The position numbers and the translations under genes are program-made. From contig CAKOKD010000003.1 in assembly GCA_934090935.1 (NCBI GenBank), forward strand, positions 92,604 through 156,603: a stretch of DNA of 64,000 nucleotides. Direction: 5' to 3'. The notes beneath the pieces are model-generated. The model worked only from the letters and a program-made list of their open reading frames with translations. It did not search any database and was not told the origin of the DNA. Source of the stretch: an uncultured Bacilli bacterium (GTDB lineage: Bacteria > Bacillota_I > Bacilli_A > RF39 > UBA660). Shown piece by piece: positions 1-64,000 of this stretch (position 1 is the stretch's first letter; each line of letters begins with the position of its first letter).

Positions 1-545
1 ATTTGATGAGTTCTTTCTTTAACACTTAACTCTTTTTTCATTATTTTAGTATTAAGCGGTTTATTGAGTTTTTGTCTTGATAAGAAAAGTTCAAAAGCGT
101 TTATTAAATCGTCTAAATCGTTTTCTCCAAAAAGAATGGTTTCTTCTTTTTTATATTCGCTTAAATCACTTGGAAGTTTTGTATAAAATTCACTTCTCTT
201 ATCCTCAAGTTCTTTAAAAGAATCCGTTATTCCTTTTATTTTTTCATATTCAAGCAAACGTATCTTTAAGTCTTCTTCAGAGTTGAATTCATATTCACTT
301 TCTTCATCCTCATCCTCTTTATTTAAAAGAAGTTTACTTTTTAAATGGATTAGCTCTGCAGCCATAACCAAATACTCACTTGAATCATCCATCGATAAGT
401 CTTTATTGTTATTAATAAAATCTAAATATTGACGGGTAATGCTTTCAATGTTGATATCATATATATCCATTTTACTGCTTCTTATTAGATGTAGAAGTAA
501 ATCAAGTGGACCTTCAAAATCATTTATACTAAAATTGGGAATCAT
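1..545 (-). CDS. scpA: Segregation and condensation protein A (ScpA), N-terminal part; the gene runs off the window start
   Basis: Reverse-strand translation from ATG at 545 gives MIPNFSINDFEGPLDLLLHLIRSSKMDIYDINIESITRQYLDF...EYLVMAAELIHLKSKLL. This matches the kleisin ScpA N-terminal signature (FEGPLDLLL, EYLVMAA). The ATG overlaps the stop of the upstream ORF as ATGA. Confidence 0.7.
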   Translation of the reverse strand, partial: MIPNFSINDFEGPLDLLLHLIRSSKMDIYDINIESITRQYLDFINNNKDLSMDDSSEYLVMAAELIHLKSKLLLNKEDEDEESEYEFNSEEDLKIRLLEYEKIKGITDSFKELEDKRSEFYTKLPSDLSEYKKEETILFGENDLDDLINAFELFLSRQKLNKPLNTKIMKKELSVKERTHQ

Positions 546-1510
546 TCACAATCAAATCCTTTTCCTATCATAGAATAAGTTACACGTTTTACATTTGTAG
601 ATGCATCATAATAGTTATAATCATTGATATCCTCAGGTAAGCTTGTTTTTTCAAGGTCGATGTCTGCCTTATAAAGAATACCATCACTTGTTTCTTCAAC
701 ACTAGCAATGCTTCCTAATTTAGAAGCTTTTAAGCGATAACTTTCCAAAGTACTTAAATACTTTTCTGTGCTTAAATTAGCCGATGATATAACTTCATTG
801 TCTTTTATTTCAATTAGTTTATCATTCGCGAAAACATATTCAATTTTTCTTGAATCGTTTTTACAAGTAACACTTCCAATACCTGATTCATCAGTTGTAA
901 GAGCATATTCTGGATAATCCTCTTCATTCATAAGAACGATTTTCCCTAAATACGTGATATTACTATTAAAGTTTGCTGATGTTTTAAATTCTACTTCTTT
1001 TTCTTGGTAATCATATGTACCTGTTAGTTTTATATATGCAATTTTATTATTGTTTTTGCTGGATAGAACCTCGAAATAATACTCTTTTTCATCTAAATTA
1101 ATGACATTATTGTAACTTGATATCGTCATCTTTATCGTATTATTATAAAGAGAAAAATCTTTTAAAACAATATTTCCACTTTTTAATGTAGTAGTTCTAA
1201 GAAGTGATTGAGCTTTATTTCCGTCAAGATAAGTTTTGTTTGTTGTGATATTTACGTCGTTGGATGAATTGCCATTTAAAAATTTATAAAGAACACTGTT
1301 CTCATCATTCATCATGCTAGTTACAATCGGTAAACCGATCAAAACTATAATAAATAGGATACCAAGTTCAATGACAATCATCGGTCTTCCTATTTTTTCT
1401 TTTCGAAGTTCGCCTATTACTACCGGTTCAACATCTTTTGGGCTTGTATAAGTAGTTTCTTCTACATTATTTTGATTTTTATCTTGCATATATATCCCCT
1501 CTATCCTCAA
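542..1510 (-). CDS. hypothetical membrane-anchored protein (single N-terminal TM, Asn/Lys-rich ectodomain)
   Basis: 322-aa ORF with hydrophobic segment MIVIELGILFIIVLIGLPIV. No recognisable family. Translationally coupled to scpA. Confidence 0.45.
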   Translation of the reverse strand: MRIEGIYMQDKNQNNVEETTYTSPKDVEPVVIGELRKEKIGRPMIVIELGILFIIVLIGLPIVTSMMNDENSVLYKFLNGNSSNDVNITTNKTYLDGNKAQSLLRTTTLKSGNIVLKDFSLYNNTIKMTISSYNNVINLDEKEYYFEVLSSKNNNKIAYIKLTGTYDYQEKEVEFKTSANFNSNITYLGKIVLMNEEDYPEYALTTDESGIGSVTCKNDSRKIEYVFANDKLIEIKDNEVISSANLSTEKYLSTLESYRLKASKLGSIASVEETSDGILYKADIDLEKTSLPEDINDYNYYDASTNVKRVTYSMIGKGFDCE

Positions 1511-1544
1511 GAATAATTATATCAAAAAAAGAAGAAAAGTAAAA

Positions 1545-2966
1545 CTACTTTTCCACTACACCATCTAAACTAAAGCTTTTTGCTTCAGTAATTTTTACAT
1601 CAACAATTTGACCTACTAAAGATTTATCACAAGAAACATTTACAAGCTTTTGAGTTTCAGTATATCCAAATAATTTGTTTTCATCCTTTTCACTTGTTCC
1701 TAAAAGTAAAACTTTAACCGTTTGATTTAAATATTTTTGATTGTTCATATTTGAATATTTATTAACAATTTCATTTAATCTATGAAGTCGATCCTCTTTA
1801 ACACTTTTAGGTACTTTATCCTCCATACGAGCTGCAGGAGTTCCTTCCCTTGGAGAATATATGAATGTAAATGCTCCATCATACTTACATTTTTCTACAA
1901 CATCCAAAGTTTCTTGAAAATCCTCTTCAGTTTCATTTGGGAATCCGACAATTATGTCTGTTGTTATTGCAGCATCTTTTACACGATTTTTTATCTTCTC
2001 ATAAAGGCTTAAGTATTCTTCTTTTGTATATCTTCTTCCCATAAGTCTTAAAATATTATTTGATCCACTTTGTAAGGGTAGATGAATGTATGGCATTATG
2101 TTATCATATTTAGCAATAATATCTATCATTTCATCTGTAAAGTTCCATGGATGACTGGTAACAAAACGAACACGTTCTATTCCTGTTTTGGCAACACTCT
2201 CTAAAAGAGATGCAAAACTTATCTCTTCTTCTCTATCAGATCCATAAGCATTAACATTTTGTCCAAGCAAAGTAATCTCTTTATAACCTTTTTCTTTTAA
2301 ACAATTTACCTCTCTTAGGATATCTTCACTTTTTCGGCTTCTTTCTTTTCCTCTAGTGTATGGAACTATGCAATAAGTACAGAATTTATCACATCCATAA
2401 GATATATTTACCCAAGCAACATATTTTGAATCTCTTTTATAAGTTTCACCGATTTCAAAAACATTTCCTTCATTACTTTTAACTTCAATATTTAAACCAT
2501 CACTTAAATTCATTAAATAGTTAGGAAGTTCATGAATATTATGAGTTCCAAATACTAAATCAATATATTTATGATGATCCATTATTTCTTTTACAACACT
2601 TTCTTCTTGAGCCATACATCCACAAAGAATTATTTTCAAATCTGGTTTTGATTCTTTCAAATGTTTACATAAGCCAAGGAATCCAAAAACTTTATCATGA
2701 GCATTTTCTCTAATTGCACAAGTATTTAAAACAATGATATCAGCATTTTCATATTCCAAAACAGGTTCAAATCCTAAGTTTTCTAAAAGAGCACTTATTT
2801 CCTCCGAATCATGCACATTCATTTGACAGCCATAAGTTCTAATAAAGTATTTTTTACCATTAAATTTATTACTAACTATTGGGTCATTATAAACAAATTC
2901 AACTTTTTCTTGATTTCTAGATTTTTCTTTTTTCATATCCGGTATATTCATAAACTTCACTTCCAT
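1545..2966 (-). CDS. miaB: tRNA-i6A37 methylthiotransferase MiaB (radical SAM + TRAM)
   Basis: N-terminal MTTase motif YFIRTYGCQMNVHDSE. Radical-SAM cluster motif GCDKFCTYCIVPYTRGKERSR, which is MiaB-type CDKFC-TYC. C-terminal TRAM-like end. Confidence 0.85.
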   Translation of the reverse strand: MEVKFMNIPDMKKEKSRNQEKVEFVYNDPIVSNKFNGKKYFIRTYGCQMNVHDSEEISALLENLGFEPVLEYENADIIVLNTCAIRENAHDKVFGFLGLCKHLKESKPDLKIILCGCMAQEESVVKEIMDHHKYIDLVFGTHNIHELPNYLMNLSDGLNIEVKSNEGNVFEIGETYKRDSKYVAWVNISYGCDKFCTYCIVPYTRGKERSRKSEDILREVNCLKEKGYKEITLLGQNVNAYGSDREEEISFASLLESVAKTGIERVRFVTSHPWNFTDEMIDIIAKYDNIMPYIHLPLQSGSNNILRLMGRRYTKEEYLSLYEKIKNRVKDAAITTDIIVGFPNETEEDFQETLDVVEKCKYDGAFTFIYSPREGTPAARMEDKVPKSVKEDRLHRLNEIVNKYSNMNNQKYLNQTVKVLLLGTSEKDENKLFGYTETQKLVNVSCDKSLVGQIVDVKITEAKSFSLDGVVEK

Positions 2967-3038
2967 TTAAAGATTATAACATAAGAAAATAAAAATCTCT
3001 ACATATAATTAAGTAAAGATTTTTATTCAATTAAACCA

Positions 3039-3179
3039 CTATTTTTCATAGATTGTTGCTTGTTTTATATCACTTGCATTCTCAATCATTCGAACATTTA
3101 TCGACATAAGAGAAAAACCTATGAATAAAACAAGTAGAACTAAAATCACCCCACGATACTCATATAAAAGTTTTTGCAT
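3039..3179 (-). CDS. small SOS-type membrane protein divergent from lexA (SosA/YneA-like candidate cell-division inhibitor); start chosen at internal Met with RBS
   Basis: The 75-aa ORF 3039..3266 contains TM GVILVLLVLFIGFSLM. Internal ATG at 3179 is preceded by GAAAGGAAG RBS (7-nt spacing). A canonical Cheo box lies about 36 nt upstream. It is divergent from lexA, as sosA is in Staphylococcus and yneA in Bacillus. Confidence 0.4.
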   Translation of the reverse strand: MQKLLYEYRGVILVLLVLFIGFSLMSINVRMIENASDIKQATIYEK

Positions 3180-3214
3180 ATCAACACTTCCTTTCGACAA
3201 ATCAATCATATCAA

Positions 3215-3227
3215 GAACATTTGTTCG
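3215..3227. promoter_or_regulatory. LexA/DinR operator (Cheo box GAACATTTGTTCG)
   Basis: Exact GAAC-N4-GTTC palindrome in the lexA divergent intergenic region. Confidence 0.6.
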
Positions 3228-3260
3228 TGTCAATAATAAAAAAGTTATTTTTGTAATATT

Positions 3261-3273
3261 AAACATTTGTTTG
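3261..3273. promoter_or_regulatory. degenerate second LexA box (AAACATTTGTTTG) overlapping the lexA -35 (TTGACA 3270..3275)
   Basis: 10/12 symmetric. Sits on a TTGACA-17-TAAAGT promoter facing lexA. Confidence 0.3.
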
Positions 3274-3319
3274 ACATTTCATGTTTTTTTTGATAAAGTT
3301 TTAGTAGGAGGAATAAAAT

Positions 3320-3940
3320 ATGACTCAAGAATTAACTAAAAAACAAAATGAAACATTGACATTTATAAAAAAATATATTGTATCTCATGGATATGCTCCA
3401 AGTGTAAGAGAAATATGTGCCGGTATGAATCTTTCAAGTCCAGCTACTGCACATACTCATTTAAAAGAACTTGAAAAAAAAGGTTTTATTAGAAAAGAAG
3501 AAAATAAGTTTAGAACAATCGAGCTTTTAGTCGACAATGAATATGATAAAAAGGAAGAGGATGTTGTTTCAGTTCCCCTTCTTGGTAAGATATCTTGCGG
3601 TAATCCAATTGAAGCAATCGAAAATCCTAATGAATTCTTTACTCTACCAGCAAGTTTAATCCCTGCGAAGGAATCAATTTTTACTTTAAAGTGTTCTGGA
3701 GATTCAATGATTAATGTTGGTATATATGATAAAGATATTGTTATTATAAAGAAACAAAGTGTTGCTCATAATGGTGATATTGTTGCTGCTATGACTGAAG
3801 AAAATGAAGTTACTTTAAAAACTTTTTATAAGGAAAGCGACCATATTAGACTTCAACCTGAAAATGATGAATTATCCCCTATTATAGTTAAAAATTGTAC
3901 TATTTTAGGTGTTGCTATCGGACTTTATAGAAAATTATAA
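3320..3940 (+). CDS. lexA: LexA transcriptional repressor (SOS regulator)
   Basis: N-terminal wHTH (GYAPSVREICAGMNLSSPATAHTHLKELEKKGFI). Cleavage region CGNP. S24 peptidase Ser/Lys dyad context (SGDSM ... K). 206 aa. Confidence 0.9.
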   Translation: MTQELTKKQNETLTFIKKYIVSHGYAPSVREICAGMNLSSPATAHTHLKELEKKGFIRKEENKFRTIELLVDNEYDKKEEDVVSVPLLGKISCGNPIEAIENPNEFFTLPASLIPAKESIFTLKCSGDSMINVGIYDKDIVIIKKQSVAHNGDIVAAMTEENEVTLKTFYKESDHIRLQPENDELSPIIVKNCTILGVAIGLYRKL

Positions 3941-3959
3941 AAAAAGGAAACTGTGTTTC

Positions 3960-4820
3960 CTATAGACCAAGAGTTTTCATAAACTCTTTTTTCTTTTTAT
4001 CAAAATTCTCATAATAACTAACAAAATCCGTTGGTATATTTATTCCGTGTTTTTCTTCAATTCTTGAAAGTATGCTAGTTATGCTATAATTCAATATCAT
4101 ATTCAAATATTCTTCAAAGTATTCATTGTTTTCCTTTATATAAGCTGATGATTCGGGATTGAATGAATAATTTATTAACGGATCTATATAGGTTTCTTCA
4201 TCCAACTTTATAAATGACGATTCATAGTCAAATGTTGGAGTAAAGACTAATTTTCCATCAGATATTCCATAATATGTATTTTCGCTACGATCATTTAAAG
4301 ATGTATAGAAATGTTTAATCAACATGGCTGTGTAGTTTCTTCTTAAAGATTCATCACATTCATAGGATTTGTCGGTTAGTATTTTTCTTATTTCTAACAA
4401 AGTATTTTTACTGGCATGAATACCTTTGTGATAATTATAGGTACCGTCTAAAAAGTTTTCTGAAAATACACCGATGATATCATCGTCGTCTGTTGCAAGG
4501 CTATAGTGGATAGTAGGAATACCCATTAATATAGCTAGTTCTTCACCTATTAATTCATTTAATATAGCAAAATTGTTTACACGTTTTTTTAAATAATATG
4601 TTTTTTCATCAATAAAGTACCATGTGTTATAACGTTTTATAGTCTCCAATGGAGTTCTTGTTAGCTTTTCTGTTCTATCATCAGCTGGTAGCTTTATTCC
4701 AGAATTTATATCAATCGTTTTAGTTTTGTCCGTTTTTAACATAGACGTATCTATAATTCTAGAGTCATCTTTATATTTAAATTCAGCATCCAATATACTA
4801 CAATCATAAACTTTTCCCAT
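3960..4820 (-). CDS. hypothetical protein
   Basis: 286-aa ORF, no recognisable motif. A GGAAAC-tgtg-GTTTCC hairpin plus U-run (3938..3962) lies at its 3' end. Confidence 0.45.
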   Translation of the reverse strand: MGKVYDCSILDAEFKYKDDSRIIDTSMLKTDKTKTIDINSGIKLPADDRTEKLTRTPLETIKRYNTWYFIDEKTYYLKKRVNNFAILNELIGEELAILMGIPTIHYSLATDDDDIIGVFSENFLDGTYNYHKGIHASKNTLLEIRKILTDKSYECDESLRRNYTAMLIKHFYTSLNDRSENTYYGISDGKLVFTPTFDYESSFIKLDEETYIDPLINYSFNPESSAYIKENNEYFEEYLNMILNYSITSILSRIEEKHGINIPTDFVSYYENFDKKKKEFMKTLGL

Positions 4821-4939
4821 AAAACCCCCATTTGTCTTTTTGTAAAAGTATCTAGATTATAGCATAAAGAGGTGTTTTTTTCAAATTTTAAGGTATTAAT
4901 TTTTTTTAGCCAATAATGCAATTTTATAAAAATTTTTTA

Positions 4940-6193
4940 TTAAGATATTTTAAACGCTGGAGAAATACCATAGATCGCGATAGTGTTTGTATATGAAAGC
5001 TTACCTGATTCACTAACGTTACAGAATCCTTGAGCATCCTTTGCAGCAGCAGTTCTAAGCCAATAACTAGTGTTTGTTCCTTGATAAGTCTTTATGGCTG
5101 GAGAGTACTCTGTTAAAGTAACTGAAGCATTCTTATAATAGTCAAGTTGTCTTGTTGAAGCACCTGATGAATCATAGAATGTTGAATTTTCTCCCCAAAT
5201 CTCTTTTGGTGAAAACAAATATATTTTGTCGCTTGATTGAAAATCCATTTCTCCCCTTGTTGGACCATGTCCCGATATTATTTTGGTTGTAGTTATAACA
5301 TTTTGTAACTCACTTGGAAGAGCAGAATAAATAGTGTCATTAAGATAAAGTTTTAAATATGTTGAATTCCAACCTCCTACGTTAGTAGCTGTGCTATTTA
5401 CATATATTTTATCTATAATATCTACAATTTCAAATACAAAACCACAGGCCGTTTCACTTCTTTCAGTAGTACATGCACTTGTATTCATAATGCGAACTTG
5501 AACAGTTTGAGATGGAATAACGGCAGATTTACATGTATAAGAAGTAGTATTCTTTATAATTGTTCCACAGTTATTTGTATAAGAACTTAATGTTATAGTT
5601 TTAGTATCTCCTACTTTATATTCACTTGTATTACCATTTTCGATGTCGTTTTTAATAGTTTCCCAGCTATTCTTTTCAAAAGCACTGGCACCTGTTTCAA
5701 TCTCAGTTCGTTCTGTTGCATTAAATTCTAATGTACAGGTATATTCTTCACTTACCTCTTCTGTTGATGTTTTATTAAGAGTTGTTGTAAGAGTTCCATT
5801 TACTGACTTTTTAGCTTTTACAACATCGGCATTTCCTTCAAGTTCATTCTTGATACTTGTATATTTTGCTGTTGCTCCGTCCTTTGGTACACATGTTACT
5901 TTAACCTCTGCATCATAAATGCTTGAGTTATTAGTTATCGTATATTCTAGAATTGAAGTTTGATTTAATGTCTTTAATTCTGATGTTTCAAAAGTTATAA
6001 CCTTTTTAGTATCATCAATTACATCATCATATACATCTTTACCATCAAGACTAGCAGCAGTAAATGCTACTGAAAAATCATCCTCATTTTCAGATATTCT
6101 TGTATTCGAATTTATTATAAGCGTTGTTGATACGGCAGCAAATCCAATACTCATAATCAATATTACTAAAGCTAACATATTCTTATTTTTCAT
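4940..6193 (-). CDS. variable secreted protein paralog, conserved N-module + C-terminal SPAFRI-type domain; tandem copy without poly-G promoter
   Basis: MKNKNMLALVILIMSIGFAAVSTTLIINSN... N-module is about 75% identical to the other copies. C-terminus has ...WLRTAAA...GISPAFKIS. RBS GAGAGG. Confidence 0.75.
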   Translation of the reverse strand: MKNKNMLALVILIMSIGFAAVSTTLIINSNTRISENEDDFSVAFTAASLDGKDVYDDVIDDTKKVITFETSELKTLNQTSILEYTITNNSSIYDAEVKVTCVPKDGATAKYTSIKNELEGNADVVKAKKSVNGTLTTTLNKTSTEEVSEEYTCTLEFNATERTEIETGASAFEKNSWETIKNDIENGNTSEYKVGDTKTITLSSYTNNCGTIIKNTTSYTCKSAVIPSQTVQVRIMNTSACTTERSETACGFVFEIVDIIDKIYVNSTATNVGGWNSTYLKLYLNDTIYSALPSELQNVITTTKIISGHGPTRGEMDFQSSDKIYLFSPKEIWGENSTFYDSSGASTRQLDYYKNASVTLTEYSPAIKTYQGTNTSYWLRTAAAKDAQGFCNVSESGKLSYTNTIAIYGISPAFKIS

Positions 6194-6240
6194 ATATTTT
6201 CCTCTCTATCAACTTTAGTATGTGTATTATTAACTATTTT

Positions 6241-6269
6241 AAACAAAAAAAGATAGATTTAATCTATCC
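6241..6269 (-). terminator. rho-independent terminator of paralog 6289..7476
   Basis: Minus-strand GGATAGATT-aa-ATCTATC hairpin followed by TTTTTTT. Confidence 0.5.
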
Positions 6270-6288
6270 ATTTATATTTAAACTAGTG

Positions 6289-7476
6289 TTATGCGATTCG
6301 GAATGCTGGAGAGACTCCATTGAAATAGTTTGCATCGTTACTGTACCATCTGCCATCACTGTCGACGCCAAGGAAACCAATGTCATAATCAGAATAAGCC
6401 GAACGAAGCCACCATGTTGTATTTATTCCGTTATGTTGTTTTATTGCTCCTGCGTAACTGCTTGTTGTTACTCCTTGATTTTTATAATAATCTAATTGTT
6501 TTGATGTTCCTATTGATGTATCATGATCATTACCATTCCAAACTTCTTGTGCACTCAATAAGTATAATTTATCTTGGGTTTCAAAATTCGTTTCTCCACT
6601 TGTACTTCCATGACTTGATATTACTTTTGTTATTGTAATCACGTTTTGTAATTCAATTGGAAGTGCATTATATATTGTTCCATTTACATATGTACGTAGT
6701 TCTGAATCTTTCCATCCACCTACATTTGTTGCTGTACTATTTATTTTGTGATCTGCTATATAGCTTGCAAATTCTACTACAAATCCACATGCTGTTTCAC
6801 TTGTTTCTGTTGTACATGAACTCATGTTTGCAATACGCACTGTATGTGTTCCTAAATCCCCCAAGTCTACTTCTTTAGTATCTCCCACATTGTATTTATC
6901 TGTATTTCCTGATTTTACAGCTTTTTGTATTGTTTGCCAACTATCAGTTGAAAATGAGATAGGATCCGGAATGTTTACTCCAACAGTATCTCTTTCTACT
7001 GCATTAAATGTAAGTGTACATACATATTCTTCTCTTACTTCTTCTGTTGCTGTTTTATTAAGTGTTACTGTTAATGTTCCATTAACACTTTCCTTTGCCA
7101 ATACTTTCGTTACATTTCCTTCTAGTTCATTTTTTATACTTGTGTATTTTGCTGTAGTTCCATCTTTTACTTTACAATTTACTTGCACTTCAGCATCATA
7201 GTTTGCTGAATTATTTGTTACTTCATAATTTAACACACTTGTTTGATTTAGTGTTTTTAATTCTGATGTTTCAAATGTTATTATCTTCTTTGTTTCATCT
7301 ACTACAGAACTATATACATCCTTTCCATCTATACTTGCAGCTGTAAAGATAACTGAGAAGTCATCTTGATTTTCACTTACGTTTGCATTTCCATTTATTA
7401 TTAATGTTGTTGAGATCGCTGCAAATCCAATTGACATTAAAATAATTGCTACTATAAGCATACTCTTCTTTTTCAT
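6289..7476 (-). CDS. variable secreted protein paralog (N-module + SPAFRI-type C-domain)
   Basis: MKKKSMLIVAIILMSIGFAAISTTLIINGNA... Conserved blocks NVGDTKEVDLG, CTTETSETACGFVVEF, TNVGGW, LQNVITxTKVIS, QLDYYKN, WWLRSAYS, GVSPAFRIA. Confidence 0.8.
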   Translation of the reverse strand: MKKKSMLIVAIILMSIGFAAISTTLIINGNANVSENQDDFSVIFTAASIDGKDVYSSVVDETKKIITFETSELKTLNQTSVLNYEVTNNSANYDAEVQVNCKVKDGTTAKYTSIKNELEGNVTKVLAKESVNGTLTVTLNKTATEEVREEYVCTLTFNAVERDTVGVNIPDPISFSTDSWQTIQKAVKSGNTDKYNVGDTKEVDLGDLGTHTVRIANMSSCTTETSETACGFVVEFASYIADHKINSTATNVGGWKDSELRTYVNGTIYNALPIELQNVITITKVISSHGSTSGETNFETQDKLYLLSAQEVWNGNDHDTSIGTSKQLDYYKNQGVTTSSYAGAIKQHNGINTTWWLRSAYSDYDIGFLGVDSDGRWYSNDANYFNGVSPAFRIA

Positions 7477-7503
7477 ATTATACCTACTTTCCTTTACTTT
7501 TTT

Positions 7504-7530
7504 ATTTTATAATACCCCCCCGATTTTCAA
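7504..7530 (-). promoter_or_regulatory. phase-variable-type promoter: -35 TTGAAA (7525..7530), G7 tract (7515..7521), -10 TAAAAT (7504..7509); spacer 15
   Basis: The coding strand reads cTTGAAAatcGGGGGGGtattaTAAAATaaaaa. The same element recurs with G8 or G9 at five other loci. Confidence 0.6.
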
Positions 7531-7681
7531 GTCATTTTGGAGGGTTTACACTACTTCTTGTAAATATCCTACTGTATAACTTTATTATACTACATATTTG
7601 TTGTATTTTACTTATTTTATTTTTTTATGTGTAAAGTCAAAAAAAGCACTTAAGTTTTAATCCTTAAATGCTTATTTATTT

Positions 7682-7741
7682 GGAAGTATTTTTACTTCCT
7701 GTTATTATTATGTGTAGTTTTTAAAAAATATACATTATTTT
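7682..7741. repeat. conserved about 60-bp boundary element (GGAAGTA-loop-TACTTCC hairpin + TGTTATTATTATGTG + AAAATATACATTATTTTT) immediately 3' of the rhomboid stop codon; second copy at 19566..19631
   Basis: About 50 nt are nearly identical at the 3' flanks of two unrelated genes (rhomboid and mutM). Each faces the upstream end of a paralog cassette. Confidence 0.5.
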
Positions 7742-8863
7742 TTATCTAAATAACAACATGTAGATTAAAAATCCTATTAAAATAGTTGTTATGATAATTC
7801 CATTAATTGTATCTGTTTTATCAGTTCTTCCTTCAACACCAACTATCATACCAGAGAATAATCCTCCAACAAGTCCACCAATATGACCAAAGTTATCAAT
7901 CATTGGATTCATAAAGCCGATTACTAGGTTTAAGATTATTACAGGAACTATACCAGTCATCATTACATTTCCTAAATATAATCTATAATGATATCCAAAG
8001 TATAATAAAGATCCCATAAGACCAAATATTGCTCCGCTTGCTCCAATTGATGAATAATTACCTAATACTCCACTTAAAAGTGAAGAAACAATTGCACTCA
8101 TTAAATATACAAATATAAATTTTTTCTTCCCTAAAACGTTTTCTAATTCTTTACCAATTATAGCAAGTGAATACATATTGCAAAGCAAATGTATTATATC
8201 TGCATGGAAAAATGCGGCTGTTATTAATCTATAGAATTCATGATTTTGTATTCCTGTTTTATTCATTGAAAAAGCGTTTACATCCAATATTCCTGAAACG
8301 GATAACATAAATATAAGTACATTTATAAATATCAAAACATAAGTGATGATAATTGGCTTTTTCTTAAATGTTTTTTCAAATAATTTGTTTTTTTCTTCTG
8401 TTTTAACATTGATATCATTCGTAACGTTTATGAAGAAATCCATATTATCGCTTGAAGATATTTCATCATTTTTTATATCTGGGAATATCTCAAGAAGTCG
8501 GTTGTTTTCGATTCCTTCATCAACATCTATTTTACATAGATCCATGTTTTTTCGATGCTCATCAAACTTAACATTTTCACCAATATTTAAGAATATATTT
8601 AAAGTTTTACATTTAAATGATAAAGTTTTCTTTTTTATTTGTTTGACTACTGAATTTGTTTTATAGATATCAAAATCCAATTGTTCATTATTATGAATAT
8701 AATTGCTATTGATTCTTACAACTTCGTAGTCTGAATCTAAGTTTTCTAACCATATTTCATTTTCAACACCATTTACAAGTATTGGTTGATAGTTTTCTTT
8801 TGTAATAAAGTAATGCACTAAACGCATCACTAATTGATCAGTATTTGACATGTTCATAACCAT
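7742..8863 (-). CDS. rhomboid-family intramembrane serine protease with N-terminal cytoplasmic extension
   Basis: C-terminal half has GASGAIFGLMGS (catalytic Ser in GxSG) and ...H... in the last TM helix. Multiple TM helices. Confidence 0.75.
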   Translation of the reverse strand: MVMNMSNTDQLVMRLVHYFITKENYQPILVNGVENEIWLENLDSDYEVVRINSNYIHNNEQLDFDIYKTNSVVKQIKKKTLSFKCKTLNIFLNIGENVKFDEHRKNMDLCKIDVDEGIENNRLLEIFPDIKNDEISSSDNMDFFINVTNDINVKTEEKNKLFEKTFKKKPIIITYVLIFINVLIFMLSVSGILDVNAFSMNKTGIQNHEFYRLITAAFFHADIIHLLCNMYSLAIIGKELENVLGKKKFIFVYLMSAIVSSLLSGVLGNYSSIGASGAIFGLMGSLLYFGYHYRLYLGNVMMTGIVPVIILNLVIGFMNPMIDNFGHIGGLVGGLFSGMIVGVEGRTDKTDTINGIIITTILIGFLIYMLLFR

Positions 8864-8868
8864 TCCTC

Positions 8869-9768
8869 CTATTTTTCTTCAAGTGTGTCTAAAAATTCTT
8901 TAAAATATTCTGGTAATTCACATTCAAAATGCATATGTTCTTTTGTTATTGGATGATAAAAATCAATGCTAGATGAATGCAAAAATTGACCAAACTCCGT
9001 TGTTTTATCGTTTGTATAAACTGGATCATTATAAACTGGATAACCAATATATTCCATATGAACTCTTATTTGATGAGTACGTCCTGTATGCAATGATAAA
9101 CGAACTAAAGTATAACCTTTATATCTTTTTAAAACACGCATATCTGTTATTGCATCTTTAGAATTTTCAGCCGTAACTGTCATTTTTTTTCTGTTTAATT
9201 TATCTCGCCCAATTGGTGCATCAATTGTGGCTGTATCACTTAAAAATTCGCCTTTTAAAAGAGCAATATAATCTCTTTTTATCTCATGTCTAGAAAGAGC
9301 ATCAGCAAGAATTTCATGGGCTTTATTATTCTTAGCAACAACCATAAGTCCTGAAGTATCCTTATCTATTCGATGAACTATTCCTGGTCTTACTTCTCCA
9401 TTTACATTAGATAATGCATTTGTATGATATAAAAGAGCATTCACTAAAGTTCCATTATTGTTTCCATTTCCAGGATGAACTACCATTCCAGATTCTTTAT
9501 TTAAAACAATTATATCGTCATCCTCATAAACAATATTTAAAGGAATATTTTCTGGTTTTACATCAAGTGGTTCAATAAAACCATCTTTAATTTCAATCTT
9601 ATCTCCAGATTTTAATACATAGTTGTTTTTAGTTTTCTTACCATTAACTAAAACATATTCATTTTCAATCATTTTAGCTATTAAACTTCTTGAATATTCT
9701 GTATTAGCTGCTAAATATTTATCTATTCTTAAACTTCCTTCTTCTACTAAAAGTTCCATTTTTAACAT
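8869..9768 (-). CDS. rluD: 23S rRNA pseudouridine synthase, RluA/RluD family (S4 domain + catalytic HRIDKDTSG)
   Basis: S4-like N-terminus (IDKYLA...SRSLIAKMI). Catalytic motif HRIDKDTSGLMVVAKN. Confidence 0.85.
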   Translation of the reverse strand: MLKMELLVEEGSLRIDKYLAANTEYSRSLIAKMIENEYVLVNGKKTKNNYVLKSGDKIEIKDGFIEPLDVKPENIPLNIVYEDDDIIVLNKESGMVVHPGNGNNNGTLVNALLYHTNALSNVNGEVRPGIVHRIDKDTSGLMVVAKNNKAHEILADALSRHEIKRDYIALLKGEFLSDTATIDAPIGRDKLNRKKMTVTAENSKDAITDMRVLKRYKGYTLVRLSLHTGRTHQIRVHMEYIGYPVYNDPVYTNDKTTEFGQFLHSSSIDFYHPITKEHMHFECELPEYFKEFLDTLEEK

Positions 9769-10201
9769 CTCCTTTAACGGTTGCTATAACAAGTAATATA
9801 ACTCCAATTACTATTGACATATCTGCTATATTAAATATTGGAAAATGATAACCAAATATATTTATACCTATAAAATCTCTTACATAACCATAAAATATTC
9901 TATCAATTAAGTTACCAAGTATTCCACCAAATAAAAGACCAAATGATGTATCATTATACTTATTTGATGGATAAGAAAACATTAAGCTATAAACAATAAC
10001 TAACATAACTATTGAGATAGCAATCAATAAAGTTACTTTTCCCTCTAAAATAGACCATGATGCACCTGTATTTTTACTATATGTGAAATAAAGTACATTA
10101 CTTATGATATTAACACTTGTATTAGCCATTTGAACCACTAACTTAGTGATTTGATCAAGCAACAATACTATAATTGATATAATAACTATTCTTTTATTCA
10201 T
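9719..10201 (-). CDS. lspA: lipoprotein signal peptidase (signal peptidase II)
   Basis: NTGASWSIL and FNIADMSI motifs. 4 TM helices. 160 aa. Confidence 0.85.
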   Translation of the reverse strand: MNKRIVIISIIVLLLDQITKLVVQMANTSVNIISNVLYFTYSKNTGASWSILEGKVTLLIAISIVMLVIVYSLMFSYPSNKYNDTSFGLLFGGILGNLIDRIFYGYVRDFIGINIFGYHFPIFNIADMSIVIGVILLVIATVKGDVKNGTFSRRRKFKNR

Positions 10202-10234
10202 ATATCAACACCCATAAAGATTATAACTTATAAA

Positions 10235-10459
10235 TCATAAATCTACAAGTATTACATCCTCTCCTATTTTAACAACTTGATTCAATTTTATACTTGTTTC
10301 ATTATTATATATATTAAGTTTTTTTAATATTTTTTTTGGTTCAACTACAAAAAAGTTAATCATACCACTTTCTAGGATGTCCACATCTATAATTCTCCCG
10401 ATATTTCTTCCATCATTTTTATTAACAACATCTTTTGTTTGTAAATCACTTATACGCAT
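10235..10459 (-). CDS. YlmC/YmxH-family PRC-barrel protein
   Basis: MRISDLQTKDVVNKNDGRNIGRIIDVDILE... resembles the YlmC/YmxH consensus (RxSELxxKEVINxxDGxRLG). Confidence 0.55.
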   Translation of the reverse strand: MRISDLQTKDVVNKNDGRNIGRIIDVDILESGMINFFVVEPKKILKKLNIYNNETSIKLNQVVKIGEDVILVDL

Positions 10460-10503
10460 ATAAACACCCATTAAATTATACGGGAAAAATTATTTTTTTA
10501 TAC

Positions 10504-10923
10504 TTAAAACTTCCAAGTAGATTGATCACTTAATTTGAAATGGTCATTTACTTCAAAATTAATATTAAATCGTTTTATAAATTCATCGATTTCTTCCCTG
10601 CTTATAAAACAGTTATCATGGCTTGTAACTTCTTCAATTGCTGAAAGTATTGGAACACATTGATAAATGTATAAAATAATGTTCATGAATTCAATATTTT
10701 CATTAAACTTAATTTCATGGTAATTTTTTTCTACCAAAGTCAAAAGTTCACTTAAATCTCCACCATCAAAATAATCATTTTCAAAATTTTTTAAACTCAA
10801 CTTAGGTATATCTTTTATATTAGAATTTTTGTATTCAATGTCAAAATAAATTATGTATGTATTATTATTAATTGTAATTTTTCTTTTTACTTGCATAGTA
10901 TTCTCCTTTATCAATTCATACAA
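10504..10923 (-). CDS. hypothetical protein
   Basis: 139-aa ORF, no motif. Confidence 0.4.
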   Translation of the reverse strand: MYELIKENTMQVKRKITINNNTYIIYFDIEYKNSNIKDIPKLSLKNFENDYFDGGDLSELLTLVEKNYHEIKFNENIEFMNIILYIYQCVPILSAIEEVTSHDNCFISREEIDEFIKRFNINFEVNDHFKLSDQSTWKF

Positions 10924-10982
10924 GATTATACCACTAAGGACTAAATAAAAATACCTAGAATAAATATTCTAAGTATTAATTA

Positions 10983-13391
10983 TTATTTTACAACTATATT
11001 AACAATTCTACCCTTTATTACAATAACTTTAACTATTTCTTTTCCTTCAATATGCTTTTTAACGTTTTCTTCATTTAAGGCTTTTTCTTTTATTTCATCT
11101 TCAGTTTCATCAGCTGAAACAGTAATTGTTCCTCTTACTTTACCATTAACTTGAACACCTATAGTTGTTTCATTTTCAACAAGTTTAGATTTATCAGCTA
11201 CTGGCCAAGAAGATTTACAAATTGTATCTCCTAAAGCATAATATTCATTCAATTCCTCCGTAATATGTGGAGCAATTGGATTTAAAAGAGTTAACAATAA
11301 TCTATATTCGTCTTTAGTAATTGATTCATAAGAATCAAGTTCATTAAGCAAAATCATTAAAGCGGATACTGCTGTATTATATTTCAAAGTTACTAAATCA
11401 TTTGAAACCTTATCAATGGTTTTATTTATCAACACTTCATTTGAATAACCAGTCTTATCGTTAAGTTTTTCTCCTAATTTAATAACACGATCAATGAAAC
11501 GTTTACATCCTTTTAATGAATCAGTATTCCATGGAGCATCCATTTGATAATCTCCCATAAACATTTCATATGTTCTTAAAGTATCAGCACCATATTCATT
11601 TACTATGTCATCTGGATTGATAACATTACCTTTACTCTTGCTCATCTTTTGATTATCTGAACCTAAAATCATACCATGACTTACACGTACATCAATCATC
11701 TCTTTATTAGGAACATACCCGAAATTATAAAGCATTTGAACCCAGAATCTTGCATAAAGTAAATGTCTAGCTGTATGTTCCATACCACCATTGTACCAAT
11801 TTACTTTACCCCAATATTTCATTGCATCCATCGAAGCAAATTCATGAGTGTTATGGGCATCCATAAATCTTAAGAAATACCAACTAGATCCTGCCCATTG
11901 AGGCATTGTATCTGTTTCTCTTGTGGCATCCCCACCACATTTTGGACATTTTGTATTTACCCAAGTTGTGATTTTTGCTAAAGGGGACTCTCCATCATCT
12001 GTTGGTTCATATTCAGCTACATCAGGAAGCACTAGAGGTAGGTCGCTTTCATTCATTGGAACCCATCCACATTTTGGACAATTAATCATTGGAATTGGTT
12101 CACCCCAGAATCTTTGTCTTGAGAAAATCCAATCACGCATTTTATAATTATTTACACGTCTTGCAATTCCTTCATTCTCTAGTTTCTTAGTTATTGCTTC
12201 TTTTGCATCCTCTACAGTTAAACCAGTGAATTCTTCAGAGTTGATAAGTTTACAACGCTTACCTAAATAATCTTGTTTTTCAAAAGCATGCTCACTTACG
12301 TCAGCTCCATCTATAACTTGAATCATCTCAAGATCATGAGCAACAGCATATTCAAAATCTCTTTGATCATGACTAGGAACTGCCATAACAGCACCTGTTC
12401 CATAAGAACCTAAAACAAAGTCTCCTAAGAATACTGGAACTTCACGGCCATTTACTGGATTAATTGCTTTAATTCCTTTTAAGATACAACCCGTTTTTCC
12501 CTTATTAAGTTCTGTTCTATCCATTGCACTTTTCTTAGCTGTTTCATTGATATAAGCTAAAGCTTCATCCTTATTTTCAACTCTTGGAAGAAGTTCTTTT
12601 ATAAGTTTACCATCTGGTGCAATTACAAAGAAAGTAATACCATAAACTGTTTCAATACAAGTTGTAAATATTGAGAATTTACCGCCACCGACAATATTAA
12701 TATCCATTTCAACACCAGTTGATTTACCTATCCAATTTATTTGACCTAATTTTACTTTTTCAGCAAAGTGAGTATCCTCAAGTCCAGTAAGCAAATCTTC
12801 AGCATAATCACTCATTCTAAGCATCCATTGACTTTTTTCTTTTTGAACAACATTTGTTCCACATCTTTCACAAACTCCACCAGCAGCATCCTCATTTGAT
12901 AAAACACTTTTACATTTTGGACACCAGTTAACAGGAACTGTATCTTTATAAGCCATACCATGTTTATAGAATTGTAAGAATTGCCATTGAGTCCACTTAT
13001 AATATTCAGGATCAGTTGTTGAAAATTCTCTACTCCAATCAAAAGACATTCCTAAACTCTTCATTTGTTCTCTAAAGTGATCTATATTTATTTTTGTTGC
13101 TTCTTTAGGATGAACATGATTCTTTATAGCATATTCTTCAGCAGGTGCTCCAAAAGCATCAAATCCCATTGGATATAAAACATTATAACCTTGCATTCTT
13201 TTCATTCTAGCCATCGCATCTTGAGCAGTATAACTTCTTACATGCCCAACATGAAGACCAGCACCACTTGGATAAGGAAACTCAACCAATATATAATAAG
13301 GGTTTGCTCCTTCATTTTTTACTTCAAAAGTATGATTTTCATCCCAATACTTTTGCCATTTTTTTTCAATATTTTTAAAATTATATTCCAT
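10983..13391 (-). CDS. leuS: leucyl-tRNA synthetase
   Basis: HVGH-type motif PYPSGAGLHVGH, KMSKS motif KMSKSKGN, editing CP1 domain. About 800 aa. Start trimmed to MEYNFKNIEKKWQ. Confidence 0.95.
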   Translation of the reverse strand: MEYNFKNIEKKWQKYWDENHTFEVKNEGANPYYILVEFPYPSGAGLHVGHVRSYTAQDAMARMKRMQGYNVLYPMGFDAFGAPAEEYAIKNHVHPKEATKINIDHFREQMKSLGMSFDWSREFSTTDPEYYKWTQWQFLQFYKHGMAYKDTVPVNWCPKCKSVLSNEDAAGGVCERCGTNVVQKEKSQWMLRMSDYAEDLLTGLEDTHFAEKVKLGQINWIGKSTGVEMDINIVGGGKFSIFTTCIETVYGITFFVIAPDGKLIKELLPRVENKDEALAYINETAKKSAMDRTELNKGKTGCILKGIKAINPVNGREVPVFLGDFVLGSYGTGAVMAVPSHDQRDFEYAVAHDLEMIQVIDGADVSEHAFEKQDYLGKRCKLINSEEFTGLTVEDAKEAITKKLENEGIARRVNNYKMRDWIFSRQRFWGEPIPMINCPKCGWVPMNESDLPLVLPDVAEYEPTDDGESPLAKITTWVNTKCPKCGGDATRETDTMPQWAGSSWYFLRFMDAHNTHEFASMDAMKYWGKVNWYNGGMEHTARHLLYARFWVQMLYNFGYVPNKEMIDVRVSHGMILGSDNQKMSKSKGNVINPDDIVNEYGADTLRTYEMFMGDYQMDAPWNTDSLKGCKRFIDRVIKLGEKLNDKTGYSNEVLINKTIDKVSNDLVTLKYNTAVSALMILLNELDSYESITKDEYRLLLTLLNPIAPHITEELNEYYALGDTICKSSWPVADKSKLVENETTIGVQVNGKVRGTITVSADETEDEIKEKALNEENVKKHIEGKEIVKVIVIKGRIVNIVVK

Positions 13392-13393
13392 AA

Positions 13394-13732
13394 TTACCAA
13401 CCTTTCTTCTTTAAGATATAACCTATCAAATTATAACTAACAAGTATTAATATAATAAATAAACAAATAGAAATAACTGCTAAAACTAAATAGTTTATAT
13501 TTAATCTTATAATAAGTTCAAGTGCGATACTTATTATAAGTGTATTATCAACTATCAATATCTTTGACAGTAAGTTTATTCTTTTATCATTCAGTTTTAA
13601 CTTATATTTCTTCTGAATATATAATAATGCTTTATTGCTTATAAGAGCATCATTTTTCTTCATATGAACATAGTTTATAAGATAATTAATTATAAATATA
13701 ATAAATGCGATTATTACAAATTCTAAAATCAT
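13394..13732 (-). CDS. small hydrophobic membrane protein between the T-box leader and leuS (start at internal Met with GGAGG RBS)
   Basis: GGAGGUAAU-AUG lies directly after the T-box terminator U-run. Product MILEFVIIAFIIFIINYLINY... (112 aa). Confidence 0.4.
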   Translation of the reverse strand: MILEFVIIAFIIFIINYLINYVHMKKNDALISNKALLYIQKKYKLKLNDKRINLLSKILIVDNTLIISIALELIIRLNINYLVLAVISICLFIILILVSYNLIGYILKKKGW

Positions 13733-13741
13733 ATTACCTCC

Positions 13742-14077
13742 AAAAAAAAGATGATACCAAAAGGACGAAATGACTCGTGGTACCACCTTAAATTTATTCT
13801 TATAAGACTTTAAAGGGTCAAACCTAACACATCCAAAAACAAGTTCATAAATATCTTATTGTTTATTTTCACCAACCATAAACTCTCTTCAAATAAGTTT
13901 ATTTATTACTACTTTTTCTTCATCTGCTTAAATGTATTATACAAAAAAGATGATTAATTGTAAATATTTTTTTATCTAATCAATTCTAAAGGTTAAAGAT
14001 ACCGAGAATAATTCCATAACTATATGAACCACCTATGCATTCATTAGACTTAAAATAGAGTCTAAAAGTTTAATACA
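13742..14077 (-). promoter_or_regulatory. T-box riboswitch leader (Leu-type by context) preceding the small ORF and leuS
   Basis: Minus-strand AAUUUAAGGUGGUACCACGAG (13777..13797 region) matches the T-box consensus AAnnnGGGUGGnACCGCG. A terminator hairpin plus UUUUUUUU follows (13744..13790). An AGAGA-containing Stem-I-like region lies upstream. Located 5' of an aminoacyl-tRNA synthetase gene. Confidence 0.5.
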
Positions 14078-14106
14078 ACAAAAAATAGGCAACTTAATTG
14101 CCTATT
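14078..14106 (-). terminator. rho-independent terminator of surface protein gene 14110..16269
   Basis: Minus-strand AATAGGCAATT-aag-TTGCCTATT plus UUUUUUG. Confidence 0.5.
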
Positions 14107-14109
14107 TCT

Positions 14110-16269
14110 TTAATCAAATATGCTTTTACACTTAGTTACTTCGCCATCTAAATGCCATCCGTCATTAGTGTTATATTTTAATACATACCATTCAAATTGA
14201 CAGTCTTTCTTTAAAAAGTTTTTCTTTTCATACTTTTTAATAGCTTGTTCTTCTATTGATTTTAGCTCTATCTTTGATTCAGCAGTCATATAATTATATA
14301 TTTCATCTTGATTTAATGATAAAACGGCTTCATGTTTTTTATTTTTCTTAGCCTCTGCTATTATATTGCTGATTCTGTTTGACGATAAAACAAATTTAAT
14401 TTTTTTATTCTTTCCTAATTCTTCATACCAAATAGGATTTCTACCTGCTCCATTGCTTGGTCTGTTAAGTACTTTTAATCTATATAGTCTTGTTGTTGCA
14501 ATTCCAAGTTTTTCATATACAGCTTCAATATTTGTATTCTCTTTTATATTTTTTAAAGATTTATTCCATTTTTTAAACTCTAAATAATAAGGATTTTCTC
14601 CATCAACATATACTAAAGAATCATATTTAGGTTCTTCTACAGCTTCATCATATTTAACTTTCTTTTGAGTTTCTACTAAAGCATTATTTTGATAATATTT
14701 AAATGTAACAATAAACTCTTTTTTGCTTGTAGTTGCATAATATGATGTATCCTTAGAAGGCATTGTTTCATCAACCTTCCAAGAACTAAATGTATATCCT
14801 TCTTTTACTTTATAATCAGGTAGTTTTATTTTCTCTCCATATTTATAATTTTCTTCTTTATATAAATCATTATCTATAAAGAATTTTGCTTTATAAGTTT
14901 CTAAATCATAAGTGATAGTTAGTACTAAACTTCCATCTGCTTTAATAATACCAGTTAGAATAGATTTTTCTTTGTTGATTTTATAACCAGACTTTTTATC
15001 ATTTAAAGTTATTTTTTCATTTGTTTTGCCAGTTTTAACTTTCTCATTTTCTTTATAAGTACCATCTAGATTTTCTAATCTTTCAATTATTTTATACTTA
15101 GTGTTTTCACTTTCTTTGAAAAGTGCTTTTAAAGATAAATCGCCTGTTGTTCCTCGTTTTATCTCATCCACTTTTTTTCCGGATTCATCCTCCCATGAAA
15201 CAAATACATATCCTTGTTTTTCTATTTTGTTTAATTTAAATGTCTTTGTTTCTATAGTATATGAAGTTTTATTATCAGTTTTACTTCCACCATTTAAATC
15301 ATATTCAATCTTATAAGTAATTAGATTATATTCAGCTTTGATAACTAAATCACTTTTAATATTTTTTTCACTTTTATTCCATGATTTAAAAGTATAACCT
15401 GTTCTTTCTTTTACTTCAGGAATTGTTGCATCATTTCCATATTTAACAGTTTGTTCACTTATAATAGTATCATTATAATCAACAAATTTAACTTTAAAAG
15501 TCATATTATTTATCTTTTCGATAATCTCTTCTATTTTCTTAGTTTCTTTATCGATTTCTTCTTGAGTTGACTTTTCATTATCAATAATTTTTTCAGCTGA
15601 TTTTATCTCTTTTTCTAAATCAGCAAGTATTTTTTTTGCCTTTGAATCATCAGTTGAATAAAGATATTCTTTTGATCTTTTAATAGCGTTTTTTAATTCT
15701 GTATCATCAACGACTGTAATAGTTCTTGTAACTGTTAATGCTGCGTTTTTACTTGAATCTGTTACATCATAAGTTACTTTATAAACTCCTTTTTTAGAAG
15801 TATCAACCATATTTTTAGTAACAATCTTTTTTGTTAAATCACCATCATAGTTGTCACGTGCTTTAGCTTTTAAATCATTGTAAACTGTATTAATTCTAAT
15901 TATTTCATCACTTCCATTTAAAGTGATAACTGGTGCAGTTGTATCAACAACAAGGAATTCTTTTTTTATTTCATTTGATAATCCAGCTTCATCAGTAGCA
16001 ATAAATGTTACTTCATATTTTCCTACCTTTTTATTGTTGATATTGTTTTCGATTTTTAAAGTAACATTATCTGCAACTTTTCCGTTAAATTTTGGAATGT
16101 TATCAAATACTTCTATTTTAAATTTATTACCTGTTATATCTATATCAGGTTTTGTAGAAGTTGATATTAAAGTTTCACTTCCATTTTCTTCACTTGGATT
16201 AGCAAATGAGAATGCAAAGAATCCAAAGAAAACAAATATTATAAGTGCAAGTAATTTCTTCTTATCCAT
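14110..16269 (-). CDS. secreted surface protein with Ig-like (DUF5011-type) domain and Listeria-Bacteroides (flg_new) repeats
   Basis: Signal peptide present. DTTAPVITLNGSDEI...YDGDLT is Ig-like. Repeated modules have the pattern YxVxFxxNGG...GYTFxxW (e.g. VKFVDYNDTIISEQTVKYGNDATIPE...GYTFKSWN). Confidence 0.7.
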   Translation of the reverse strand: MDKKKLLALIIFVFFGFFAFSFANPSEENGSETLISTSTKPDIDITGNKFKIEVFDNIPKFNGKVADNVTLKIENNINNKKVGKYEVTFIATDEAGLSNEIKKEFLVVDTTAPVITLNGSDEIIRINTVYNDLKAKARDNYDGDLTKKIVTKNMVDTSKKGVYKVTYDVTDSSKNAALTVTRTITVVDDTELKNAIKRSKEYLYSTDDSKAKKILADLEKEIKSAEKIIDNEKSTQEEIDKETKKIEEIIEKINNMTFKVKFVDYNDTIISEQTVKYGNDATIPEVKERTGYTFKSWNKSEKNIKSDLVIKAEYNLITYKIEYDLNGGSKTDNKTSYTIETKTFKLNKIEKQGYVFVSWEDESGKKVDEIKRGTTGDLSLKALFKESENTKYKIIERLENLDGTYKENEKVKTGKTNEKITLNDKKSGYKINKEKSILTGIIKADGSLVLTITYDLETYKAKFFIDNDLYKEENYKYGEKIKLPDYKVKEGYTFSSWKVDETMPSKDTSYYATTSKKEFIVTFKYYQNNALVETQKKVKYDEAVEEPKYDSLVYVDGENPYYLEFKKWNKSLKNIKENTNIEAVYEKLGIATTRLYRLKVLNRPSNGAGRNPIWYEELGKNKKIKFVLSSNRISNIIAEAKKNKKHEAVLSLNQDEIYNYMTAESKIELKSIEEQAIKKYEKKNFLKKDCQFEWYVLKYNTNDGWHLDGEVTKCKSIFD

Positions 16270-16570
16270 ATTTTACCTCCTGTTTTTCCATTCCTATAAA
16301 AAATGGTGAAAATTGACTTTTAATTTTAATTGAATCACGATGATATGTATATACTTTGTATCCAAGTCCAACACATTCGTCAACTGTTCCATCATCAAAT
16401 TTATGTTCAATACGCTTTACACAGAATATTGGTTTTTCTGAATTTCTTGTCTTTACAAAATCTGTTATCCAAGTTGCAAATAAAACAACTATTATTACCC
16501 AGAACAATACATTTCCAATTATTTTTAATAATCCACCTCTTTTTTTCTTCACGCTTTTTTCTTCTTCCAT
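16262..16570 (-). CDS. small membrane protein, translationally coupled to the surface protein gene
   Basis: RBS GUAAGGAGG. TM segment NVLFWVIIVVLFATWI. 102 aa. Confidence 0.45.
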   Translation of the reverse strand: MEEEKSVKKKRGGLLKIIGNVLFWVIIVVLFATWITDFVKTRNSEKPIFCVKRIEHKFDDGTVDECVGLGYKVYTYHRDSIKIKSQFSPFFIGMEKQEVKYG

Positions 16571-16602
16571 AAAATATCCTCCTTACAAAAAAAAGCATTC
16601 AT
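16571..16602 (-). terminator. rho-independent terminator after sipS
   Basis: Minus-strand GCATTTATA-cgcgag-TATGAATGC plus UUUUUUUU. Confidence 0.5.
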
Positions 16603-16722
16603 ACTCGCGTATAAATGCAACTGACTACCTTTATTTCATATGAAATAATAAGGCTCTTGAGCTTTGCGTCACTACATTTCTATAGTTTTGCCCTAATCTA
16701 CTTTAATAAAATATAACATAAT

Positions 16723-17265
16723 TTAGTTTATTAGTAAATTAAAATTTTTAAATATTTGAAATTTGTTTATTGGGAATATACGTAGATTAACCTTACCTAT
16801 AATGTTTTCTTTTTTTACTAGACCAAATTCACGGCTATCGCTTGAGTTTGTACGATTATCACCTAAAACAAAATACATGTTATCAGGTATTTTATCGTAT
16901 CCAATGTCCTCTAGTTTAAAGTTTTTTGTTGACTCTTTTATGTTTTTTTCTTTATACATCTGTCCATCTATATATAATATATTATCTTTATACTCAATAT
17001 GTTCTCCTGGTAAGCCAATTATTCTTTTTACCATTACTTTATCGTTTTGTTTAATGGATACAATTTCATTTCTTTTAATTTTTCTTAAATGATATATAAG
17101 TTTATTGACTACTGTGACATCACCACTTTTTAAAGTAGTATTCATAGAAGGACCGATAACCTCTTGAAATGATACGACATATATTGCAATAAATAAAATG
17201 ATAGCGATCGCGGCCAAATATTTAAATGCATCACGAAAAAATTCTTTTATATCTCTTAGATCCAT
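16723..17265 (-). CDS. signal peptidase I (LepB/SipS type, Ser/Lys dyad)
   Basis: N-terminal TM. Box B GPSM, box D GDNRTNSSDSR, KRIIGLPGE. 180 aa. Confidence 0.85.
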   Translation of the reverse strand: MDLRDIKEFFRDAFKYLAAIAIILFIAIYVVSFQEVIGPSMNTTLKSGDVTVVNKLIYHLRKIKRNEIVSIKQNDKVMVKRIIGLPGEHIEYKDNILYIDGQMYKEKNIKESTKNFKLEDIGYDKIPDNMYFVLGDNRTNSSDSREFGLVKKENIIGKVNLRIFPINKFQIFKNFNLLIN

Positions 17266-17361
17266 AATTATACCTCTACCATGATTATATCATATCGGTA
17301 TAATAATTTATATTTTAAATTACTTATTTTTATGATAAAATTATTTTTAAGAGGGATATTT

Positions 17362-17751
17362 ATGGCTTATGTAAAATATAAAGAACTTACAAAATATTTT
17401 AATTTTAATAAAGAAATACCTATTGATGATTTACCTAAATATGTTTTAGATTATGTATCGGATACAGAAAATATTTTTAAAGCTTATAAAACTATTAGAG
17501 ATAAAGCGGTTTTTACTGATAAAAGAATGATTTTATTTGATGTATCAGTTTTAGGAACAGAAAAAAAGATTCATATCATTCCATATAAATCTATTTCAAC
17601 TGCTGCTATTCATTTTAAGCCAACTAAATCAAGTATTTTTATTTCATTTGATAGTGGCTATCAAATGAGATTAGACTTTGTTAATCAAAATGCAGAAAGT
17701 AAAACTGAACTTAGAAAACTATATTGTAAAATAATGGATAGTATTTTATAA
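17362..17751 (+). CDS. bacterial PH-domain protein (YokE-like)
   Basis: AGAGGGA RBS. MAYVKYKELTKYFNF...TDKRMILFD...IPYKSISTAAIH... This is the only clear plus-strand gene in the first 39 kb. Confidence 0.55.
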   Translation: MAYVKYKELTKYFNFNKEIPIDDLPKYVLDYVSDTENIFKAYKTIRDKAVFTDKRMILFDVSVLGTEKKIHIIPYKSISTAAIHFKPTKSSIFISFDSGYQMRLDFVNQNAESKTELRKLYCKIMDSIL

Positions 17752-17791
17752 CATATTAAAACGTTTAAGAACTAACTTAAACGTTTTTATT

Positions 17792-18970
17792 TTATACTAT
17801 TCTAAATGCTGGGGAAACACCTTTAGAGACGTTCGCATCGAAAGCGGAGTTGACGCCGCTGCTACTGACGCAAAGAAACCAGTAATTAACGCCAGAATAA
17901 GCCGAACGTAACCACCAATAGTCATTTCTTCCTTTATATTGTTTTATTGCTCCTGCATATTTATCAGCTGTTATTCCTTGATTTTTGTAATAATCTAATT
18001 GTCTTGACGTTCCTACTGATGTATCATGATCATCACCATTCCATACCTCTTGTGCATTTAATAAATATAATTTATCTTGTGTTTCAAAATTTGTTTCTCC
18101 AGAATTTTTTCCATGGCTTGATATTATTTTTGTTGAAGTTATTACACTTTGTAAGTCACTTGGAAGTGCATTATATATTGTTCCATTTATATATGTACGT
18201 AACTCTGAATTTTTCCATCCACCAACATTTGTTCTTGTACTGTTAAATGCTCGCATTGTTATTATATCTGCAAACTCAACTACAAATCCACATGCTGTTT
18301 CACTTGTTTCAGTTGTACATGCACTCATGTTTGCTATACGCACTGTATGTGTCCCTAGATTACCTAATTCTACTTCTTTAGTGTCTCCTACATTATATTT
18401 GCTTGTATTTCCATTCTTTACGTTTGATGCTATTGCTGACCAACTATCCTTTTGGAATTGAGTTAATTCTACACCAACTGTGTCCCTTTCTACTGCATTG
18501 AATTCTAACTTACATGTATATTCTTCACTTACTTCTTCTGTTGATGTTCTATCAAGTGTTACTGTTAATGTTCCGTTTAATGAAGTCTTTGCTTTTACAA
18601 CTGTGGCATTATTTTCAAGTTCATTCTTGATACTTGTATATTTTGCTTTTGTTCCGTCCTTTGGTACACATGTTACTTTAACCTCTGCATCATAGTTTGC
18701 TGAGTTATTTGTTACTTCGTAATTTAATATACTTGTTTGATTTAATGATTTTAATTCTGATGTTCCAAATGTTATTATCTTCTTTGTATCATCTACTACA
18801 GAACTATATACATCCTTTCCATCTATACTTGCAGCTGTGAAGATAACTGAGAAGTCATCTTGATCTTCGCTTACTTTAGCATTTCCGTTTATTATTAATG
18901 TTGTTGAGATCGCTGCAAATCCAATTGACATTAGTAATATTGCTACTATAAGCACACTCTTCTTTTTCAT
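17792..18970 (-). CDS. variable secreted protein paralog (N-module + SPAFRI-type C-domain)
   Basis: MKKKSVLIVAILLMSIGFAAISTTLIINGNAKV... C-terminus ends ...WWLRSAYS...GVSPAFRIV. Confidence 0.8.
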   Translation of the reverse strand: MKKKSVLIVAILLMSIGFAAISTTLIINGNAKVSEDQDDFSVIFTAASIDGKDVYSSVVDDTKKIITFGTSELKSLNQTSILNYEVTNNSANYDAEVKVTCVPKDGTKAKYTSIKNELENNATVVKAKTSLNGTLTVTLDRTSTEEVSEEYTCKLEFNAVERDTVGVELTQFQKDSWSAIASNVKNGNTSKYNVGDTKEVELGNLGTHTVRIANMSACTTETSETACGFVVEFADIITMRAFNSTRTNVGGWKNSELRTYINGTIYNALPSDLQSVITSTKIISSHGKNSGETNFETQDKLYLLNAQEVWNGDDHDTSVGTSRQLDYYKNQGITADKYAGAIKQYKGRNDYWWLRSAYSGVNYWFLCVSSSGVNSAFDANVSKGVSPAFRIV

Positions 18971-18997
18971 ATTCTACCTACTTTCCTTTACTTTTTT

Positions 18998-19025
18998 ATT
19001 TTATAATACCCCCCCCGATTGTCAA
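18998..19025 (-). promoter_or_regulatory. phase-variable-type promoter: -35 TTGACA (19020..19025), G8 tract (19009..19016), -10 TAAAAT (18998..19003); spacer 16
   Basis: The coding strand reads TTGACAatcGGGGGGGGtattaTAAAAT, then the leader with AAGGAAAG RBS and ATG at 18970. Confidence 0.6.
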
Positions 19026-19069
19026 ATTTTTCTGTTGAAAAGTTGTAAAGTTCGTGTTATATTTTATTT

Positions 19070-19151
19070 AGTGAGAAGCAAAGTTTCTTTAGGACGCGAT
19101 GCTTACCACCATTGGTGTTTGCACCTTTTTCAAAAGAAAAGGTGCTTTTTT
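19070..19151 (+). ncRNA. candidate antisense small RNA (type I antitoxin-like), promoter TTGAAA-17-TATATT at 19035..19063, intrinsic terminator 19121..19151
   Basis: Promoter, repeat motif A (GTGAGAAGCAAAGTTTCTTTAGGACGCGATGCTTACCAC), then GCACCTTTT-tcaaaag-AAAAGGTGC plus TTTTTT. No ORF. Convergent with the peptide ORF. Confidence 0.4.
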
Positions 19152-19156
19152 ATAGT

Positions 19157-19252
19157 TTATATTCCTTTTTTACAAAGTAGATATAATAATATAAAAATTA
19201 TAACGAATAAACTTACAATTAAAACATCTGTTTTAAATGATTTCTTAAACAT
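19157..19252 (-). CDS. 31-aa hydrophobic peptide (type I toxin-like): MFKKSFKTDVLIVSLFVIIFILLYLLCKKGI
   Basis: AAGGGAG RBS 9 nt before ATG. Single TM helix with charged ends. 5' UTR contains the reverse complement of motif B (19304..19339). Its 3' end overlaps the sRNA terminator. Confidence 0.4.
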   Translation of the reverse strand: MFKKSFKTDVLIVSLFVIIFILLYLLCKKGI

Positions 19253-19565
19253 TATAAATCACTCCCTTACTACAGCCTTTGCTGAAATTTACGTCCTACA
19301 TATAAGAAAGTGATAAGCATCTTTCCCTTGCTTCTCGAGTATTTATTTAAACATAATTTTTTTATATTTCAAAACTACAAAATTTTAAATTTGGAGTCTC
19401 AGATTTTTAATATCTGTAGCGATTTATATGCAAATCGTTAAAATCTGTCAAAAAAAAGCTACCAATTTTTAAGTTTAGTAGTTTTAACACTTTTTTTATA
19501 AAAAAAGAGTATTGAATAATCAATACCCTAAGCAAATTAAGTAAAATCTTAAATGCTTTAATATC

Positions 19566-19631
19566 GGAAGTATAAATTAACTATTTATCTACTTCCTGTT
19601 ATTATTATGTGCAATAATTTTAAAATATACA
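19566..19631. repeat. second copy of the conserved boundary element (GGAAGTA-loop-ACTTCC + TGTTATTATTATGTG + AAAATATACATTATTTTT) directly 3' of the mutM stop
   Basis: See 7682..7741. 21/21 identical core ACTTCCTGTTATTATTATGTG. Confidence 0.5.
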
Positions 19632-20441
19632 TTATTTTTGACAGTTTTCACAAAAATAAGTTCCACGTCCGCCTACTCTTATTTTCTTTATTTTATTTTT
19701 ACAGTTTGGACATATTTCTTTTGTATGAACTTTTAAATAATCTTGATAATGACCAGTTACTCCTAAAGATGAAGTATAGCTTCTTATTGTTGAACCTCCA
19801 AGTTCTGTTGCTTTTTCAATAATAACTTTTGAAGAAATACGTATTTTATCACATTCATCTAAAGTGATACTTGATCCACTTCTATTTGGATTTATGTTTG
19901 AGGCAAATAAAACTTCATCAACATATATGTTTCCTAAACCATTTATAATTGATTGATCTAAAAGAAGTGTCTTTATCGGTTTATTTTTATTATGAATAGA
20001 TTTGTAGATATATTCTTTTGTTAAAGAATCATTATCGGGTTCTATTCCTAATTTCTTTATTTCCTTTGAAGAATATACATCTTTAGTTTTTAAAACTCGC
20101 ATACGACCAAATTTTCTTGTATCATGATATCTTAAAGTGAATTCATCAAATATGAATATCACATGTTCATGTTTTTCTATTGGCTCTTCTGCTTTCTTTA
20201 TAAAATATTTTCCTTCCATACGTAGATGAGATATTAACGTATATTCTCCTAAATTAAATAGTAAATATTTTCCAAAGCTACTAACACTTTCAATCGTTTT
20301 TCCAATTAATATATTTTTAAATTCGTTTATATCTTGATCAATTATACGATCATATATAACATTTATATCCTTTATTTTATTTCCTGGTAGACTTTTATTT
20401 AAAGTTCTTGCTACTGTTCTTACTTCAGCGATTTCAGGCAT
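19632..20441 (-). CDS. mutM: formamidopyrimidine-DNA glycosylase (Fpg/MutM)
   Basis: N-terminal MPEIAEVRT (catalytic Pro2/Glu3). C-terminal zinc finger CPNCKNKIKKIRVGGRGTYFCENCQK. Confidence 0.9.
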   Translation of the reverse strand: MPEIAEVRTVARTLNKSLPGNKIKDINVIYDRIIDQDINEFKNILIGKTIESVSSFGKYLLFNLGEYTLISHLRMEGKYFIKKAEEPIEKHEHVIFIFDEFTLRYHDTRKFGRMRVLKTKDVYSSKEIKKLGIEPDNDSLTKEYIYKSIHNKNKPIKTLLLDQSIINGLGNIYVDEVLFASNINPNRSGSSITLDECDKIRISSKVIIEKATELGGSTIRSYTSSLGVTGHYQDYLKVHTKEICPNCKNKIKKIRVGGRGTYFCENCQK

Positions 20442-20455
20442 AACCTCACCTTTTT

Positions 20456-21277
20456 CTAATGTTTTTTTCTAACTTCATTGTAGTTAATTTCACTTAAATT
20501 TTTTAATGTAAGTGAATAACATAATTCATTAAATTTTTTTGTTGAATAAATCGGAAGTCCATGCGTAATAATTTCTTCAGGAGAAATGTTACTAGTATCT
20601 ATGTTTTCGTTAATTCTTAAATATTTGAATGTTTTTTCCATCGGTGAAACATACGAATTATCCTTTAATTCATACCCAGAAAATAAATTAGAATTGTATA
20701 AAAAAGTTATTAAATTTTTTAATTCAGTATCTTCATATATTCTTCTATTTTCTCTAAAAGCAATTACATTCGCGCTTCTTTCATAAAACATTTTATATTT
20801 CATAATCTTATAAACAATGCAGGAATATACTGGAGAAGATTCCACTTTACTAAATGCTAAATTATATACTCTACCTAATAAATCATCACATTTTCTTGCA
20901 AGTGAAAGTTGATATAAGTGAGCAGTTTCATGTAAAAGAATTGTCATTATAAATAACAGATCTATCTCTAATTTATCTACATTCGAAAAATCTTTATAGA
21001 AATTAGCAGCTAGTCTTTTAGCATGTGCTTCAATTCCACTCACACCTCCGTATATAGTATAATCAATGTCACTATTTAAAGACGTCTTTACTTTAGCAGA
21101 TGATCTTGACTTCAATACTATTTCACTTTTTACTATATCATCTAGTATATGATTTCTATTTATTATTTCAATATAATAATTAATTAAATTTTCATAATCA
21201 TGACTTTTACTAATCATTTCTTTTAAATCAGAAAGTTCTGCAATGCATTTTTCGTTTAATTCCATGACCCACCTCAA
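20456..21277 (-). CDS. hypothetical protein with HExxH (LHETAHLYQ) zinc-metallopeptidase-like motif
   Basis: 273-aa ORF between polA and mutM. Only the HExxH motif is recognisable. Confidence 0.45.
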   Translation of the reverse strand: MRWVMELNEKCIAELSDLKEMISKSHDYENLINYYIEIINRNHILDDIVKSEIVLKSRSSAKVKTSLNSDIDYTIYGGVSGIEAHAKRLAANFYKDFSNVDKLEIDLLFIMTILLHETAHLYQLSLARKCDDLLGRVYNLAFSKVESSPVYSCIVYKIMKYKMFYERSANVIAFRENRRIYEDTELKNLITFLYNSNLFSGYELKDNSYVSPMEKTFKYLRINENIDTSNISPEEIITHGLPIYSTKKFNELCYSLTLKNLSEINYNEVRKKH

Positions 21278-21314
21278 CGATTTATATATTAATATTTAAA
21301 AGTATTCTTGTCAA

Positions 21315-23873
21315 TTATTTTGTTTCATATAAATTGATTCCAAAATCAGTTGATACTTTTAGAGGTACTTTTAATGTAACTGTATGTTCCATAATATCTT
21401 TTACTATCTTTCCAACCTCTTCTTTTTCACTTTCAACAATATCAAACACAAGTTCATCGTGAATTTGTAAAATCATTTTAGATTTGATATTATGTTTTTC
21501 AAATTCATTATCAATTTCAATCATGGCTTTTTTTATTATGTCAGCACTTGATCCTTGAATTGGAGTATTTAAGGCAATACGCTCCCCAGCACTTCTTACC
21601 ATAAAATTCGAATTAAATAATTCATCAATTGCCCTTTTTCTTTTAAACATCGTTCTGACATATCCACAGTCATAGGCATCCTTAATAGTTAAATCCATAT
21701 AATTTTTTACTCCTGGATAAAGAGATAAATACATATCAATAAACTTCTTTGCTTCTTTTGGAGAAACTCCAATGTTTTCACCTAAACCAAAACCACTTAT
21801 TCCATAAACTATTCCAAAGATAACAGCTTTTGCTGTACGTCTTTCTTGTGGAGTAACTTCATTCATTGGTTTTTTGAATATGTCTGATGCAACTTTAGTA
21901 TGAATATCATCTCCATTAACGAAAGCTTTTATTAAAGCTTCACTTCCAGAAAGATGAGCTAAAATACGTAGTTCAATTTGAGAATAATCGCTTGATAAGA
22001 ATAAATCATTAACAGGAACAAAGGCTTTACGAATTAATTTACCTAAATCATCACGTGCAGGAATGTTTTGTAAGTTAGGATCAGCACTTGAAAGACGACC
22101 AGTACGTGTTAAAGTTTGTTTATAAATAGTGTGTATTTTTCCATCTTCATGAATGAATTCTTTTAAACCTTTTAAATAAGTTGAATTTATCTTTGTTAAG
22201 TTACGATATTTTATTATTTGTTCAATAATTGGATGTAAGCCAAGAAGCTTTTCCAAAGTTGCAGCATCAGTTTTATAAGCATTTGTTAATTTCTTTCCAT
22301 GTGGAAGATTTAATTTTTCAAACAAAACTTCACTTAATTGAATACGAGAAGCTATATTAAACTCACAGCCAGAAAGTTCATATATAACTTTACTAACTTC
22401 TTCGATTTCACCTTCAATAGCTTGTTGCATTTCATTTAAAACGTTAATGTCACACTTTATTCCTTCAATTTCCATCTTAGCTAATACTTTTGATAGAGGA
22501 AGTTCAATATCAGTATAAAGTTCATACATATCCTCAGATTTGATATCTATAATATTTTTGTCATGAGTATCATAAATATATTTAGCTTTCTCAGCAACAA
22601 TGCTTTTTATATCCATTTTATTTTTTATAATATCATGTATTAGAGGTATAGAAGCAGAATCATTATTCATAAGAACAGCAACATCATCTTTAACAACCTT
22701 ATTTAAAAGATAAGCAATTAAATTTAAATCATAGATAACGTTTAAATCAAATCTATTTAAAAGCACATAAGCCTTCTTAACATCAAATGTATATTTCTTT
22801 ACATCTTTTGTATAATCAAATACTTGATCAATATCTTTTGCTTCTACAAAGAAAGCATTTGTTCCATCAAAAAGTCCCATTCCTAATATATTTGCCATAT
22901 GATAGTTTTCATTGTCACATTCAATATAGAAACTTATCTCTTTTGATCTGTCTATTTCATAAACACTTTCTAACTTTTTAAACTCAAATTCATGAGTACT
23001 CTCTTTTACTTCATGAGAAGTCATAAGTGAATAAAATTCTAAATCACGATAAAAATCATTTAAAGTATTTTTTGGACCAGTGTATCTCATATCTTCAAAA
23101 GAAAAGGGAATCGGAACTTCACGATATATAGTTGCAAGTTTCTTTGAAAAGTATGCAGAATCTTTTCCGTTTTCAAGTTTTTCTTTTAACTTTCCTTTTA
23201 TAGAATCAATATTTTCATAAACACCATCTAAAGAACCATAATCTTGTAAAAGTTTTAAAGCTGTTTTTTCGCCTATTCCAGCAACTCCTGGAATATTATC
23301 ACTTGAATCTCCCATAAGAGCTTTTAAATCTATTACTTTAATTGGTTCAATTCCATACTCTTCTTTAAAGTTCGTTGGATTATATCTCGTAAAATCTTTT
23401 GATTTTAAAAGTTTTACTTCTACAACATTAGAAATAAGTTGTAAATAATCATGGTCACTTGTTATAACTGTTGCATCCCATTCAGGATCTTCATCAGCTC
23501 TTTTAGCGAGAGTTCCAATTATATCATCAGCTTCATAATCCTCTATACCAATATTTTTTATTCCCATATGATCTAACATCACACGAGCAAGTGGCATTTG
23601 GCTTTTTAATTCTTCTGGCGTTTTAGCACGTCCTGCTTTATAATCTGCATATTCCCTGTGTCTAAAAGTTTTACCGATATCAAAAGCAACCAACATATAA
23701 TCCGGATTTTCTTCTTTGATTATTTTATTAATCATTGTTGCAAATCCATATAAAGCATTTGTTACTACTCCCTTAGAATTTTTCATCAAATTTCCTGTAT
23801 AAGCAGTTGCATAATAACTTCTAAACATTAAGTTATTTCCATCAATTAAGACTATTTTTTTCACGTTTATCAC
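21315..23873 (-). CDS. polA: DNA polymerase I
   Basis: 5'-3' exonuclease N-terminal domain. Polymerase motifs DYSQIELR (motif A), RRTAKAVIFGIVYG (motif B), QIHDELVF (motif C). 852 aa. Confidence 0.95.
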   Translation of the reverse strand: MINVKKIVLIDGNNLMFRSYYATAYTGNLMKNSKGVVTNALYGFATMINKIIKEENPDYMLVAFDIGKTFRHREYADYKAGRAKTPEELKSQMPLARVMLDHMGIKNIGIEDYEADDIIGTLAKRADEDPEWDATVITSDHDYLQLISNVVEVKLLKSKDFTRYNPTNFKEEYGIEPIKVIDLKALMGDSSDNIPGVAGIGEKTALKLLQDYGSLDGVYENIDSIKGKLKEKLENGKDSAYFSKKLATIYREVPIPFSFEDMRYTGPKNTLNDFYRDLEFYSLMTSHEVKESTHEFEFKKLESVYEIDRSKEISFYIECDNENYHMANILGMGLFDGTNAFFVEAKDIDQVFDYTKDVKKYTFDVKKAYVLLNRFDLNVIYDLNLIAYLLNKVVKDDVAVLMNNDSASIPLIHDIIKNKMDIKSIVAEKAKYIYDTHDKNIIDIKSEDMYELYTDIELPLSKVLAKMEIEGIKCDINVLNEMQQAIEGEIEEVSKVIYELSGCEFNIASRIQLSEVLFEKLNLPHGKKLTNAYKTDAATLEKLLGLHPIIEQIIKYRNLTKINSTYLKGLKEFIHEDGKIHTIYKQTLTRTGRLSSADPNLQNIPARDDLGKLIRKAFVPVNDLFLSSDYSQIELRILAHLSGSEALIKAFVNGDDIHTKVASDIFKKPMNEVTPQERRTAKAVIFGIVYGISGFGLGENIGVSPKEAKKFIDMYLSLYPGVKNYMDLTIKDAYDCGYVRTMFKRKRAIDELFNSNFMVRSAGERIALNTPIQGSSADIIKKAMIEIDNEFEKHNIKSKMILQIHDELVFDIVESEKEEVGKIVKDIMEHTVTLKVPLKVSTDFGINLYETK

Positions 23874-23904
23874 CTAAAAAAATTATACCACAAATTGGGT
23901 ATAA

Positions 23905-24672
23905 TTACTCTTTAATTAAATCAATTAAATCAACTATCTCTAAATTGTTATATTTCAATTTACTTAAATATACTTTAAATTCATTTAATGTAAGATTATT
24001 ATCAATCTTAATAATTGATCCTCCTTTAGTATTATTTACATAAGAAGAAATATTAGAACTTTTTAATTCTATTGTTGGTTTTATTATAAATGATTTTGTA
24101 CTTATACAAGCTGAATGATTGGATACATCAACAACACATATATTTTTATTTAAACTATTTTTCTTTAAAAAACGACGAATATCATTAAAATCATCTTCAT
24201 TAGAAGCACCGTTTATATATGTGATTTCTTTCTTATTTATTTCATCTTGTTCTTTTACTATTTTAGAAAACTTTATTTTTTCAGTTAATAAATATTCTTC
24301 AATAGTTTTATTATCAACTACTAAAGCAACATCCGTTTCACTTACATTTCCAATTATTACTTTATCTAAATGATCCATTACAGAAATTTCAGGTTTTATG
24401 TAATCATAGACAAAGAAAGTTTCATTAAACGATCCAAAATCATTCATTTTTAAATAACTTTCACGTTTATTTAATTCTCTTCCCCTTTTTCCAGTTATTA
24501 TTGTATTATCTTCAATAATGGCATTAACGGGACTTTCATATAAGGAATCTTCATACATCTTTATTTCTTTCATAAGAGGGCTTAAATTTTCAACATAAAG
24601 TATTAGTCTATCCGATGCATAAAAGGATAGAACACATAAAGCTATTACAAGAGCATATTTAACATATTTCAT
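23905..24672 (-). CDS. hypothetical secreted or membrane-anchored protein
   Basis: N-terminal signal or anchor MKYVKYALVIALCVLSFYA. No family assigned. Confidence 0.4.
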   Translation of the reverse strand: MKYVKYALVIALCVLSFYASDRLILYVENLSPLMKEIKMYEDSLYESPVNAIIEDNTIITGKRGRELNKRESYLKMNDFGSFNETFFVYDYIKPEISVMDHLDKVIIGNVSETDVALVVDNKTIEEYLLTEKIKFSKIVKEQDEINKKEITYINGASNEDDFNDIRRFLKKNSLNKNICVVDVSNHSACISTKSFIIKPTIELKSSNISSYVNNTKGGSIIKIDNNLTLNEFKVYLSKLKYNNLEIVDLIDLIKE

Positions 24673-24749
24673 ATTTTCACCTATTTAATATATATGATAA
24701 ATGCTCATTTAAATAACTAAATTATCAGCAAAGTTAAAACTAAAATATA

Positions 24750-24772
24750 CAAAAAAAATCACATAAGTGATT
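24750..24772 (-). terminator. rho-independent terminator of paralog 24786..26153 (AATCACTTATGTGATT + U8); direct repeat of the whiA terminator
   Basis: Hairpin plus TTTTTTTT on the minus strand. 22/23 identical to 26341..26362. Confidence 0.55.
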
Positions 24773-24785
24773 CTTTATTATTTTA

Positions 24786-26153
24786 TTATTTTATTAATGT
24801 TATACGTGCATATCCATTTCCTTGTTTAGAACAGTTTTCGGTTGGTGTTTCGCTTGTGCATGTAGTTGATATGGTTTTTGTTGACTCTTCACTAGATTCA
24901 GTACAGTTGTAACAATACATCGATTTTTCGGATAAAAGTGAATTTCCTATGTATCCTGAACCTCCGCCAGCGGTATATCCAGCAACAGTTCCACCATAGA
25001 AACCTCCACCGCCTCCAGCCCAGGCCAAAGTGCCTCCACCGCCTTGACCAAATGTTCCAAAATTAGGATTATTTTTATTTGAAGACTCATTCACTGAATT
25101 ATATATTCTTTTGCCTCCATTTGTTTGGGTTCCTCCAAATCCTTGATAGGGTTTGCCTGAAGATGCTGCTATATAAGATCCCGAGTTTCCTCCAATATAA
25201 CCACCACCGGATCCAGAAACTATTTTATAATTATGGTCGTTATTACCACCACCGGCTCCTCCTCCAGAAACAATTAATACATCATCAATGTTATTATTAA
25301 AAGCATATAGTAAACCAGATTCTAATGCTATGTGTGTCGCACCACCTCCACTTGCATTATATGAATTAGTAGCCGAATTAAATGATGCAGATCCTCCTCC
25401 ATTATAGCCGCCTTCTTTGTTTACCCAAGTTAATTCTCCAAGGCCTTGTCCTCCAATATTAATATAAAACTTATTATTCTTTTCTAAATAAATTATTCCT
25501 TGAGAATACCCTCCATATCCACCAGAAATATTTACAGTTTTTCCACCTTCTGCTCCCCAAGTTTCAAGCTTATATGTTCCATTTACTGGAACTTCAAATG
25601 TTTGTTCATCTCCAGTATAATCAAATGTCCATTCTGTTGGTCCATCGTAACTAACACCTAATTCTGTTCTTTCTACGGCATTAAATTCTAATGAACATGT
25701 ATATTCTTCAGTTGTTTCTTCTATTGATTGTTTATCTAAGGTAACAGTTAATGTTCCATTTAATGTTTCGTTTGCTTTTACAACTGTTGCATTTCCTTCT
25801 AATTCATTTTTGATACTTGTATATTTTGCTGTTGTTCCGTCCTTTGGTACACATATAACACGCACTTCTGCATCATAGTTTGCTGAATTGTTTGTTACTT
25901 CATATGTTAGTACTGATGTATCATTTAGTTTTTTTAGGTCTTTACTTTTAAATGTTATTGTCTTCTTTGTATCATCTGTTACTTCATCATATACATCTAT
26001 TCCATCTAATGTTGCTGCTGTAAATATTACTGAATAATCATCTGTATTTTCATTTACTTTTGCATTTCCATTTATTATCAATGTTGTACTTACTGCTGCA
26101 AATCCAATTGACATCAATATTATTGCTACTACTAACATGCTCTTCTTTTTCAT
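24786..26153 (-). CDS. variable secreted protein paralog: conserved N-module + ALK/LTK-like glycine-rich (poly-Gly) domain + Cys-containing C-terminal tail
   Basis: N-module MKKKSMLVVAIILMSIGFAAVSTT... Then PTEWTFDYTGDEQTFEVPVNGTYKLETWGAEGG...GGYGGYSQG...GGGATHIALESGLL...LIVSGGGAGGG... Tail YCYNCTESSEESTKTISTTCTSETPTENCSKQGNGYARITLIK. Confidence 0.8.
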   Translation of the reverse strand: MKKKSMLVVAIILMSIGFAAVSTTLIINGNAKVNENTDDYSVIFTAATLDGIDVYDEVTDDTKKTITFKSKDLKKLNDTSVLTYEVTNNSANYDAEVRVICVPKDGTTAKYTSIKNELEGNATVVKANETLNGTLTVTLDKQSIEETTEEYTCSLEFNAVERTELGVSYDGPTEWTFDYTGDEQTFEVPVNGTYKLETWGAEGGKTVNISGGYGGYSQGIIYLEKNNKFYINIGGQGLGELTWVNKEGGYNGGGSASFNSATNSYNASGGGATHIALESGLLYAFNNNIDDVLIVSGGGAGGGNNDHNYKIVSGSGGGYIGGNSGSYIAASSGKPYQGFGGTQTNGGKRIYNSVNESSNKNNPNFGTFGQGGGGTLAWAGGGGGFYGGTVAGYTAGGGSGYIGNSLLSEKSMYCYNCTESSEESTKTISTTCTSETPTENCSKQGNGYARITLIK

Positions 26154-26180
26154 ATTCTACCTACTTTCCTTTACTTTTTT

Positions 26181-26208
26181 ATTTTATAATACCCCCCCCG
26201 ATTTTCAA
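26181..26208 (-). promoter_or_regulatory. phase-variable-type promoter: -35 TTGAAA (26203..26208), G8 (26192..26199), -10 TAAAAT (26181..26186); spacer 16
   Basis: Same element as the other copies. Followed upstream by an about 130-bp block shared with 31835..31960. Confidence 0.6.
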
Positions 26209-26340
26209 GGGCATTATCTTGTTTTACATTACTTTTGTCGTCTTTTTTATTTTGTTCTCCTATTGTTTCTTATATTATACAACATTTTTATTGTGCTTTG
26301 TATATTCATTTTTATTATGTGTAAAATATTTGTTTTAAAT

Positions 26341-26362
26341 AAAAAAAATCACAAAAGTGATT
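26341..26362 (-). terminator. rho-independent terminator of whiA (AATCACTTTTGTGATT + U8)
   Basis: Hairpin plus TTTTTTTT immediately after the whiA stop at 26365. Confidence 0.55.
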
Positions 26363-26364
26363 AT

Positions 26365-27276
26365 TTAAACATTATCCTTATTTTTATTTTTTTCAACTAA
26401 TTCTTTTATCTTTCTAAAATGATGATTAATTCCTGATTTGGTTATATTTATATCAGTTTCTAAAGAAATTATTTCAGCTAATTCACTCATTGTTGTTTCT
26501 GGATATTTAATTCTATAAGAAATGATTAATTTTGTTTTATCATCCAATAAAGATTCTAAATCATTTTCTTTTAAATAATTAATATTCTCAAGTTGTTCAT
26601 TGCAGGTTTTCATCGATTTTTCAACATTTGCTTGCTCACAGTTATTAAGTCTATTAACCATATTTTTATGATCTCTATAGATTCTTATATCCTCAAAATA
26701 GAACAAAGCATTTATCGCACCAATCAATTTTATGAAGTCGCTTATCTCCTCTGCTTGTTTTAAATAAACCATATATCCTTTTTCTCTTTTTAAAATTTTA
26801 CTAGAAAATCTAAAATGTTTAAGCAATTTGTCTATTGTCTTTGAATTCTTTTCATCACCAATTAAAAATTCAAGATGATATTTACTTTTAGCTGGATCGT
26901 TTATGGAACCTACTGCTAAAAAAGTTCCTTTAAGATATGATGCTTGTTCTTCATCAGTTAAATCATTTATTGATCTATATACACTTTCAATATCATTTTT
27001 TATAATATTAACCTTCTCAACAACATTCAAATAATATATTTTTTTGTTAAAAAACTTTTTTTGAGTACGCACGGTAAGATTGATATTTACTCCATAAATT
27101 CTTTTTAGTAAATTAAATATTCTTCTTGCTACGCTTGGATTTTCTGTTTTTACAGTTAAAATGTTATCCATTGCATCATTATATTTTAAAAATGCACATA
27201 GTTCACTTATAGACTCAAGTTTATTTGTTTCTATTTTAGTTATCTCATCTTTTATTTGAGTTGTAAATGATGCCAT
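26365..27276 (-). CDS. whiA: DNA-binding cell-division/sporulation regulator WhiA
   Basis: MASFTTQIKDEITKIE...LCAFLKYN (LAGLIDADG-like N-terminal domain). C-terminal HTH (MSELAEIISLETDINITKSGINHHFRKIKEL). Confidence 0.85.
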   Translation of the reverse strand: MASFTTQIKDEITKIETNKLESISELCAFLKYNDAMDNILTVKTENPSVARRIFNLLKRIYGVNINLTVRTQKKFFNKKIYYLNVVEKVNIIKNDIESVYRSINDLTDEEQASYLKGTFLAVGSINDPAKSKYHLEFLIGDEKNSKTIDKLLKHFRFSSKILKREKGYMVYLKQAEEISDFIKLIGAINALFYFEDIRIYRDHKNMVNRLNNCEQANVEKSMKTCNEQLENINYLKENDLESLLDDKTKLIISYRIKYPETTMSELAEIISLETDINITKSGINHHFRKIKELVEKNKNKDNV

Positions 27277-27291
27277 ATATATTTTCCTCTC

Positions 27292-27810
27292 TTAAGCTTT
27301 TATAAAATTCATGTTTAAAGTAAAACTATATATATATCCTTCAATATCAGAAGGATTTTTATTTTCTATTTTCAATTTTATTCTTTTTTGGCTTTGTTTA
27401 CTTATTATATCACCAATCTCTACCTTTTTTCCATCTTCCCATTCAATAACATAATCAATATTTTCACATAAATCTAAATCATCAGTTTTTTTATTTTTAG
27501 AATACATAAATTGATTTAGTTTAACATCAAATGTTCCATCATTTGCTACATCTATTGTATATTCATAGATATCTTCATTTTTTAAAGGAATTTCAAAGGA
27601 AATTGTTGTTTTACTTGTTTTGAAATCCAATCCTTGAACTGAGGCCGTATTATCTTTTAAGTTTATTGGATTTTCAAAATGTACATCATATTTTTCACTT
27701 TTAACAGTAGTTTTTTCTTTAAAATTATAGATATATACTCCATATCCAATAGATAATATGATTATCATAACTCCTAAAAATATAATTATTTTATTTAAAC
27801 CACTTTTCAT
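27292..27810 (-). CDS. hypothetical membrane-anchored protein
   Basis: N-terminal TM IIIFLGVMIIILSIGYGVYIY. 172 aa. Confidence 0.4.
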   Translation of the reverse strand: MKSGLNKIIIFLGVMIIILSIGYGVYIYNFKEKTTVKSEKYDVHFENPINLKDNTASVQGLDFKTSKTTISFEIPLKNEDIYEYTIDVANDGTFDVKLNQFMYSKNKKTDDLDLCENIDYVIEWEDGKKVEIGDIISKQSQKRIKLKIENKNPSDIEGYIYSFTLNMNFIKA

Positions 27811-27861
27811 AATTCACCTACTATTAACATAAATATGGAAATGCATATGCATTTCCATTAT

Positions 27862-29508
27862 CTAAAATAATTCTTTTAATTCGTGTTTTATATCCTTTAT
27901 AGTGTTAACTATATCTGGATTATATTTGTTTTCTTCAACCATAAGAATATTCTTCATCGCGATGTTGAAAGATTTGCTTAAAGTATATTGCAATATTTTT
28001 ACAGAAATATTTGTTATTTGAGCTTCTATTGGAATATTTTCTCCTGTTAAAGCATTTGGGTATCCAGCTCCATTATACATCTCAAAACTATAATTAATGA
28101 TATTGCTTGCAACTTTAAAATGTAAATTATCCTTTATATAGTTTTGAATTAAAATATGTCCATAGTCTATTTCTTCTTTAATGGAATCACTTGTTATAAC
28201 CGAATCCTTTGATATCGCGATTGATCCAACATTATATAATGCACATGATTTAACTATATTATCTATATATTTTGAATCTAAATTATATTTTGGATATTTA
28301 TTAGCAAGACTTACACTTACTAGTCTAACTATTTTCTTTAAAAGCATGGATTCTTTTGATGTCTCAATATTTGTAATAATTTTATTTATGATTAACTCCA
28401 ATGATTTATTATCATTTACAGTTTTTAATTCCTCATTTTGAACTTCAACTATATTTTGTAAACTATTACTAGATTGATATAGGTTAATAATTTTTCCAAA
28501 TCTTCTTCTAATATTTTCTGTATTAAATGGTTTTTCAAGCATATCTACTATGTCATATTGATATACTCTCTTTCTCGTCTCTCTTGTTTCATCCCCACTT
28601 ATTATGGCAACAGGAATTCTATTGAATAAGTCATTAGATTTCATAAATTCAAGAACGTCGAAGCCATCAGATTCAGGCATCACTAAATCAAGAAGCATAC
28701 CTACAATATTTTCATGATTTCCACTTACTGATGATGTTAAAACATTATCAGTAATAATGTTTATCGCTTCTAAACCATTTTTAGCAACTAATATCTCAAA
28801 ATCATTAGAGAATATTCTTTTTAACGAGTTTCTAATTATTGAAGAATCATCTACGATTAAAATTGATGGCTTTTTATAACTGCTCATCTCCGCCATTCTA
28901 TTTAAGATGGCTTTATTTAACTCAGGATGTTCTTCTGTTACTTTGTTGAATATCGAATTTATATAGTTTCTTGTTTGTTCACTTCCATTAGATGTGTCAA
29001 GAGCATGATTTATAAGATAGATTGCATCACTTATGCTCTTGTTTTCCTTATCCAATCTCTTCTTATAATCAGTAACTTCAGTTTCAAGTTTATCATTTTC
29101 ACTTTCAATATCAGTTAAACGATTGCTTATATCTTCACTCATCATAAATATAAGTTTTTTGCCTTCAAATGGCAAATAATTGATTATATTTACAAACCAT
29201 TTATACTCTCCAGTTTCACATAGTTTACGATATTTTATTTTTGTTTCATTGTTTCCCTTTTGACTTTCTTCTTCTAATTTATTAATTGATAAAGCATCAA
29301 AATAGTTTGATAAATCAGCAGAATTTACAAAACGTTTAGCTACATCTATGAAAGATGTATATGATGTAGTTTCTTTAATGATTAGATTATTGCTTATTGT
29401 AAAATCAAATTTGTATACTTTATCAGCTATTACATCGATTACATATATATTAGAGTAATTAGCATTTATAATTCTTGATACTTGTTCAATTAAACCTGAT
29501 TCGTTCAT
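27862..29508 (-). CDS. response-regulator receiver protein with N-terminal coiled-coil region and C-terminal degenerate HD-GYP-like domain
   Basis: REC domain (SILIVDDSSIIRNSLKRIF...LLDLVMPESDGFDVLEFM...). C-terminal ...YNGAGYPNALTGENIPIEAQI matches the GYP signature, but the upstream HHE metal motif is not evident. Confidence 0.5.
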   Translation of the reverse strand: MNESGLIEQVSRIINANYSNIYVIDVIADKVYKFDFTISNNLIIKETTSYTSFIDVAKRFVNSADLSNYFDALSINKLEEESQKGNNETKIKYRKLCETGEYKWFVNIINYLPFEGKKLIFMMSEDISNRLTDIESENDKLETEVTDYKKRLDKENKSISDAIYLINHALDTSNGSEQTRNYINSIFNKVTEEHPELNKAILNRMAEMSSYKKPSILIVDDSSIIRNSLKRIFSNDFEILVAKNGLEAINIITDNVLTSSVSGNHENIVGMLLDLVMPESDGFDVLEFMKSNDLFNRIPVAIISGDETRETRKRVYQYDIVDMLEKPFNTENIRRRFGKIINLYQSSNSLQNIVEVQNEELKTVNDNKSLELIINKIITNIETSKESMLLKKIVRLVSVSLANKYPKYNLDSKYIDNIVKSCALYNVGSIAISKDSVITSDSIKEEIDYGHILIQNYIKDNLHFKVASNIINYSFEMYNGAGYPNALTGENIPIEAQITNISVKILQYTLSKSFNIAMKNILMVEENKYNPDIVNTIKDIKHELKELF

Positions 29509-29564
29509 ATCACACTCACCTTACTATTGTAATTATAACATGTATATCTTTAGTTGTAAATTAA

Positions 29565-29594
29565 TGAAAAAGAAAAAAGTTCATTTGAACTTTT
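29565..29594 (-). terminator. rho-independent terminator of 29601..31772
   Basis: Minus-strand AAAAGTTCA-aa-TGAACTTTT plus TTTTC. Confidence 0.5.
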
Positions 29595-29600
29595 GAATTG

Positions 29601-31772
29601 TTATTTTATTAAAGTTATACGTGCGTATCCATTTCCTTGTTTTGAACAATTTGCTGTTGGCGTTGCACTTGTGCATGTAGTTGAAATTGTTTTTGTGGAC
29701 TCTTCAGTAGATGTAGCACAGTTATAACAATACATCACTTTTTCGGATAATTTTGAATTACCGATGTATCCTGAACCACCGGCTGCTGAAGAACCATTAT
29801 AATAAGCTCCGCCTCCACCATAAAGTCCACTTCCGCCTCCAGATGCGCTTTGAGTTTTCTCGTAATTTCCTCCATAACCGAATCCTCCATTAGAAATCGT
29901 TAAAGCTGTACTTCCATTAGTTCCATATTTGCTTTGTGAACCTCCAGTTGCTAAACTATCTTTCTCTGTTATTCCATTAGATCCTAAATAACCTCCACCA
30001 GATCCTCCTGAATGTGGATTGTATGGAGATTGGGGAGTTGTTAGATACTTTTTATAGTGCCAACCGGCTCCTCCGCCTCCACCAGAAACAATAAGAACAT
30101 TTTCAATATTATTGCTATAATTTTTTAACTGACCATCATCTATCAATAAGTTCTGAATGGAAGTTGCTCCGCCTCCAGCTCCCCAGACTGTTCCTCCATC
30201 TGATTTTGCGTTTCCTCCTCCATTATAGCCACCATCATATATTTTAACTGTAGAATAATCATCTCCATCAGTTCCTTTTCCTCCAACTATAATATATAAA
30301 ATATCATTTTTATTTAAAGTAACTACTCCTTTTGAATATCCACCATATCCACCAAGAGCCTCGCTTGTTTGAGCATAACCACCTTGTGCTCCCCATGTCT
30401 CTAACTTATATGTTCCAGATACTGAGGCAGTAAATGTTTGCTCGCCTCCTGTATAATCAAATGTCCATTCAGTTGGACTTTTATATGCTTTTTCTGTTCT
30501 AGATATTTTATTAACCTTTAACTTACAAGTAAAATTCTCCATATTGATATTCTCTAGTGTTATAGTCTTCCTATCTTGAGCTTCAATAGTTATTGGATCT
30601 GTTGATATTTTACTATCTTTATCATTTAAAACTAAAGTAATACGTGCATATCCGTTTCCTTGTTTTGAACAGTTTTCGGTTGGTGTTTCATTTGTACATG
30701 TTGTTGATATGGTTTTTGTTGACTCCTCACTAGATTCAGTACAGTTATAGCAATACATCACTTTTTCGGATAATTTTGAATTTCCAATGTAACTTGAACC
30801 ACCTCCAGCTCCTTGTAAAGTACCTGATGTACCGCCATATAAACCGCCTCCGCCACTAATTGTACCAGTATTTATATTTGTTCTTCCTGTACCAAATGAA
30901 CCATTATACTTGCCGCTTGTGTCAAGTGAATTATAGCTTTCTGTTTGAGTTCCACCTACTCCACAAACATAGCCTTTTTTACCATTATATGCATCATGAC
31001 AATCATAAGCGGAAACACCGATATAACCACCAGCATGTCCACCTTTTCCGTTCCAACCACCATGGTTAGAACAACCGCCTCCGCCTCCAGAGACAATAAT
31101 TAAATTTTCAAGACTATTTTTAAACGTAGTTAATAATCCAGAAGATGTTGCTATATGTGTTGCACCTCCGCCTGATGACACTCTTCCAGAGGTATCCGCG
31201 CTTCTTTTGGAATGACCTCCTCCATTATATCCTCCATTGACTAAATTTTTATCACTTGTTCCATTGTTAGCTTTGCCTGAACCGCCAACATTTATATATA
31301 AAACGTCATCCTTATTAAGTGTTGTTGTACCAGACGAATATCCACCGTAACCTCCAAAGTATGTTGAATCGATTACTCCACCTTGTGCTCCCCATGTCTC
31401 TAACTTATATGTAGCAGACATTGGTGCTGTAAATGTTTGTTCAGCACCTGTATAATCAAATGTCCATTCAGTTTTATCTGGTACTATATTATTTTCACAT
31501 TCAATATAACTTTCTGTGTCATATTCTGTTGAATCATTTACTATATCTATACTTATATTTCCATCTATATTGCTTAAAGTAAATTCATCTTTTGTTGCAT
31601 TTATTCCTGTATTTTCTGTATCATTTACTTTTAAATTATCTAAATATACCTTAAAATCACTTATGTTTTCTGATATTTTACCTAATCCATATATATTTAC
31701 TGTTGCATTATATGCTGCATACCCTATTATCATAAATAAAACAGTAACTAGCATTATTGTCGTCTTTTTCAT
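29601..31772 (-). CDS. large secreted protein with two ALK/LTK-like glycine-rich domains, each followed by the Cys-containing tail
   Basis: Signal MKKTTIMLVTVLFMIIGYAAYNATVNIYG. Two copies of TEWTFDYTGxEQTFTAxxSxTYKLETWGAQGG...GGYGGYS...GGGAT...SGGGGG...YCYNCxxSxEESTKTISTTCT..PT.NCSKQGNGYARITL. Confidence 0.75.
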   Translation of the reverse strand: MKKTTIMLVTVLFMIIGYAAYNATVNIYGLGKISENISDFKVYLDNLKVNDTENTGINATKDEFTLSNIDGNISIDIVNDSTEYDTESYIECENNIVPDKTEWTFDYTGAEQTFTAPMSATYKLETWGAQGGVIDSTYFGGYGGYSSGTTTLNKDDVLYINVGGSGKANNGTSDKNLVNGGYNGGGHSKRSADTSGRVSSGGGATHIATSSGLLTTFKNSLENLIIVSGGGGGCSNHGGWNGKGGHAGGYIGVSAYDCHDAYNGKKGYVCGVGGTQTESYNSLDTSGKYNGSFGTGRTNINTGTISGGGGLYGGTSGTLQGAGGGSSYIGNSKLSEKVMYCYNCTESSEESTKTISTTCTNETPTENCSKQGNGYARITLVLNDKDSKISTDPITIEAQDRKTITLENINMENFTCKLKVNKISRTEKAYKSPTEWTFDYTGGEQTFTASVSGTYKLETWGAQGGYAQTSEALGGYGGYSKGVVTLNKNDILYIIVGGKGTDGDDYSTVKIYDGGYNGGGNAKSDGGTVWGAGGGATSIQNLLIDDGQLKNYSNNIENVLIVSGGGGGAGWHYKKYLTTPQSPYNPHSGGSGGGYLGSNGITEKDSLATGGSQSKYGTNGSTALTISNGGFGYGGNYEKTQSASGGGSGLYGGGGAYYNGSSAAGGSGYIGNSKLSEKVMYCYNCATSTEESTKTISTTCTSATPTANCSKQGNGYARITLIK

Positions 31773-31799
31773 TTCTACACCTTCGCATCTTACTTTTTT

Positions 31800-31827
31800 A
31801 TTTTATAATACCCCCCCCGATTTTCAA
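31800..31827 (-). promoter_or_regulatory. phase-variable-type promoter: -35 TTGAAA (31822..31827), G8 (31811..31818), -10 TAAAAT (31800..31805); spacer 16
   Basis: Identical architecture to the 26181..26208 copy. Confidence 0.6.
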
Positions 31828-31998
31828 GGGCATTGTCTTGTTTTACATAACTTTTGTCGTCTGTTTTATTTTGCAGTTGTATTATATCTTATATTATACA
31901 ACATTTTCGTTGTATTTTGCATATTCATTTTTATTATGCGTAAAGTGTATTTATTTATTATCATTGTAATTTATATTGAAAAATGTTATATTTATTTT

Positions 31999-32089
31999 AG
32001 TGAGAAGCAGAAGTTTTCTTTTGAGGCTGATGCTTACCACGTGTTATGTGTACGCATCCTTATTCAGTAGAATAAAGATGCTTTTTTTT
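31999..32089 (+). ncRNA. candidate antisense small RNA copy 2 (promoter TTGTAA-17-TATATT at 31964..31992; terminator 32054..32089)
   Basis: Motif A (GTGAGAAGCAGAAGTTTTCTTTTGAGGCTGATGCTTACCAC), then GCATCCTTATTC-agta-GAATAAAGATGC plus T8. Convergent with the 27-aa peptide ORF, whose stop lies in the U-tract. Confidence 0.4.
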
Positions 32090-32171
32090 ATTGCCATAAT
32101 AATTTTAAAATTATTACTAGCAATATAAAAACGATTAGATAAAGTAATCTTATATGATTATCTTTTTTCAT
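32088..32171 (-). CDS. 27-aa hydrophobic peptide (type I toxin-like): MKKDNHIRLLYLIVFILLVIILKLLWQ
   Basis: AGAGGAAG RBS 7 nt before ATG. Near-consensus promoter TTGACA(32289..32294)-16-TATAAT(32267..32272) fires directly into the reverse complement of motif B (32229..32261). Confidence 0.45.
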   Translation of the reverse strand: MKKDNHIRLLYLIVFILLVIILKLLWQ

Positions 32172-32344
32172 CGTATCACTTCCTCTCGTACTCCTTAACC
32201 AAAACCCTGAATATTTAGCCTCTAGTTTGGAAGTGATAAGCACCTTTTTCTGCTTCTCGAGTTTGTATTATATATGCTAAATTTTTCTTGTCAATAAATC
32301 CGACAAATGTCGACAAAATTAGAACCTAAAAAAAATAAAATATA

Positions 32345-32369
32345 TAAAAAAAATCGCATTCTTGCGATT
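32345..32369 (-). terminator. rho-independent terminator of 32368..34497 (stop codon lies inside the hairpin)
   Basis: Minus-strand AATCGCAAGAATGCGATT plus TTTTTTTT. Confidence 0.5.
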
Positions 32370-34497
32370 ATTTTATTAAGGTAATACGTGCGTATCCGTT
32401 TCCTTGTTTTGAACAGTTTGCTGTTGGAGTTTCATTTGTACATGTAGTTGATATAGTTTTTGTTGCCTCTTCACTAGACTCGGTACATTTATAACAATAC
32501 ATTGATTTTTCACTTAATTGTGAATTTCCTATATATCCTGAGCCTCCACCAGCTCCAGCATAATGTGAAAAACCGCCTCCATAAAAGCCAGCACCTCCTC
32601 CGGCTCCAGAAGTTCCTGTATCATATCCACCAATTCCAAAGACTCCATAATTAGTTGTTCTTATACCATGATCTGTACTAGAGTTATATCCATTTCCATA
32701 AACTACAGTTCCACCACTTGTTTGACTTCCTCCAAAGCCTATCCAATAGTAATCACCACTGTTGGTTCCATCGTTACCTTTGTATCCACCACCGGCTCCT
32801 CCAGATCCACTATAAGATGAAGAGTCATTTGTTCGATATCCAAAAGCTGCTCCTCCGCCTCCGGAAACCATTAAGATGGAATCAAGATCGTTTTGTAGAT
32901 TTTCTAGTCTTTCACTTTTTAGTAAAATATAACTAGCATCTCCTCCATCACTACTTCCTTTATAAACTTCATTTCCTTGACCTCCACCAAAGACTTTGTT
33001 TTGTCCACCAACAGTTATATATAAATTATCTTTTTTGTTTAGATAAATTTCTCCAATAGAATATCCTCCATATCCTCCGATATAGGAAACTCCCGCCTTT
33101 GAAGTTGCATTACCTCCTTGTGCTCCCCATGTCTCTAACTTATATGTTCCACTTGTTGGTGCTGTAAATGTTTGCTCTAATCCAGTATAATCAAATGTCC
33201 ATTCAGTTGAGCCTGTATATATTTCTTCTTTTGTCGTTCTTGATATCTTGTTAACTTTTAATTTACAAGTGAAATTCTCCATATTAATATTCTCTAATGT
33301 TATTGACTTCTTATCTTGTGCTTCTATTGTTACCACTTCTGTTGAAGTAATTTCTTTTGAATTACTTGAAACTAGAGTAATACGAGCGTATCCATTGCCT
33401 TGCTTTGCACAATTTTCAGTTGCTGTTGATGAAGTACATGTAGTTGAAATGGTTTTTGTTGACTCTTCATCTGACTCAGCACAGTTATAGCAATACATTG
33501 ATTTTTCACTTAATTGTGAATTACCAATATATCCTGAGCCACCTCCAGCGCCTCCATGGAAACTACCTCCGCCTCCATAAAAGCCAGCACCTCCGCCACA
33601 AGCAACATAATTTGCCACAGTTGATCCAAATCCTTTACCAAATGTACCAATACATGCTCGATATCCGCTTGATGTTCCTTTTATCCAGACCATATCTCCT
33701 CCAGTTGTTTGACTACCACCTGTTCCATAACCATATCCATATCCGTTAGTATGGTTAACTGACTCTCCGTTGTTTCCTTTTATTCCTCCGGCAGATCCTC
33801 CGTTTCCATCTCCATAACCTGAGCCTCTGTTTGCTGCTCCGCCTCCACCTCCAGAAACAATCAATATGTTTTCTTTTTTAGTTTCAAAAGTGGATAATAA
33901 TCCCGATAAATCTGCTATATGTGTTGCTCCGCCGCCAGCTTTTCCGTAATTGCCATTATTAACGTACCCACCGCCATTATATCCTCCGGTAAGAGCAACT
34001 CCTTGACCACCTGCATTTATATATAGAATTTTTCCACCTTCTAAGGTCATTTTACCAGAAGAATATCCGCCATAGCCTTCAAAATAATTTGATGAATAAG
34101 ACCCACCTTGTGCTCCCCATGTTTCAAGCTTGTATGTTCCACTTATTGGTGCTGTAAATGTTTGCTCCGATCCTGTGTAATCAAATGTCCATTCAGTTTT
34201 CTCCGGTGTTACATTGCTTTCACACTCAAGATAACTTTCTGTGTCATATTCTGTTGAATCATTTACTATATCTATACTTATGTTTCCATTTATATTGCTT
34301 AAAGTAAATTCGTCTTTTGCATCATTTATTCCTGTACTTTCCGTATCATTTACTTTTAAATTATCTAAATATACTTTAAAGTCACTTATGTTTTCTTCTA
34401 GTTTACCCAATCCATATATATTCACTGTTGCATTATAAGCAGAAAAACCTATCACCATAAACAATATTGTTAAAAGCAAAATGATTCCTTTCTTCAT
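32368..34497 (-). CDS. large secreted protein with two ALK/LTK-like glycine-rich domains (tandem paralog of 29601..31772)
   Basis: MKKGIILLLTILFMVIGFSAYNATVNIYG... Same two-domain organisation and the same C-terminal tail. No poly-G promoter upstream. Confidence 0.75.
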   Translation of the reverse strand: MKKGIILLLTILFMVIGFSAYNATVNIYGLGKLEENISDFKVYLDNLKVNDTESTGINDAKDEFTLSNINGNISIDIVNDSTEYDTESYLECESNVTPEKTEWTFDYTGSEQTFTAPISGTYKLETWGAQGGSYSSNYFEGYGGYSSGKMTLEGGKILYINAGGQGVALTGGYNGGGYVNNGNYGKAGGGATHIADLSGLLSTFETKKENILIVSGGGGGAANRGSGYGDGNGGSAGGIKGNNGESVNHTNGYGYGYGTGGSQTTGGDMVWIKGTSSGYRACIGTFGKGFGSTVANYVACGGGAGFYGGGGSFHGGAGGGSGYIGNSQLSEKSMYCYNCAESDEESTKTISTTCTSSTATENCAKQGNGYARITLVSSNSKEITSTEVVTIEAQDKKSITLENINMENFTCKLKVNKISRTTKEEIYTGSTEWTFDYTGLEQTFTAPTSGTYKLETWGAQGGNATSKAGVSYIGGYGGYSIGEIYLNKKDNLYITVGGQNKVFGGGQGNEVYKGSSDGGDASYILLKSERLENLQNDLDSILMVSGGGGAAFGYRTNDSSSYSGSGGAGGGYKGNDGTNSGDYYWIGFGGSQTSGGTVVYGNGYNSSTDHGIRTTNYGVFGIGGYDTGTSGAGGGAGFYGGGFSHYAGAGGGSGYIGNSQLSEKSMYCYKCTESSEEATKTISTTCTNETPTANCSKQGNGYARITLIK

Positions 34498-34596
34498 TAT
34501 TCATCACCATATTCTATTATACTTTTATTATATAATATCTTCATTTTTCTTTCAATAAGTTAAAAGCATAAAAAAAACACGTTTTTTATAAACGCG

Positions 34597-36579
34597 TTAT
34601 TTTACTTCGTATAAACCATATTTATCATTGTTGTCTTTAGTTTGTTTTACAATTAAGAAGATTTTTTCTTCATCATCATTTCTTTTCAATTTAGATAACT
34701 CTACTTTATCTATTTTTTTCAACACTTTTCCTTTAAAATTAATTACTTTTACATATTTATCAGTGCTATTATTTATTATAATTGTATCTTTATATGGATT
34801 AATCATTGATCCACTAGCATCATTCATTTTTTCATTTTCTTTTAAAGAATATGTGTTTGTTTTATTTTTATCAATATCATATATATTAAGTTTATTATCA
34901 CTCATGTAAACATAGTAGTTATCAATAGCTTTGAAATAATCTTTTCTACCAACTTTAATTATTTCTTTTCCATCTTTATTTAATACATAGATATTATCAT
35001 CATCATTATATTTGTAAAGAATATTTTTAAAATCATCAACTATTGAAACTGTTTGTTCAGTTAAAGCTTTGTTTTCTTTAGATGAATAAAGTATTGCTGA
35101 ATAACTTGGTTTATCTCCAAAAAGCATTTCTGAATCAACTAGCAATACACTATATTTTGATGAATATAAATTTTTATTATCTTTATTCAATACAGAATAC
35201 TTATCATCAGTATTTGATAAACCTATAACTTTATATCCATTTTCATATTCAGAATAACTTGTTACATAATTATCTCCCTCATAACTATATAGTTCCTTAT
35301 TGTTTTTAATATCATAAACAACGGATTCATTTTTTTCACAGTAATATGTACAAGTAATTTTGATAATCGGTGCACTTTCATCTTTTTGATTAGTTACTTT
35401 ATACACGTTAGATGAGAAATAACTCTTTTCTTGATTGTATTTGTATAATTCTTTAAATTCATTTGATTTTACATTATATATACCGATTGATTTATCCTTT
35501 TTATTATCAACTAATATATTTTCTTGATCTTTAGAATATAAACTACGACTATATATAGCATAAGCATCCTTATCAACTTTGTCTTTAAATACTTTATATA
35601 AGTCATCACTTGTTTCATTTGTTTCTTCAGTATCCTCTATTTTAGTTTGTTTTCCATCTTTAGTTAAAGTATATTTTACTGTTTTATCATTTTCTTTTTT
35701 AGAAATAATGTATGTTCCGGTTTCGTCTGATGAAGTATAGCTGTTGAAACTATCACCTACTACTTGAGCTTTAATTAAATCAAAATAGTAGTATACTTTG
35801 TCTTTTTCATTTCTTACGATTGCATATAGATATAAATCAGATTCATCTTTTACCATCTTAGATATTGAGTAATCTGTTAGGAATTTTTCTCCTACTTCAT
35901 TTAATAAAGCATATGTTCCATCAACGTCAACTTCTATAATTTTTCCAAAAAGATATGGATTCATATCACTTATATTGCTGTAAATTGCTTTTCCTTTTTT
36001 ATCATATAAAGTTATTTTGCTAGTTTCTGAATCATCAATATAAACTAAATTATTGTTTAAAATATTTATCTTGTTTTTAGAATTAAGTAAAACTTTTCCT
36101 TTTTTGTTTTTCATATTGTATGATGATTCACTTAATTTTTCTAGATTTGCAACACTTGTTAGATAGAAATCTTTACCTACAGCATAAGGTATTTCTGTTG
36201 CTTTTTTAGATGCATCATATACTTCTTTGTAATCAGCAACTTTTTCTCCATTTACATTGAAAAGGACAACTTTATATTTAGTAAGTTTATCTCCTTCAAT
36301 CGCCATAAAACCATTACAGTCTGAATCAATACATGTTATTGAATCAGACTTAGTATCTAAAAGTTTGGTTACACCTTTAGTACTTGATCCTTTACTTATT
36401 CCTTTTACAACACTTATGATTATAATCAAGACTACTAAAACTGCTATAACAGCAAGAAGAAATTTGGTAGTTTTATCTTTATCAAAGCGTCCAAGAAATA
36501 AATCTTTTTTTGCTTCATTTGAAACTTGTTCTTTTATTTCATTAGAACTATCATTTTCTTTTTTCATATAAACTCTCAC
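34597..36579 (-). CDS. hypothetical single-pass membrane protein with large Asn/Lys/Tyr-rich ectodomain
   Basis: TM FLLAVIAVLVVLIIIISVV. 660 aa. A terminator hairpin overlaps the stop codon. Confidence 0.45.
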   Translation of the reverse strand: MRVYMKKENDSSNEIKEQVSNEAKKDLFLGRFDKDKTTKFLLAVIAVLVVLIIIISVVKGISKGSSTKGVTKLLDTKSDSITCIDSDCNGFMAIEGDKLTKYKVVLFNVNGEKVADYKEVYDASKKATEIPYAVGKDFYLTSVANLEKLSESSYNMKNKKGKVLLNSKNKINILNNNLVYIDDSETSKITLYDKKGKAIYSNISDMNPYLFGKIIEVDVDGTYALLNEVGEKFLTDYSISKMVKDESDLYLYAIVRNEKDKVYYYFDLIKAQVVGDSFNSYTSSDETGTYIISKKENDKTVKYTLTKDGKQTKIEDTEETNETSDDLYKVFKDKVDKDAYAIYSRSLYSKDQENILVDNKKDKSIGIYNVKSNEFKELYKYNQEKSYFSSNVYKVTNQKDESAPIIKITCTYYCEKNESVVYDIKNNKELYSYEGDNYVTSYSEYENGYKVIGLSNTDDKYSVLNKDNKNLYSSKYSVLLVDSEMLFGDKPSYSAILYSSKENKALTEQTVSIVDDFKNILYKYNDDDNIYVLNKDGKEIIKVGRKDYFKAIDNYYVYMSDNKLNIYDIDKNKTNTYSLKENEKMNDASGSMINPYKDTIIINNSTDKYVKVINFKGKVLKKIDKVELSKLKRNDDEEKIFLIVKQTKDNNDKYGLYEVK

Positions 36580-36641
36580 TTTCTAAAACAAATATATCAT
36601 ATTGAAATAAACTTTACAAGAAATGTTATTTAAATAAAGTA

Positions 36642-37217
36642 TCATAGTTTTTCCTTTATTTCCTTTAATAAATCAGCAAATAATTTTTCTCTGTTGAAAG
36701 ATGTATCAATATACTTTATGTTATATTTCTTACATTGATCAATTATTTTATTTTCAAATTCTTTGGCCTTTTTTATATGATTTAATAGGTTTTCATCAGT
36801 TCTTCTTTTCGTCCATGCAGATTCATCATCATAAAGTCTACAGTTTTCTAAGATTTCTTCAATCGTTAATTTTGAATTTACAAAAAAGTAAACTAAAGTA
36901 TTTGAAGTGTCAAAATAGTTGATTATATCTTCTGGCATTATTGAATCTGAATTGATTATATAACCTAATTCATTTCCTAATCTATTTTTATTTTTTTCAA
37001 GCAATGTATTTATAAATTTGGATAATTTGTTATCCTTTAAATCATCGTGAGCAAAACCGATTTGAATTCCTTCAAAAGTACTTTGTAAAGCTGAGATGAT
37101 GGAATCAACTTCAATTATTTCAAAGTTATTTAATTCTCTATATAACAGTTTAGAAAATGTTGTTTTTCCTGTTCTGCAAGTTCCTAATATCATTATATTT
37201 TTCATGCTATTCACCAC
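36642..37217 (-). CDS. P-loop NTPase / kinase-like protein
   Basis: Walker A ILGTCRTGKTT. 191 aa. Confidence 0.45.
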   Translation of the reverse strand: MVNSMKNIMILGTCRTGKTTFSKLLYRELNNFEIIEVDSIISALQSTFEGIQIGFAHDDLKDNKLSKFINTLLEKNKNRLGNELGYIINSDSIMPEDIINYFDTSNTLVYFFVNSKLTIEEILENCRLYDDESAWTKRRTDENLLNHIKKAKEFENKIIDQCKKYNIKYIDTSFNREKLFADLLKEIKEKL

Positions 37218-37245
37218 TCTTTGGATTATAAAATATATTTATGAG

Positions 37246-37965
37246 TTATTTTTGAATTAAATTTTTATTATAATGGTTAAGTAAATAATCATATAATCTT
37301 GGGCATATATTTTCTAAATCAAGTGTTGAATTCTTTATTGTGTAATCAAAGATAGCATTTAATTTATACGAATTGTCTAAATAACATAGTTTTATTTTAT
37401 CACTGCTGATGATATGATTAGATAAGCAATGCATATTCCACTTATCCATATAATTATTATCAAGTGAAGAATATTTTTTAGAGTAACCCATTAATTCTAA
37501 ATGTCTTTTTTTATAGTTTTTTGATTTTATTTCATCTATATCATTATATTGAAAATCGATATTTTCTTTTAAATCCAATTTAAGTAAAACCGACTCATTT
37601 ATTATTTTATCAAAGACTTTGTATGCTCTTTTTCGATGAACTTTTGTTTCCTTTAATACTCCAAAATATACATCTGCAATAATTTGTGGAAACCATTTTT
37701 GTTTTAAAAGACGCGCGCCTAAAGCGTAAATAAAGGTTATTCTTGGAATGTAATAATAACAATTTATCCAACAATCAAATAGAATCAATAAATTGTCTAA
37801 TCCTTCAACAAAGAAAACTTTTTCCGATTTTTCTATAAATCTAGCATTCTTTCCGATTTTTGGGATGAGACCATTTTGTTTAATCGATTGTAAATTTTTG
37901 CTTGAAGTAAAATGAAAATAATTATGTTTTATATCATCAATTGTTATCTTATATTCTTCTGGCAT
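37246..37965 (-). CDS. hypothetical protein with N-terminal HxT...GLIP motif (ART-fold, DarT/Tpt1-like?)
   Basis: HNYFHFTSSKNLQSIKQNGLIPK resembles the YHFTHxxNLxSILxxGLL (DarT) and YHGTxxxxLxxIxxxGL (Tpt1/KptA) motifs. 239 aa. Weak. Confidence 0.35.
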   Translation of the reverse strand: MPEEYKITIDDIKHNYFHFTSSKNLQSIKQNGLIPKIGKNARFIEKSEKVFFVEGLDNLLILFDCWINCYYYIPRITFIYALGARLLKQKWFPQIIADVYFGVLKETKVHRKRAYKVFDKIINESVLLKLDLKENIDFQYNDIDEIKSKNYKKRHLELMGYSKKYSSLDNNYMDKWNMHCLSNHIISSDKIKLCYLDNSYKLNAIFDYTIKNSTLDLENICPRLYDYLLNHYNKNLIQK

Positions 37966-38232
37966 TATGAACTTCCCTCACTAATAAATTTATTATTTCT
38001 AAAAGAATTTTACCATAAAATCAAACTTATTAAAACTTAAAACGAAGTTGAATTTCATATCTTTAACTTTTTACAACATATATCTAGTATAATGAAATTT
38101 ATAAAAATTAAAAAAATGATATAAAGCATTAAAGCCCGATATCATCATCTTATGTTAATCAAATTTTTTGAATTATTAAAATACCAATAATATTTTATGA
38201 TTTTAACTACTTAATTATCAATTTCTTAAAAA

Positions 38233-38547
38233 TCACATATGTTTTCTTGATGAAACCATTTTATCAGGAATATAATCTTGAACAAATGAAAGTGCTTGAT
38301 CAGCTGAATTAACAACAGCAGATGAAGTATGTCCAAGCCTATCTTGATATTGAACAGTGACGTGATCAGTGGCACTTAAACCAGATTGCTTTGATATAAA
38401 ATCAAATGTTAAACTACAATCTTCTGAGTAAACGATAACTCTTTTACACCCTGGAGCTAAATCTTGTTCTCTACAACTGGATAATCCATTTGTAAGTCCT
38501 TCATATATTTCATTTAAATTTGTGTTAGTTTCAACACTCATATTCAT
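38233..38547 (-). CDS. small soluble hypothetical protein (104 aa), compositionally foreign (about 40% GC), driven by a poly-G promoter copy
   Basis: MNMSVETNTNLNEIYEGLTNGLSSCREQDLAPGCKRVIVYSEDC... No signal peptide. GAGAGG RBS. Confidence 0.45.
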   Translation of the reverse strand: MNMSVETNTNLNEIYEGLTNGLSSCREQDLAPGCKRVIVYSEDCSLTFDFISKQSGLSATDHVTVQYQDRLGHTSSAVVNSADQALSFVQDYIPDKMVSSRKHM

Positions 38548-38573
38548 AATATATTTACCTCTCTTTCTCCCTT

Positions 38574-38601
38574 ATTTTATAATACCCCCCCCGATTTTCA
38601 A
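38574..38601 (-). promoter_or_regulatory. phase-variable-type promoter copy: -35 TTGAAA (38596..38601), G8 (38585..38592), -10 TAAAAT (38574..38579)
   Basis: Same element. Here it is upstream of a non-paralog cargo gene. Confidence 0.55.
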
Positions 38602-38747
38602 GTCATTTTGGATGATTTACATTTTGTTGTCAATCCATGATTGTAAATTTAAAGGAGATAACTAAAAGAAATAAATAAACTATAAAAGATACTTTCTAGA
38701 ATAAATAATAATTATTTATATTTAATTGAATATATTCCTATCATTTT

Positions 38748-39338
38748 TTAGATGGTATGGCCATAATCTTTGATCATACTTCTTTTCAAATTTATTGCGT
38801 CTGCTGTTTGCTTATTTTTTATTTGATTGTTTAAGTCACTTTGTTCCAGATTATATAACCTTTCTTTAGCGCTAAATAAAGTATAGGCATCACGAATACT
38901 TAATTCTGTGTAGCAGCCATCTTTGGATGCTATATATCTTTTTAAATCATCTACTGTTCTAAGCTCATCTAAAATTAAAGAAACTTCATTCTTTACTTCT
39001 TCTGAAATCATGCTGTTTACTAAACTTTTTAAGGAAGTACTACGCATAAAAATGACCACTCTATCATGTTCCTCTTGAGTACATTCTCTATTTTTATATT
39101 TAATTAATAATTTAGATAATTCCATTCTTTCTCTTATTTTTAAATATTCTTGTATCTTATCAGTTTGCATTAAACTAAGTGGAGTTTGATTAAGTTCATT
39201 TATATAGTTAATTTCTTCCTCAGAAAAAATGCTAGTAAATTTTATCCATATTTCTAAGGCATTGCTAATATTTGGGTATGAATCACATATAACAGGATAT
39301 GATAAAGTTACACTTTTAGGTATTATAATTTTACTCAT
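38748..39338 (-). CDS. hypothetical protein
   Basis: 196-aa ORF, no motif. Confidence 0.4.
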   Translation of the reverse strand: MSKIIIPKSVTLSYPVICDSYPNISNALEIWIKFTSIFSEEEINYINELNQTPLSLMQTDKIQEYLKIRERMELSKLLIKYKNRECTQEEHDRVVIFMRSTSLKSLVNSMISEEVKNEVSLILDELRTVDDLKRYIASKDGCYTELSIRDAYTLFSAKERLYNLEQSDLNNQIKNKQTADAINLKRSMIKDYGHTI

Positions 39339-39783
39339 TGGTAAACCTCCTATATTTTATTTTTTTCTCGATAATTAATTGTTGATTATTCTATGTATGC
39401 GATGACTTGGATAAATAATCTCTTAACATTTTCAAAAACCACTTCATAATTTATGAGGTAAAAAATCAATAAATTATCACTTTCATCTACAAAGATTATA
39501 TCAATTTTTTAAATAAAAAAAAGTCTTAGAAAAATAATTCAAGACTTTTTTAAGAAAGCTGTCTTATAATAAATCAATTAGCTTTGTATCATGCATTTAT
39601 GGTGCCTGTGAAGAAGAAGTCGAATAACTTTTCCTACAAACAATTAATAGGTAGCAATAACTTACTAACTAATATAAGTATATCACAATATTTAGCATTT
39701 TTAACAAAAAAATTGATAACATAGTATTTCAAATAATAGAATTTATAAAAAAGATGATATAATTAAAAAGGAAGTGATTAATT

Positions 39784-40704
39784 ATGCAAGAAATTATTAA
39801 TAAAATAATACAACAAAATCAAAATTTATTTAGAGAAAATTCAACAGTAAGTAAAATTAATGTTGGATTTACCAATACTTTATATAGTGTTAATGATTCT
39901 TTTATTATCAAAATATGTACTGATTTAAATAATGAACCTAAATTCAATAAAGAAATAGAATTTTATAATGCAAATAACAATAATGATTTAATACCAAAGT
40001 TATATTATGCTAACACTGATAAAGCTGATATTCCATTTTTCTATGAAATATTAGAAAAAATTAATGGAGTTTCATTATATGATGTTTGGCATACTTTTAA
40101 CGAAGAACAACGAGAAGACATTATTAAACAATTATGTGAAGCAATGAAACAATTTCATAGTAATAAAGGGCAAAGTTATGATTGGGTAAAAAGAACTAGC
40201 TATTTATTTATAAATTCGTATAACAAAGCAAAAGAATTGAATTTACTTACTAGCGAGGAACAAGAATTGTTAGAAAGTGCTTATTCAAAATTTGATGGAT
40301 ACTTACAATCTGATGAATTTGTTTTAATCCATAATGATTTGCACTTTGATAATGTATTTTATGATAATGGAAAAATAAAATTAATTGATTTTGAAAGATC
40401 AATATATGCACCAAGAGATTTTGAATTAGATATTCTTTATAGAATGATCAGAAAACCTTGGAAGTTTGCAAGTGAAGAAAATGAGCGATATACAAAACTA
40501 GAAGATTATGAAAATATAATGTCTTATATTGAAAAATATTATCCAGAATTAATACATATTGATAATTTATATCAAAGACTTGCAATATATGATATTGTTT
40601 ATTTCTTGAAACAATATGTTAATGCACCACAATATGATGAATTAAAACAAGATGTATTAAATGCAGCCAAGATTGTTGTAGGAAATCAAAAAGTAAAATT
40701 ATAG
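39784..40704 (+). CDS. aminoglycoside/choline-kinase (APH) family phosphotransferase
   Basis: Brenner motif HNDLHFDNVFYDNGKIKLIDFE (catalytic HxDxxxxN ... D). 306 aa. Confidence 0.65.
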   Translation: MQEIINKIIQQNQNLFRENSTVSKINVGFTNTLYSVNDSFIIKICTDLNNEPKFNKEIEFYNANNNNDLIPKLYYANTDKADIPFFYEILEKINGVSLYDVWHTFNEEQREDIIKQLCEAMKQFHSNKGQSYDWVKRTSYLFINSYNKAKELNLLTSEEQELLESAYSKFDGYLQSDEFVLIHNDLHFDNVFYDNGKIKLIDFERSIYAPRDFELDILYRMIRKPWKFASEENERYTKLEDYENIMSYIEKYYPELIHIDNLYQRLAIYDIVYFLKQYVNAPQYDELKQDVLNAAKIVVGNQKVKL

Positions 40705-40717
40705 GAAGTGATGATTA

Positions 40718-41245
40718 ATGGATAGTTTTGTATGTAAAATTGCTACTCGAGATGAAATTATAAAAAGAATGAACTATTTAATAGAAACTCATCCTAACAA
40801 TAATGTATGGATAGAGGCAAAAGAAAATGCTCTTAAAGGATTTGATGAACAAAGTAAAATAATGTATATAGGCGTTCTTAATGATGAAATAATTTGTGAA
40901 GCAACCACTTATATAAAAGAATCCGCATTCATAGGAGATGTAAAAGAACCAGAAGGCTTATTAAGTAAAACTATGGCATATTTTAGTGGTTTTAGAACAA
41001 ATAAAGAGTACGAAGGTAAAGGTTATTTTGGTAAATTGTATAACTTTATGGAAGATGATTTAAAAAAAAGAGGATATACTGAATTTTGTTTAGGGGTTAA
41101 ACCTCGTAATGTTAGAAATATGGAAATATACTTTCATTTAGGATTTAGAGAATTTATTAAATCAATTATTGAATATGAACCAGTAAAAAATAACAAATCT
41201 AAAACAGAATTAGTGGTTATAAACTATTTTAAAAAGAAGATATAG
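40718..41245 (+). CDS. GNAT-family N-acetyltransferase (putative)
   Basis: 175 aa. EYEGKGYFGKL (motif A, Q/RxxGxG/A-like). Immediately downstream of the APH-family gene. Confidence 0.5.
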   Translation: MDSFVCKIATRDEIIKRMNYLIETHPNNNVWIEAKENALKGFDEQSKIMYIGVLNDEIICEATTYIKESAFIGDVKEPEGLLSKTMAYFSGFRTNKEYEGKGYFGKLYNFMEDDLKKRGYTEFCLGVKPRNVRNMEIYFHLGFREFIKSIIEYEPVKNNKSKTELVVINYFKKKI

Positions 41246-41529
41246 CAAAATAAAAATCGTGGCACGTTATGAACTTACAAAGTAATTTTGTAAGTGGCGA
41301 TAGATTTTTATAATTTATTTTCATTACGAAGTTTTGAAAATAAACAATTGCAATTTATTACAATTCAAAAAAACATAATTTGCTTGAACGAATTGTTCTT
41401 GCTTAATTATGTTTTAGGGTTTCAAAAGGGAATATTCCCTTTGCACACACCTATTGGCTCTGCCAATAGAGAAGTGTGTTTTATCTATTGGAAATAAATA
41501 TTACTGACAAGCGAATGCTTGTCTTTTTA

Positions 41530-42357
<828 letters not shown>

Positions 42358-42557
42358 TCAAAAATACTAGTAGTTCAAACTAATACTCTTGACTCCTCAA
42401 TAATACTAATATAATAAGTTTTTAAATGTTTTCGTTTACTTTTAACCATAGAAGTACCTCGCTTTCTAATAAAAGACTAGATACTGCTTGCTTTTATTGG
42501 TTTACTATATTATACTTTTATCTTTGATTTGTCAATTCCTTATTTAGGGAATGAATA

Positions 42558-42875
42558 TTAGTTTGATTTAATATATTCTAATAAATCTTTAAACTTAATC
42601 TTTTTATCATGGCCATTAATATAAATATCATCACATTCATCAAACATTAAATAATCAATTTTATTAATAGTTATTATGTGGGGTTTTACATAAGCAATAT
42701 TTGTTCCTTTAATATTTCTAATATTACCATTTTTGTATGTCGGTTTAGCATAAGCAAACTTACATATCATATCGACTTTCTTTCTTAATTCCTCACTTAT
42801 ATTTAATTCTTTAGTTTCTATTGTTAACATATAATCACTCTCACTTTCTTTCTTAAATAACAAAAAAACTAACAT
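42558..42875 (-). CDS. hypothetical protein
   Basis: 105-aa ORF between the recombinase remnant and the tRNA. Confidence 0.3.
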   Translation of the reverse strand: MLVFLLFKKESESDYMLTIETKELNISEELRKKVDMICKFAYAKPTYKNGNIRNIKGTNIAYVKPHIITINKIDYLMFDECDDIYINGHDKKIKFKDLLEYIKSN

Positions 42876-42931
42876 TTCTGTTAGTAATTTATTACTCTCG
42901 AAACTTTAAAAGTTCGAGTTTCCTATCAATA

Positions 42932-43006
42932 TGGTGTCCTAGATGAGAATCGAACTCATATCTAAGCTTTAGGAGAGCCTTGTACTATCCATTGTACTAC
43001 CAGGAC
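42932..43006 (-). tRNA. tRNA-Arg (anticodon CCU), CCA-encoded
   Basis: Reverse complement GTCCTGG-TA-GTAC..GTAC-A-AGGCT-CTCCTAA-AGCTT-AGAT-ATGAG-TTCGATT-CTCAT-CTAGGAC-A-CCA. Cloverleaf with 7-bp acceptor stem (one G-U), TPsiC GTTCGATTC. Anticodon loop CU-CCU-AA. Confidence 0.8.
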
Positions 43007-43049
43007 GTATATTCATTATAACACAAATTCATGTAAATAAAAACAATGG

Positions 43050-43598
43050 TTATTTTCTTCCCATTGTTAATATATTAAATGCAAATATTAAAGATAAACT
43101 TATCGCAGTATTTACTCTTCCAGTTAGTTTTGTATAATTAAATTTATAACTTGCATATTCATAAATCGCAACTGCTTTGTCCACTAGAGTTAATATCCAA
43201 GATTCTTTATATCTTGGTAAAGTCATACATAAAGGAAACATATGAGCTGCAATCGCATTTTGTTCTTTTTCATTAAGATCAAATTCGCCTAAAGCATTTG
43301 TAAGTGCTATATCAGGATGAACTACACCTTGAATCAATCCATGATTGCTTCCAAATTCTTCATTGGTAAAGAAATCATGCAATATCGCGGCACGTGTTGC
43401 AGATACATAATCCATATTCATCTTTTTTGATATCTTGTAAACATGTTTAGCAACTCTCATAGAATGCATATATCTAGTTATTCCATGATGAGATTCTTGT
43501 TTTAATTTTAAAAACTTTTTATTTACAATAATATCTTTAGCTATATCATCAAAACTTAAATCAGTTTTCATTTCATCACTCCATTGTTTTGTATTCAT
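43050..43598 (-). CDS. HD-domain phosphohydrolase
   Basis: H...HD motif (ITRYMHSMRVAKH ... AAILHDFF). Confidence 0.6.
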   Translation of the reverse strand: MNTKQWSDEMKTDLSFDDIAKDIIVNKKFLKLKQESHHGITRYMHSMRVAKHVYKISKKMNMDYVSATRAAILHDFFTNEEFGSNHGLIQGVVHPDIALTNALGEFDLNEKEQNAIAAHMFPLCMTLPRYKESWILTLVDKAVAIYEYASYKFNYTKLTGRVNTAISLSLIFAFNILTMGRK

Positions 43599-43647
43599 CG
43601 CTGAACACTATATAAGTATAGCAAATAAAAGGAAAAATTTCAATTCA

Positions 43648-44391
43648 TTAGCTATGGATATAAGTAATTCCATTGTAAAGTAAATCATCGCCTTTTTTGC
43701 TAAACTTTTTATCACCTATCGTTATACTTTCGTCATCTTCTAAAAAGGTATCACTTGTAACGTTTGATGATGTGACTATATAAGCATTTTGAAATTCACT
43801 TGATGCGTTTATAAGAATAATTTCATCGGCACTTGTATAATATTTAAATTCGGAATCATCGATTATTAATTCTTCATCGTTCTTTAGTCCATTTTTAGTA
43901 AAATAATAGTCTTTTAACTCATTATCATATAATATGCTTATTTTATCACTCATTATATTATATGTTCCATAAGTTGAACTTATTAGTGAGAATGTTTGAA
44001 TATCTATCGAAACAACTAAATTATTCGTATTTGCAGGGAATAAAAACATTATTTCTTTATCATTTTTTAACTTTCTAACTCGATTTATATTGTTGATATA
44101 TGTTTTAACACTATCATCGTTTTTTAAAGTTGTTGTTGAAGTTGATGTTATCTCATCCATTTTTTTATTTATATATTTTACACCATAATATGTTAAAGAT
44201 ATAGCTACTATCAAGCATAATATTATTATCAATATTTTTAGGAAAGGATTTTTCTTTTTAACCTTTATTCGATTGTTGACATCATTCACTTTAGATTCAT
44301 CAATACTTTTATTGGCATTATTTGTTGCAACAATAATATTTTCTCTTTCTCTTGCTATAAATGACTCTTGTTCGTTATTCATGATTTTCAC
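43648..44391 (-). CDS. hypothetical single-pass membrane protein
   Basis: TM FLKILIIILCLIVAISLTYYGV. 247 aa. Confidence 0.4.
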   Translation of the reverse strand: MKIMNNEQESFIARERENIIVATNNANKSIDESKVNDVNNRIKVKKKNPFLKILIIILCLIVAISLTYYGVKYINKKMDEITSTSTTTLKNDDSVKTYINNINRVRKLKNDKEIMFLFPANTNNLVVSIDIQTFSLISSTYGTYNIMSDKISILYDNELKDYYFTKNGLKNDEELIIDDSEFKYYTSADEIILINASSEFQNAYIVTSSNVTSDTFLEDDESITIGDKKFSKKGDDLLYNGITYIHS

Positions 44392-45784
44392 TCATCTGTT
44401 CTTTATTGTTAATTACTTGTCTATTTATTCCATTAGTGTTGATTGTTTTTATTACTTTTACTTGAGGAGATGGAGTACTATTAATTAAGTTTTCTCTTTC
44501 ATTTACATTATGACTGTTTATAACTTTTGTTGGAATTACTACTCTTCTTCCCACTCCAATACTGTTTTCACCATTGATACTAGCTTGAACACTTGTATTA
44601 CGAATCAGATTTTCTCTTTTCTCATCAGCTATTTCTTTTACCACTTCATCTTTTACTTCGCCTTTTTTCTTTCTTGTAAAGAAAGCATATAAACCAAATG
44701 ATAATGAAGTCATAGAAAACAATATTATAAATATCAAACTTGTATAGTTTCTTTTTATGTTTATCGTATATTTTGTCTCTGAAAGATCTCCATAAGAAGA
44801 TGTAACAACTATTGTATTTTTTCCTTTGCTTAAAACTTGAAGACCAGCGTTTTTAACAACTACATCTTCACTTTTAGGAAGTGCCATTATATAGATTTCT
44901 TTTACATTATAAGGAACTGTTATGCTATAGCTTAATGTTTCTGGATTAAAAGTAAAATCATAGTTAACAACTTTTAAAGATGATAATTTAGTGTCTATGT
45001 CTTTATTTCCTTCTGGTTTTGTTATTACTACATTGATTGTAGCTGTTTGATCAAATTCATTTTTTAATACCAAATCAACGACGTTTTTACCGTCTGAAAG
45101 AGTTCTCTTTCCAAGACCAATGATTGTTATACCAGCTCCAGCAGTCGCGTTTATATTAACCTCTGTAGTATCTTGATTTACAGTTACATAGTATATTTCG
45201 TTTTCATAAGTTACATTAAAATCATCCACTGTTAAACTTGTTAATTTTAAAGGAGCAATATATTGAGTAGTCGTGCTTGTTACTCTTTCAGTTGCTCTTG
45301 TTTGGGTAGCTGTTGTTATCTTTTTTGTTGTCGTTGTTGTTGTTACATGATCTAGAATCTTAAAGCTTCCTGTTGCATTGTTGATACCGCTTATATTTTC
45401 AAAGTTAGAATCACTTGCTTCAATTCCTGATAAGGTGATAGATGCAGATCCAACGGATGATGTTTTTAAAGTTATTGTTCCGATAGAAAATGTACCTGTT
45501 TTCATCGTATCAGTATATAAATCGATTACTCCATTGCTTCCCTCACCTAACCAGCCTGAAGCGGTTTGAAAGCTTTCAAAAGTTGCATTAGTTACATTTA
45601 TCTTACCATGGAAACTTGAAATGTCTGTTCCACTAGATGTTCCTGTTAATGTACATTTAGTGATAGCACCTACTTCAACATTGTTACACTTTACCGATAC
45701 TCTAAATGTTCCAGCTGCAAATACTTTGAATGGTATAAATAGAGAAAGTGCAACTATAATCAATACAAAACTTTTTCCTTTCAT
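44375..45784 (-). CDS. membrane-anchored cohesin-like + cadherin-like beta-sandwich protein (scaffoldin-like anchor)
   Basis: Signal peptide. N-terminal module FRVSVKCNNVEVGAITKCTLTG...VIDLYTDTMKTGTFSIGTITLK has cohesin-like spacing. Thr-rich linker. LSSLKVVNYDFTFNPETLSYSITVPYNVKEIYI...GDLSETKYTINIKR (cadherin-like/CHB domain). C-terminal TM plus basic tail. Confidence 0.5.
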   Translation of the reverse strand: MKGKSFVLIIVALSLFIPFKVFAAGTFRVSVKCNNVEVGAITKCTLTGTSSGTDISSFHGKINVTNATFESFQTASGWLGEGSNGVIDLYTDTMKTGTFSIGTITLKTSSVGSASITLSGIEASDSNFENISGINNATGSFKILDHVTTTTTTKKITTATQTRATERVTSTTTQYIAPLKLTSLTVDDFNVTYENEIYYVTVNQDTTEVNINATAGAGITIIGLGKRTLSDGKNVVDLVLKNEFDQTATINVVITKPEGNKDIDTKLSSLKVVNYDFTFNPETLSYSITVPYNVKEIYIMALPKSEDVVVKNAGLQVLSKGKNTIVVTSSYGDLSETKYTINIKRNYTSLIFIILFSMTSLSFGLYAFFTRKKKGEVKDEVVKEIADEKRENLIRNTSVQASINGENSIGVGRRVVIPTKVINSHNVNERENLINSTPSPQVKVIKTINTNGINRQVINNKEQMSENHE

Positions 45785-46224
45785 AAACTTTTCCTCCTTT
45801 TAATTAACAAAATAACTATAAATAATATAACAATGGTAACTATGGGTATAAATATATAACAATATGTATGATTATTTTCTTTATTATATATTACTACTTC
45901 TTGAAAAGATTCATCTCCATAGCTTAAATATGTTTCTTTTAACTTGCCTTTATAGGTTATCTTTCCTATCTCAAACCTTCCTTCTTTAAACGAATCTGTA
46001 TAGAGAAGGATTGAATTAGAATCATAATCTCCTTGAAAATCATTTGATGGTTCAAAATTTATAACGTCTCCTTTTATATGATATTCAATTGCTGATACTA
46101 AGAAGTTTGAATTAGCATACATCGTACATGTGTGTTCACTTTTTTTATCCTCGCATTCATAGTCAATATTCTCTGCAAGAACAAGCGTTGGAAGAAGTGA
46201 TAACATAACAATTATCATTTTCAT
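45781..46224 (-). CDS. small membrane-anchored protein with a mini cohesin-like module
   Basis: Signal peptide. LLYTDSFKEGRFEIGKITYKGK parallels LYTDTMKTGTFSIGTITLK of the neighbour. C-terminal TM plus RRKSL. Confidence 0.4.
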   Translation of the reverse strand: MKMIIVMLSLLPTLVLAENIDYECEDKKSEHTCTMYANSNFLVSAIEYHIKGDVINFEPSNDFQGDYDSNSILLYTDSFKEGRFEIGKITYKGKLKETYLSYGDESFQEVVIYNKENNHTYCYIFIPIVTIVILFIVILLIKRRKSL

Positions 46225-49200
46225 TATATACCACTTATCCTATTCCTTACAAAACTATATAGTTTTGATACATCAGCAACTTTTATTTCATTTTGTTTTC
46301 TTATATGAGCCGATGCTAAACTGTATTTATCAAGTTCAGTTTTGCCTCTTACATAATTGTATAACATGGATACATCAAAGACATTGATTTTGCCATCCTT
46401 GTTTAAGTCTCCAATTATTACAATTGCATATGTTTCTTCACCGTTTTGTAAATACATACCTGTACCGATTTCATTTACTTTTGATGTGATATCTGAATGA
46501 TTTTTATCAAGAATCTTATAGTCAGTTACAACTCCATTTAAATTCGATAAGAACTCAGATTTAGTTAAACTTTTTTTATTCATGCTTAAGACATTTATTA
46601 TTGTTTCATCATAATTTATGCTATAAACATTTGATGTTAATCTTTGTCTAGCAGTTATTTTTATTTTTTTAACAACGTCATTATGAGTGAATACAAGTTC
46701 ACATGAACCTATACCATTTACTTTAATTCTTCCATCATCAAGCACTTTAACAATCGCTTCATCAGTTGAAGTAACAGTTACTGAATTATCAGTATGATTA
46801 CTTGGATTTAAAACGTAATTATAAGGTTTGAATTCCCCATAAAATAAAGTTAAATTATCATCAACTTCAACATTATCGATAATCACCTTTAATTCATCAA
46901 CTTTGATATATTTTTTTACAGGTGAACTTATACGCGTATATGGTAAACCATTTATACATAGATAGAAATCAAGATTTCCTTCTTTTAAAGCATTAGTTTT
47001 AAAATCTATTTTTTTGAATGTATTTCCATATAAATCTTCAGAAGTATATGATACTTTTATTTCATCAACTAAAGTAAGTGAATCGAATACTTTAATCGAA
47101 TAAACATCAGTATCCACATCATCATAAGTAGTCATAAAATAATATGTTCCCTTTGCTCCATCGATATCATATATCGAGTTATCTCCATAGTTTTTAACCG
47201 GTTCAACTTTAGAATATCCGCTTAAACTAACATTATAGTAGTTTTTCTCGATTATGAATGAAAGCATATTAGAAGCGGAATAAGATCCATCACTTTCATA
47301 GTAATATAGTTGTACACGATACTCCCCAACTCTTGCTTTAAATGGAATGATATTGATATAGTATTTTCCTTCATCCGCAATTTTATTTTCTAGATTAAAG
47401 GCATTGGTAACATTATCCTCTTTGATATCACTATAAAGAATATTATCTTCAGCGTCATAGATTCTTGCTTTGATGTTATTTAAATCATTTCCTGTTAAGA
47501 CAGTACTTACATCAAATGTATATCCCATATTTTCTTGGTCTGCATAAACAATAGAATTTAATGAAATCATATTTGATAGAATTATGCTCTTATATGAAGA
47601 ATTCATTTCATAATCAACATTTTTTGTAATGCTCTTCAGTGGATTTTCTTGATAAGTTAAACTTATGACATAATTATCAGCTTGGATAGAAGAATTCTTA
47701 TCATATTTTATTCTAATTTGATTGTCATATTTCTCAACTGTGAATTTATCAGTAACATCAACATTTTTAGATGAAGTTATCTTAACTAACATGTCAGATG
47801 CAAATAGCTCATAATCACTTTTTATAAATATTGTGAAAACACTGTCGACATTATTATGAAGTCTTCCATCCATTGCATCAGTCATAATCTCTGTTTTTTC
47901 TATTTCAAAATCTTTTACATAATTACCTATGTCAAATGTTTGAGTTTTTTCTACTCTATATCCATCCATGTCATAGTATGTTACTAATCGATAAGTTCCT
48001 GGTTCTACCGAGTTTTTAGCATATTCAACATTTAAAATAAATGATGTTAAAGAAGTACTTGAATTAGTTGAATAGATTTTAAAGTTCGAAGTAACATCAT
48101 TATCCTCAGCATCAAATATTTTAGAGTTTTTACTGAATACATGCTTGTTAGAATCTCTGTCGATATGAGATGAACTTATTTGAATATCAGGAATGTCTAC
48201 TGTGCTTATATCATACTCTATTTTTCCACCATTTTCTGCATTTGGATAAAGTGGATTTGGATCAGTTTTATATGAATCAAAATAGAAATTGAAATAAGTT
48301 TTATTTACTGTAAACGTTAAGGAATCTTTTATCGTTTTTTTGCTATTTGAATAGCTAACTTCAACCATATATTTTCCTGATTCAATTTGTTTTAGAGTTG
48401 GATCGTAATTTATCTCTAGATTATGACTTGCTACAAATTCACTTCTGTTGAAATTGAAATATGAAGTGTAGTCTCTTAAACCATCCTCAGATAAAACTTT
48501 AATTTGAATATCTTCATTACTATAATCTATTCCATATATACGAACAGGTATATATATTTTACCAACCTTGTTTGTAAACAATCCATCAGATACTTGATTA
48601 TTCGATATTTTAGAGTATATAAGTGTATTATCTTTATCAAAAATGATATCTGCATATTCATCTTGAACATCAAAAGTATATGTTTTATAATCCGAACTAT
48701 TATAATATAAAGTTAATGCATATTTTCCTTCTTCTAATTTTAAATTCGAATCCAGATTATCTTTAAGAGTTAACTTCAATTTTTGATTATCTTTAGTTGT
48801 ATTTAAATCGTTAAAACGATTATTATAGTTTGTTCCACTTGTTGGATCACATACACCATTTATGCAGTCTTTATTGATAACCCAAGATGCATTTTTTTCA
48901 TATGGAGATGAAAGAGTTACATCGATTGTTACATCATTTAAATTATTGTAGAATCCTGGTACATCAATGTAATTTCCATTATCATTATATTTGGATGTGA
49001 TAACTACGTCGCTTATCTTCCACTCGAATAGAGACTTCAATGTCTTTCCGTAATCGGTTAATTCATATTCAACATTTCTTGTAGCATAGGAAGCAAGAAG
49101 TGTATAAGTTCCTTTCATATCAACCGTATTTTGAATAAGCTCAATAATCAATTTTCCTTTGAAATCAGGACCTGTACTTAAATCCCAGTTATCTCTTATC

Positions 49201-52200
49201 TTAAACATACGTGTGCTTGCATCTACACTTGAAACATCAACGTATTTCTTTTCATTTGTATCATAATAATAGATAAAGTACTCAATCTTATCTAGCTCAT
49301 TTTCAGCGATATTTTTTGTTGAAATGTCATAATATATGAACATTCCATCATCATTTACCTTTGGAGTTCTATTAGTTAACTCTATAAGATATTCTTCTTT
49401 AGTTACATTAAAAGTCAAATTAGAAGTTATAAGTTCATTATCACCCTCTTGATATGATAAACCTAAGACATATTCACCTACTTCAGCGGCATTTTTTACA
49501 TTTGTTAACAAGAATTGATAATAAGTTAATTCACTATCTTGTTGATGATAGACATAATCGTATCTAAATATAGTTTCTCCAGCTATGTTTTTGAATGCTT
49601 TATTTTGTTTATCTAAAATAAAGTTTTCATCAGTACTTCCAGGGATTTTTCTTGTGATACTTGGAACTATATTCTCCGGTGAAGATACAAAATGAAGATT
49701 CGCGTTTATTGATGCGTTTTTTTCAACATTTCTAGCGAAAGCAAGAGGTGTTTCATCAGTTAGTTCAATGTCATAATATTTTCCAGAGATAGTAAATTCT
49801 TTTTCACATTGTCCAGTTACACCATTATTTTTATATTCAACGACTAATTTATAATCACCAGCATTTACTCTTCCTGGTATAGTTTGTAAGTTAACTGTTC
49901 CTGATGATTCTATTGAGTCAACAGGATTAACAAATTTTGATTTTATAACAAATTTTGATGTCGCATCAACATAAGATCCTTCAACTTTTTCTAATACTTT
50001 AATATCAAATCTACTCTTTTGATTTTCATCATCCACTGAATAGATATATTTAGTTTTAATCGTAAAATCAAGATTTCCATCAACATTATAATAAACAACA
50101 TGTTTATCATTTCTCTCATTTGTTGCATCTACGTCGCTTACTTCAAGATTATATATAGGATCATTATAAGAAATGGATGTCATATGAACATTTTGAAGCC
50201 ACATCTCAGGATATAAATCTTTGCTGATTGTTGCTTCAATCGTTTCTCCAGTTATTGGATCTACACTATTTTGGTTGATATAACCTATAGCATCCATTGT
50301 TTCATATTTTGTATATACATAATATGTTCCTTTATCAACTTCAGTTTTAGGTAAAATAGTAACTGCTTTTTCAACGTTTGTTAAATCGTCGTAGTCAACT
50401 GTAATATTAAATTTGTTAGTGACTTCATTACCTTTAATTGCATCCCCATTTATGCTATATACTTTATATTCACCCATGAATGTTCCACGGATGATATTTC
50501 CTGATGCATCAAAGATAAATTTTGTTATTAAGTAGTTATAGATATCTGGATATTGTACTTTGAATGTAGTCAAAGGCATTGATTTGTTTTTTGTCTGTAA
50601 AACGTTTGATTCGTTATAGAAGTCAAAAACCACATCAACATCTGTTCCCTCAGCATTTGATTTAAATGATTTTATAACCATTTTATAATTCTTACCTGAT
50701 GGATCAGTATGATAGAAGTTGTCATCATCAGTTATAATATTGTTGTTTTGATCATACTTATAGCATTCTAAAAAGTTGTTATTTCCGCAAGTTGGAAATC
50801 TTTCATCTATTTGATATCTGCTTGCAAACTCCGCATAAGTAAGCTCATTTGTTAAAGTTTGACCTCCATTTATAGTTACATCAAAATTTACTTTTGTTGT
50901 TGCTTTATTATAACTATTTATTTTTATTTGATAAGAATCAACATCATAATATTTTAAAATGTTTTGTCCTTTTGAATCTTTCTTCAAAGCCCCAGTTTCA
51001 TCAGTTTCATATTCAACATGATGGTCAAATATTCTAGTCGAAATAGATCCTGCAGTTCTTGTATCAACTTTCTTTCCACCTTTGATCAAATATAATCCTA
51101 AATAGTATTCATATCTTTGGTTTGATGGAGGTAAAATTGAAGATGGAAGTTCATCTTCTTTTTCGGCATGTGTATCAAACATACTAGTTAAGTAGTAATC
51201 TGTGTTTTGATCATAAATTTCAAATTTAATCGATTGCTCCTCTGCATCCTCAAAAGGTAAAACTATTTTATAGACTCCCGTATATTTCTCTTTTGTATTA
51301 TCATAATCGACACTGCAAGTTATTTGACCAGTAGAATCATCAACTGGGCTATATTTACAAGTAAGAGTAAAACCATCTGCTGATGCACAAATTCCATTTT
51401 GACAAGTATCAGGGTTTTCCGCTTTAACTATATATGGACTAAAATTATCAAATTCTTCACTTCTCACTCCGTCATAAGATATCGTTTTTGTAATAATACC
51501 ACCGGATAAAGCAAATACATTTTGATTTTTAGGATCAATTGTTTTATTTTCTTCAGGAACTGCATAAATCAAATTATAGATCAAATATCCATTTGCATCA
51601 TATTCATAATTATTAACTAAGAATTGATAAGCATCTTGGTATTTTGCTTTAAAGTCAGCCACCATTAAAGTGTTGGAAGTTCCTCCTAGAGTATAAGTTA
51701 TGTTTGTACCATTATAGTTTGTGATGATTAAATCATCCGAATATTTATAAGTTATGTGTCCTTCTTCATCGCTTGTTAAAACATCAATATTAGCTGTTTC
51801 ATAAGTTTTTTTAAAATCAGCAATTGTAGTAGTTTTACCTGTTCCAGATATAATATAAGTTATATTTTGACTAGTTAGAGATGTTATCTTCATAGAATAT
51901 TTTTTATCAACAATTTGTCTTATATATCTATGAGATTCAGCATCAACATCCGTAAGCCTTATATAACGTTTACCAATCTTAAATGTAGTTTTTTGACTAT
52001 AAGTAGTTTCTTTAAAGTCAGATGATGTATGAGTTATTGTCACTTCATAAGTACCTGATTTGGGTATATTGAAAAATGATCTTTTATTAGTTATATATAT
52101 TTTATTCTTTTCTTGTGTTACATCAAATTTAGATGTAGTTACATCCTTATCGTTATATTTAATGGAGATTGATATTCCGCTTATATCACCCGAGCCTACT

Positions 52201-52811
52201 ATCTTATTGTACATTTGATCAGCAAGACCAGTTAAGTCTATTTCAAAGCGGTTTGTTTCATTTGCATATCCATGTGTTCCATTTATTATTTTAGGTTCAG
52301 TTAATTCGAAGTAATTATAGTATCCTTCAACTGTGAAAGATACACTCGTCTTAGATGAAGTAACACGGTTATTAGTTACTTGAACTTTGTATGAACCAGG
52401 TATTGGATAGCTTCCACTTCTTCTAAATCTTATAGTTAACTTATTTCCAGTTTTGCTCTTTTCATATATATTCCAGTTTCCAGTATCATCAGTATTGTTT
52501 GGATTCAAGATTTTAACCGTATAAGCACTTTCAACACTAGTGGCATTATTAACAGTCACTTCTACATATTGGATTTTATCACGATATAAAGTCGATGAAT
52601 TCATGTTGTTCATCGTTTTTACGCTTGATGTAAGGGATGCACCTACAAGCTCTTCGTTTGAATTTAAAGATGCATTAAAAAAATTACTTACTTTAGAATA
52701 ATAAGCAAACGAAAAATCATATCTATCACTTAAATTGCCTAAAAACATAAACATAAAGGCAAAAGATAAAAGCGCTAAAGTTTTAACTATATTCCCTTTC
52801 ATATCATACAC
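46224..52811 (-). CDS. giant (2195 aa) secreted multi-beta-sandwich adhesin with Big_2 domain and C-terminal dockerin-like module
   Basis: Signal peptide, dozens of Ig-like repeats. VTVTSTDEAIVKVLDDGRIKVNGIGSCELVFTHND (Big_2). C-terminal GDLNKDGKINVFDVSMLYNYVRGK (canonical Ca-binding dockerin repeat) plus a degenerate second repeat KVADVSKLYSFVRNR. Confidence 0.75.
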   Translation of the reverse strand: MYDMKGNIVKTLALLSFAFMFMFLGNLSDRYDFSFAYYSKVSNFFNASLNSNEELVGASLTSSVKTMNNMNSSTLYRDKIQYVEVTVNNATSVESAYTVKILNPNNTDDTGNWNIYEKSKTGNKLTIRFRRSGSYPIPGSYKVQVTNNRVTSSKTSVSFTVEGYYNYFELTEPKIINGTHGYANETNRFEIDLTGLADQMYNKIVGSGDISGISISIKYNDKDVTTSKFDVTQEKNKIYITNKRSFFNIPKSGTYEVTITHTSSDFKETTYSQKTTFKIGKRYIRLTDVDAESHRYIRQIVDKKYSMKITSLTSQNITYIISGTGKTTTIADFKKTYETANIDVLTSDEEGHITYKYSDDLIITNYNGTNITYTLGGTSNTLMVADFKAKYQDAYQFLVNNYEYDANGYLIYNLIYAVPEENKTIDPKNQNVFALSGGIITKTISYDGVRSEEFDNFSPYIVKAENPDTCQNGICASADGFTLTCKYSPVDDSTGQITCSVDYDNTKEKYTGVYKIVLPFEDAEEQSIKFEIYDQNTDYYLTSMFDTHAEKEDELPSSILPPSNQRYEYYLGLYLIKGGKKVDTRTAGSISTRIFDHHVEYETDETGALKKDSKGQNILKYYDVDSYQIKINSYNKATTKVNFDVTINGGQTLTNELTYAEFASRYQIDERFPTCGNNNFLECYKYDQNNNIITDDDNFYHTDPSGKNYKMVIKSFKSNAEGTDVDVVFDFYNESNVLQTKNKSMPLTTFKVQYPDIYNYLITKFIFDASGNIIRGTFMGEYKVYSINGDAIKGNEVTNKFNITVDYDDLTNVEKAVTILPKTEVDKGTYYVYTKYETMDAIGYINQNSVDPITGETIEATISKDLYPEMWLQNVHMTSISYNDPIYNLEVSDVDATNERNDKHVVYYNVDGNLDFTIKTKYIYSVDDENQKSRFDIKVLEKVEGSYVDATSKFVIKSKFVNPVDSIESSGTVNLQTIPGRVNAGDYKLVVEYKNNGVTGQCEKEFTISGKYYDIELTDETPLAFARNVEKNASINANLHFVSSPENIVPSITRKIPGSTDENFILDKQNKAFKNIAGETIFRYDYVYHQQDSELTYYQFLLTNVKNAAEVGEYVLGLSYQEGDNELITSNLTFNVTKEEYLIELTNRTPKVNDDGMFIYYDISTKNIAENELDKIEYFIYYYDTNEKKYVDVSSVDASTRMFKIRDNWDLSTGPDFKGKLIIELIQNTVDMKGTYTLLASYATRNVEYELTDYGKTLKSLFEWKISDVVITSKYNDNGNYIDVPGFYNNLNDVTIDVTLSSPYEKNASWVINKDCINGVCDPTSGTNYNNRFNDLNTTKDNQKLKLTLKDNLDSNLKLEEGKYALTLYYNSSDYKTYTFDVQDEYADIIFDKDNTLIYSKISNNQVSDGLFTNKVGKIYIPVRIYGIDYSNEDIQIKVLSEDGLRDYTSYFNFNRSEFVASHNLEINYDPTLKQIESGKYMVEVSYSNSKKTIKDSLTFTVNKTYFNFYFDSYKTDPNPLYPNAENGGKIEYDISTVDIPDIQISSSHIDRDSNKHVFSKNSKIFDAEDNDVTSNFKIYSTNSSTSLTSFILNVEYAKNSVEPGTYRLVTYYDMDGYRVEKTQTFDIGNYVKDFEIEKTEIMTDAMDGRLHNNVDSVFTIFIKSDYELFASDMLVKITSSKNVDVTDKFTVEKYDNQIRIKYDKNSSIQADNYVISLTYQENPLKSITKNVDYEMNSSYKSIILSNMISLNSIVYADQENMGYTFDVSTVLTGNDLNNIKARIYDAEDNILYSDIKEDNVTNAFNLENKIADEGKYYINIIPFKARVGEYRVQLYYYESDGSYSASNMLSFIIEKNYYNVSLSGYSKVEPVKNYGDNSIYDIDGAKGTYYFMTTYDDVDTDVYSIKVFDSLTLVDEIKVSYTSEDLYGNTFKKIDFKTNALKEGNLDFYLCINGLPYTRISSPVKKYIKVDELKVIIDNVEVDDNLTLFYGEFKPYNYVLNPSNHTDNSVTVTSTDEAIVKVLDDGRIKVNGIGSCELVFTHNDVVKKIKITARQRLTSNVYSINYDETIINVLSMNKKSLTKSEFLSNLNGVVTDYKILDKNHSDITSKVNEIGTGMYLQNGEETYAIVIIGDLNKDGKINVFDVSMLYNYVRGKTELDKYSLASAHIRKQNEIKVADVSKLYSFVRNRISGI

Positions 52812-52973
52812 ATCCTATATTAAAATTATAGCATTACAAATAATTGATGTAAACTATATTATGACAAATTTCGACATTTTAACCATTAATTAGTTTAACC
52901 AAATTTAAAAAATTTACTCGCTTTTTACTTGTGATTAATTCAATCGTATTTTATAATTAGTTTAGGTGATGAT

Positions 52974-53585
52974 ATGTATTGTAAAAATTGTAATAAACTT
53001 TTAAAAAACAATGAAAAAATATGTTCTGAATGTGGTTTTAACAATGATATCACCGATAATAAACTTATCGAAAAGAAAAAATATAAAAAGGAAAAGGATA
53101 ATTCTAAAGGAGCTATTACGATAATCGTATTTCTTTTAGTAATAACAGCTTCATTTGCTTTTATCTATACAGTAAGAGATATGAAAAAGCAAGACGAAGC
53201 CGGTATAAATGGTACATTAACAACGACTGAAGAGGTTAAATTAAAAAAATTTAAATACGATAATTTGATTTTGGAATATCCACCATCTTTTGGTGTTTCT
53301 TCAAGCGTTATATTTCTTAAAGAAAACTCTAATATCAATATCGAATTATCAAAAGTAAGTTTAGATGAATATAATAGTTTAATTGAATTAAATGATACGC
53401 TTGATAACAAAGTTGGAGAATTTTCTAGTAAAACTTTTGCTGATGAAAACGCTTATTTTAATTTAATAGCTTTAAACGATAAATATTATGTAATAAAAGT
53501 AAATTATATAAGTGATACAAACGTATATACTGAAAGTGTTCAATTACAAATATCCAATATATTAAACACATTAAAAAAGAAATGA
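52974..53585 (+). CDS. zinc-ribbon (CxxC...CxxC) single-pass membrane protein
   Basis: MYCKNCNKLLKNNEKICSECGF. TM ITIIVFLLVITASFAFIY. Confidence 0.5.
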   Translation: MYCKNCNKLLKNNEKICSECGFNNDITDNKLIEKKKYKKEKDNSKGAITIIVFLLVITASFAFIYTVRDMKKQDEAGINGTLTTTEEVKLKKFKYDNLILEYPPSFGVSSSVIFLKENSNINIELSKVSLDEYNSLIELNDTLDNKVGEFSSKTFADENAYFNLIALNDKYYVIKVNYISDTNVYTESVQLQISNILNTLKKK

Positions 53586-53594
53586 AACAAAAAA

Positions 53595-54242
53595 TCATTT
53601 CTTTTTTAGTTCATAGATCTCATCCGCATATTTGCATACATTCTCTGAATGAGTTACAATTATCACACATTTTCCAGACTTAGCTTGTTTTTTAAATATT
53701 TGCATTATCTCATTTTCAGTTAAAGTATCAAGATTTCCTGTCGGTTCATCAGCAATAATAATTTTAGGATTATAAGAGATGCTTCGCGCGATAGAAATCC
53801 TTTGTTGTTCTCCACCGGAGAGTTTAAGTATTCTTCTTGTAGCATAGCTTTCATCAAGTCCAACTGCTTTCATAAGCTCAAGTGCTTTTTTCTTTTTATC
53901 AGTTTTTATTCCATTTATATCCATCGATAAAATAATATTTTCTGATGCATTTAAAGATGGTAAAAGATTATAACTTTGAAAAACTATACCTATGTCGTGA
54001 TTTCTATATCTATCAAGATTTATTTTCTTAAGTTCATTGTTTTCATATAATATGCTTCCTTCATAACCAGTTTCTAGTCCACTTATAAGGGATAGAAAAG
54101 TCGTTTTTCCACTTCCGCTTCTACCCTTTATAATATATAATTTCCCCGTATCAAATCGATAGTCTATATCTTTAAGCACATATTCATCAAGTGATGCATC
54201 CTTATATCTATAGGATACATTTTTTAGTTCAAGTATAGTCAT
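53595..54242 (-). CDS. ABC transporter ATP-binding protein (FtsE/MacB-type)
   Basis: Walker A GRSGSGKTT, signature LSGGEQQRISIARS, Walker B IIIADEPTGNLD. Confidence 0.85.
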   Translation of the reverse strand: MTILELKNVSYRYKDASLDEYVLKDIDYRFDTGKLYIIKGRSGSGKTTFLSLISGLETGYEGSILYENNELKKINLDRYRNHDIGIVFQSYNLLPSLNASENIILSMDINGIKTDKKKKALELMKAVGLDESYATRRILKLSGGEQQRISIARSISYNPKIIIADEPTGNLDTLTENEIMQIFKKQAKSGKCVIIVTHSENVCKYADEIYELKKK

Positions 54243-55756
54243 TATCCTCTCTCCTTTAATATTGTAAGTGGTTTGAATCTATTGATTGAGAATACCGCGA
54301 CAGCGGATGATGTAATGGTTAAAATTATCAAAGATTCCATCATCGAAATAATTACACGAATATCAACAATTGCATTGATAGAATCAATTTTTTGAACACC
54401 ATTCTTTTTAAAAGTACGCATATTTTCTCGATTACCAAAATTATCATTTATTTTATTGTTTTCTTCAGTTGATGCGCTTATTTCATCTTTAAGCAAATTA
54501 TTAGCAACATTTACACTTAATGATGAACCTACTGCTGTTCCAATAATAAATGAAATAATAGCTACGATAAATATTTCTGATACAAATTGAAGAGATACTA
54601 AAGATTTTTTCATACCAATTGTTCTTAATACTCCAATTTCATACTTTCTCTCACGAATAATAAGAGTGTTGATTAAAATTAATATGGATCCACCAATAAT
54701 CATAGTTATTATTAAAAAGGTATTAGCAAAATTTTCTAGATTTTTTATAGATGATAAACTTTCTTCTATTTCATCCTTATTAGTAGTTATTGTGTAATAT
54801 TCACTCAATCCCTTTTCACTTACTTCTTCAGTAAAGGCATCTATTACTTCACTTGATGTAAGAATAAATGTTGGAGTTATTGTTGCATTTAATTTAGAAT
54901 CATTTTCAATTATATTATTAACAAAGTTAGCATTAGTTATAATTGAGTTTGCTGAATCAGAAAACATCTTAGTTAAATCATTTGCAGAAGAACTTACTTC
55001 TTCATATATACCAGTAATAGTTAAAGTATAAGTTTTTTTACTGCTTTTAGGATCAACAATAGTTATTTCTTCACCTACACTTAAATCATTTAGTTCAGCA
55101 AGTTCACTAGAAATAACACAAGTTGAACTTTCAAAATCATCACTTATTGAACCTTCTTTAATTTGATATTTTCCATTTATAAATTCACTCATTGAGGAAT
55201 AATCACTGTAACCTATTAAGCTAAAAGCTCCTTCTTCAGCTTTTTCATTATAAATTTTTTCAACACTTTTAGTTGTTGTTTTCTTTTGTTCAGTTGGAGG
55301 CATTCCACCAAATCTTTCACCAAAATTTTTTGTTTCAACTTTTGTCTCAGTTGTTTCTTTCACTAAAGAATCTGTTGCTGATTCCAAATCCTTAGCATTA
55401 ACCCTTAAGTTATAAGTATAAAAGTATGAAGATACATAGACACTGTTGGCATAATTTTTAATCTCATCTAATGTAACACTTTCAATTTCATTAAATGCTT
55501 TAATCTTATCTTCACTGGTATCTTCATTATTTAAGTTTTCCATAAGTTTTTCCCTATTCATACTTATATTTGCTTCAGTATTATTTTCACTTTCATAAGA
55601 TTTTACTATATTATTTGCACTTTTCTTAATCGCAAAAGTTATAGATAATATCGAAGCAATAACAATAGATATTAAACTTAATAATATATTACGCATCTTA
55701 TTTCTACTTATATTCTTACAAGCATTCTTAAATATATACATTCTTTCATCTCCCAA
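54242..55756 (-). CDS. ABC transporter permease, FtsX/MacB-like
   Basis: N-terminal TM, large extracytoplasmic domain, C-terminal 3-4 TM FtsX-like (GVLRTIGMKKS...). ATGA-coupled to the ATPase gene. Confidence 0.65.
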   Translation of the reverse strand: MGDERMYIFKNACKNISRNKMRNILLSLISIVIASILSITFAIKKSANNIVKSYESENNTEANISMNREKLMENLNNEDTSEDKIKAFNEIESVTLDEIKNYANSVYVSSYFYTYNLRVNAKDLESATDSLVKETTETKVETKNFGERFGGMPPTEQKKTTTKSVEKIYNEKAEEGAFSLIGYSDYSSMSEFINGKYQIKEGSISDDFESSTCVISSELAELNDLSVGEEITIVDPKSSKKTYTLTITGIYEEVSSSANDLTKMFSDSANSIITNANFVNNIIENDSKLNATITPTFILTSSEVIDAFTEEVSEKGLSEYYTITTNKDEIEESLSSIKNLENFANTFLIITMIIGGSILILINTLIIRERKYEIGVLRTIGMKKSLVSLQFVSEIFIVAIISFIIGTAVGSSLSVNVANNLLKDEISASTEENNKINDNFGNRENMRTFKKNGVQKIDSINAIVDIRVIISMMESLIILTITSSAVAVFSINRFKPLTILKERG

Positions 55757-56057
55757 ATAAAATATATTAAAAATATTTGAAATACTTATGAAAAATAAAA
55801 GAAGATATTATGAAATAAAAAACTTAACTAAATTAGTTAAGTTAAAAATTATTATGTTTGATATCAATTATACCATTATTTTGTTACAATTACTTTTTAT
55901 AAATAATTGTAACTATTAATTGTTTTTTCTTTATAACGTTATTTATACTGGCTTTACTCGCGTTGCTCGTAGTGCGCCTACGTATAAATAACTATCGGTT
56001 TAGTGTGTATCTCCACTTATGCTCATCTAAATTTATAGTTTTCTACATCTACATTGC

Positions 56058-57263
56058 TTATGCGATTCGGAAAGCTGGAGAGACTCCGCAGGAATCGCTC
56101 GCACCGTAGCTGCCCCAGTTGCCGATGAAGATGACATTAAGGAAGCCGGACGTATTGAGAGAATAAGCCGAACGAAGCCACCAATTAGAGTTAGCTCCTT
56201 TATATTGTTTTATTGTTCCTGCCTTATTACTTGTTGTTACTCCTTGATTTTTATAATAATCTAGTTGTTTCGATGTTCCTACTGCTGTATCATATTGAGC
56301 GCTAGAAGAACTTGCAAAGTCTCCATATATCTCTTCATTTGATAATAAATATAATTTATCTTGTGTTTCAAAATTTGTTTCTCCACTTGTACTTCCATGT
56401 CCTGATATTACTTTTGTTGTTGCTATTACGTTTTGTAAGTCACTTGGAAGTGTATTGTATATTGTACCATTTACATATGTGCGTAATTCTGAATCTTTCC
56501 ATCCTCCTACATTTGTTTCTGTACTATTAAATGATTGTTTAGTTATTATATTTGCAAACTCAACTACAAATCCACATGCTGTTTCACTTGTTTCAGTTGT
56601 ACATGCACTCTTATTTGCTATTCTTACTGTATGCGTTCCAAGAGAACCTAAGTCTACTTCTTTTGTATCTCCCACATTATATTTACTTGTGTTTCCTATT
56701 TGTACTGCTTTTTGAATTGTTTTCCACGAATCTGTTGCAAATGATACTGGATCTAGAATATCTTCTCCTATAGTATCTCTTTCAACTGCATTAAATGTAA
56801 GTGTACATACATATTCTTCTCTTACTTCTTCTGTTGCTGTTTTATTTAATGTTACTGTTAATGTTCCATTTAAGCTTTCTTTTGCTTTGACAACTGTGGC
56901 ATTATTTGCTAATTCATTTTTAATACTTGTATATTTTGTTGTTATTCCAGTCTTTGGTACACATGTTACTTTAACCTCTGCATCATAGTTACTTGAGTTG
57001 TTTGTTACTTCATAATTTAAGATACTTGTTTGATTAAGTGTTTTTAAATCACTTGTTTCAAATGTAATTATTTTCTTTGTACCATCTATTACATTTGCAT
57101 ATACATCTTGTCCATCTAAGGTTGCTGCAGTGAAAATAACACTAAAATCATCTGTATTTTCTCCTACTTTTGCATTTCCATTTATTATTAATGTTGTTGA
57201 TACAGCCGCAAATCCTATTGCTAATAATAGTATAGTAACTGCTATAATCGATTTTCTTTTCAT
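56058..57263 (-). CDS. variable secreted protein paralog (N-module + SPAFRI-type C-domain)
   Basis: MKRKSIIAVTILLLAIGFAAVSTTLIINGNAKV... C-terminus ends ...WWLRSAYS...CGVSPAFRIA. Confidence 0.8.
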   Translation of the reverse strand: MKRKSIIAVTILLLAIGFAAVSTTLIINGNAKVGENTDDFSVIFTAATLDGQDVYANVIDGTKKIITFETSDLKTLNQTSILNYEVTNNSSNYDAEVKVTCVPKTGITTKYTSIKNELANNATVVKAKESLNGTLTVTLNKTATEEVREEYVCTLTFNAVERDTIGEDILDPVSFATDSWKTIQKAVQIGNTSKYNVGDTKEVDLGSLGTHTVRIANKSACTTETSETACGFVVEFANIITKQSFNSTETNVGGWKDSELRTYVNGTIYNTLPSDLQNVIATTKVISGHGSTSGETNFETQDKLYLLSNEEIYGDFASSSSAQYDTAVGTSKQLDYYKNQGVTTSNKAGTIKQYKGANSNWWLRSAYSLNTSGFLNVIFIGNWGSYGASDSCGVSPAFRIA

Positions 57264-57294
57264 TGTTCACAACTCCTCTATTTTTTACATTTTT

Positions 57295-57321
57295 AGTATA
57301 TCATCCCCCCCCGATTTTCAA
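57295..57321 (-). promoter_or_regulatory. phase-variable-type promoter: -35 TTGAAA (57316..57321), G9 tract (57304..57312), -10 TATACT (57295..57300) preceded by TG; spacer 15
   Basis: The coding strand reads TTGAAAatcGGGGGGGGGatgTATACTaaaa. Longest G tract, and a different -10 from the other copies. Confidence 0.55.
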
Positions 57322-57450
57322 GTCGTTTTGTTGAAAAAACTTAATTTTACAAATTTTTTTACACTTTTTGCAAATTATTTTATACAATATAAAAAAAATT
57401 ATTATATTGTATACTTGCGTAAACTATTTCATTTGAAAAGACTTATTTTT

Positions 57451-58254
57451 TTATAAGTCTTTAAGTCTTATTATATCCTCTTTAGAATAAATACTTTTAT
57501 ATAGTAGATTTGATAAGGATTCAAAATCATTTAAACTGATTAGTTCATCAGGTATATTTATCTTTTTTAAATACCAATATATTGTTTCACATAATTCTTT
57601 AATAAAAAATTTTCTTTGATTACCAATCATTTTTCTTCTTTTTTCAATATCAATTATTCTTTTTTCTGGAGATATTACTCCATTTTCTGATGCCATTAAA
57701 TCAGCTAAATTTAAAATTCTATCATAATCAGTATAAGTATATGTTGAAAGAAATTTATATACTTCATTCTCTTTAACTTCTTCACTTATATAAATAATGT
57801 TTAAATCATCATCAACCTTATATTCATCACTTGGGCTATAACAAGCAAAGTAATTGCCATTTAAATATGAATGTGTAAGGCAACCAATTGATTCAGTAAT
57901 ATAACCTAATGAAAAAAGATTATTAAAACCTAAAGTTACATGTAATCCACCATGATTATATTTTCTTCCATAATCATGAAGTAAACCCATTTTAAAAGAT
58001 TTATCAGTATCTAAATTTGCTTTTTCTGCCATAAGACTACATAATCTCGCTTCTTCTAGAGAATGCGATAAAAAAGCAGATTTATTAAAACCATATTGAT
58101 TAATTCCGCTTCCAAGTGTTTTATGATTGTCAATACATTCGTATGCTAAATCAAATACTTTAATTTTTAACTCTTTTAAAGTATCTTTATTTTGGATTAT
58201 TTTATAACTATCATTTTTACTTAAATTAAATCTTTCTTGCATTAACTCTATCAA
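57451..58254 (-). CDS. hypothetical HD-motif protein
   Basis: LLHDYGRKYNHGGLH. Weak HD-domain resemblance only. Confidence 0.35.
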   Translation of the reverse strand: MIELMQERFNLSKNDSYKIIQNKDTLKELKIKVFDLAYECIDNHKTLGSGINQYGFNKSAFLSHSLEEARLCSLMAEKANLDTDKSFKMGLLHDYGRKYNHGGLHVTLGFNNLFSLGYITESIGCLTHSYLNGNYFACYSPSDEYKVDDDLNIIYISEEVKENEVYKFLSTYTYTDYDRILNLADLMASENGVISPEKRIIDIEKRRKMIGNQRKFFIKELCETIYWYLKKINIPDELISLNDFESLSNLLYKSIYSKEDIIRLKDL

Positions 58255-58398
58255 ATTATCTAAAAAATCTATATCTAGTGAATTTATTAATTCAAAAAAG
58301 CAATCATATCTATCATGATAAGTTTCATTTTTTTATCTCTCATTTATTTCATCTATAAGTTGCATAGTTTACCTCTACAAGAAATAATTATAATATTT

Positions 58399-59478
58399 TT
58401 ATTTATCTTTGGCAATATTTAGAATTATTCCAATCATGATTAAACAAGTAAGCAAACTTGAACCTCCATAGCTTAAAAAAGGAAGTGTTACCCCAGTAAC
58501 TGGGATAAGTCCAACTACAACAAGTAGATTTAATAAAGTTTGCAAGATTAGTTCTAAGATAAGACCAAATGATAAATATTTTCCAAATAGATCCTTAGTT
58601 TCTAAAGATATTTTTACAACATTATAAAACAGGGTTATATAGCAAGCGGTTATTATTAAGATACCAATAAATCCTAGTTCTTCTGAAATGATTGCAAAGA
58701 TAAAATCAGTTTGAGGTTCTGGCAGATAAAAATGTTTTTGAATTGAGTTACCGAGACCTAATCCAAATAAACCTCCTGGACCAATCGCATATAAACTTTG
58801 AATTATTTGAAAGCCACTTCCTAAGGGATCACTCCAAGGATTAAGGTAAGCAACTATTCTAGCAACTCGATATGGAGCAGCTATTATTAAACCGACTATT
58901 CCAACAACACCTAAGAACCCTAGTTTTACAAAAAAAGATATCTTAATTTTAGATGTAAATATTAAAGCAATAAGCGATAAAACTAAAATCGCACCACTTC
59001 CAAAGTCTGGTTCTAATAAAATGAGAAGAAAGCATATTATAACTAATCCTAAAATAGGAAGAGAATATTCTTTGATATTATCCATATATGAATCGTGTTT
59101 GGACAAATACTTTGATACAAATATAATCATAGCAATTTTCGCGATTTCACTAGGTTGAATACCAAATGGACCTATACCAAACCAACTTCGGCTTCCATTT
59201 CTTACAATTCCTATTCCAGGAATGAGCACCAATACAAGCAGTATAAAAGATCCAATAAGTATCTTATTTGCCCAATTTTTATAGTATCTATAATCTATTT
59301 TGCTTATAAAAAACATTAAAACTATACCAATTAAAGCAAATAAGGATTGATGAATCATATATTTATAAGGATTGTTAAACTTATATTCCGCCCATATACT
59401 TGAGGATGAAGAAATCATAATGATTCCAAATATAGTTAAAAATATTGAGATAAATGTTATTATAAATTTTCTATTCAT
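58399..59478 (-). CDS. ftsW: SEDS-family peptidoglycan glycosyltransferase (FtsW/RodA/SpoVE)
   Basis: 10-TM protein with the conserved SEDS periplasmic loop (...RSWFGIGPFGIQPSE...) and C-terminal block PVTGVTLPFLSYGGSS. Confidence 0.8.
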   Translation of the reverse strand: MNRKFIITFISIFLTIFGIIMISSSSSIWAEYKFNNPYKYMIHQSLFALIGIVLMFFISKIDYRYYKNWANKILIGSFILLVLVLIPGIGIVRNGSRSWFGIGPFGIQPSEIAKIAMIIFVSKYLSKHDSYMDNIKEYSLPILGLVIICFLLILLEPDFGSGAILVLSLIALIFTSKIKISFFVKLGFLGVVGIVGLIIAAPYRVARIVAYLNPWSDPLGSGFQIIQSLYAIGPGGLFGLGLGNSIQKHFYLPEPQTDFIFAIISEELGFIGILIITACYITLFYNVVKISLETKDLFGKYLSFGLILELILQTLLNLLVVVGLIPVTGVTLPFLSYGGSSLLTCLIMIGIILNIAKDK

Positions 59479-59508
59479 AATACATTTTATGAAAAAAAAT
59501 ATGGAGTA

Positions 59509-60501
59509 TTACAACCATACTCCATATATAACACCAAACATCGCTAGTAAGAATCCAGCTACCCAGAACACTTTTACAATGTCGGTTTCACTCCATCCTA
59601 ATTCTTCAAAATGATGATGAAGAGGTGCCTTTAAGAAAACTTTTTTATTGAATTTTCTTATCGCGATTATTTGAATAAAGCTTGATAATGTTTCAATAAC
59701 ATATACTCCACCGATTATTACCAATGAAAATTCATGATGTGTTAAAATTGCTATACTAGCTAGCGCTCCACCTAAAGCAAGGGAACCAGTATCACCCATG
59801 AATACTCTTGCAGGATGTGTGTTGAATAGTAAGAATCCTAGTATTGAGCCTACCAATACAAATGAGAATATTGCCATTGTATCATATCCAGGAATCCAAT
59901 TGCTACCCCATGATATAACTCCATAAGCTAAGAATGCCATCGCTGAAAGACCTCCGCATAAACCATCTAGTCCATCAGTAATATTAACTGCATTAGTTGT
60001 TCCAACAAGCACGAATAGAATAAAAATTCCATATACAAATCCTAACTCCCATTTGATTCCAAAAAGAGTTACTTCTAGAGTTGTTGAACCACCATTACAT
60101 TTATATATTGTATAAAATACAACTGCTATAAATATTTGAAATATTAGTTTTGTTAAAGTTGATAATCCTTTATTGTTATGAAACTTAATCTTTAAAAAGT
60201 CATCCACAAATCCTAAACATGCATAAGCAATAAACACAAACAACACAATTATTATATTTGTTGATAAAGCAATACTTCCTTTCAAATATAAAAGGAGCAT
60301 TGTTATTATCGGAGGTATTATAAAAATAAGTCCTCCTATAGTCGGCGTACCATTTTTTAATTGATGCCTTTTATTTATTAAATTACTTACTGTTTGACCA
60401 GCTTTTAACTTTCTTAACACAGGAATAATTAGCAATCCAACTATGATTGATAATACAAAACCTAGTGTTAATCCTAAAATCGATTTTGCTAAAATAAGCA
60501 T
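59509..60501 (-). CDS. mraY: phospho-N-acetylmuramoyl-pentapeptide transferase
   Basis: MraY signature blocks (KxGTPTIGG, DDxxKI, NAVNxTDGLDGL, HHHFE). Confidence 0.9.
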   Translation of the reverse strand: MLILAKSILGLTLGFVLSIIVGLLIIPVLRKLKAGQTVSNLINKRHQLKNGTPTIGGLIFIIPPIITMLLLYLKGSIALSTNIIIVLFVFIAYACLGFVDDFLKIKFHNNKGLSTLTKLIFQIFIAVVFYTIYKCNGGSTTLEVTLFGIKWELGFVYGIFILFVLVGTTNAVNITDGLDGLCGGLSAMAFLAYGVISWGSNWIPGYDTMAIFSFVLVGSILGFLLFNTHPARVFMGDTGSLALGGALASIAILTHHEFSLVIIGGVYVIETLSSFIQIIAIRKFNKKVFLKAPLHHHFEELGWSETDIVKVFWVAGFLLAMFGVIYGVWL

Positions 60502-60638
60502 AAAACCACCACCATTGATATTATTATACTATAAAACTATAATTTATATAGAGTTTTATACATTTGATTTACATAATATTTATATATAATTATATTCATA
60601 ATAAGAATTTATATAATAAAAAAAGAAAATAAACTTAA

Positions 60639-61271
60639 TTATTTTCTTAAAGTTCTATCTTCTCTATCTTGTTCTTGATAGAATTCATCTTCAAATTTAT
60701 TGTTACGGTTTATTTCAATAGCTTTAAATACTCCGATAGTTCCAGCTATAACCATAGCGCTTCCAAGTGATATAAGAATATATCTAGATGCATCTCCAGT
60801 TTTAGGAATAGGTGTTGTTTCTTCTTTAGTTGCAACCTCTGGTGTTGGAGTAGTTATTTCAACAACTGTTTCTGGCGTTGGCTCAGGATTAACTGGTGTT
60901 GGAGTTGGTGTTGGAGTATCTGGAGTTGGCGTAGGTGTTGGTGTTGGTTTAATACCTTTTCTTTCAGCTTCTGTTTCTACAGTATCAGGTATGTATTTAC
61001 CAGCATCTGGATCCTTATCAGTTTCTGGACTCCAATTTGTGTCATCTAGTGTTATTTGTGGTTCTTTAACCTCTTCAGTTTTTTCCTCTTCTTTAATAGA
61101 GTTATCAGGATTTACATTGTTTATATCCTCTTCTTTATGATCATCTTTATCACTTTCCCAAAGAATTTCTTCTTCCTCAGCATAAACATTTACTGGTGTT
61201 ATAGCTACTAAAGATGCTGCAAGTCCAATCGTTGATGCAAATAATTTTAAATTTTTTACTACTTTCTTCAT
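60639..61271 (-). CDS. cell-wall sorting-signal protein (IPKTG) with Pro/Thr-rich stalk
   Basis: Signal peptide. PTPTPTPTPDTPTPTPTP linker. IPKTGD, then a hydrophobic segment and a charged tail. Confidence 0.5.
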   Translation of the reverse strand: MKKVVKNLKLFASTIGLAASLVAITPVNVYAEEEEILWESDKDDHKEEDINNVNPDNSIKEEEKTEEVKEPQITLDDTNWSPETDKDPDAGKYIPDTVETEAERKGIKPTPTPTPTPDTPTPTPTPVNPEPTPETVVEITTPTPEVATKEETTPIPKTGDASRYILISLGSAMVIAGTIGVFKAIEINRNNKFEDEFYQEQDREDRTLRK

Positions 61272-61280
61272 AATTTTCTC

Positions 61281-62216
61281 CTATCTTATCAATTTATAGT
61301 CTTTTGTTTCTTCTAATTGTTCTATTTTTGTATATTGTTTTTCTAGTTTAAAATAAACTATACATCGAGCATTTTCTTTTTCATATGTACATGTTACGAG
61401 TGCTAAAATCTTATCTCCAGGTTTTATTTCTTCTTCAGTCTTTATAAGCGATTCATCTCGAATAAGGTCCATATATTTTAAAAACTCCTCATCACTTTGG
61501 AAATTGTTTTTAAAGACCTCAGTTTCATCTTTACCATCGACAACCATCGATGCAACAACGCTTAATTTATAAGCATATCCATCAGGTGTGTACATGACTC
61601 CAAAGGGATGATTATCAGCATATTCTTGATTTTTGTAGTTGCATATACTTGCAAGCATTCTTCCACCCTTCATATGATGTCCATATATAAATGTTATATC
61701 GTCAGGGTTTTCACTTGTAAGTTTTTCATTACGATAATCCGTAAACAACGTTCCTGATGAACTTTTATTGCCTTCAATATCATGATGTAAATAAAATTCA
61801 TTGTCAGGTGCACTTACTACTGGAAGATCTATCTTGGTATCAGAAAATACCATCCAACCCTCTGCATCCGAATTGATTTTTTGTAATGAATCAAAATCAA
61901 TTGTTTCAAAATTGTAACCACTTTCTAATAATTCTGTACTTATGTATTGGCTTTCTATCTCTTCTACCTCTTCAGGTATATCTTCGATCGGTTCTTCAAT
62001 ATGAATGTTTAAATCAGGATTTTTATCAATAGAAGATATTATTTCATCTTTGATATCATTTTCCGTTATATCATCCTTAATCGAAGATATCTTTTCATCA
62101 GTTTCAAATATGCTTTTGGAATCAACTAAGACATATGTTGCTGATAAAGACAGAACTAATAAATATGGTGCAATTGTGAGCGACCTTTTTAGATGTCGTT
62201 TTCTCCTAGCATTCAT
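61281..62216 (-). CDS. sortase (class B-like)
   Basis: N-terminal TM. GHHMKGGRM. LALVTCTY (TLxTC active-site Cys) ...R. 311 aa. Confidence 0.55.
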   Translation of the reverse strand: MNARRKRHLKRSLTIAPYLLVLSLSATYVLVDSKSIFETDEKISSIKDDITENDIKDEIISSIDKNPDLNIHIEEPIEDIPEEVEEIESQYISTELLESGYNFETIDFDSLQKINSDAEGWMVFSDTKIDLPVVSAPDNEFYLHHDIEGNKSSSGTLFTDYRNEKLTSENPDDITFIYGHHMKGGRMLASICNYKNQEYADNHPFGVMYTPDGYAYKLSVVASMVVDGKDETEVFKNNFQSDEEFLKYMDLIRDESLIKTEEEIKPGDKILALVTCTYEKENARCIVYFKLEKQYTKIEQLEETKDYKLIR

Positions 62217-62283
62217 AAATAATTCCCCCTAATTATCCTTTTTATGTGCTATATAATAGCAAATTATTGTCATTTAGTCAAAT

Positions 62284-62754
62284 CTATATGGCTGCATCAA
62301 TATTTATGCTATATCTACATGATACTTCATTTGTTGGATAAGTCCCTTCATATTGATTAGATATGTATATATACACAGTTTCATCTTTATCAATTTTTAT
62401 GCTTTCATACTTATGAATCTTATCTTTAGAGTAAAGCACTTTGATTTTGATGTTTTTTTCAACTAATGCTTCATCGTCCTCTTTATTTTCACCAGAACCA
62501 TTACACTTTATCTTGATGTTAGACTCATTCAATGTCAAAGAATATTTGTATTCGTTCTTATAAGTTATGATGTTTTCTTTACTTTTAGATTCATTAGTAA
62601 ATGATGTATCATCCAGATTATATGATATTTCATTTTTTGATGAAGAACTATTATCGGCAATTTCACTGAATGATTTTCCATCAATATACTTATTTGAAAC
62701 AAAGATAACTGCTAGCAATGATAGAATAACCCCTAAACTTCTATACATTTTCAT
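62284..62754 (-). CDS. hypothetical secreted protein
   Basis: Signal peptide MKMYRSLGVILSLLAVIFVSN. 156 aa. Confidence 0.4.
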   Translation of the reverse strand: MKMYRSLGVILSLLAVIFVSNKYIDGKSFSEIADNSSSSKNEISYNLDDTSFTNESKSKENIITYKNEYKYSLTLNESNIKIKCNGSGENKEDDEALVEKNIKIKVLYSKDKIHKYESIKIDKDETVYIYISNQYEGTYPTNEVSCRYSINIDAAI

Positions 62755-62821
62755 AATCCAAATCCCCCTTGAATTGCCGTATATACTAACACTTTAATTG
62801 CTTTTTGTCAAATTTGAAGCA

Positions 62822-62852
62822 TAAAAAAAACTAGTGAAATAATTCACTAGTC
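62822..62852 (-). terminator. rho-independent terminator after hsp20
   Basis: Minus-strand ACTAGTGAA-ttat-TTCACTAGT plus TTTTTTTT. Confidence 0.5.
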
Positions 62853-63239
62853 AATACTGATATGTTTGATTTCGTCTTTTTTATCTTCTTCTTTTGGAAC
62901 ACTTATTGTTAAGATTCCATCTTTGAAAGAAGCTTTGATTGATGATTCATCAATATCACCAACATAGAAATCTCTTGTACATTCGCTTACAGATCTTTCA
63001 CGACGAATGTATTTTTTATCCTCATTTTCTTCAACTACATTTTTTGCTGATACTTTTAAGTATCCGTCCTTATAGTCTAGATTGATATTTTCTTTTTTAA
63101 ATCCAGGTAAGTCCATCTCGATATTATAAAGTCCATCCTTTTCATAAATATCGCATTTCATCATTTTATCTAATTTTTTTGGAGTATCTAAATCATCAAA
63201 GAAATTATCGAAGAATAATTTGCTTGGTAACATACTCAC
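62847..63239 (-). CDS. small heat-shock protein, Hsp20/alpha-crystallin family
   Basis: Alpha-crystallin domain (DIYEKDGLYNIEMDLPGFKKENINLDYKDGYLKVSAK ... GILTISVPK). 130 aa. Confidence 0.85.
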   Translation of the reverse strand: MSMLPSKLFFDNFFDDLDTPKKLDKMMKCDIYEKDGLYNIEMDLPGFKKENINLDYKDGYLKVSAKNVVEENEDKKYIRRERSVSECTRDFYVGDIDESSIKASFKDGILTISVPKEEDKKDEIKHISID

Positions 63240-63277
63240 ACTTCCTTTCTTTTACAATTATAACTATACTACTTTAA

Positions 63278-63304
63278 TTAGCACTTGTCAATAGCAAGTG
63301 CTAA
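63278..63304. promoter_or_regulatory. CIRCE element (HrcA operator) TTAGCACTT-N9-AAGTGCTAA overlapping the hsp20 promoter
   Basis: Matches CIRCE consensus TTAGCACTC-N9-GAGTGCTAA at 16/18 arm positions. A TTGACA sits in the spacer, 17 bp from TATAGT, about 40 nt upstream of the hsp20 ATG. Confidence 0.65.
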
Positions 63305-63345
63305 TTCTTTTATATTTTATGTAAATTTTTTTAATTTATACGTTT

Positions 63346-64000
63346 TTAACCTAACATTAGCTTTATTTTTTCTCCCTGTTTTACAAATTCACCTTCTTTT
63401 GGAGATTGATATATTACTTTTTCGCCAGTACCTGAGTATTCAATTTGATAGTTAATACCAATTGCTGCTCTTGCTTCTTTTTTAGTCATGCCAATTACAT
63501 TAGGCACTTCATAATACTTAATATCCCAAAGTTCATATTCCCTTTCAATATCACTTTTGCTCTTTTTAATATTTAGAGCATTAGCACTTGCTTCGAGCAC
63601 TCTTTTAGCAATTGGCGCAGCAACTGTTCCTCCATACTGAACAACACCTTTAGGATTATCGACAGCAACATAAACAACAACTTCAGGATCATTGGCTGGC
63701 ATAAATCCAATAAATGATAAGATATAATTACCATCCATATATCTTCCATCTTTAACCTTTTGAGCTGTTCCGGTTTTTCCGCCTACTCGATAACCATTAA
63801 GATAAGCATTTCTTCCTGTTCCTTTAGCAACAACACTTTCTAAAGCATATCTTACAAGTTTAGATGTTTCTTCAGATATAACATCTCTTTTTAGTTTTGG
63901 TTTATTTACTAAAACAGTATCTAAAGTATTGGCATTCGAGATTGATGAAACTAGATAAGGAGTATATAAATGTCCTCCATTAACCGCAGCTGATACTCCC
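63346..64000 (-). CDS. class B penicillin-binding protein (transpeptidase) C-terminal part with PASTA domain; continues beyond the window end
   Basis: KTG motif (GGKTGTAQ) upstream of the annotated Met. PASTA domain (VPNVIGMTKKEARAAIG...KIKLMLG). The reading frame is open to position 64000. Confidence 0.75.
   Translation of the reverse strand, partial: GVSAAVNGGHLYTPYLVSSISNANTLDTVLVNKPKLKRDVISEETSKLVRYALESVVAKGTGRNAYLNGYRVGGKTGTAQKVKDGRYMDGNYILSFIGFMPANDPEVVVYVAVDNPKGVVQYGGTVAAPIAKRVLEASANALNIKKSKSDIEREYELWDIKYYEVPNVIGMTKKEARAAIGINYQIEYSGTGEKVIYQSPKEGEFVKQGEKIKLMLG

Follow-up and report, generated by a model that had tools for sequence, protein, structure and literature searches.

Type I toxin-antitoxin (TA) loci are typically multicopy and arranged in tandem. 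They combine the gene of a small (<60 aa), hydrophobic peptide of the membrane type, equipped with a promoter and an RBS, with the gene of a non-coding antisense RNA that pairs with the toxin mRNA and neutralizes toxicity. T1TAdb lists 24 type I TA families, and in the pattern described for Gram-positive bacteria the antisense RNA is convergent with the toxin gene and located on its 3' side (PMC8594479). Toxins of the Fst/Ldr type are recognized by a TM helix with a P/D/S/TXXXG(C) motif, by a conserved Trp and by a C-terminal tail of high charge (PMC7472228). With regard to the RNA partners, antitoxin binding at the 3' end is known to change SD pairing in bsrG/SR4 (PMC3834814), and a long-distance interaction between the 5' and 3' ends operates in the AapA1 mRNA (PMC5416894).

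In the current work, a region of a 64,000-nucleotide stretch of DNA from an uncultured Bacilli bacterium (this whole stretch being referred to as the window) was analyzed by comparison with its relatives in other genomes. On the basis of its sequence, the region is likely to be a copy (here named copy 2) of a chromosomal type I TA-like module with a candidate toxin and a candidate antitoxin, belonging to a previously undescribed family of the Gram-positive, 3'-convergent kind.

Organization of the locus

The region is composed of two predicted convergent transcription units, these being a minus-strand mRNA from a consensus sigma-A-type promoter and a plus-strand sRNA of ~90 nt. The corresponding features are as follows:

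31964..31992, plus strand: sRNA promoter (-35 TTGTAA at 31964-69, 17-nt spacer, -10 TATATT at 31987-92)
31999..32089, plus strand: candidate antitoxin sRNA of ~90 nt (hairpin domain, linker, terminator and U8)
32000-32040, plus strand: 5' hairpin domain of the sRNA, equal to motif A (arms GUGAGAAGCA...UGCUUACCAC)
32002-09, plus strand: sRNA block a, GAGAAGCA, followed in listing order by the apical hairpin
32023-28, plus strand: sRNA block c, GAGGCT
32029-40, plus strand: sRNA block b, GATGCTTACCAC
32041-53, plus strand: G/U-rich linker of the sRNA
32054-32081, plus strand: terminator stem-loop of the sRNA (11 pairs, one C/A mismatch)
32082-32089, plus strand: U8 tract after the terminator
32088..32171, minus strand: ORF of a 27-aa hydrophobic peptide, MKKDNHIRLLYLIVFILLVIILKLLWQ, candidate toxin, ATG start
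32172..32262, minus strand: toxin mRNA 5'UTR of ~90 nt (blocks a and b, anti-SD, block c, TTCAGGG, SD)
32183-32174, minus strand: SD region, GGAAGTGATA
Between block c and the SD region in listing order, minus strand: conserved TTCAGGG motif of the 5'UTR
32222-32217, minus strand: 5'UTR block c, GAGGCT
32239-32229, minus strand: anti-SD, TTATCACTTCC, pairing with the SD in the fold
32244-32233, minus strand: 5'UTR block b, GGTGCTTATCAC
32258-32251, minus strand: 5'UTR block a, GAGAAGCA
32267..32294, minus strand: toxin promoter TTGACA-16-TATAAT (12/12 match)
32300..32318, minus strand: two TTGTCGA-like direct repeats, TTTTGTCGACATTTGTCGG, 10 bp apart and 5-6 bp upstream of the -35, a presumed protein-binding site
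32308-32315: palindrome TGTCGACA, inside the TTGTCGA repeats

Most of this layout had been outlined in an earlier note made from the letters of this DNA, and agreement with the sequence was found for its sRNA promoter (TTGTAA-17-TATATT, 31964..31992), to which an extended -10 is now added, for motif A (32000..32040), which folds as the 5' hairpin, for the 27-aa ORF (32088..32171) with its stop codon in the U-tract, for the toxin promoter (TTGACA-16-TATAAT, 12/12), and for an 8-bp palindrome upstream of the toxin -35. The "12-bp-stem terminator plus U8" is correct in its position and its U8, but the stem is not a clean 12-bp helix since one of its positions is mismatched. Similarly, the toxin transcription start, which had been placed exactly at the 5' edge of the reverse complement of motif B (referred to as motif B'; core 32233-32258), is indeed next to this edge, though with less exactness, the distance of the predicted +1 being up to ~3 nt.

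A first copy of the module, with which the same note had claimed a common architecture, is present at 19035-19373 of the window and shares the layout:

19035..19063, plus strand: sRNA promoter TTGAAA-17-TATATT with TG
About 19070..19152, plus strand: sRNA
19157..19252, minus strand: ORF of a 31-aa peptide, MFKKSFKTDVLIVSLFVIIFILLYLLCKKGI
19253..19340, minus strand: toxin 5'UTR with blocks a and b, anti-SD ATCACTTTCTT, block c TAGGACG and SD region AAGGGAGTGAT
19346..19373, minus strand: presumed toxin promoter TTGAAA-16-(TGt)TTAAAT, recognized by reading the sequence and conserved in the copy-1 subfamily

The presumed toxin promoter of copy 1 is weaker than that of copy 2, has no TTGTCGA repeats and was missed by the consensus scan.

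A family of modules in uncultured gut Bacilli

A genome scan returned 78 loci, of which ~70 are true copies as defined by a score of 55-99 bits with CM R1, a covariance model of the sRNA built from relatives. Seven of the 78 loci (in Pantoea, Bacteroidales and others) were judged to be chance matches because the model found no match there, and a scan of viral contigs yielded no modules, its four matches all being chance occurrences within coding sequence. The true copies are all located in MAGs of uncultured gut Bacilli, where 3-9 or more are found per assembly, frequently as tandem arrays, and orphan sRNA copies also occur. As judged from these scans, the family appears to be restricted to a lineage of low-GC, uncultured Bacilli of the gut.

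Among 59 distinct modules the spacing from motif A to B' is constant (237-274 nt), and the common layout consists of an extended -10 promoter leading to a ~90-nt sRNA composed of a 5' hairpin, a linker rich in G/U and a terminator, and of a convergent near-consensus promoter leading to a 5'UTR and a peptide. Both promoters are conserved across modules, and the flanks outside them diverge. In the alignment of the 59 modules, the sRNA promoter follows the consensus TTGaaA-17-TGnTATAtT with conserved position and sequence, while a TTGACA-17-TATAAT toxin promoter is conserved in most modules. The promoters, the structured sRNA and the small ORF, which the earlier note had proposed as elements of a type I TA system, are backed by comparison, as are the SD lock and the multicopy arrangement.

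The sRNA and its terminator

The sRNA promoter of copy 2 scores 9/12 against the consensus and additionally possesses the extended -10 TG at 31984-85. The sRNA of copy 2 folds with z = -3.4 and is matched by CM R1 with 94.3 bits (E = 1e-18); across the 64-kb window, copy 1 (matched at 19070-19151) scores 86.2 bits and everything else at most 22 bits. Considering these scores and the recurrence of the whole layout in the 59 distinct modules, the arrangement of the locus is far beyond chance. Compensatory changes are found in 5/8 pairs of the terminator, both pairs of the apical helix covary, and the outer helix shows variants in which A-U is replaced by G-C or by G.U, in copies which were found through the mRNA motif and whose ascertainment is independent of this helix. 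A comparison of the module with Rfam at gathering and permissive thresholds retrieved noise only, the PyrR-site model reaching 18-19 bits against a cut-off of 54 bits.

The mRNA leader and sequestration of the ribosome-binding site

In the predicted fold, a hairpin formed by GAGAAGCA and UGCUU is located at the beginning of the toxin mRNA leader, and its 3' arm pairs, together with the extension UUAUCACUUCC, with the SD region GGAAGUGAUA. Across 39 sequences, 94.9% of the cells of the anti-SD:SD helix are paired, as compared to 39-51% when the counted structure is slid. Changes on both sides, i.e., compensatory ones, occur in 7/10 pairs of this helix, including a mirrored inserted pair and a C-G to G-C exchange. 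The values observed for the counted structure (anti-SD:SD helix plus 5' hairpin) were reached in 0/500 shuffles, a statistic which overstates independence because the sequences are motif-ascertained and mutually related. According to this model, the ribosome-binding site is sequestered by the 5' anti-SD helix, such that translation of the peptide is predicted to be tightly locked. Sequestration of this kind is a frequent but not an invariable trait of type I toxin mRNAs. A leader ORF of the mok/ldrX type, ending at a UGA within the SD, was considered and rejected, being present in 24/54 UTRs only and with inconsistent frames and starts.

The peptides

The stop codon of the 27-aa ORF extends by 2 nt into the sRNA gene, where it coincides with the last two T of the U-tract. 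Residues 9-25 of the peptide represent a 17-aa window with a mean Kyte-Doolittle value of 3.2, and the net charge is +3; considering both window peptides (27 and 31 aa), an SD-like sequence is located 6-8 nt upstream of the ORF and the 17-aa cores have means of 3.2-3.35. In the mechanical list of ORFs, the 27-aa ORF is nested in a 51-aa ORF with a GTG start (32088-32243).

Across modules, the peptides are hydrophobic, 23-31 aa in length and built around an (I/V)IFILL core, and the small ORF is kept in 55/59 distinct modules, in some of them with a GTG or TTG start. The ORF is under purifying selection, with pN/pS values of 0.17-0.49 (0.17 in the subfamily of copy 2) and the least variation at the second codon position. 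The earlier note had stated that the peptide sequences have diverged, which is an incomplete description, given that the peptides of copies 1 and 2 are 38% identical, have a common (I/V)(I/V)FILL core, are linked by intermediates and are subject to this selection; as judged from the alignment, the peptides of all modules constitute one family. To the accompanying claim of selection on the RNA architecture it has to be added that the peptide is conserved as well, so that selection acts on more than this architecture.

The question of a resemblance to the Fst/Ldr, TxpA/BsrG or PepA1 toxins was answered in the negative at the level of Pfam and NCBIfam models, since neither the two window peptides nor 20 members of the family yielded a match to a toxin model, in the case of the latter even at E <= 1. 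When the 31-aa peptide was searched by phmmer against 1.84 billion representative predicted proteins, 0 relatives were retrieved, an exact look-up of seven family peptides among 15 billion predicted proteins retrieved none of them, and a literature search found nothing for the peptide strings or for type I TA systems in related taxa.

The toxin promoter and its upstream repeats

Several observations stand against the TA reading, namely the lack of resemblance of the peptide to known type I toxin families (Pfam and NCBIfam), the absence of modules from the viral contigs scanned, the order of the shared blocks and the lack of module-specific complementarity in trans (see below), and the apparent strength of the promoters. 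With a match of 12/12, the toxin promoter seems to be the stronger of the two (sRNA promoter, 9/12 plus TG), although in type I TA systems the antitoxin is normally in excess over the toxin; this objection would not apply if the TTGTCGA repeats mediate repression of the toxin promoter. These phased repeats, located beside the -35, are the probable binding site of a transcription factor by which toxin transcription is set. Two sites of the TTGTCGA type are present in 31/58 modules, with a spacing of 10 bp in every case; the pair upstream of copy 2 is the sole instance in the 64-kb window, which elsewhere holds one doubtful site with two mismatches (52861-52876).

Alternative explanations

The locus might instead encode a small non-toxic membrane protein, i.e., an accessory or regulatory micro-protein, to which the convergent antisense sRNA and the repressed leader are incidental and in which case no addiction module exists. 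Purifying selection on a peptide that shows no resemblance to known toxins would be expected of such a gene, and the chromosomal location of the modules, their absence from phage contigs and their frequent position beside surface-protein paralogs are also consistent with it. We nevertheless regard this explanation as unlikely, considering several features that are hallmarks of type I TA systems and not of housekeeping micro-proteins: every copy is equipped with a dedicated convergent sRNA, the SD is very tightly sequestered, the peptide is scarcely more than a single hydrophobic helix with a basic N-terminus, and a small genome may contain nine or more modules, in part as tandem arrays, as well as orphan sRNAs.

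Even lower credence is given to the module being a regulatory leader of the downstream, co-directional and phase-variable GRD/DUF6273 surface-protein gene, with the sRNA and hairpins tuning read-through from the strong "toxin" promoter across the small ORF and the sRNA gene. Such a role is suggested by the toxin strand having no terminator, by a left neighbor which is co-directional in 38/46 modules and starts 100-230 nt past the sRNA gene, and by a poly-G promoter tract located at most 300 nt away in 16/49 modules. The co-orientation may, however, be mere strand bias, because 41/46 large ORFs of the window are encoded by the minus strand; furthermore, the neighboring genes have their own promoter between module and gene, modules are also found in tandem arrays or beside opposite-strand or unrelated genes, and selection on the peptide sequence would be left unexplained.

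Finally, a non-expressed MITE/REP-like element with terminal inverted repeats, or motifs A and B acting as operators of a DNA-binding protein, would be in line with a multicopy, intergenic, inverted DNA repeat (motif A versus B, ~190-200 bp apart) but is largely refuted and scarcely credible, given that the repeats are not terminal, because conservation reaches outward to both promoters and then stops, that no cruciform is possible, because the shared blocks are not colinear, that half-sites 5-22 variable bases apart are incompatible with a fixed-spacing operator, that the G.U-tolerant covariation represents an RNA-level signal and that the ORF is under purifying selection.

Shared blocks and a proposed mechanism for the TA-like module

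Motifs A and B' are inverted in the DNA and are consequently same-sense and identical, rather than complementary, in the two RNAs, for which reason they cannot act in the manner of the DRa/DRb repeats of par. Block c is module-specific and likewise same-sense in sRNA and 5'UTR, with a mean longest common substring of 7.69 for cognate pairs as opposed to 5.34 +/- 0.29 for permuted pairings, the cognate value being reached in 0/100,000 permutations. A par-like pairing in trans between the sRNA and the 5'UTR/TIR (RNAduplex) showed no cognate preference (-19.7 cognate versus -20.5 non-cognate), nor did the Watson-Crick complementary longest common substring of the inner segment (5.75 versus 5.92) or of the linker (4.80 versus 4.89).

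With regard to cross-pairing of the sRNAs with non-cognate mRNAs, raised as a check by the earlier note, the predicted duplex of sRNA and read-through mRNA is far stronger for the cognate partners (-149/-162 kcal/mol versus -80/-83 for non-cognate ones). This complementarity, of up to 91 nt and -162 kcal/mol, arises solely if the mRNA is read through. The terminator is unidirectional and the length of the sRNA/mRNA overlap therefore depends on the 3' end of the mRNA. On the toxin strand no U-tract follows the hairpin, the sequence there being GUACACAUAAC in copy 2 and A/C-rich linkers in all modules, so that the toxin mRNA probably continues antisense across the sRNA gene. Predicted folds of such hypothetical read-through mRNAs contained 5'-3' pairing of a:a' and b:b' in 10/10 diverse modules. 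Whereas the sRNA has the block order a-d-c-b, that of the mRNA is a-b-d*-c, and a simple fold-back can therefore nest either b:b' or c:c' but not both.

The following mechanism is envisaged. In the leader of the minus-strand mRNA, anti-SD/SD pairing would restrain translation of the 27-aa single-helix peptide, which may be a membrane-active toxin. The plus-strand sRNA would end at its strong intrinsic terminator, adjoining the peptide stop codon, and could form a perfect duplex of up to ~90 bp with the 3' tail of the mRNA, leading to RNase III-type decay and/or refolding. Since blocks a, b and c are common to the 5' domain of the sRNA and the 5'UTR, the latter is also complementary to the mRNA tail; sRNA and 5'UTR would compete for this tail, and binding of the sRNA would thereby be coupled to the anti-SD/SD switch. 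We tentatively suggest, as a possibility that may well prove wrong, that the sRNA imitates the 5'UTR of its own toxin mRNA in a module-specific manner, that the tail pairs either with this 5'UTR or, perfectly, with the sRNA, and that their competition decides whether the anti-SD is free to lock the ribosome-binding site, which would amount to a three-partner switch (SD, anti-SD and tail) operated by target mimicry. To our knowledge, such a switch has not been described for any type I TA family.

Discussion

Catalogues of type I TA systems are based almost wholly on cultured Proteobacteria and Firmicutes, and the candidate family described here would add one from uncultured gut Bacilli, probably with reduced genomes. 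It is invisible to annotation, having no Rfam, Pfam or NCBIfam model, and the seven peptides looked up are absent from the predicted-protein collection. At least nine module copies per genome suggest that it is likely to be a significant part of host biology. Where par relies on complementary repeats, the motifs of this family, among them a covarying block specific to each module, are shared same-sense, and they may therefore reveal another way of linking a translational switch to its antitoxin RNA. Moreover, ~60 natural variants with compensatory changes represent a data set for models of RNA switches or for the design of orthogonal RNA regulators, and the frequent position of modules beside poly-G, apparently phase-variable promoters of surface-protein genes provides a further lead.

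Comparison with known type I systems

The architecture of the family matches the Gram-positive type I TA pattern (PMC8594479). Several features are common to the family and to par, i.e., Fst/RNA II from Enterococcus faecalis pAD1 together with chromosomal homologues including Staphylococcus aureus SprA1/SprA1AS. In both, the promoters are convergent, the terminator of a short 3'-side sRNA abuts the toxin ORF without covering it, and the toxin or candidate toxin, ~30 aa in length, has a single TM helix and an N-terminus that is charged (K, D). In addition, the SD is covered by an intramolecular 5' stem, repeats occur close to the 5' end of each RNA, and the locus is at times located between paralogous genes (PMC7472228, PMC8594479). 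It differs from par in that the direct repeats DRa/DRb of the latter generate complementary 5' ends over the TIR, whereas the inverted repeats of the family generate identical segments and no cognate-specific 5'-5' complementarity. Moreover, the par terminator is bidirectional, whereas the U8 of the family is on the sRNA strand only; the family peptides are devoid of the PXXXG motif and of a charged C-terminal tail, with Trp in some copies only, and the family has no Pfam or Rfam match.

The Bacillus subtilis systems bsrG/SR4 and txpA/RatA are likewise Gram-positive, with a convergent antitoxin that is complementary to the 3' region of the toxin mRNA, and remodeling of an SD-sequestering helix by SR4 offers a precedent for action at a distance (PMC3834814). 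Their antisense RNAs, however, cover the 3' part of the ORF by 75-120 nt as compared to an ORF overlap of 2 nt in copy 2, where any longer overlap would be in the 3' tail of the mRNA. Moreover, their toxins of 38-59 aa are not related to the family peptides of 23-31 aa, and same-sense shared motifs occur only in the family. No homology to TxpA/RatA, BsrG/SR4, BsrE/SR5 or YonT was detected by Rfam (permissive) or protein-family matches.

As regards hok/Sok and Helicobacter pylori aapA1/IsoA1, the predicted pairing of 5'UTR and 3' end in the family would resemble their translationally inactive full-length mRNAs (PMC5416894). These are Gram-negative systems in which the antisense RNA is aimed at the 5' region and not at the 3' tail. 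We know of no arrangement in hok/Sok or aapA1/IsoA1 in which antitoxin and 5'UTR compete for the tail. In the family, by comparison, the tail of the toxin mRNA would, if read-through occurs, be exactly antisense to the gene of the antitoxin.

Organization of the module in the window

The locus named copy 2 (31964-32294), in which a plus-strand candidate antitoxin sRNA faces a minus-strand candidate toxin mRNA consisting of a leader and a small hydrophobic peptide ORF, was re-analyzed, and the observation made on it in the earlier note was confirmed. Its features, together with those of the second module (copy 1), are as follows.

31773-32367: intergenic region of 595 bp with copy 2, flanked by two minus-strand ALK/LTK-type glycine-rich-domain genes (PF12810)
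Plus strand: sRNA promoter TTGTAA-17-TATATT
32000-32040, plus strand: motif A, the 5' part of the sRNA, with a 5' hairpin as predicted fold
32054-32081, plus strand: terminator hairpin, followed by U8
32088-32171, minus strand: peptide ORF of 27 codons, its stop codon overlapping the U-tract
Minus strand: toxin promoter TTGACA-16-TATAAT, with +1 about 3 nt or less from motif B', the matching segment of the leader
32308-32315: palindrome TGTCGACA
19035-19373: copy 1, of the same layout, with a DUF6273 gene on one side and fpg on the other

The sRNA promoter additionally carries an extended -10 TG, and the toxin promoter is a 12/12 match. The terminator had been described as a 12-bp stem; the hairpin and its U8 are present, the stem instead consisting of 11 pairs and one mismatch. 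R1, a covariance model of the sRNA built from relatives, matches the window in exactly two places, copy 2 with 94.3 bits and copy 1 with 86.2 bits, the strongest match elsewhere having 22 bits.

A family of modules in uncultured Bacilli

One genome per GTDB species was scanned with the pattern GTGAGAAGCA-N(5-30)-TGCTTACCAC, which yielded 78 loci, seven of which, from unrelated taxa, were discarded by means of R1, while the remaining loci score 55-99 bits and additional tandem copies were also picked up. All true copies reside in metagenome-assembled genomes (MAGs) labelled as uncultured Bacilli, Bacillota, Erysipelotrichaceae, 'Firmicutes bacterium CAG:582' or Muribaculaceae, the last label being taken as wrong because those MAGs carry the same low-GC modules. 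The organism of the window, a bacterium of the human gut, occurs in Hadza metagenomes as well as in others. Each assembly holds three to nine exact-motif copies, and several loci, including L023, L031, L032, L038 and L089, are arrays in which two or three complete modules follow one another. Across 59 distinct modules the distance from motif A to B' is constant (237-274 nt), and both promoters are conserved in position and sequence, divergence setting in outside them. Judged from these sequences, the modules are a family and not a coincidence. No modules were found in the IMG/VR contigs scanned. An orphan, diverged sRNA copy lacking a toxin partner was observed at L119:298-377, adjoined by an antirepressor-like ORF.

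The peptide

Of the 59 distinct modules, 55 have an intact small ORF, with GTG or TTG as start codon in some. It specifies 23-31 amino acids with a basic N-terminus (KKD) and, after it, a single segment of very high hydrophobicity that includes (I/V)IFILL. The earlier claim that the peptides had merely diverged between the copies did not hold, as those of the window share 38% identity in the alignment and are linked by intermediate forms. Within peptide subfamilies pN/pS amounts to 0.17, 0.39 and 0.49, and variation is least at second codon positions, as is characteristic of a translated product. Searches of Pfam and NCBIfam returned no match for any family member tested, phmmer with the 31-aa peptide found none among 1.84 billion representative proteins, and a collection of 15 billion proteins contained no gene call for any of the exact peptides looked up. 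The last codons of the copy 2 ORF (IILKLL) include a perfect 20-nt palindrome, TAATAATTTTAAAATTATTA (32097-32116), which forms a hairpin directly ahead of the stop codon in predicted mRNA folds.

Structure of the sRNA and of the toxin leader

The sRNA is 76-92 nt in length across modules and consists of a 5' domain in which GUGAGAAGCA is paired with UGCUUACCAC, enclosing an apical hairpin of variable sequence, followed by a variable G/U-rich linker and the terminator. Covariation was observed at five of the eight terminator pairs and also at apical pairs, and apical segments fold at -3.3 kcal/mol versus -0.7 for shuffles. Because the search pattern had fixed the outer helix, ascertainment was repeated in metagenomes via the mRNA motif. 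In these copies the arms are again nearly invariant apart from two variants of the outer helix (A-U to G-C and A-U to G.U), and the C that distinguishes the sRNA is retained (UUACCAC versus UUAUCAC in the mRNA). The reading of the motifs as DNA operators was excluded, since the spacing between half-motifs ranges from 5 to 22 nt and the covariation tolerates G.U.

The leader begins with GAGAAGCA-(A/G-rich loop)-GAUGCUUAUCAC; its AUCAC plus a pyrimidine extension is predicted to pair with the purine-rich SD region, which ends in GUGAU 4-7 nt ahead of the start codon. Over 39 distinct leaders, 94.9% of cells are paired in this anti-SD:SD helix and 95.9% in the whole counted structure, which also takes in the 5' hairpin; sliding the partner reduces the latter to 39-51%, and for this whole structure none of 500 shuffles reached the observed values. 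Both sides have changed at 7 of the 10 helix pairs, as in the mirrored inserted pair AUCACAUUCC/GGAGUGUGAU and in AUCACCUCU/AGAGGUGAU, AUCAGUUCC/GGGAGCUGAU and ACCAC/GUGGU. These compensatory changes indicate a structural lock on peptide translation, which many type I toxin mRNAs also have.

Some modules contain an ORF running from an AUG or GUG inside the shared block b (G-AUG-CUUAUCAC) to a UGA within the SD region, which in copy 2 (32172-32243, minus strand) is in frame with the peptide ORF to give a fused 51-aa ORF. A conserved leader peptide is unlikely, because this ORF occurs in only 24 of 54 leaders with inconsistent frames and starts.

Both RNAs carry the same sequences

Motifs A and B are inverted in the DNA, and the two RNAs therefore hold the same rather than complementary sequences. 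For the part of the mRNA that the sRNA does not overlap, cognate pairs proved no more complementary than non-cognate ones, as judged both with RNAduplex (-19.7 kcal/mol cognate, -20.5 non-cognate) and by the longest complementary common substring (5.75 vs 5.92 and 4.80 vs 4.89). A third same-sense block (c) is made up of the loop and 3' arm of the apical hairpin in the sRNA. It is found again in the cognate leader, 10-15 nt past the anti-SD, and its sequence differs among subfamilies.

Shared block c in four modules
Copy 1: TAGGACG
Copy 2: GAGGCT
L013 (another module): CCTTTGGGAT
L052 (another module): ATTTAAGACT

For 16 representative modules the mean cognate same-sense match is 7.69 nt, a value attained in 0 of 100,000 permutations, versus 5.34 +/- 0.29 in permuted pairings. 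The blocks are not colinear (a-d-c-b in the sRNA, a-b-d*-c in the leader), which excludes gene conversion or a cruciform as the source of this identity and calls for selection on the identity itself.

Within the module, only the antisense strand of the sRNA gene offers complementarity to both block copies. No module has a U-tract on the toxin strand past the terminator complement, so that the toxin mRNA probably runs on through the sRNA gene. In predicted folds of such hypothetical read-through mRNAs, the 5' and 3' ends pair (a:a' and b:b') in 10 of 10 diverse modules, pushing the anti-SD off the SD in several. The mRNA tail would then be perfectly complementary to the sRNA and imperfectly to the leader, with G.U at the U/C difference; sRNA and leader would compete for the tail, the result feeding the anti-SD/SD lock, and the long perfect sRNA/tail duplex would be an RNase III substrate. 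Precedents exist in bsrG, whose SD helix SR4 affects from the 3' end (PMC3834814), and in the 5'-3' fold-back of AapA1 and hok (PMC5416894).

As to whether the two copies in the window cross-pair, predicted non-cognate duplexes have about half the energy of cognate ones, both for read-through duplexes (-80/-83 vs -149/-162 kcal/mol) and for the terminator overlap only (-33/-35 vs -50/-56 kcal/mol). Cross-pairing through the shared arms is thus possible, with cognate pairs predicted to be strongly preferred.

Transcriptional control and genomic neighbourhood

Of 58 modules, 31 carry two TTGTCGA-like repeats exactly 10 bp apart, placed 5-6 bp upstream of the toxin -35. Copy 2 is among them; its site is unique in the window and encompasses the palindrome of the earlier note. 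The repeats look like a putative site for a dimeric or tandem-binding regulator, which could explain how a 12/12 toxin promoter is tolerated. The subfamily of copy 1 has a different, weaker toxin promoter (TTGAAA-16-TGtTTAAAT) and no such repeats. A similar sequence with two mismatches, TGTCGAAATTTGTCAT (52861-52876, minus strand), located 50-65 nt upstream of a 2195-aa gene, may be due to chance, the expected number of such matches being 1.5.

Two neighbours were scored in 37 modules, and in 30 of these both point the same way as the toxin gene, which would fit strand bias and a tolerance of read-through. One module in three has a poly-C/G tract at most 300 nt away, placed in the promoter spacer of a neighbouring gene. 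The window holds six poly-C tracts of 7-8 nt (coding-strand poly-G), each within the spacer of a conserved, promoter-like element (TTGAAA-16-TAAAAT) upstream of a minus-strand gene (7515-7521, 19009-19016, 26192-26199, 31811-31818, 38585-38592 and 57305-57312); those genes checked belong to DUF6273 or ALK_LTK_GRD surface-protein families. At the same locus another strain (L004) has C9 where the window has C8, and the tracts look like slipped-strand phase variation of promoter strength.

Further features of the window were observed.

24786-26153, 29601-31772 and 32368-34497, minus strand: three paralogous ALK/LTK glycine-rich-domain (GRD) proteins with internal repeats (PF12810, E down to 5e-74)
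31790-31944 and 26171-26325: leader/promoter repeat of 155 nt (90% identity) that precedes two GRD genes and includes the poly-C tract and a small, conserved hairpin, TACAACGAAAATGTTGTA; shorter version at 7583-7637
16613-16702, minus strand: c-di-GMP-I riboswitch (59.6 bits), upstream of a 719-aa ORF at 14110-16269
42935-43006, minus strand: tRNA gene (63.5 bits)

Strains L001 and L002 have one GRD paralog fewer and no copy 2, and in L004 copy 2 adjoins a Band_7 gene.

Comparison with known systems

No known toxin or antitoxin model matched the module, and literature searches found no description of the family. A convergent asRNA on the 3' side is an organization of Gram-positive type I TA systems (PMC8594479), which the module matches. 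The closest systems are par/Fst and SprA1, in which the sRNA leaves the ORF uncovered and a stem-loop at the 5' end keeps the SD masked (PMC7472228); in contrast to par, the module lacks three defining features that were tested, namely the Fst peptide signature, the direct repeats giving 5' complementarity and the bidirectional terminator. Because these three par features fail and no model matches, the module, which on its sequence appears to belong to none of the named type I TA families, was classed as a new family, and its architecture as a new variant within type I TA, its identity as a type I TA system being supported by sequence comparison and considered likely. New type I TA families as such are no surprise; what makes this one worth an experiment is its lineage, its copy number, its complete absence from annotation and its same-sense, module-specific block.

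What the first reader, a model, noticed from the sequence alone, without database searches (positions are those of the whole stretch)
38233..38601. A poly-G phase-variable promoter copy captured a compositionally foreign small gene
Promoter copy 38574..38601 (G8) drives a 104-aa soluble protein, not a family member. Its coding DNA is about 40% GC, against about 28% for the surroundings. It has no signal peptide and no recognisable domain (MNMSVETNTNLNEIYEGLTNGLSSCREQDLAPGCKRVIVYSEDCSLTFDF...). It lies in the accessory stretch leading to the tRNA-Arg island. This suggests the promoter cassette is portable and can place cargo under phase-variable control.
Basis: partly seen in the sequence, partly recalled or inferred. 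Interest (0 to 1): 0.5.

Follow-up and report, generated by a model that had tools for sequence, protein, structure and literature searches.

The report
Surface-gene poly-G promoter fused to orphan gene
A copy of the G8-containing promoter that normally precedes a family of surface-protein genes in an uncultured gut bacterium sits in front of a rare small cytoplasmic-protein gene; the gene is not compositionally foreign, and comparison of strains shows that the promoter copies act as recombination points.

Summary
The promoter copy (38574..38601, minus strand, TTGAAA-ATC-G8-TATTA-TAAAAT) and the 104-aa ORF (38233..38547) are real. The cassette matches the family consensus at all 28 bases. The ORF has no signal peptide and no known domain.

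The claim of about 40% GC is wrong. The ORF is 32.1% GC, which ranks 10th of 53 ORFs, and its GC3 is 13%. It is therefore not compositionally foreign.

The ORF is not a fragment of a family paralog. Homologs at 71% and 55% identity exist behind ordinary promoters, dN/dS is 0.2-0.37, and the AF2 model is confident (an alpha-beta5-alpha sandwich). No fold or family match was found.

Among 44 cassettes in the window, three related genomes and L001, this locus is the only one that drives a leaderless protein.

Metagenome strains show two arrangements. In type A (as here), the cassette and the gene are both intact. In the commoner type B, a donor piece running from the cassette to codon ~80 of the AAA_18 gene was recombined into another family gene's cassette. 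There the promoter (G4-5, interrupted) and the small gene (Q54stop) have decayed.

Phase variation is inferred, not shown: 52 of 55 intact cassettes are G8, 3 are G7, and none is longer. This is a new member of the known promoter-spacer homopolymer kind, with cassette-mediated cargo exchange as an added feature. Interest is moderate.

The parts
38572..38621 (-). Block of cassette homology at this locus: 50 nt, 94% identical to the copy at 7502..7550. The inner 31 nt are identical to the copies at 26179..26209 and 31798..31828.
38596..38601 (-). -35 hexamer, TTGAAA
38585..38592 (-). G8 tract (read as C8 on the + strand) inside the 16-nt spacer ATC-G8-TATTA
38574..38579 (-). -10 hexamer, TAAAAT
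38605..38633 (-). Second promoter-like site, TTGACA-17-CAAAAT, directly upstream of the cassette's -35. It is present in all type-A strains and could drive transcription independently of the tract.
38548..38573 (-). 26-nt purine-rich 5' leader with a GAGAGG ribosome-binding site (38558..38563). It loosely resembles the family leaders (about 20 of 29 positions by eye).
38233..38547 (-). CDS of the 104-aa acidic protein (pI 4.9) with no leader peptide. The AF2 model has pLDDT 87 and topology helix, five strands, helix.
38100..38146 (-). Terminator-like hairpin (38115..38146) followed by a T-rich run, about 90 nt after the stop codon. It suggests the small gene is transcribed on its own.
   Evidence: the consensus terminator scan did not flag it
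36976..38610 (-). Segment shared at 97.4% with type-B strains: cassette, small gene, 239-aa gene and the first ~240 nt of the AAA_18 gene. This is the piece that was transplanted into another family locus.
37246..37965 (-). 239-aa gene that travels with the small gene. It belongs to a broad uncharacterised family and has its own TGgTAAAAT -10-like element upstream.
38748..39338 (-). 196-aa gene upstream. It is present in every type-A strain and absent from type B.
26181..26208 (-). Family cassette copy (G8) driving the 455-aa ALK_LTK_GRD protein, downstream of WhiA. In type-B strains the transplanted segment sits at the corresponding position.
31800..31827 (-). Family cassette copy (G8) driving the 723-aa ALK_LTK_GRD protein
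18998..19025 (-). Family cassette copy (G8, with -35 TTGACA) driving the 392-aa DUF6273 protein
7504..7530 (-). Family cassette copy with G7, driving the 395-aa DUF6273 protein
57295..57321 (-). Variant cassette copy (G8 followed by ATGATATACT) driving the 401-aa DUF6273 protein
42932..43006 (-). tRNA-Arg(CCT), which borders the strain-variable island

Best explanation
The 104-aa ORF is a genuine, very rare accessory gene for a small acidic cytoplasmic protein with an alpha/beta-sandwich fold. In this species its native 5' region has been replaced by a copy of the promoter cassette that otherwise precedes secreted or surface proteins. There are about 18 such copies per genome in two related MAGs (18 loci each from CAKOPW and CAKOJJ).

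Transcription should start from TTGAAA, a 16-nt spacer and TAAAAT, and the spacer consists largely of a G8 run. Slipped-strand gain or loss of a G would change the spacer length and so the promoter strength. That would tie the small gene to the same stochastic switch as the surface family. This step is inferred, not shown.

The fusion arose by recombination, with the cassette serving as a patch of homology. One such event is documented. In type-B strains, a donor piece beginning in the cassette and ending at about codon 80 of the AAA_18 gene was recombined into the cassette of another family gene next to WhiA. The left crossover lies in the cassette. The right crossover lies in an A-rich stretch (AAAATAAAAATAGA) that resembles the cassette's -10/leader. 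The event cut that family gene off from its promoter.

In type B the tract has since shortened and been interrupted (G4-5 followed by A, with TAGAAA in place of TTGAAA), and the small gene carries Q54stop. The gene is therefore dispensable.

As to what the protein does, the best guess is a small protein-binding module of the immunity or inhibitor type. This is held with low confidence.
For: Cassette identity and significance.

Cassette distribution and cargo: 37 copies in only three species genomes. Of the 44 cassettes in the window, those genomes and L001, those at 42 loci drive leader-bearing proteins and only this locus (window and L001) drives a leaderless one.

The gene is real:
- Homologs at 95, 71 and 55% identity.
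- Only 9 hits at E<=0.001 among 1.84 billion representative proteins.
- dN/dS is 0.19-0.37 against the distant homologs.
- The AF2 model has pLDDT 87.4 and pTM 0.80.

Ordinary promoters precede the distant homologs.

The two arrangements correlate perfectly with promoter and gene state:
- 12 type-A loci have G8 (11) or G7 (1) and an intact 104-aa ORF.
- 9 type-B loci have G4-5 and a truncated ORF.

Junction sequences.

Donor direction: AAA_18 is full length in type A and only a 5' fragment in type B.

The transplanted segment is 97.4% identical between A and B, against 80-94.5% for the flanks.

Tract position between the hexamers.

A G8 run is not expected in 28% GC DNA.

The closest precedent, a homopolymer in the promoters of all vlp genes of Mycoplasma hyorhinis, is described in PMC10502178.
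Against: - Tract length is almost invariant. No read-level data are available, so switching is not demonstrated.
- It is unknown which length corresponds to ON.
- An upstream TTGACA-17-CAAAAT site could make expression independent of the tract.
- How the original type-A fusion arose is not documented. Only the later A-to-B event is.
- Truncated alleles sit on about four times as many public contigs as intact ones. Selection on the gene in this species is therefore weak.
Confidence: 0.6

Rival explanations
1. The cassette is a fixed-strength promoter shared by a regulon. The G8 run is a recognition or structural element, for example for a dedicated regulator, and not a slippage switch. The small gene is then simply one more co-regulated member.
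For: 52 of 55 intact cassettes are exactly G8, across at least four lineages and three species genomes. The 16-nt spacer at G8 is already compatible with an active sigma-70-type promoter.
Against: G7 variants do occur: 7515 in the window, L005, and L001 at this very locus. In type-B strains the tract has shrunk by deletions as well as substitution, so it is mutable. A G8 run in a 28% GC genome is the classical signature of selected mutability (established knowledge; Vlp precedent in PMC10502178). Assemblies report only the majority state. If about 18 loci each switch on in a few percent of cells, every consensus would show the same OFF length.
Confidence: 0.3
2. The small ORF is a decaying, functionless passenger. 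It was dragged next to a family promoter by rearrangement of a plastic region, and its expression has no consequence.
For: Truncated 53- or 41-aa alleles are on about 400 contigs, against about 110 for intact alleles. The family is extremely rare. Among close type-A alleles dN/dS rises to 0.4-0.8. Neighbouring genes also decay in some strains: AAA_18 is split in L056/L059 and the 239-aa gene is split in L064.
Against: In all 12 type-A loci both the ORF and the cassette are intact. dN/dS is 0.19-0.37 across the 55-71% homologs. The fold prediction is confident from only four sequences. Gene and promoter decay together, as expected if the promoter had been serving the gene.
Confidence: 0.15
3. 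One reading: a compositionally foreign, recently imported gene was captured by a mobile promoter cassette that moved in front of it.
For: The gene lies in a strain-variable stretch beside tRNA-Arg, with resolvase, integrase or Mob_Pre variants. One distant homolog, L003, also lies next to a tRNA. The ORF's GC (32%) is higher than that of its immediate neighbours (24-27%).
Against: GC3 is 13.3%, below the window mean of 16.3%. Total GC ranks 10 of 53 and is lower than that of the family genes. The one rearrangement that can be reconstructed moved cargo into a resident cassette, not a cassette to cargo. The cassette shows no terminal repeats and no transposase. Neither the cassette nor the protein was found in viral contigs.
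Confidence: 0.1
4. The small protein and the 239-aa protein form a toxin-antitoxin or immunity pair, and the promoter serves that pair.
Against: The genes are separated by a 267-nt gap containing a terminator-like hairpin, and the 239-aa gene has its own -10-like element. The 239-aa family has more than 244 members, which in the relatives examined occur without the small gene. Type-B strains keep the 239-aa gene intact while the small gene is truncated. There are no PADLOC or Pfam hits.
Confidence: 0.05

Closest known systems
Vlp system of Mycoplasma hyorhinis: a homopolymeric A tract in the promoter of every vlp surface-lipoprotein gene (Citti & Wise 1995, as summarised in PMC10502178)
   Same: A multigene family of surface proteins. 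Each gene has its own copy of a highly conserved 5' cassette with a homopolymer in the promoter. The host is a low-GC bacterium of the Bacilli/Mollicutes branch.
   Different: Here the tract is poly-G, not poly-A, and switching has not been shown. The proteins carry DUF6273 or ALK_LTK_GRD domains and are not lipoproteins. One cassette copy drives a leaderless cytoplasmic protein, which is not a feature of Vlp as far as I know (own knowledge).
Neisseria meningitidis porA (poly-G between -35 and -10) and opc (poly-C in the promoter); from my own knowledge, not checked in a paper here
   Same: A G/C homopolymer in the spacer sets the distance between the hexamers and so the promoter strength.
   Different: Those are single loci with tracts that evolved independently. 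They are not a repeated cassette shared by about 18 genes. Their tract lengths vary widely between isolates, whereas here G8 is nearly fixed.
Frataxin/CyaY-like and small immunity-protein alpha/beta sandwiches (CyaY 4hs5, TriTu 7zhm_D, PsiB 3nct)
   Same: The predicted topology, with a helix, five antiparallel strands and a helix. The protein is small and acidic.

Membership tests
Promoter-spacer homopolymer phase variation (Vlp / porA type) | The homopolymer lies between recognisable -35 and -10 hexamers | tested here: met
   TTGAAA (38601..38596), spacer ATC-G8-TATTA of 16 nt, TAAAAT (38579..38574)
Promoter-spacer homopolymer phase variation (Vlp / porA type) | Tract length differs between clones or strains at the same locus | tested here: inconclusive
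   At this locus: G8 in 11 strains, G7 in 1, and G4-5 (interrupted) in 9 decayed copies. Over all intact cassettes: 52 G8, 3 G7, none longer. Only consensus assemblies were available, not reads.
Promoter-spacer homopolymer phase variation (Vlp / porA type) | A change in tract length switches transcription on and off | not testable with these tools
   Needs reporter fusions or RNA from clones with a defined tract length
Promoter-spacer homopolymer phase variation (Vlp / porA type) | The conserved 5' cassette is shared by a multigene family | tested here: met
   6 copies in the window, and 37 in three related genomes (18, 18 and 1)
Promoter-spacer homopolymer phase variation (Vlp / porA type) | The product is a surface-exposed or secreted protein | tested here: not met
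   The 104-aa protein has no leader (maximum KD19 0.55). The cassettes at all the other loci precede leader-bearing proteins.
Degraded paralog of the surface-protein family | Residual sequence similarity to family genes, and no independent homologs | tested here: not met
   Independent homologs of 92-118 aa exist in unrelated contexts. No Pfam DUF6273 or ALK_LTK_GRD signal. Similarity to the family copies ends within the 5' leader, before the start codon.
Compositionally foreign (recently imported) gene | GC and synonymous-site composition deviate from the host's genes | tested here: not met
   GC 32.1% (z = +1.09, rank 10 of 53); GC3 13.3% (z = -0.88)
Frataxin/CyaY family | A significant sequence-profile or strong structural match | tested here: not met
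Type II toxin-antitoxin or immunity pair with the 239-aa gene | Tight operon coupling and obligate co-occurrence of the two genes | tested here: not met
   267-nt gap with a hairpin and a separate -10-like element. The 239-aa family is widespread without the small gene. Type-B strains keep the 239-aa gene but truncate the small gene.

The most novel reading that the evidence does not exclude
An undescribed poly-G promoter switch system exists in uncultured human-gut Bacilli (relatives of Firmicutes bacterium CAG:582). It has about 18 loci per genome. Its 30-50-nt cassettes are stochastic switches and also recombination landing pads, so unrelated genes can be plugged into the phase-variable regulon and family genes unplugged from it. 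The 104-aa protein would then be a cytoplasmic factor whose on/off state is under selection together with the surface coat.
Probability: 0.3. Interest if true: 0.6.

Novelty: new member of a known kind. Interest (0 to 1): 0.35.

Why it matters
If the G8 cassette is a real slippage switch, these uncultured gut Bacilli have a Vlp-like system for varying their surface coat that I did not find described in the papers searched. This locus would show that such switches can be rewired by homologous recombination to control genes unrelated to the surface. The two strain types offer a natural experiment. In one, cassette and gene are intact. In the other, a dated transplant left the promoter and the gene decayed and orphaned a family gene. 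As it stands, the practical value is modest. The work corrects a wrong composition claim, defines a very rare small protein family with a confident fold and unknown function, and flags a family of promoters worth testing with read-level data.

Tried and rejected
- Domain and family searches of the 104-aa protein (Pfam, NCBIfam, PHROGs, PADLOC) gave nothing.
- A PDB sequence search with the profile gave nothing below E 0.24.
- The representative search returned two very long repeat proteins, P0008 and P0009. Their scores are inflated by repeats. hhalign of the family profile against P0009 gave probability 4%, so I rejected them as relatives.
- I considered a toxin-antitoxin reading of the small gene plus the 239-aa gene and rejected it.
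- A phage origin is unlikely. Neither the protein nor the cassette occurs in IMG/VR contigs.
- I looked in the 104-239 intergenic region for remnants of a family gene or a second cassette and found none.
- Contexts of the distant homologs (GGDEF, TatD, 2-hydroxyacid dehydrogenase, DUF4186 neighbours) show no shared theme.
- The 8-sequence alignment was too divergent for the metagenome scan, so the 4-sequence alignment was used instead.
- The taxonomy look-up of CAG:582 failed on name format.
- The literature searches found no description of this cassette or organism.

Full report
**What is in the sequence**

On the minus strand, 38601..38574 reads TTGAAAATCGGGGGGGGTATTATAAAAT. The consensus scan reads this as -35 TTGAAA, a 16-nt spacer and -10 TAAAAT.

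- The same 28-mer occurs exactly at 26181..26208 and 31800..31827, and with one mismatch at 18998..19025. None is expected by chance.
- A G7 copy lies at about 7504..7530, and a variant copy at about 57295..57321.
- Twenty-six nucleotides after the -10, behind a GAGAGG ribosome-binding site, begins the 104-aa ORF 38233..38547.
- The other five copies in the window drive proteins with a hydrophobic leader (MKKKSMLIVAI.. or MKKTTIML..). These carry Pfam DUF6273 or ALK_LTK_GRD domains.
- The 104-aa protein has no leader. It is acidic (pI 4.9) and has no match in Pfam, NCBIfam, PHROGs or PADLOC.

**The composition claim is wrong**

The ORF is 32.1% GC, not about 40%. Among 53 ORFs of the window (mean 27.8%, sd 3.9) this is z = +1.09, rank 10. 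The third-position GC is 13.3%, below the mean of 16.3%. The small excess sits in codon positions 1 and 2, so it reflects amino-acid content. The family genes are themselves 32-37% GC. Nothing marks the gene as compositionally foreign.

**Is it a real gene, and is it a family fragment?**

It is real, and it is not a fragment.

- A search of 5.8 billion proteins found only three clusters of relatives, at 95, 71 and 55% identity.
- A full HMMER pass over 1.84 billion representatives found nine hits at E<=0.001. Four are further small proteins of 92-118 aa.
- Two long repeat proteins in that list are not credible relatives.
- dN/dS against the 71% and 55% homologs is 0.19-0.37.
- AlphaFold2 with only four sequences gives a confident model (pLDDT 87.4, pTM 0.80). 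Its topology is helix, five strands, helix.
- The two more distant homologs sit behind ordinary promoters with no poly-G. L002 has TTGATA-17-TATAAT. L003 lies next to the 3' end of a tRNA.
- The contexts of the remaining relatives share no theme.

**The cassette family**

An exact-pattern scan of one genome per species, allowing G7 to G10, found 37 copies in only three genomes. Two are Hadza-gut 'uncultured Bacilli' MAGs with 18 loci each. The third is Firmicutes bacterium CAG:582, with one copy.

- Conservation runs from about 40 nt upstream of the -35 into the purine-rich leader.
- Downstream genes fall into two related leader types, which make up the great majority. The exceptions are a 200-aa membrane-anchored protein (L011, L020) and a 470-aa secreted protein (L035).
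- Among the 44 cassettes in the window, those three genomes and L001, only this locus drives a leaderless protein.
- At this locus, homology to the family copies covers 38572..38621 (50 nt, 94% to the 7515 copy). It fades within the leader.

**Strain comparison**

The exact protein and its near-identical alleles are in public metagenomes. Intact 104-aa alleles lie on roughly 110 contigs. Alleles truncated to 53 or 41 aa lie on roughly 400. Fetching their contigs shows two arrangements.

Type A is the arrangement in the window, seen in 12 loci with a readable promoter:
- The gene order is 196-aa gene, cassette, 104-aa gene, 239-aa gene, AAA_18 kinase-like gene, 656/660-aa gene, ALK_LTK_GRD gene.
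- The cassette is intact in all of them: G8 in eleven, and G7 with loss of the following T in L001.
- The ORF is intact in all.

Type B was seen in 9 loci:
- The gene order is response regulator, 178-aa gene, WhiA, terminator hairpin, decayed cassette, small gene, 239-aa gene, the first ~240 nt of AAA_18, a family gene broken into 72- and 101-aa pieces, 255-aa gene, PolA.
- The decayed cassette reads TAGAAAATTGGGGGATATTAT in most, and has a tract of G4-5 followed by A.
- The small gene carries Q54stop. In L048, a low-coverage contig, it carries a frameshift instead.

In the window, the position after WhiA holds an intact cassette (26181..26208) and a 455-aa family gene.

**The junctions**

Homology between types A and B spans window 38610..36976 at 97.4%. 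The flanking core genes are only 80-94.5% identical.

- On the left, identity begins at the cassette. Upstream of the -35, type B carries a different cassette-upstream subtype, which resembles the 57305 and 19009 copies.
- On the right, the type-B sequence follows the AAA_18 coding sequence up to ...CTTGAAAAAAATAAAAATAGAT. It then continues as a family leader and start, GAGGTGTGTTAAAG ATG AAG AAA AGG AGT GCA... The switch lies in an A-rich stretch common to both sequences.
- AAA_18 is complete in type A and truncated in type B, so the donor was A-like.

Type B therefore arose when a piece running from inside the cassette to about codon 80 of AAA_18 was recombined into the cassette of a resident family gene. 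The event placed the small gene behind that promoter and cut the family gene off from it. The family gene, the promoter and the small gene have all decayed since. The 239-aa gene stays intact in 7 of 8 type-B loci where it is readable. It has its own TGgTAAAAT element.

This is direct evidence that cassette copies act as recombination substrates. How the original type-A fusion arose is not documented.

**Is it phase-variable?**

This is inferred, not shown.

In favour:
- The run lies in the spacer.
- A G8 run is not expected in 28% GC DNA.
- G7 variants exist at three intact copies, including this locus in L001.
- The tract shrank by deletion in type B.
- The architecture parallels the vlp promoters of Mycoplasma hyorhinis (PMC10502178).

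Against:
- 52 of 55 intact cassettes are exactly G8 and none is longer.
- Only consensus assemblies were available.

The uniformity could have three explanations:
- G8 is the majority state at every locus. For example, it could be OFF if each cell expresses only a few of about 18 loci.
- Gene conversion homogenises the copies.
- The tract is a fixed element.

Two further points bear on control at this locus. A second promoter-like site (TTGACA-17-CAAAAT, 38633..38605) is present in all type-A strains and could make expression partly independent of the tract. A hairpin followed by a T-rich run at 38146..38100 suggests the small gene is transcribed on its own.

**Surroundings**

- tRNA-Arg(CCT) is at 42932..43006.
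- The stretch between the tRNA and the 196-aa gene varies by strain. The window and L049 carry resolvase, GNAT and APH. L050 carries nothing there. L056 carries Mob_Pre, GNAT and APH. L001 carries a tyrosine integrase.
- The 239-aa protein belongs to a broad uncharacterised family with more than 244 relatives. In other species it occurs without the small gene, partly on mobilisable elements. That argues against a toxin-antitoxin pairing.

**Verdict**

The promoter copy and the non-family leaderless ORF are real, but the GC figure is not.

Cassette and cargo are exchangeable by recombination, but the gene is not compositionally foreign, and phase-variable control is unproven.

The system is best described as a new member of the known class of promoter-spacer homopolymer families of the Vlp type. 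It is found in an uncultured gut Bacilli lineage, and one cassette is rewired to a rare cytoplasmic protein of unknown function. Interest is moderate (0.35). It would rise if read-level data show real tract switching.

Noticed in passing
window 39700-42900; L049, L050, L056, L001: A segment of about 3.3 kb next to tRNA-Arg(CCT) carries APH (39784-40704), GNAT (40718-41245), a serine resolvase (41848-42324) and a 105-aa ORF. It is present in the window and L049 and absent in L050. Other strains have versions with Mob_Pre (L056) or a tyrosine integrase (L001). It looks like a small integrative or mobilisable island carrying genes that resemble antibiotic-modifying enzymes.
   Followed up: partly
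window 32368-34497: This 709-aa ALK_LTK_GRD paralog has no poly-G cassette upstream, unlike its paralogs at 24786-26153 and 29601-31772.
   Followed up: no
window 57295-57321: Variant cassette: G8 is followed directly by ATGATATACT instead of TATTATAAAAT, so the -10 region and the spacer differ from all the other copies.
   Followed up: no
L004-L040 (CAKOPW, CAKOJJ, CAG:582): The two Hadza-gut Bacilli MAGs each yielded 18 cassette loci. 36 of the 37 copies in the three genomes are G8 and one is G7. The proteins share a nearly identical 45-residue N-terminus (MKKKSMLIVAILLMSIGFAAVSTTLVINGNAKVSENEEDFSVIFT). The literature searches made here found no description of this system.
   Followed up: partly
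L052, L053, L054 (position 1): Logan contigs begin exactly at TTGAAAATC, so short-k assemblies break at the 31-nt identical core of the cassette. Assemblies may therefore under-represent or mis-join these loci.
   Followed up: no
window 37246-37965; L068-L076: The 239-aa protein has more than 244 relatives at 50-98% identity and no Pfam domain. In one relative it sits on a mobilisable element with Mob_Pre, AAA_25, HTH, Fic and MFS genes. It is a widespread uncharacterised accessory family.
   Followed up: partly
L056 5344-5908, L059 4758-5322; L064 4583-5301: The AAA_18 gene is split into 72 + 119 aa in two type-A strains. The 239-aa gene is split into 103 + 110 aa in one type-B strain. Genes in this accessory stretch decay repeatedly.
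   Followed up: no
L036 (CAKOPW010000011.1) 646-3473: In this reference MAG the locus next to PolA holds an intact G8 cassette and a family gene of at least 636 aa, followed by the 255-aa gene (95.7% identical to the window's). Different lineages therefore carry different family genes at the same cassette position.
   Followed up: partly
window 46224-52811: A 2195-aa ORF on the minus strand, followed by a gene with a weak Cadherin-like Pfam hit (seen in L049 and L050). Not examined.
   Followed up: no
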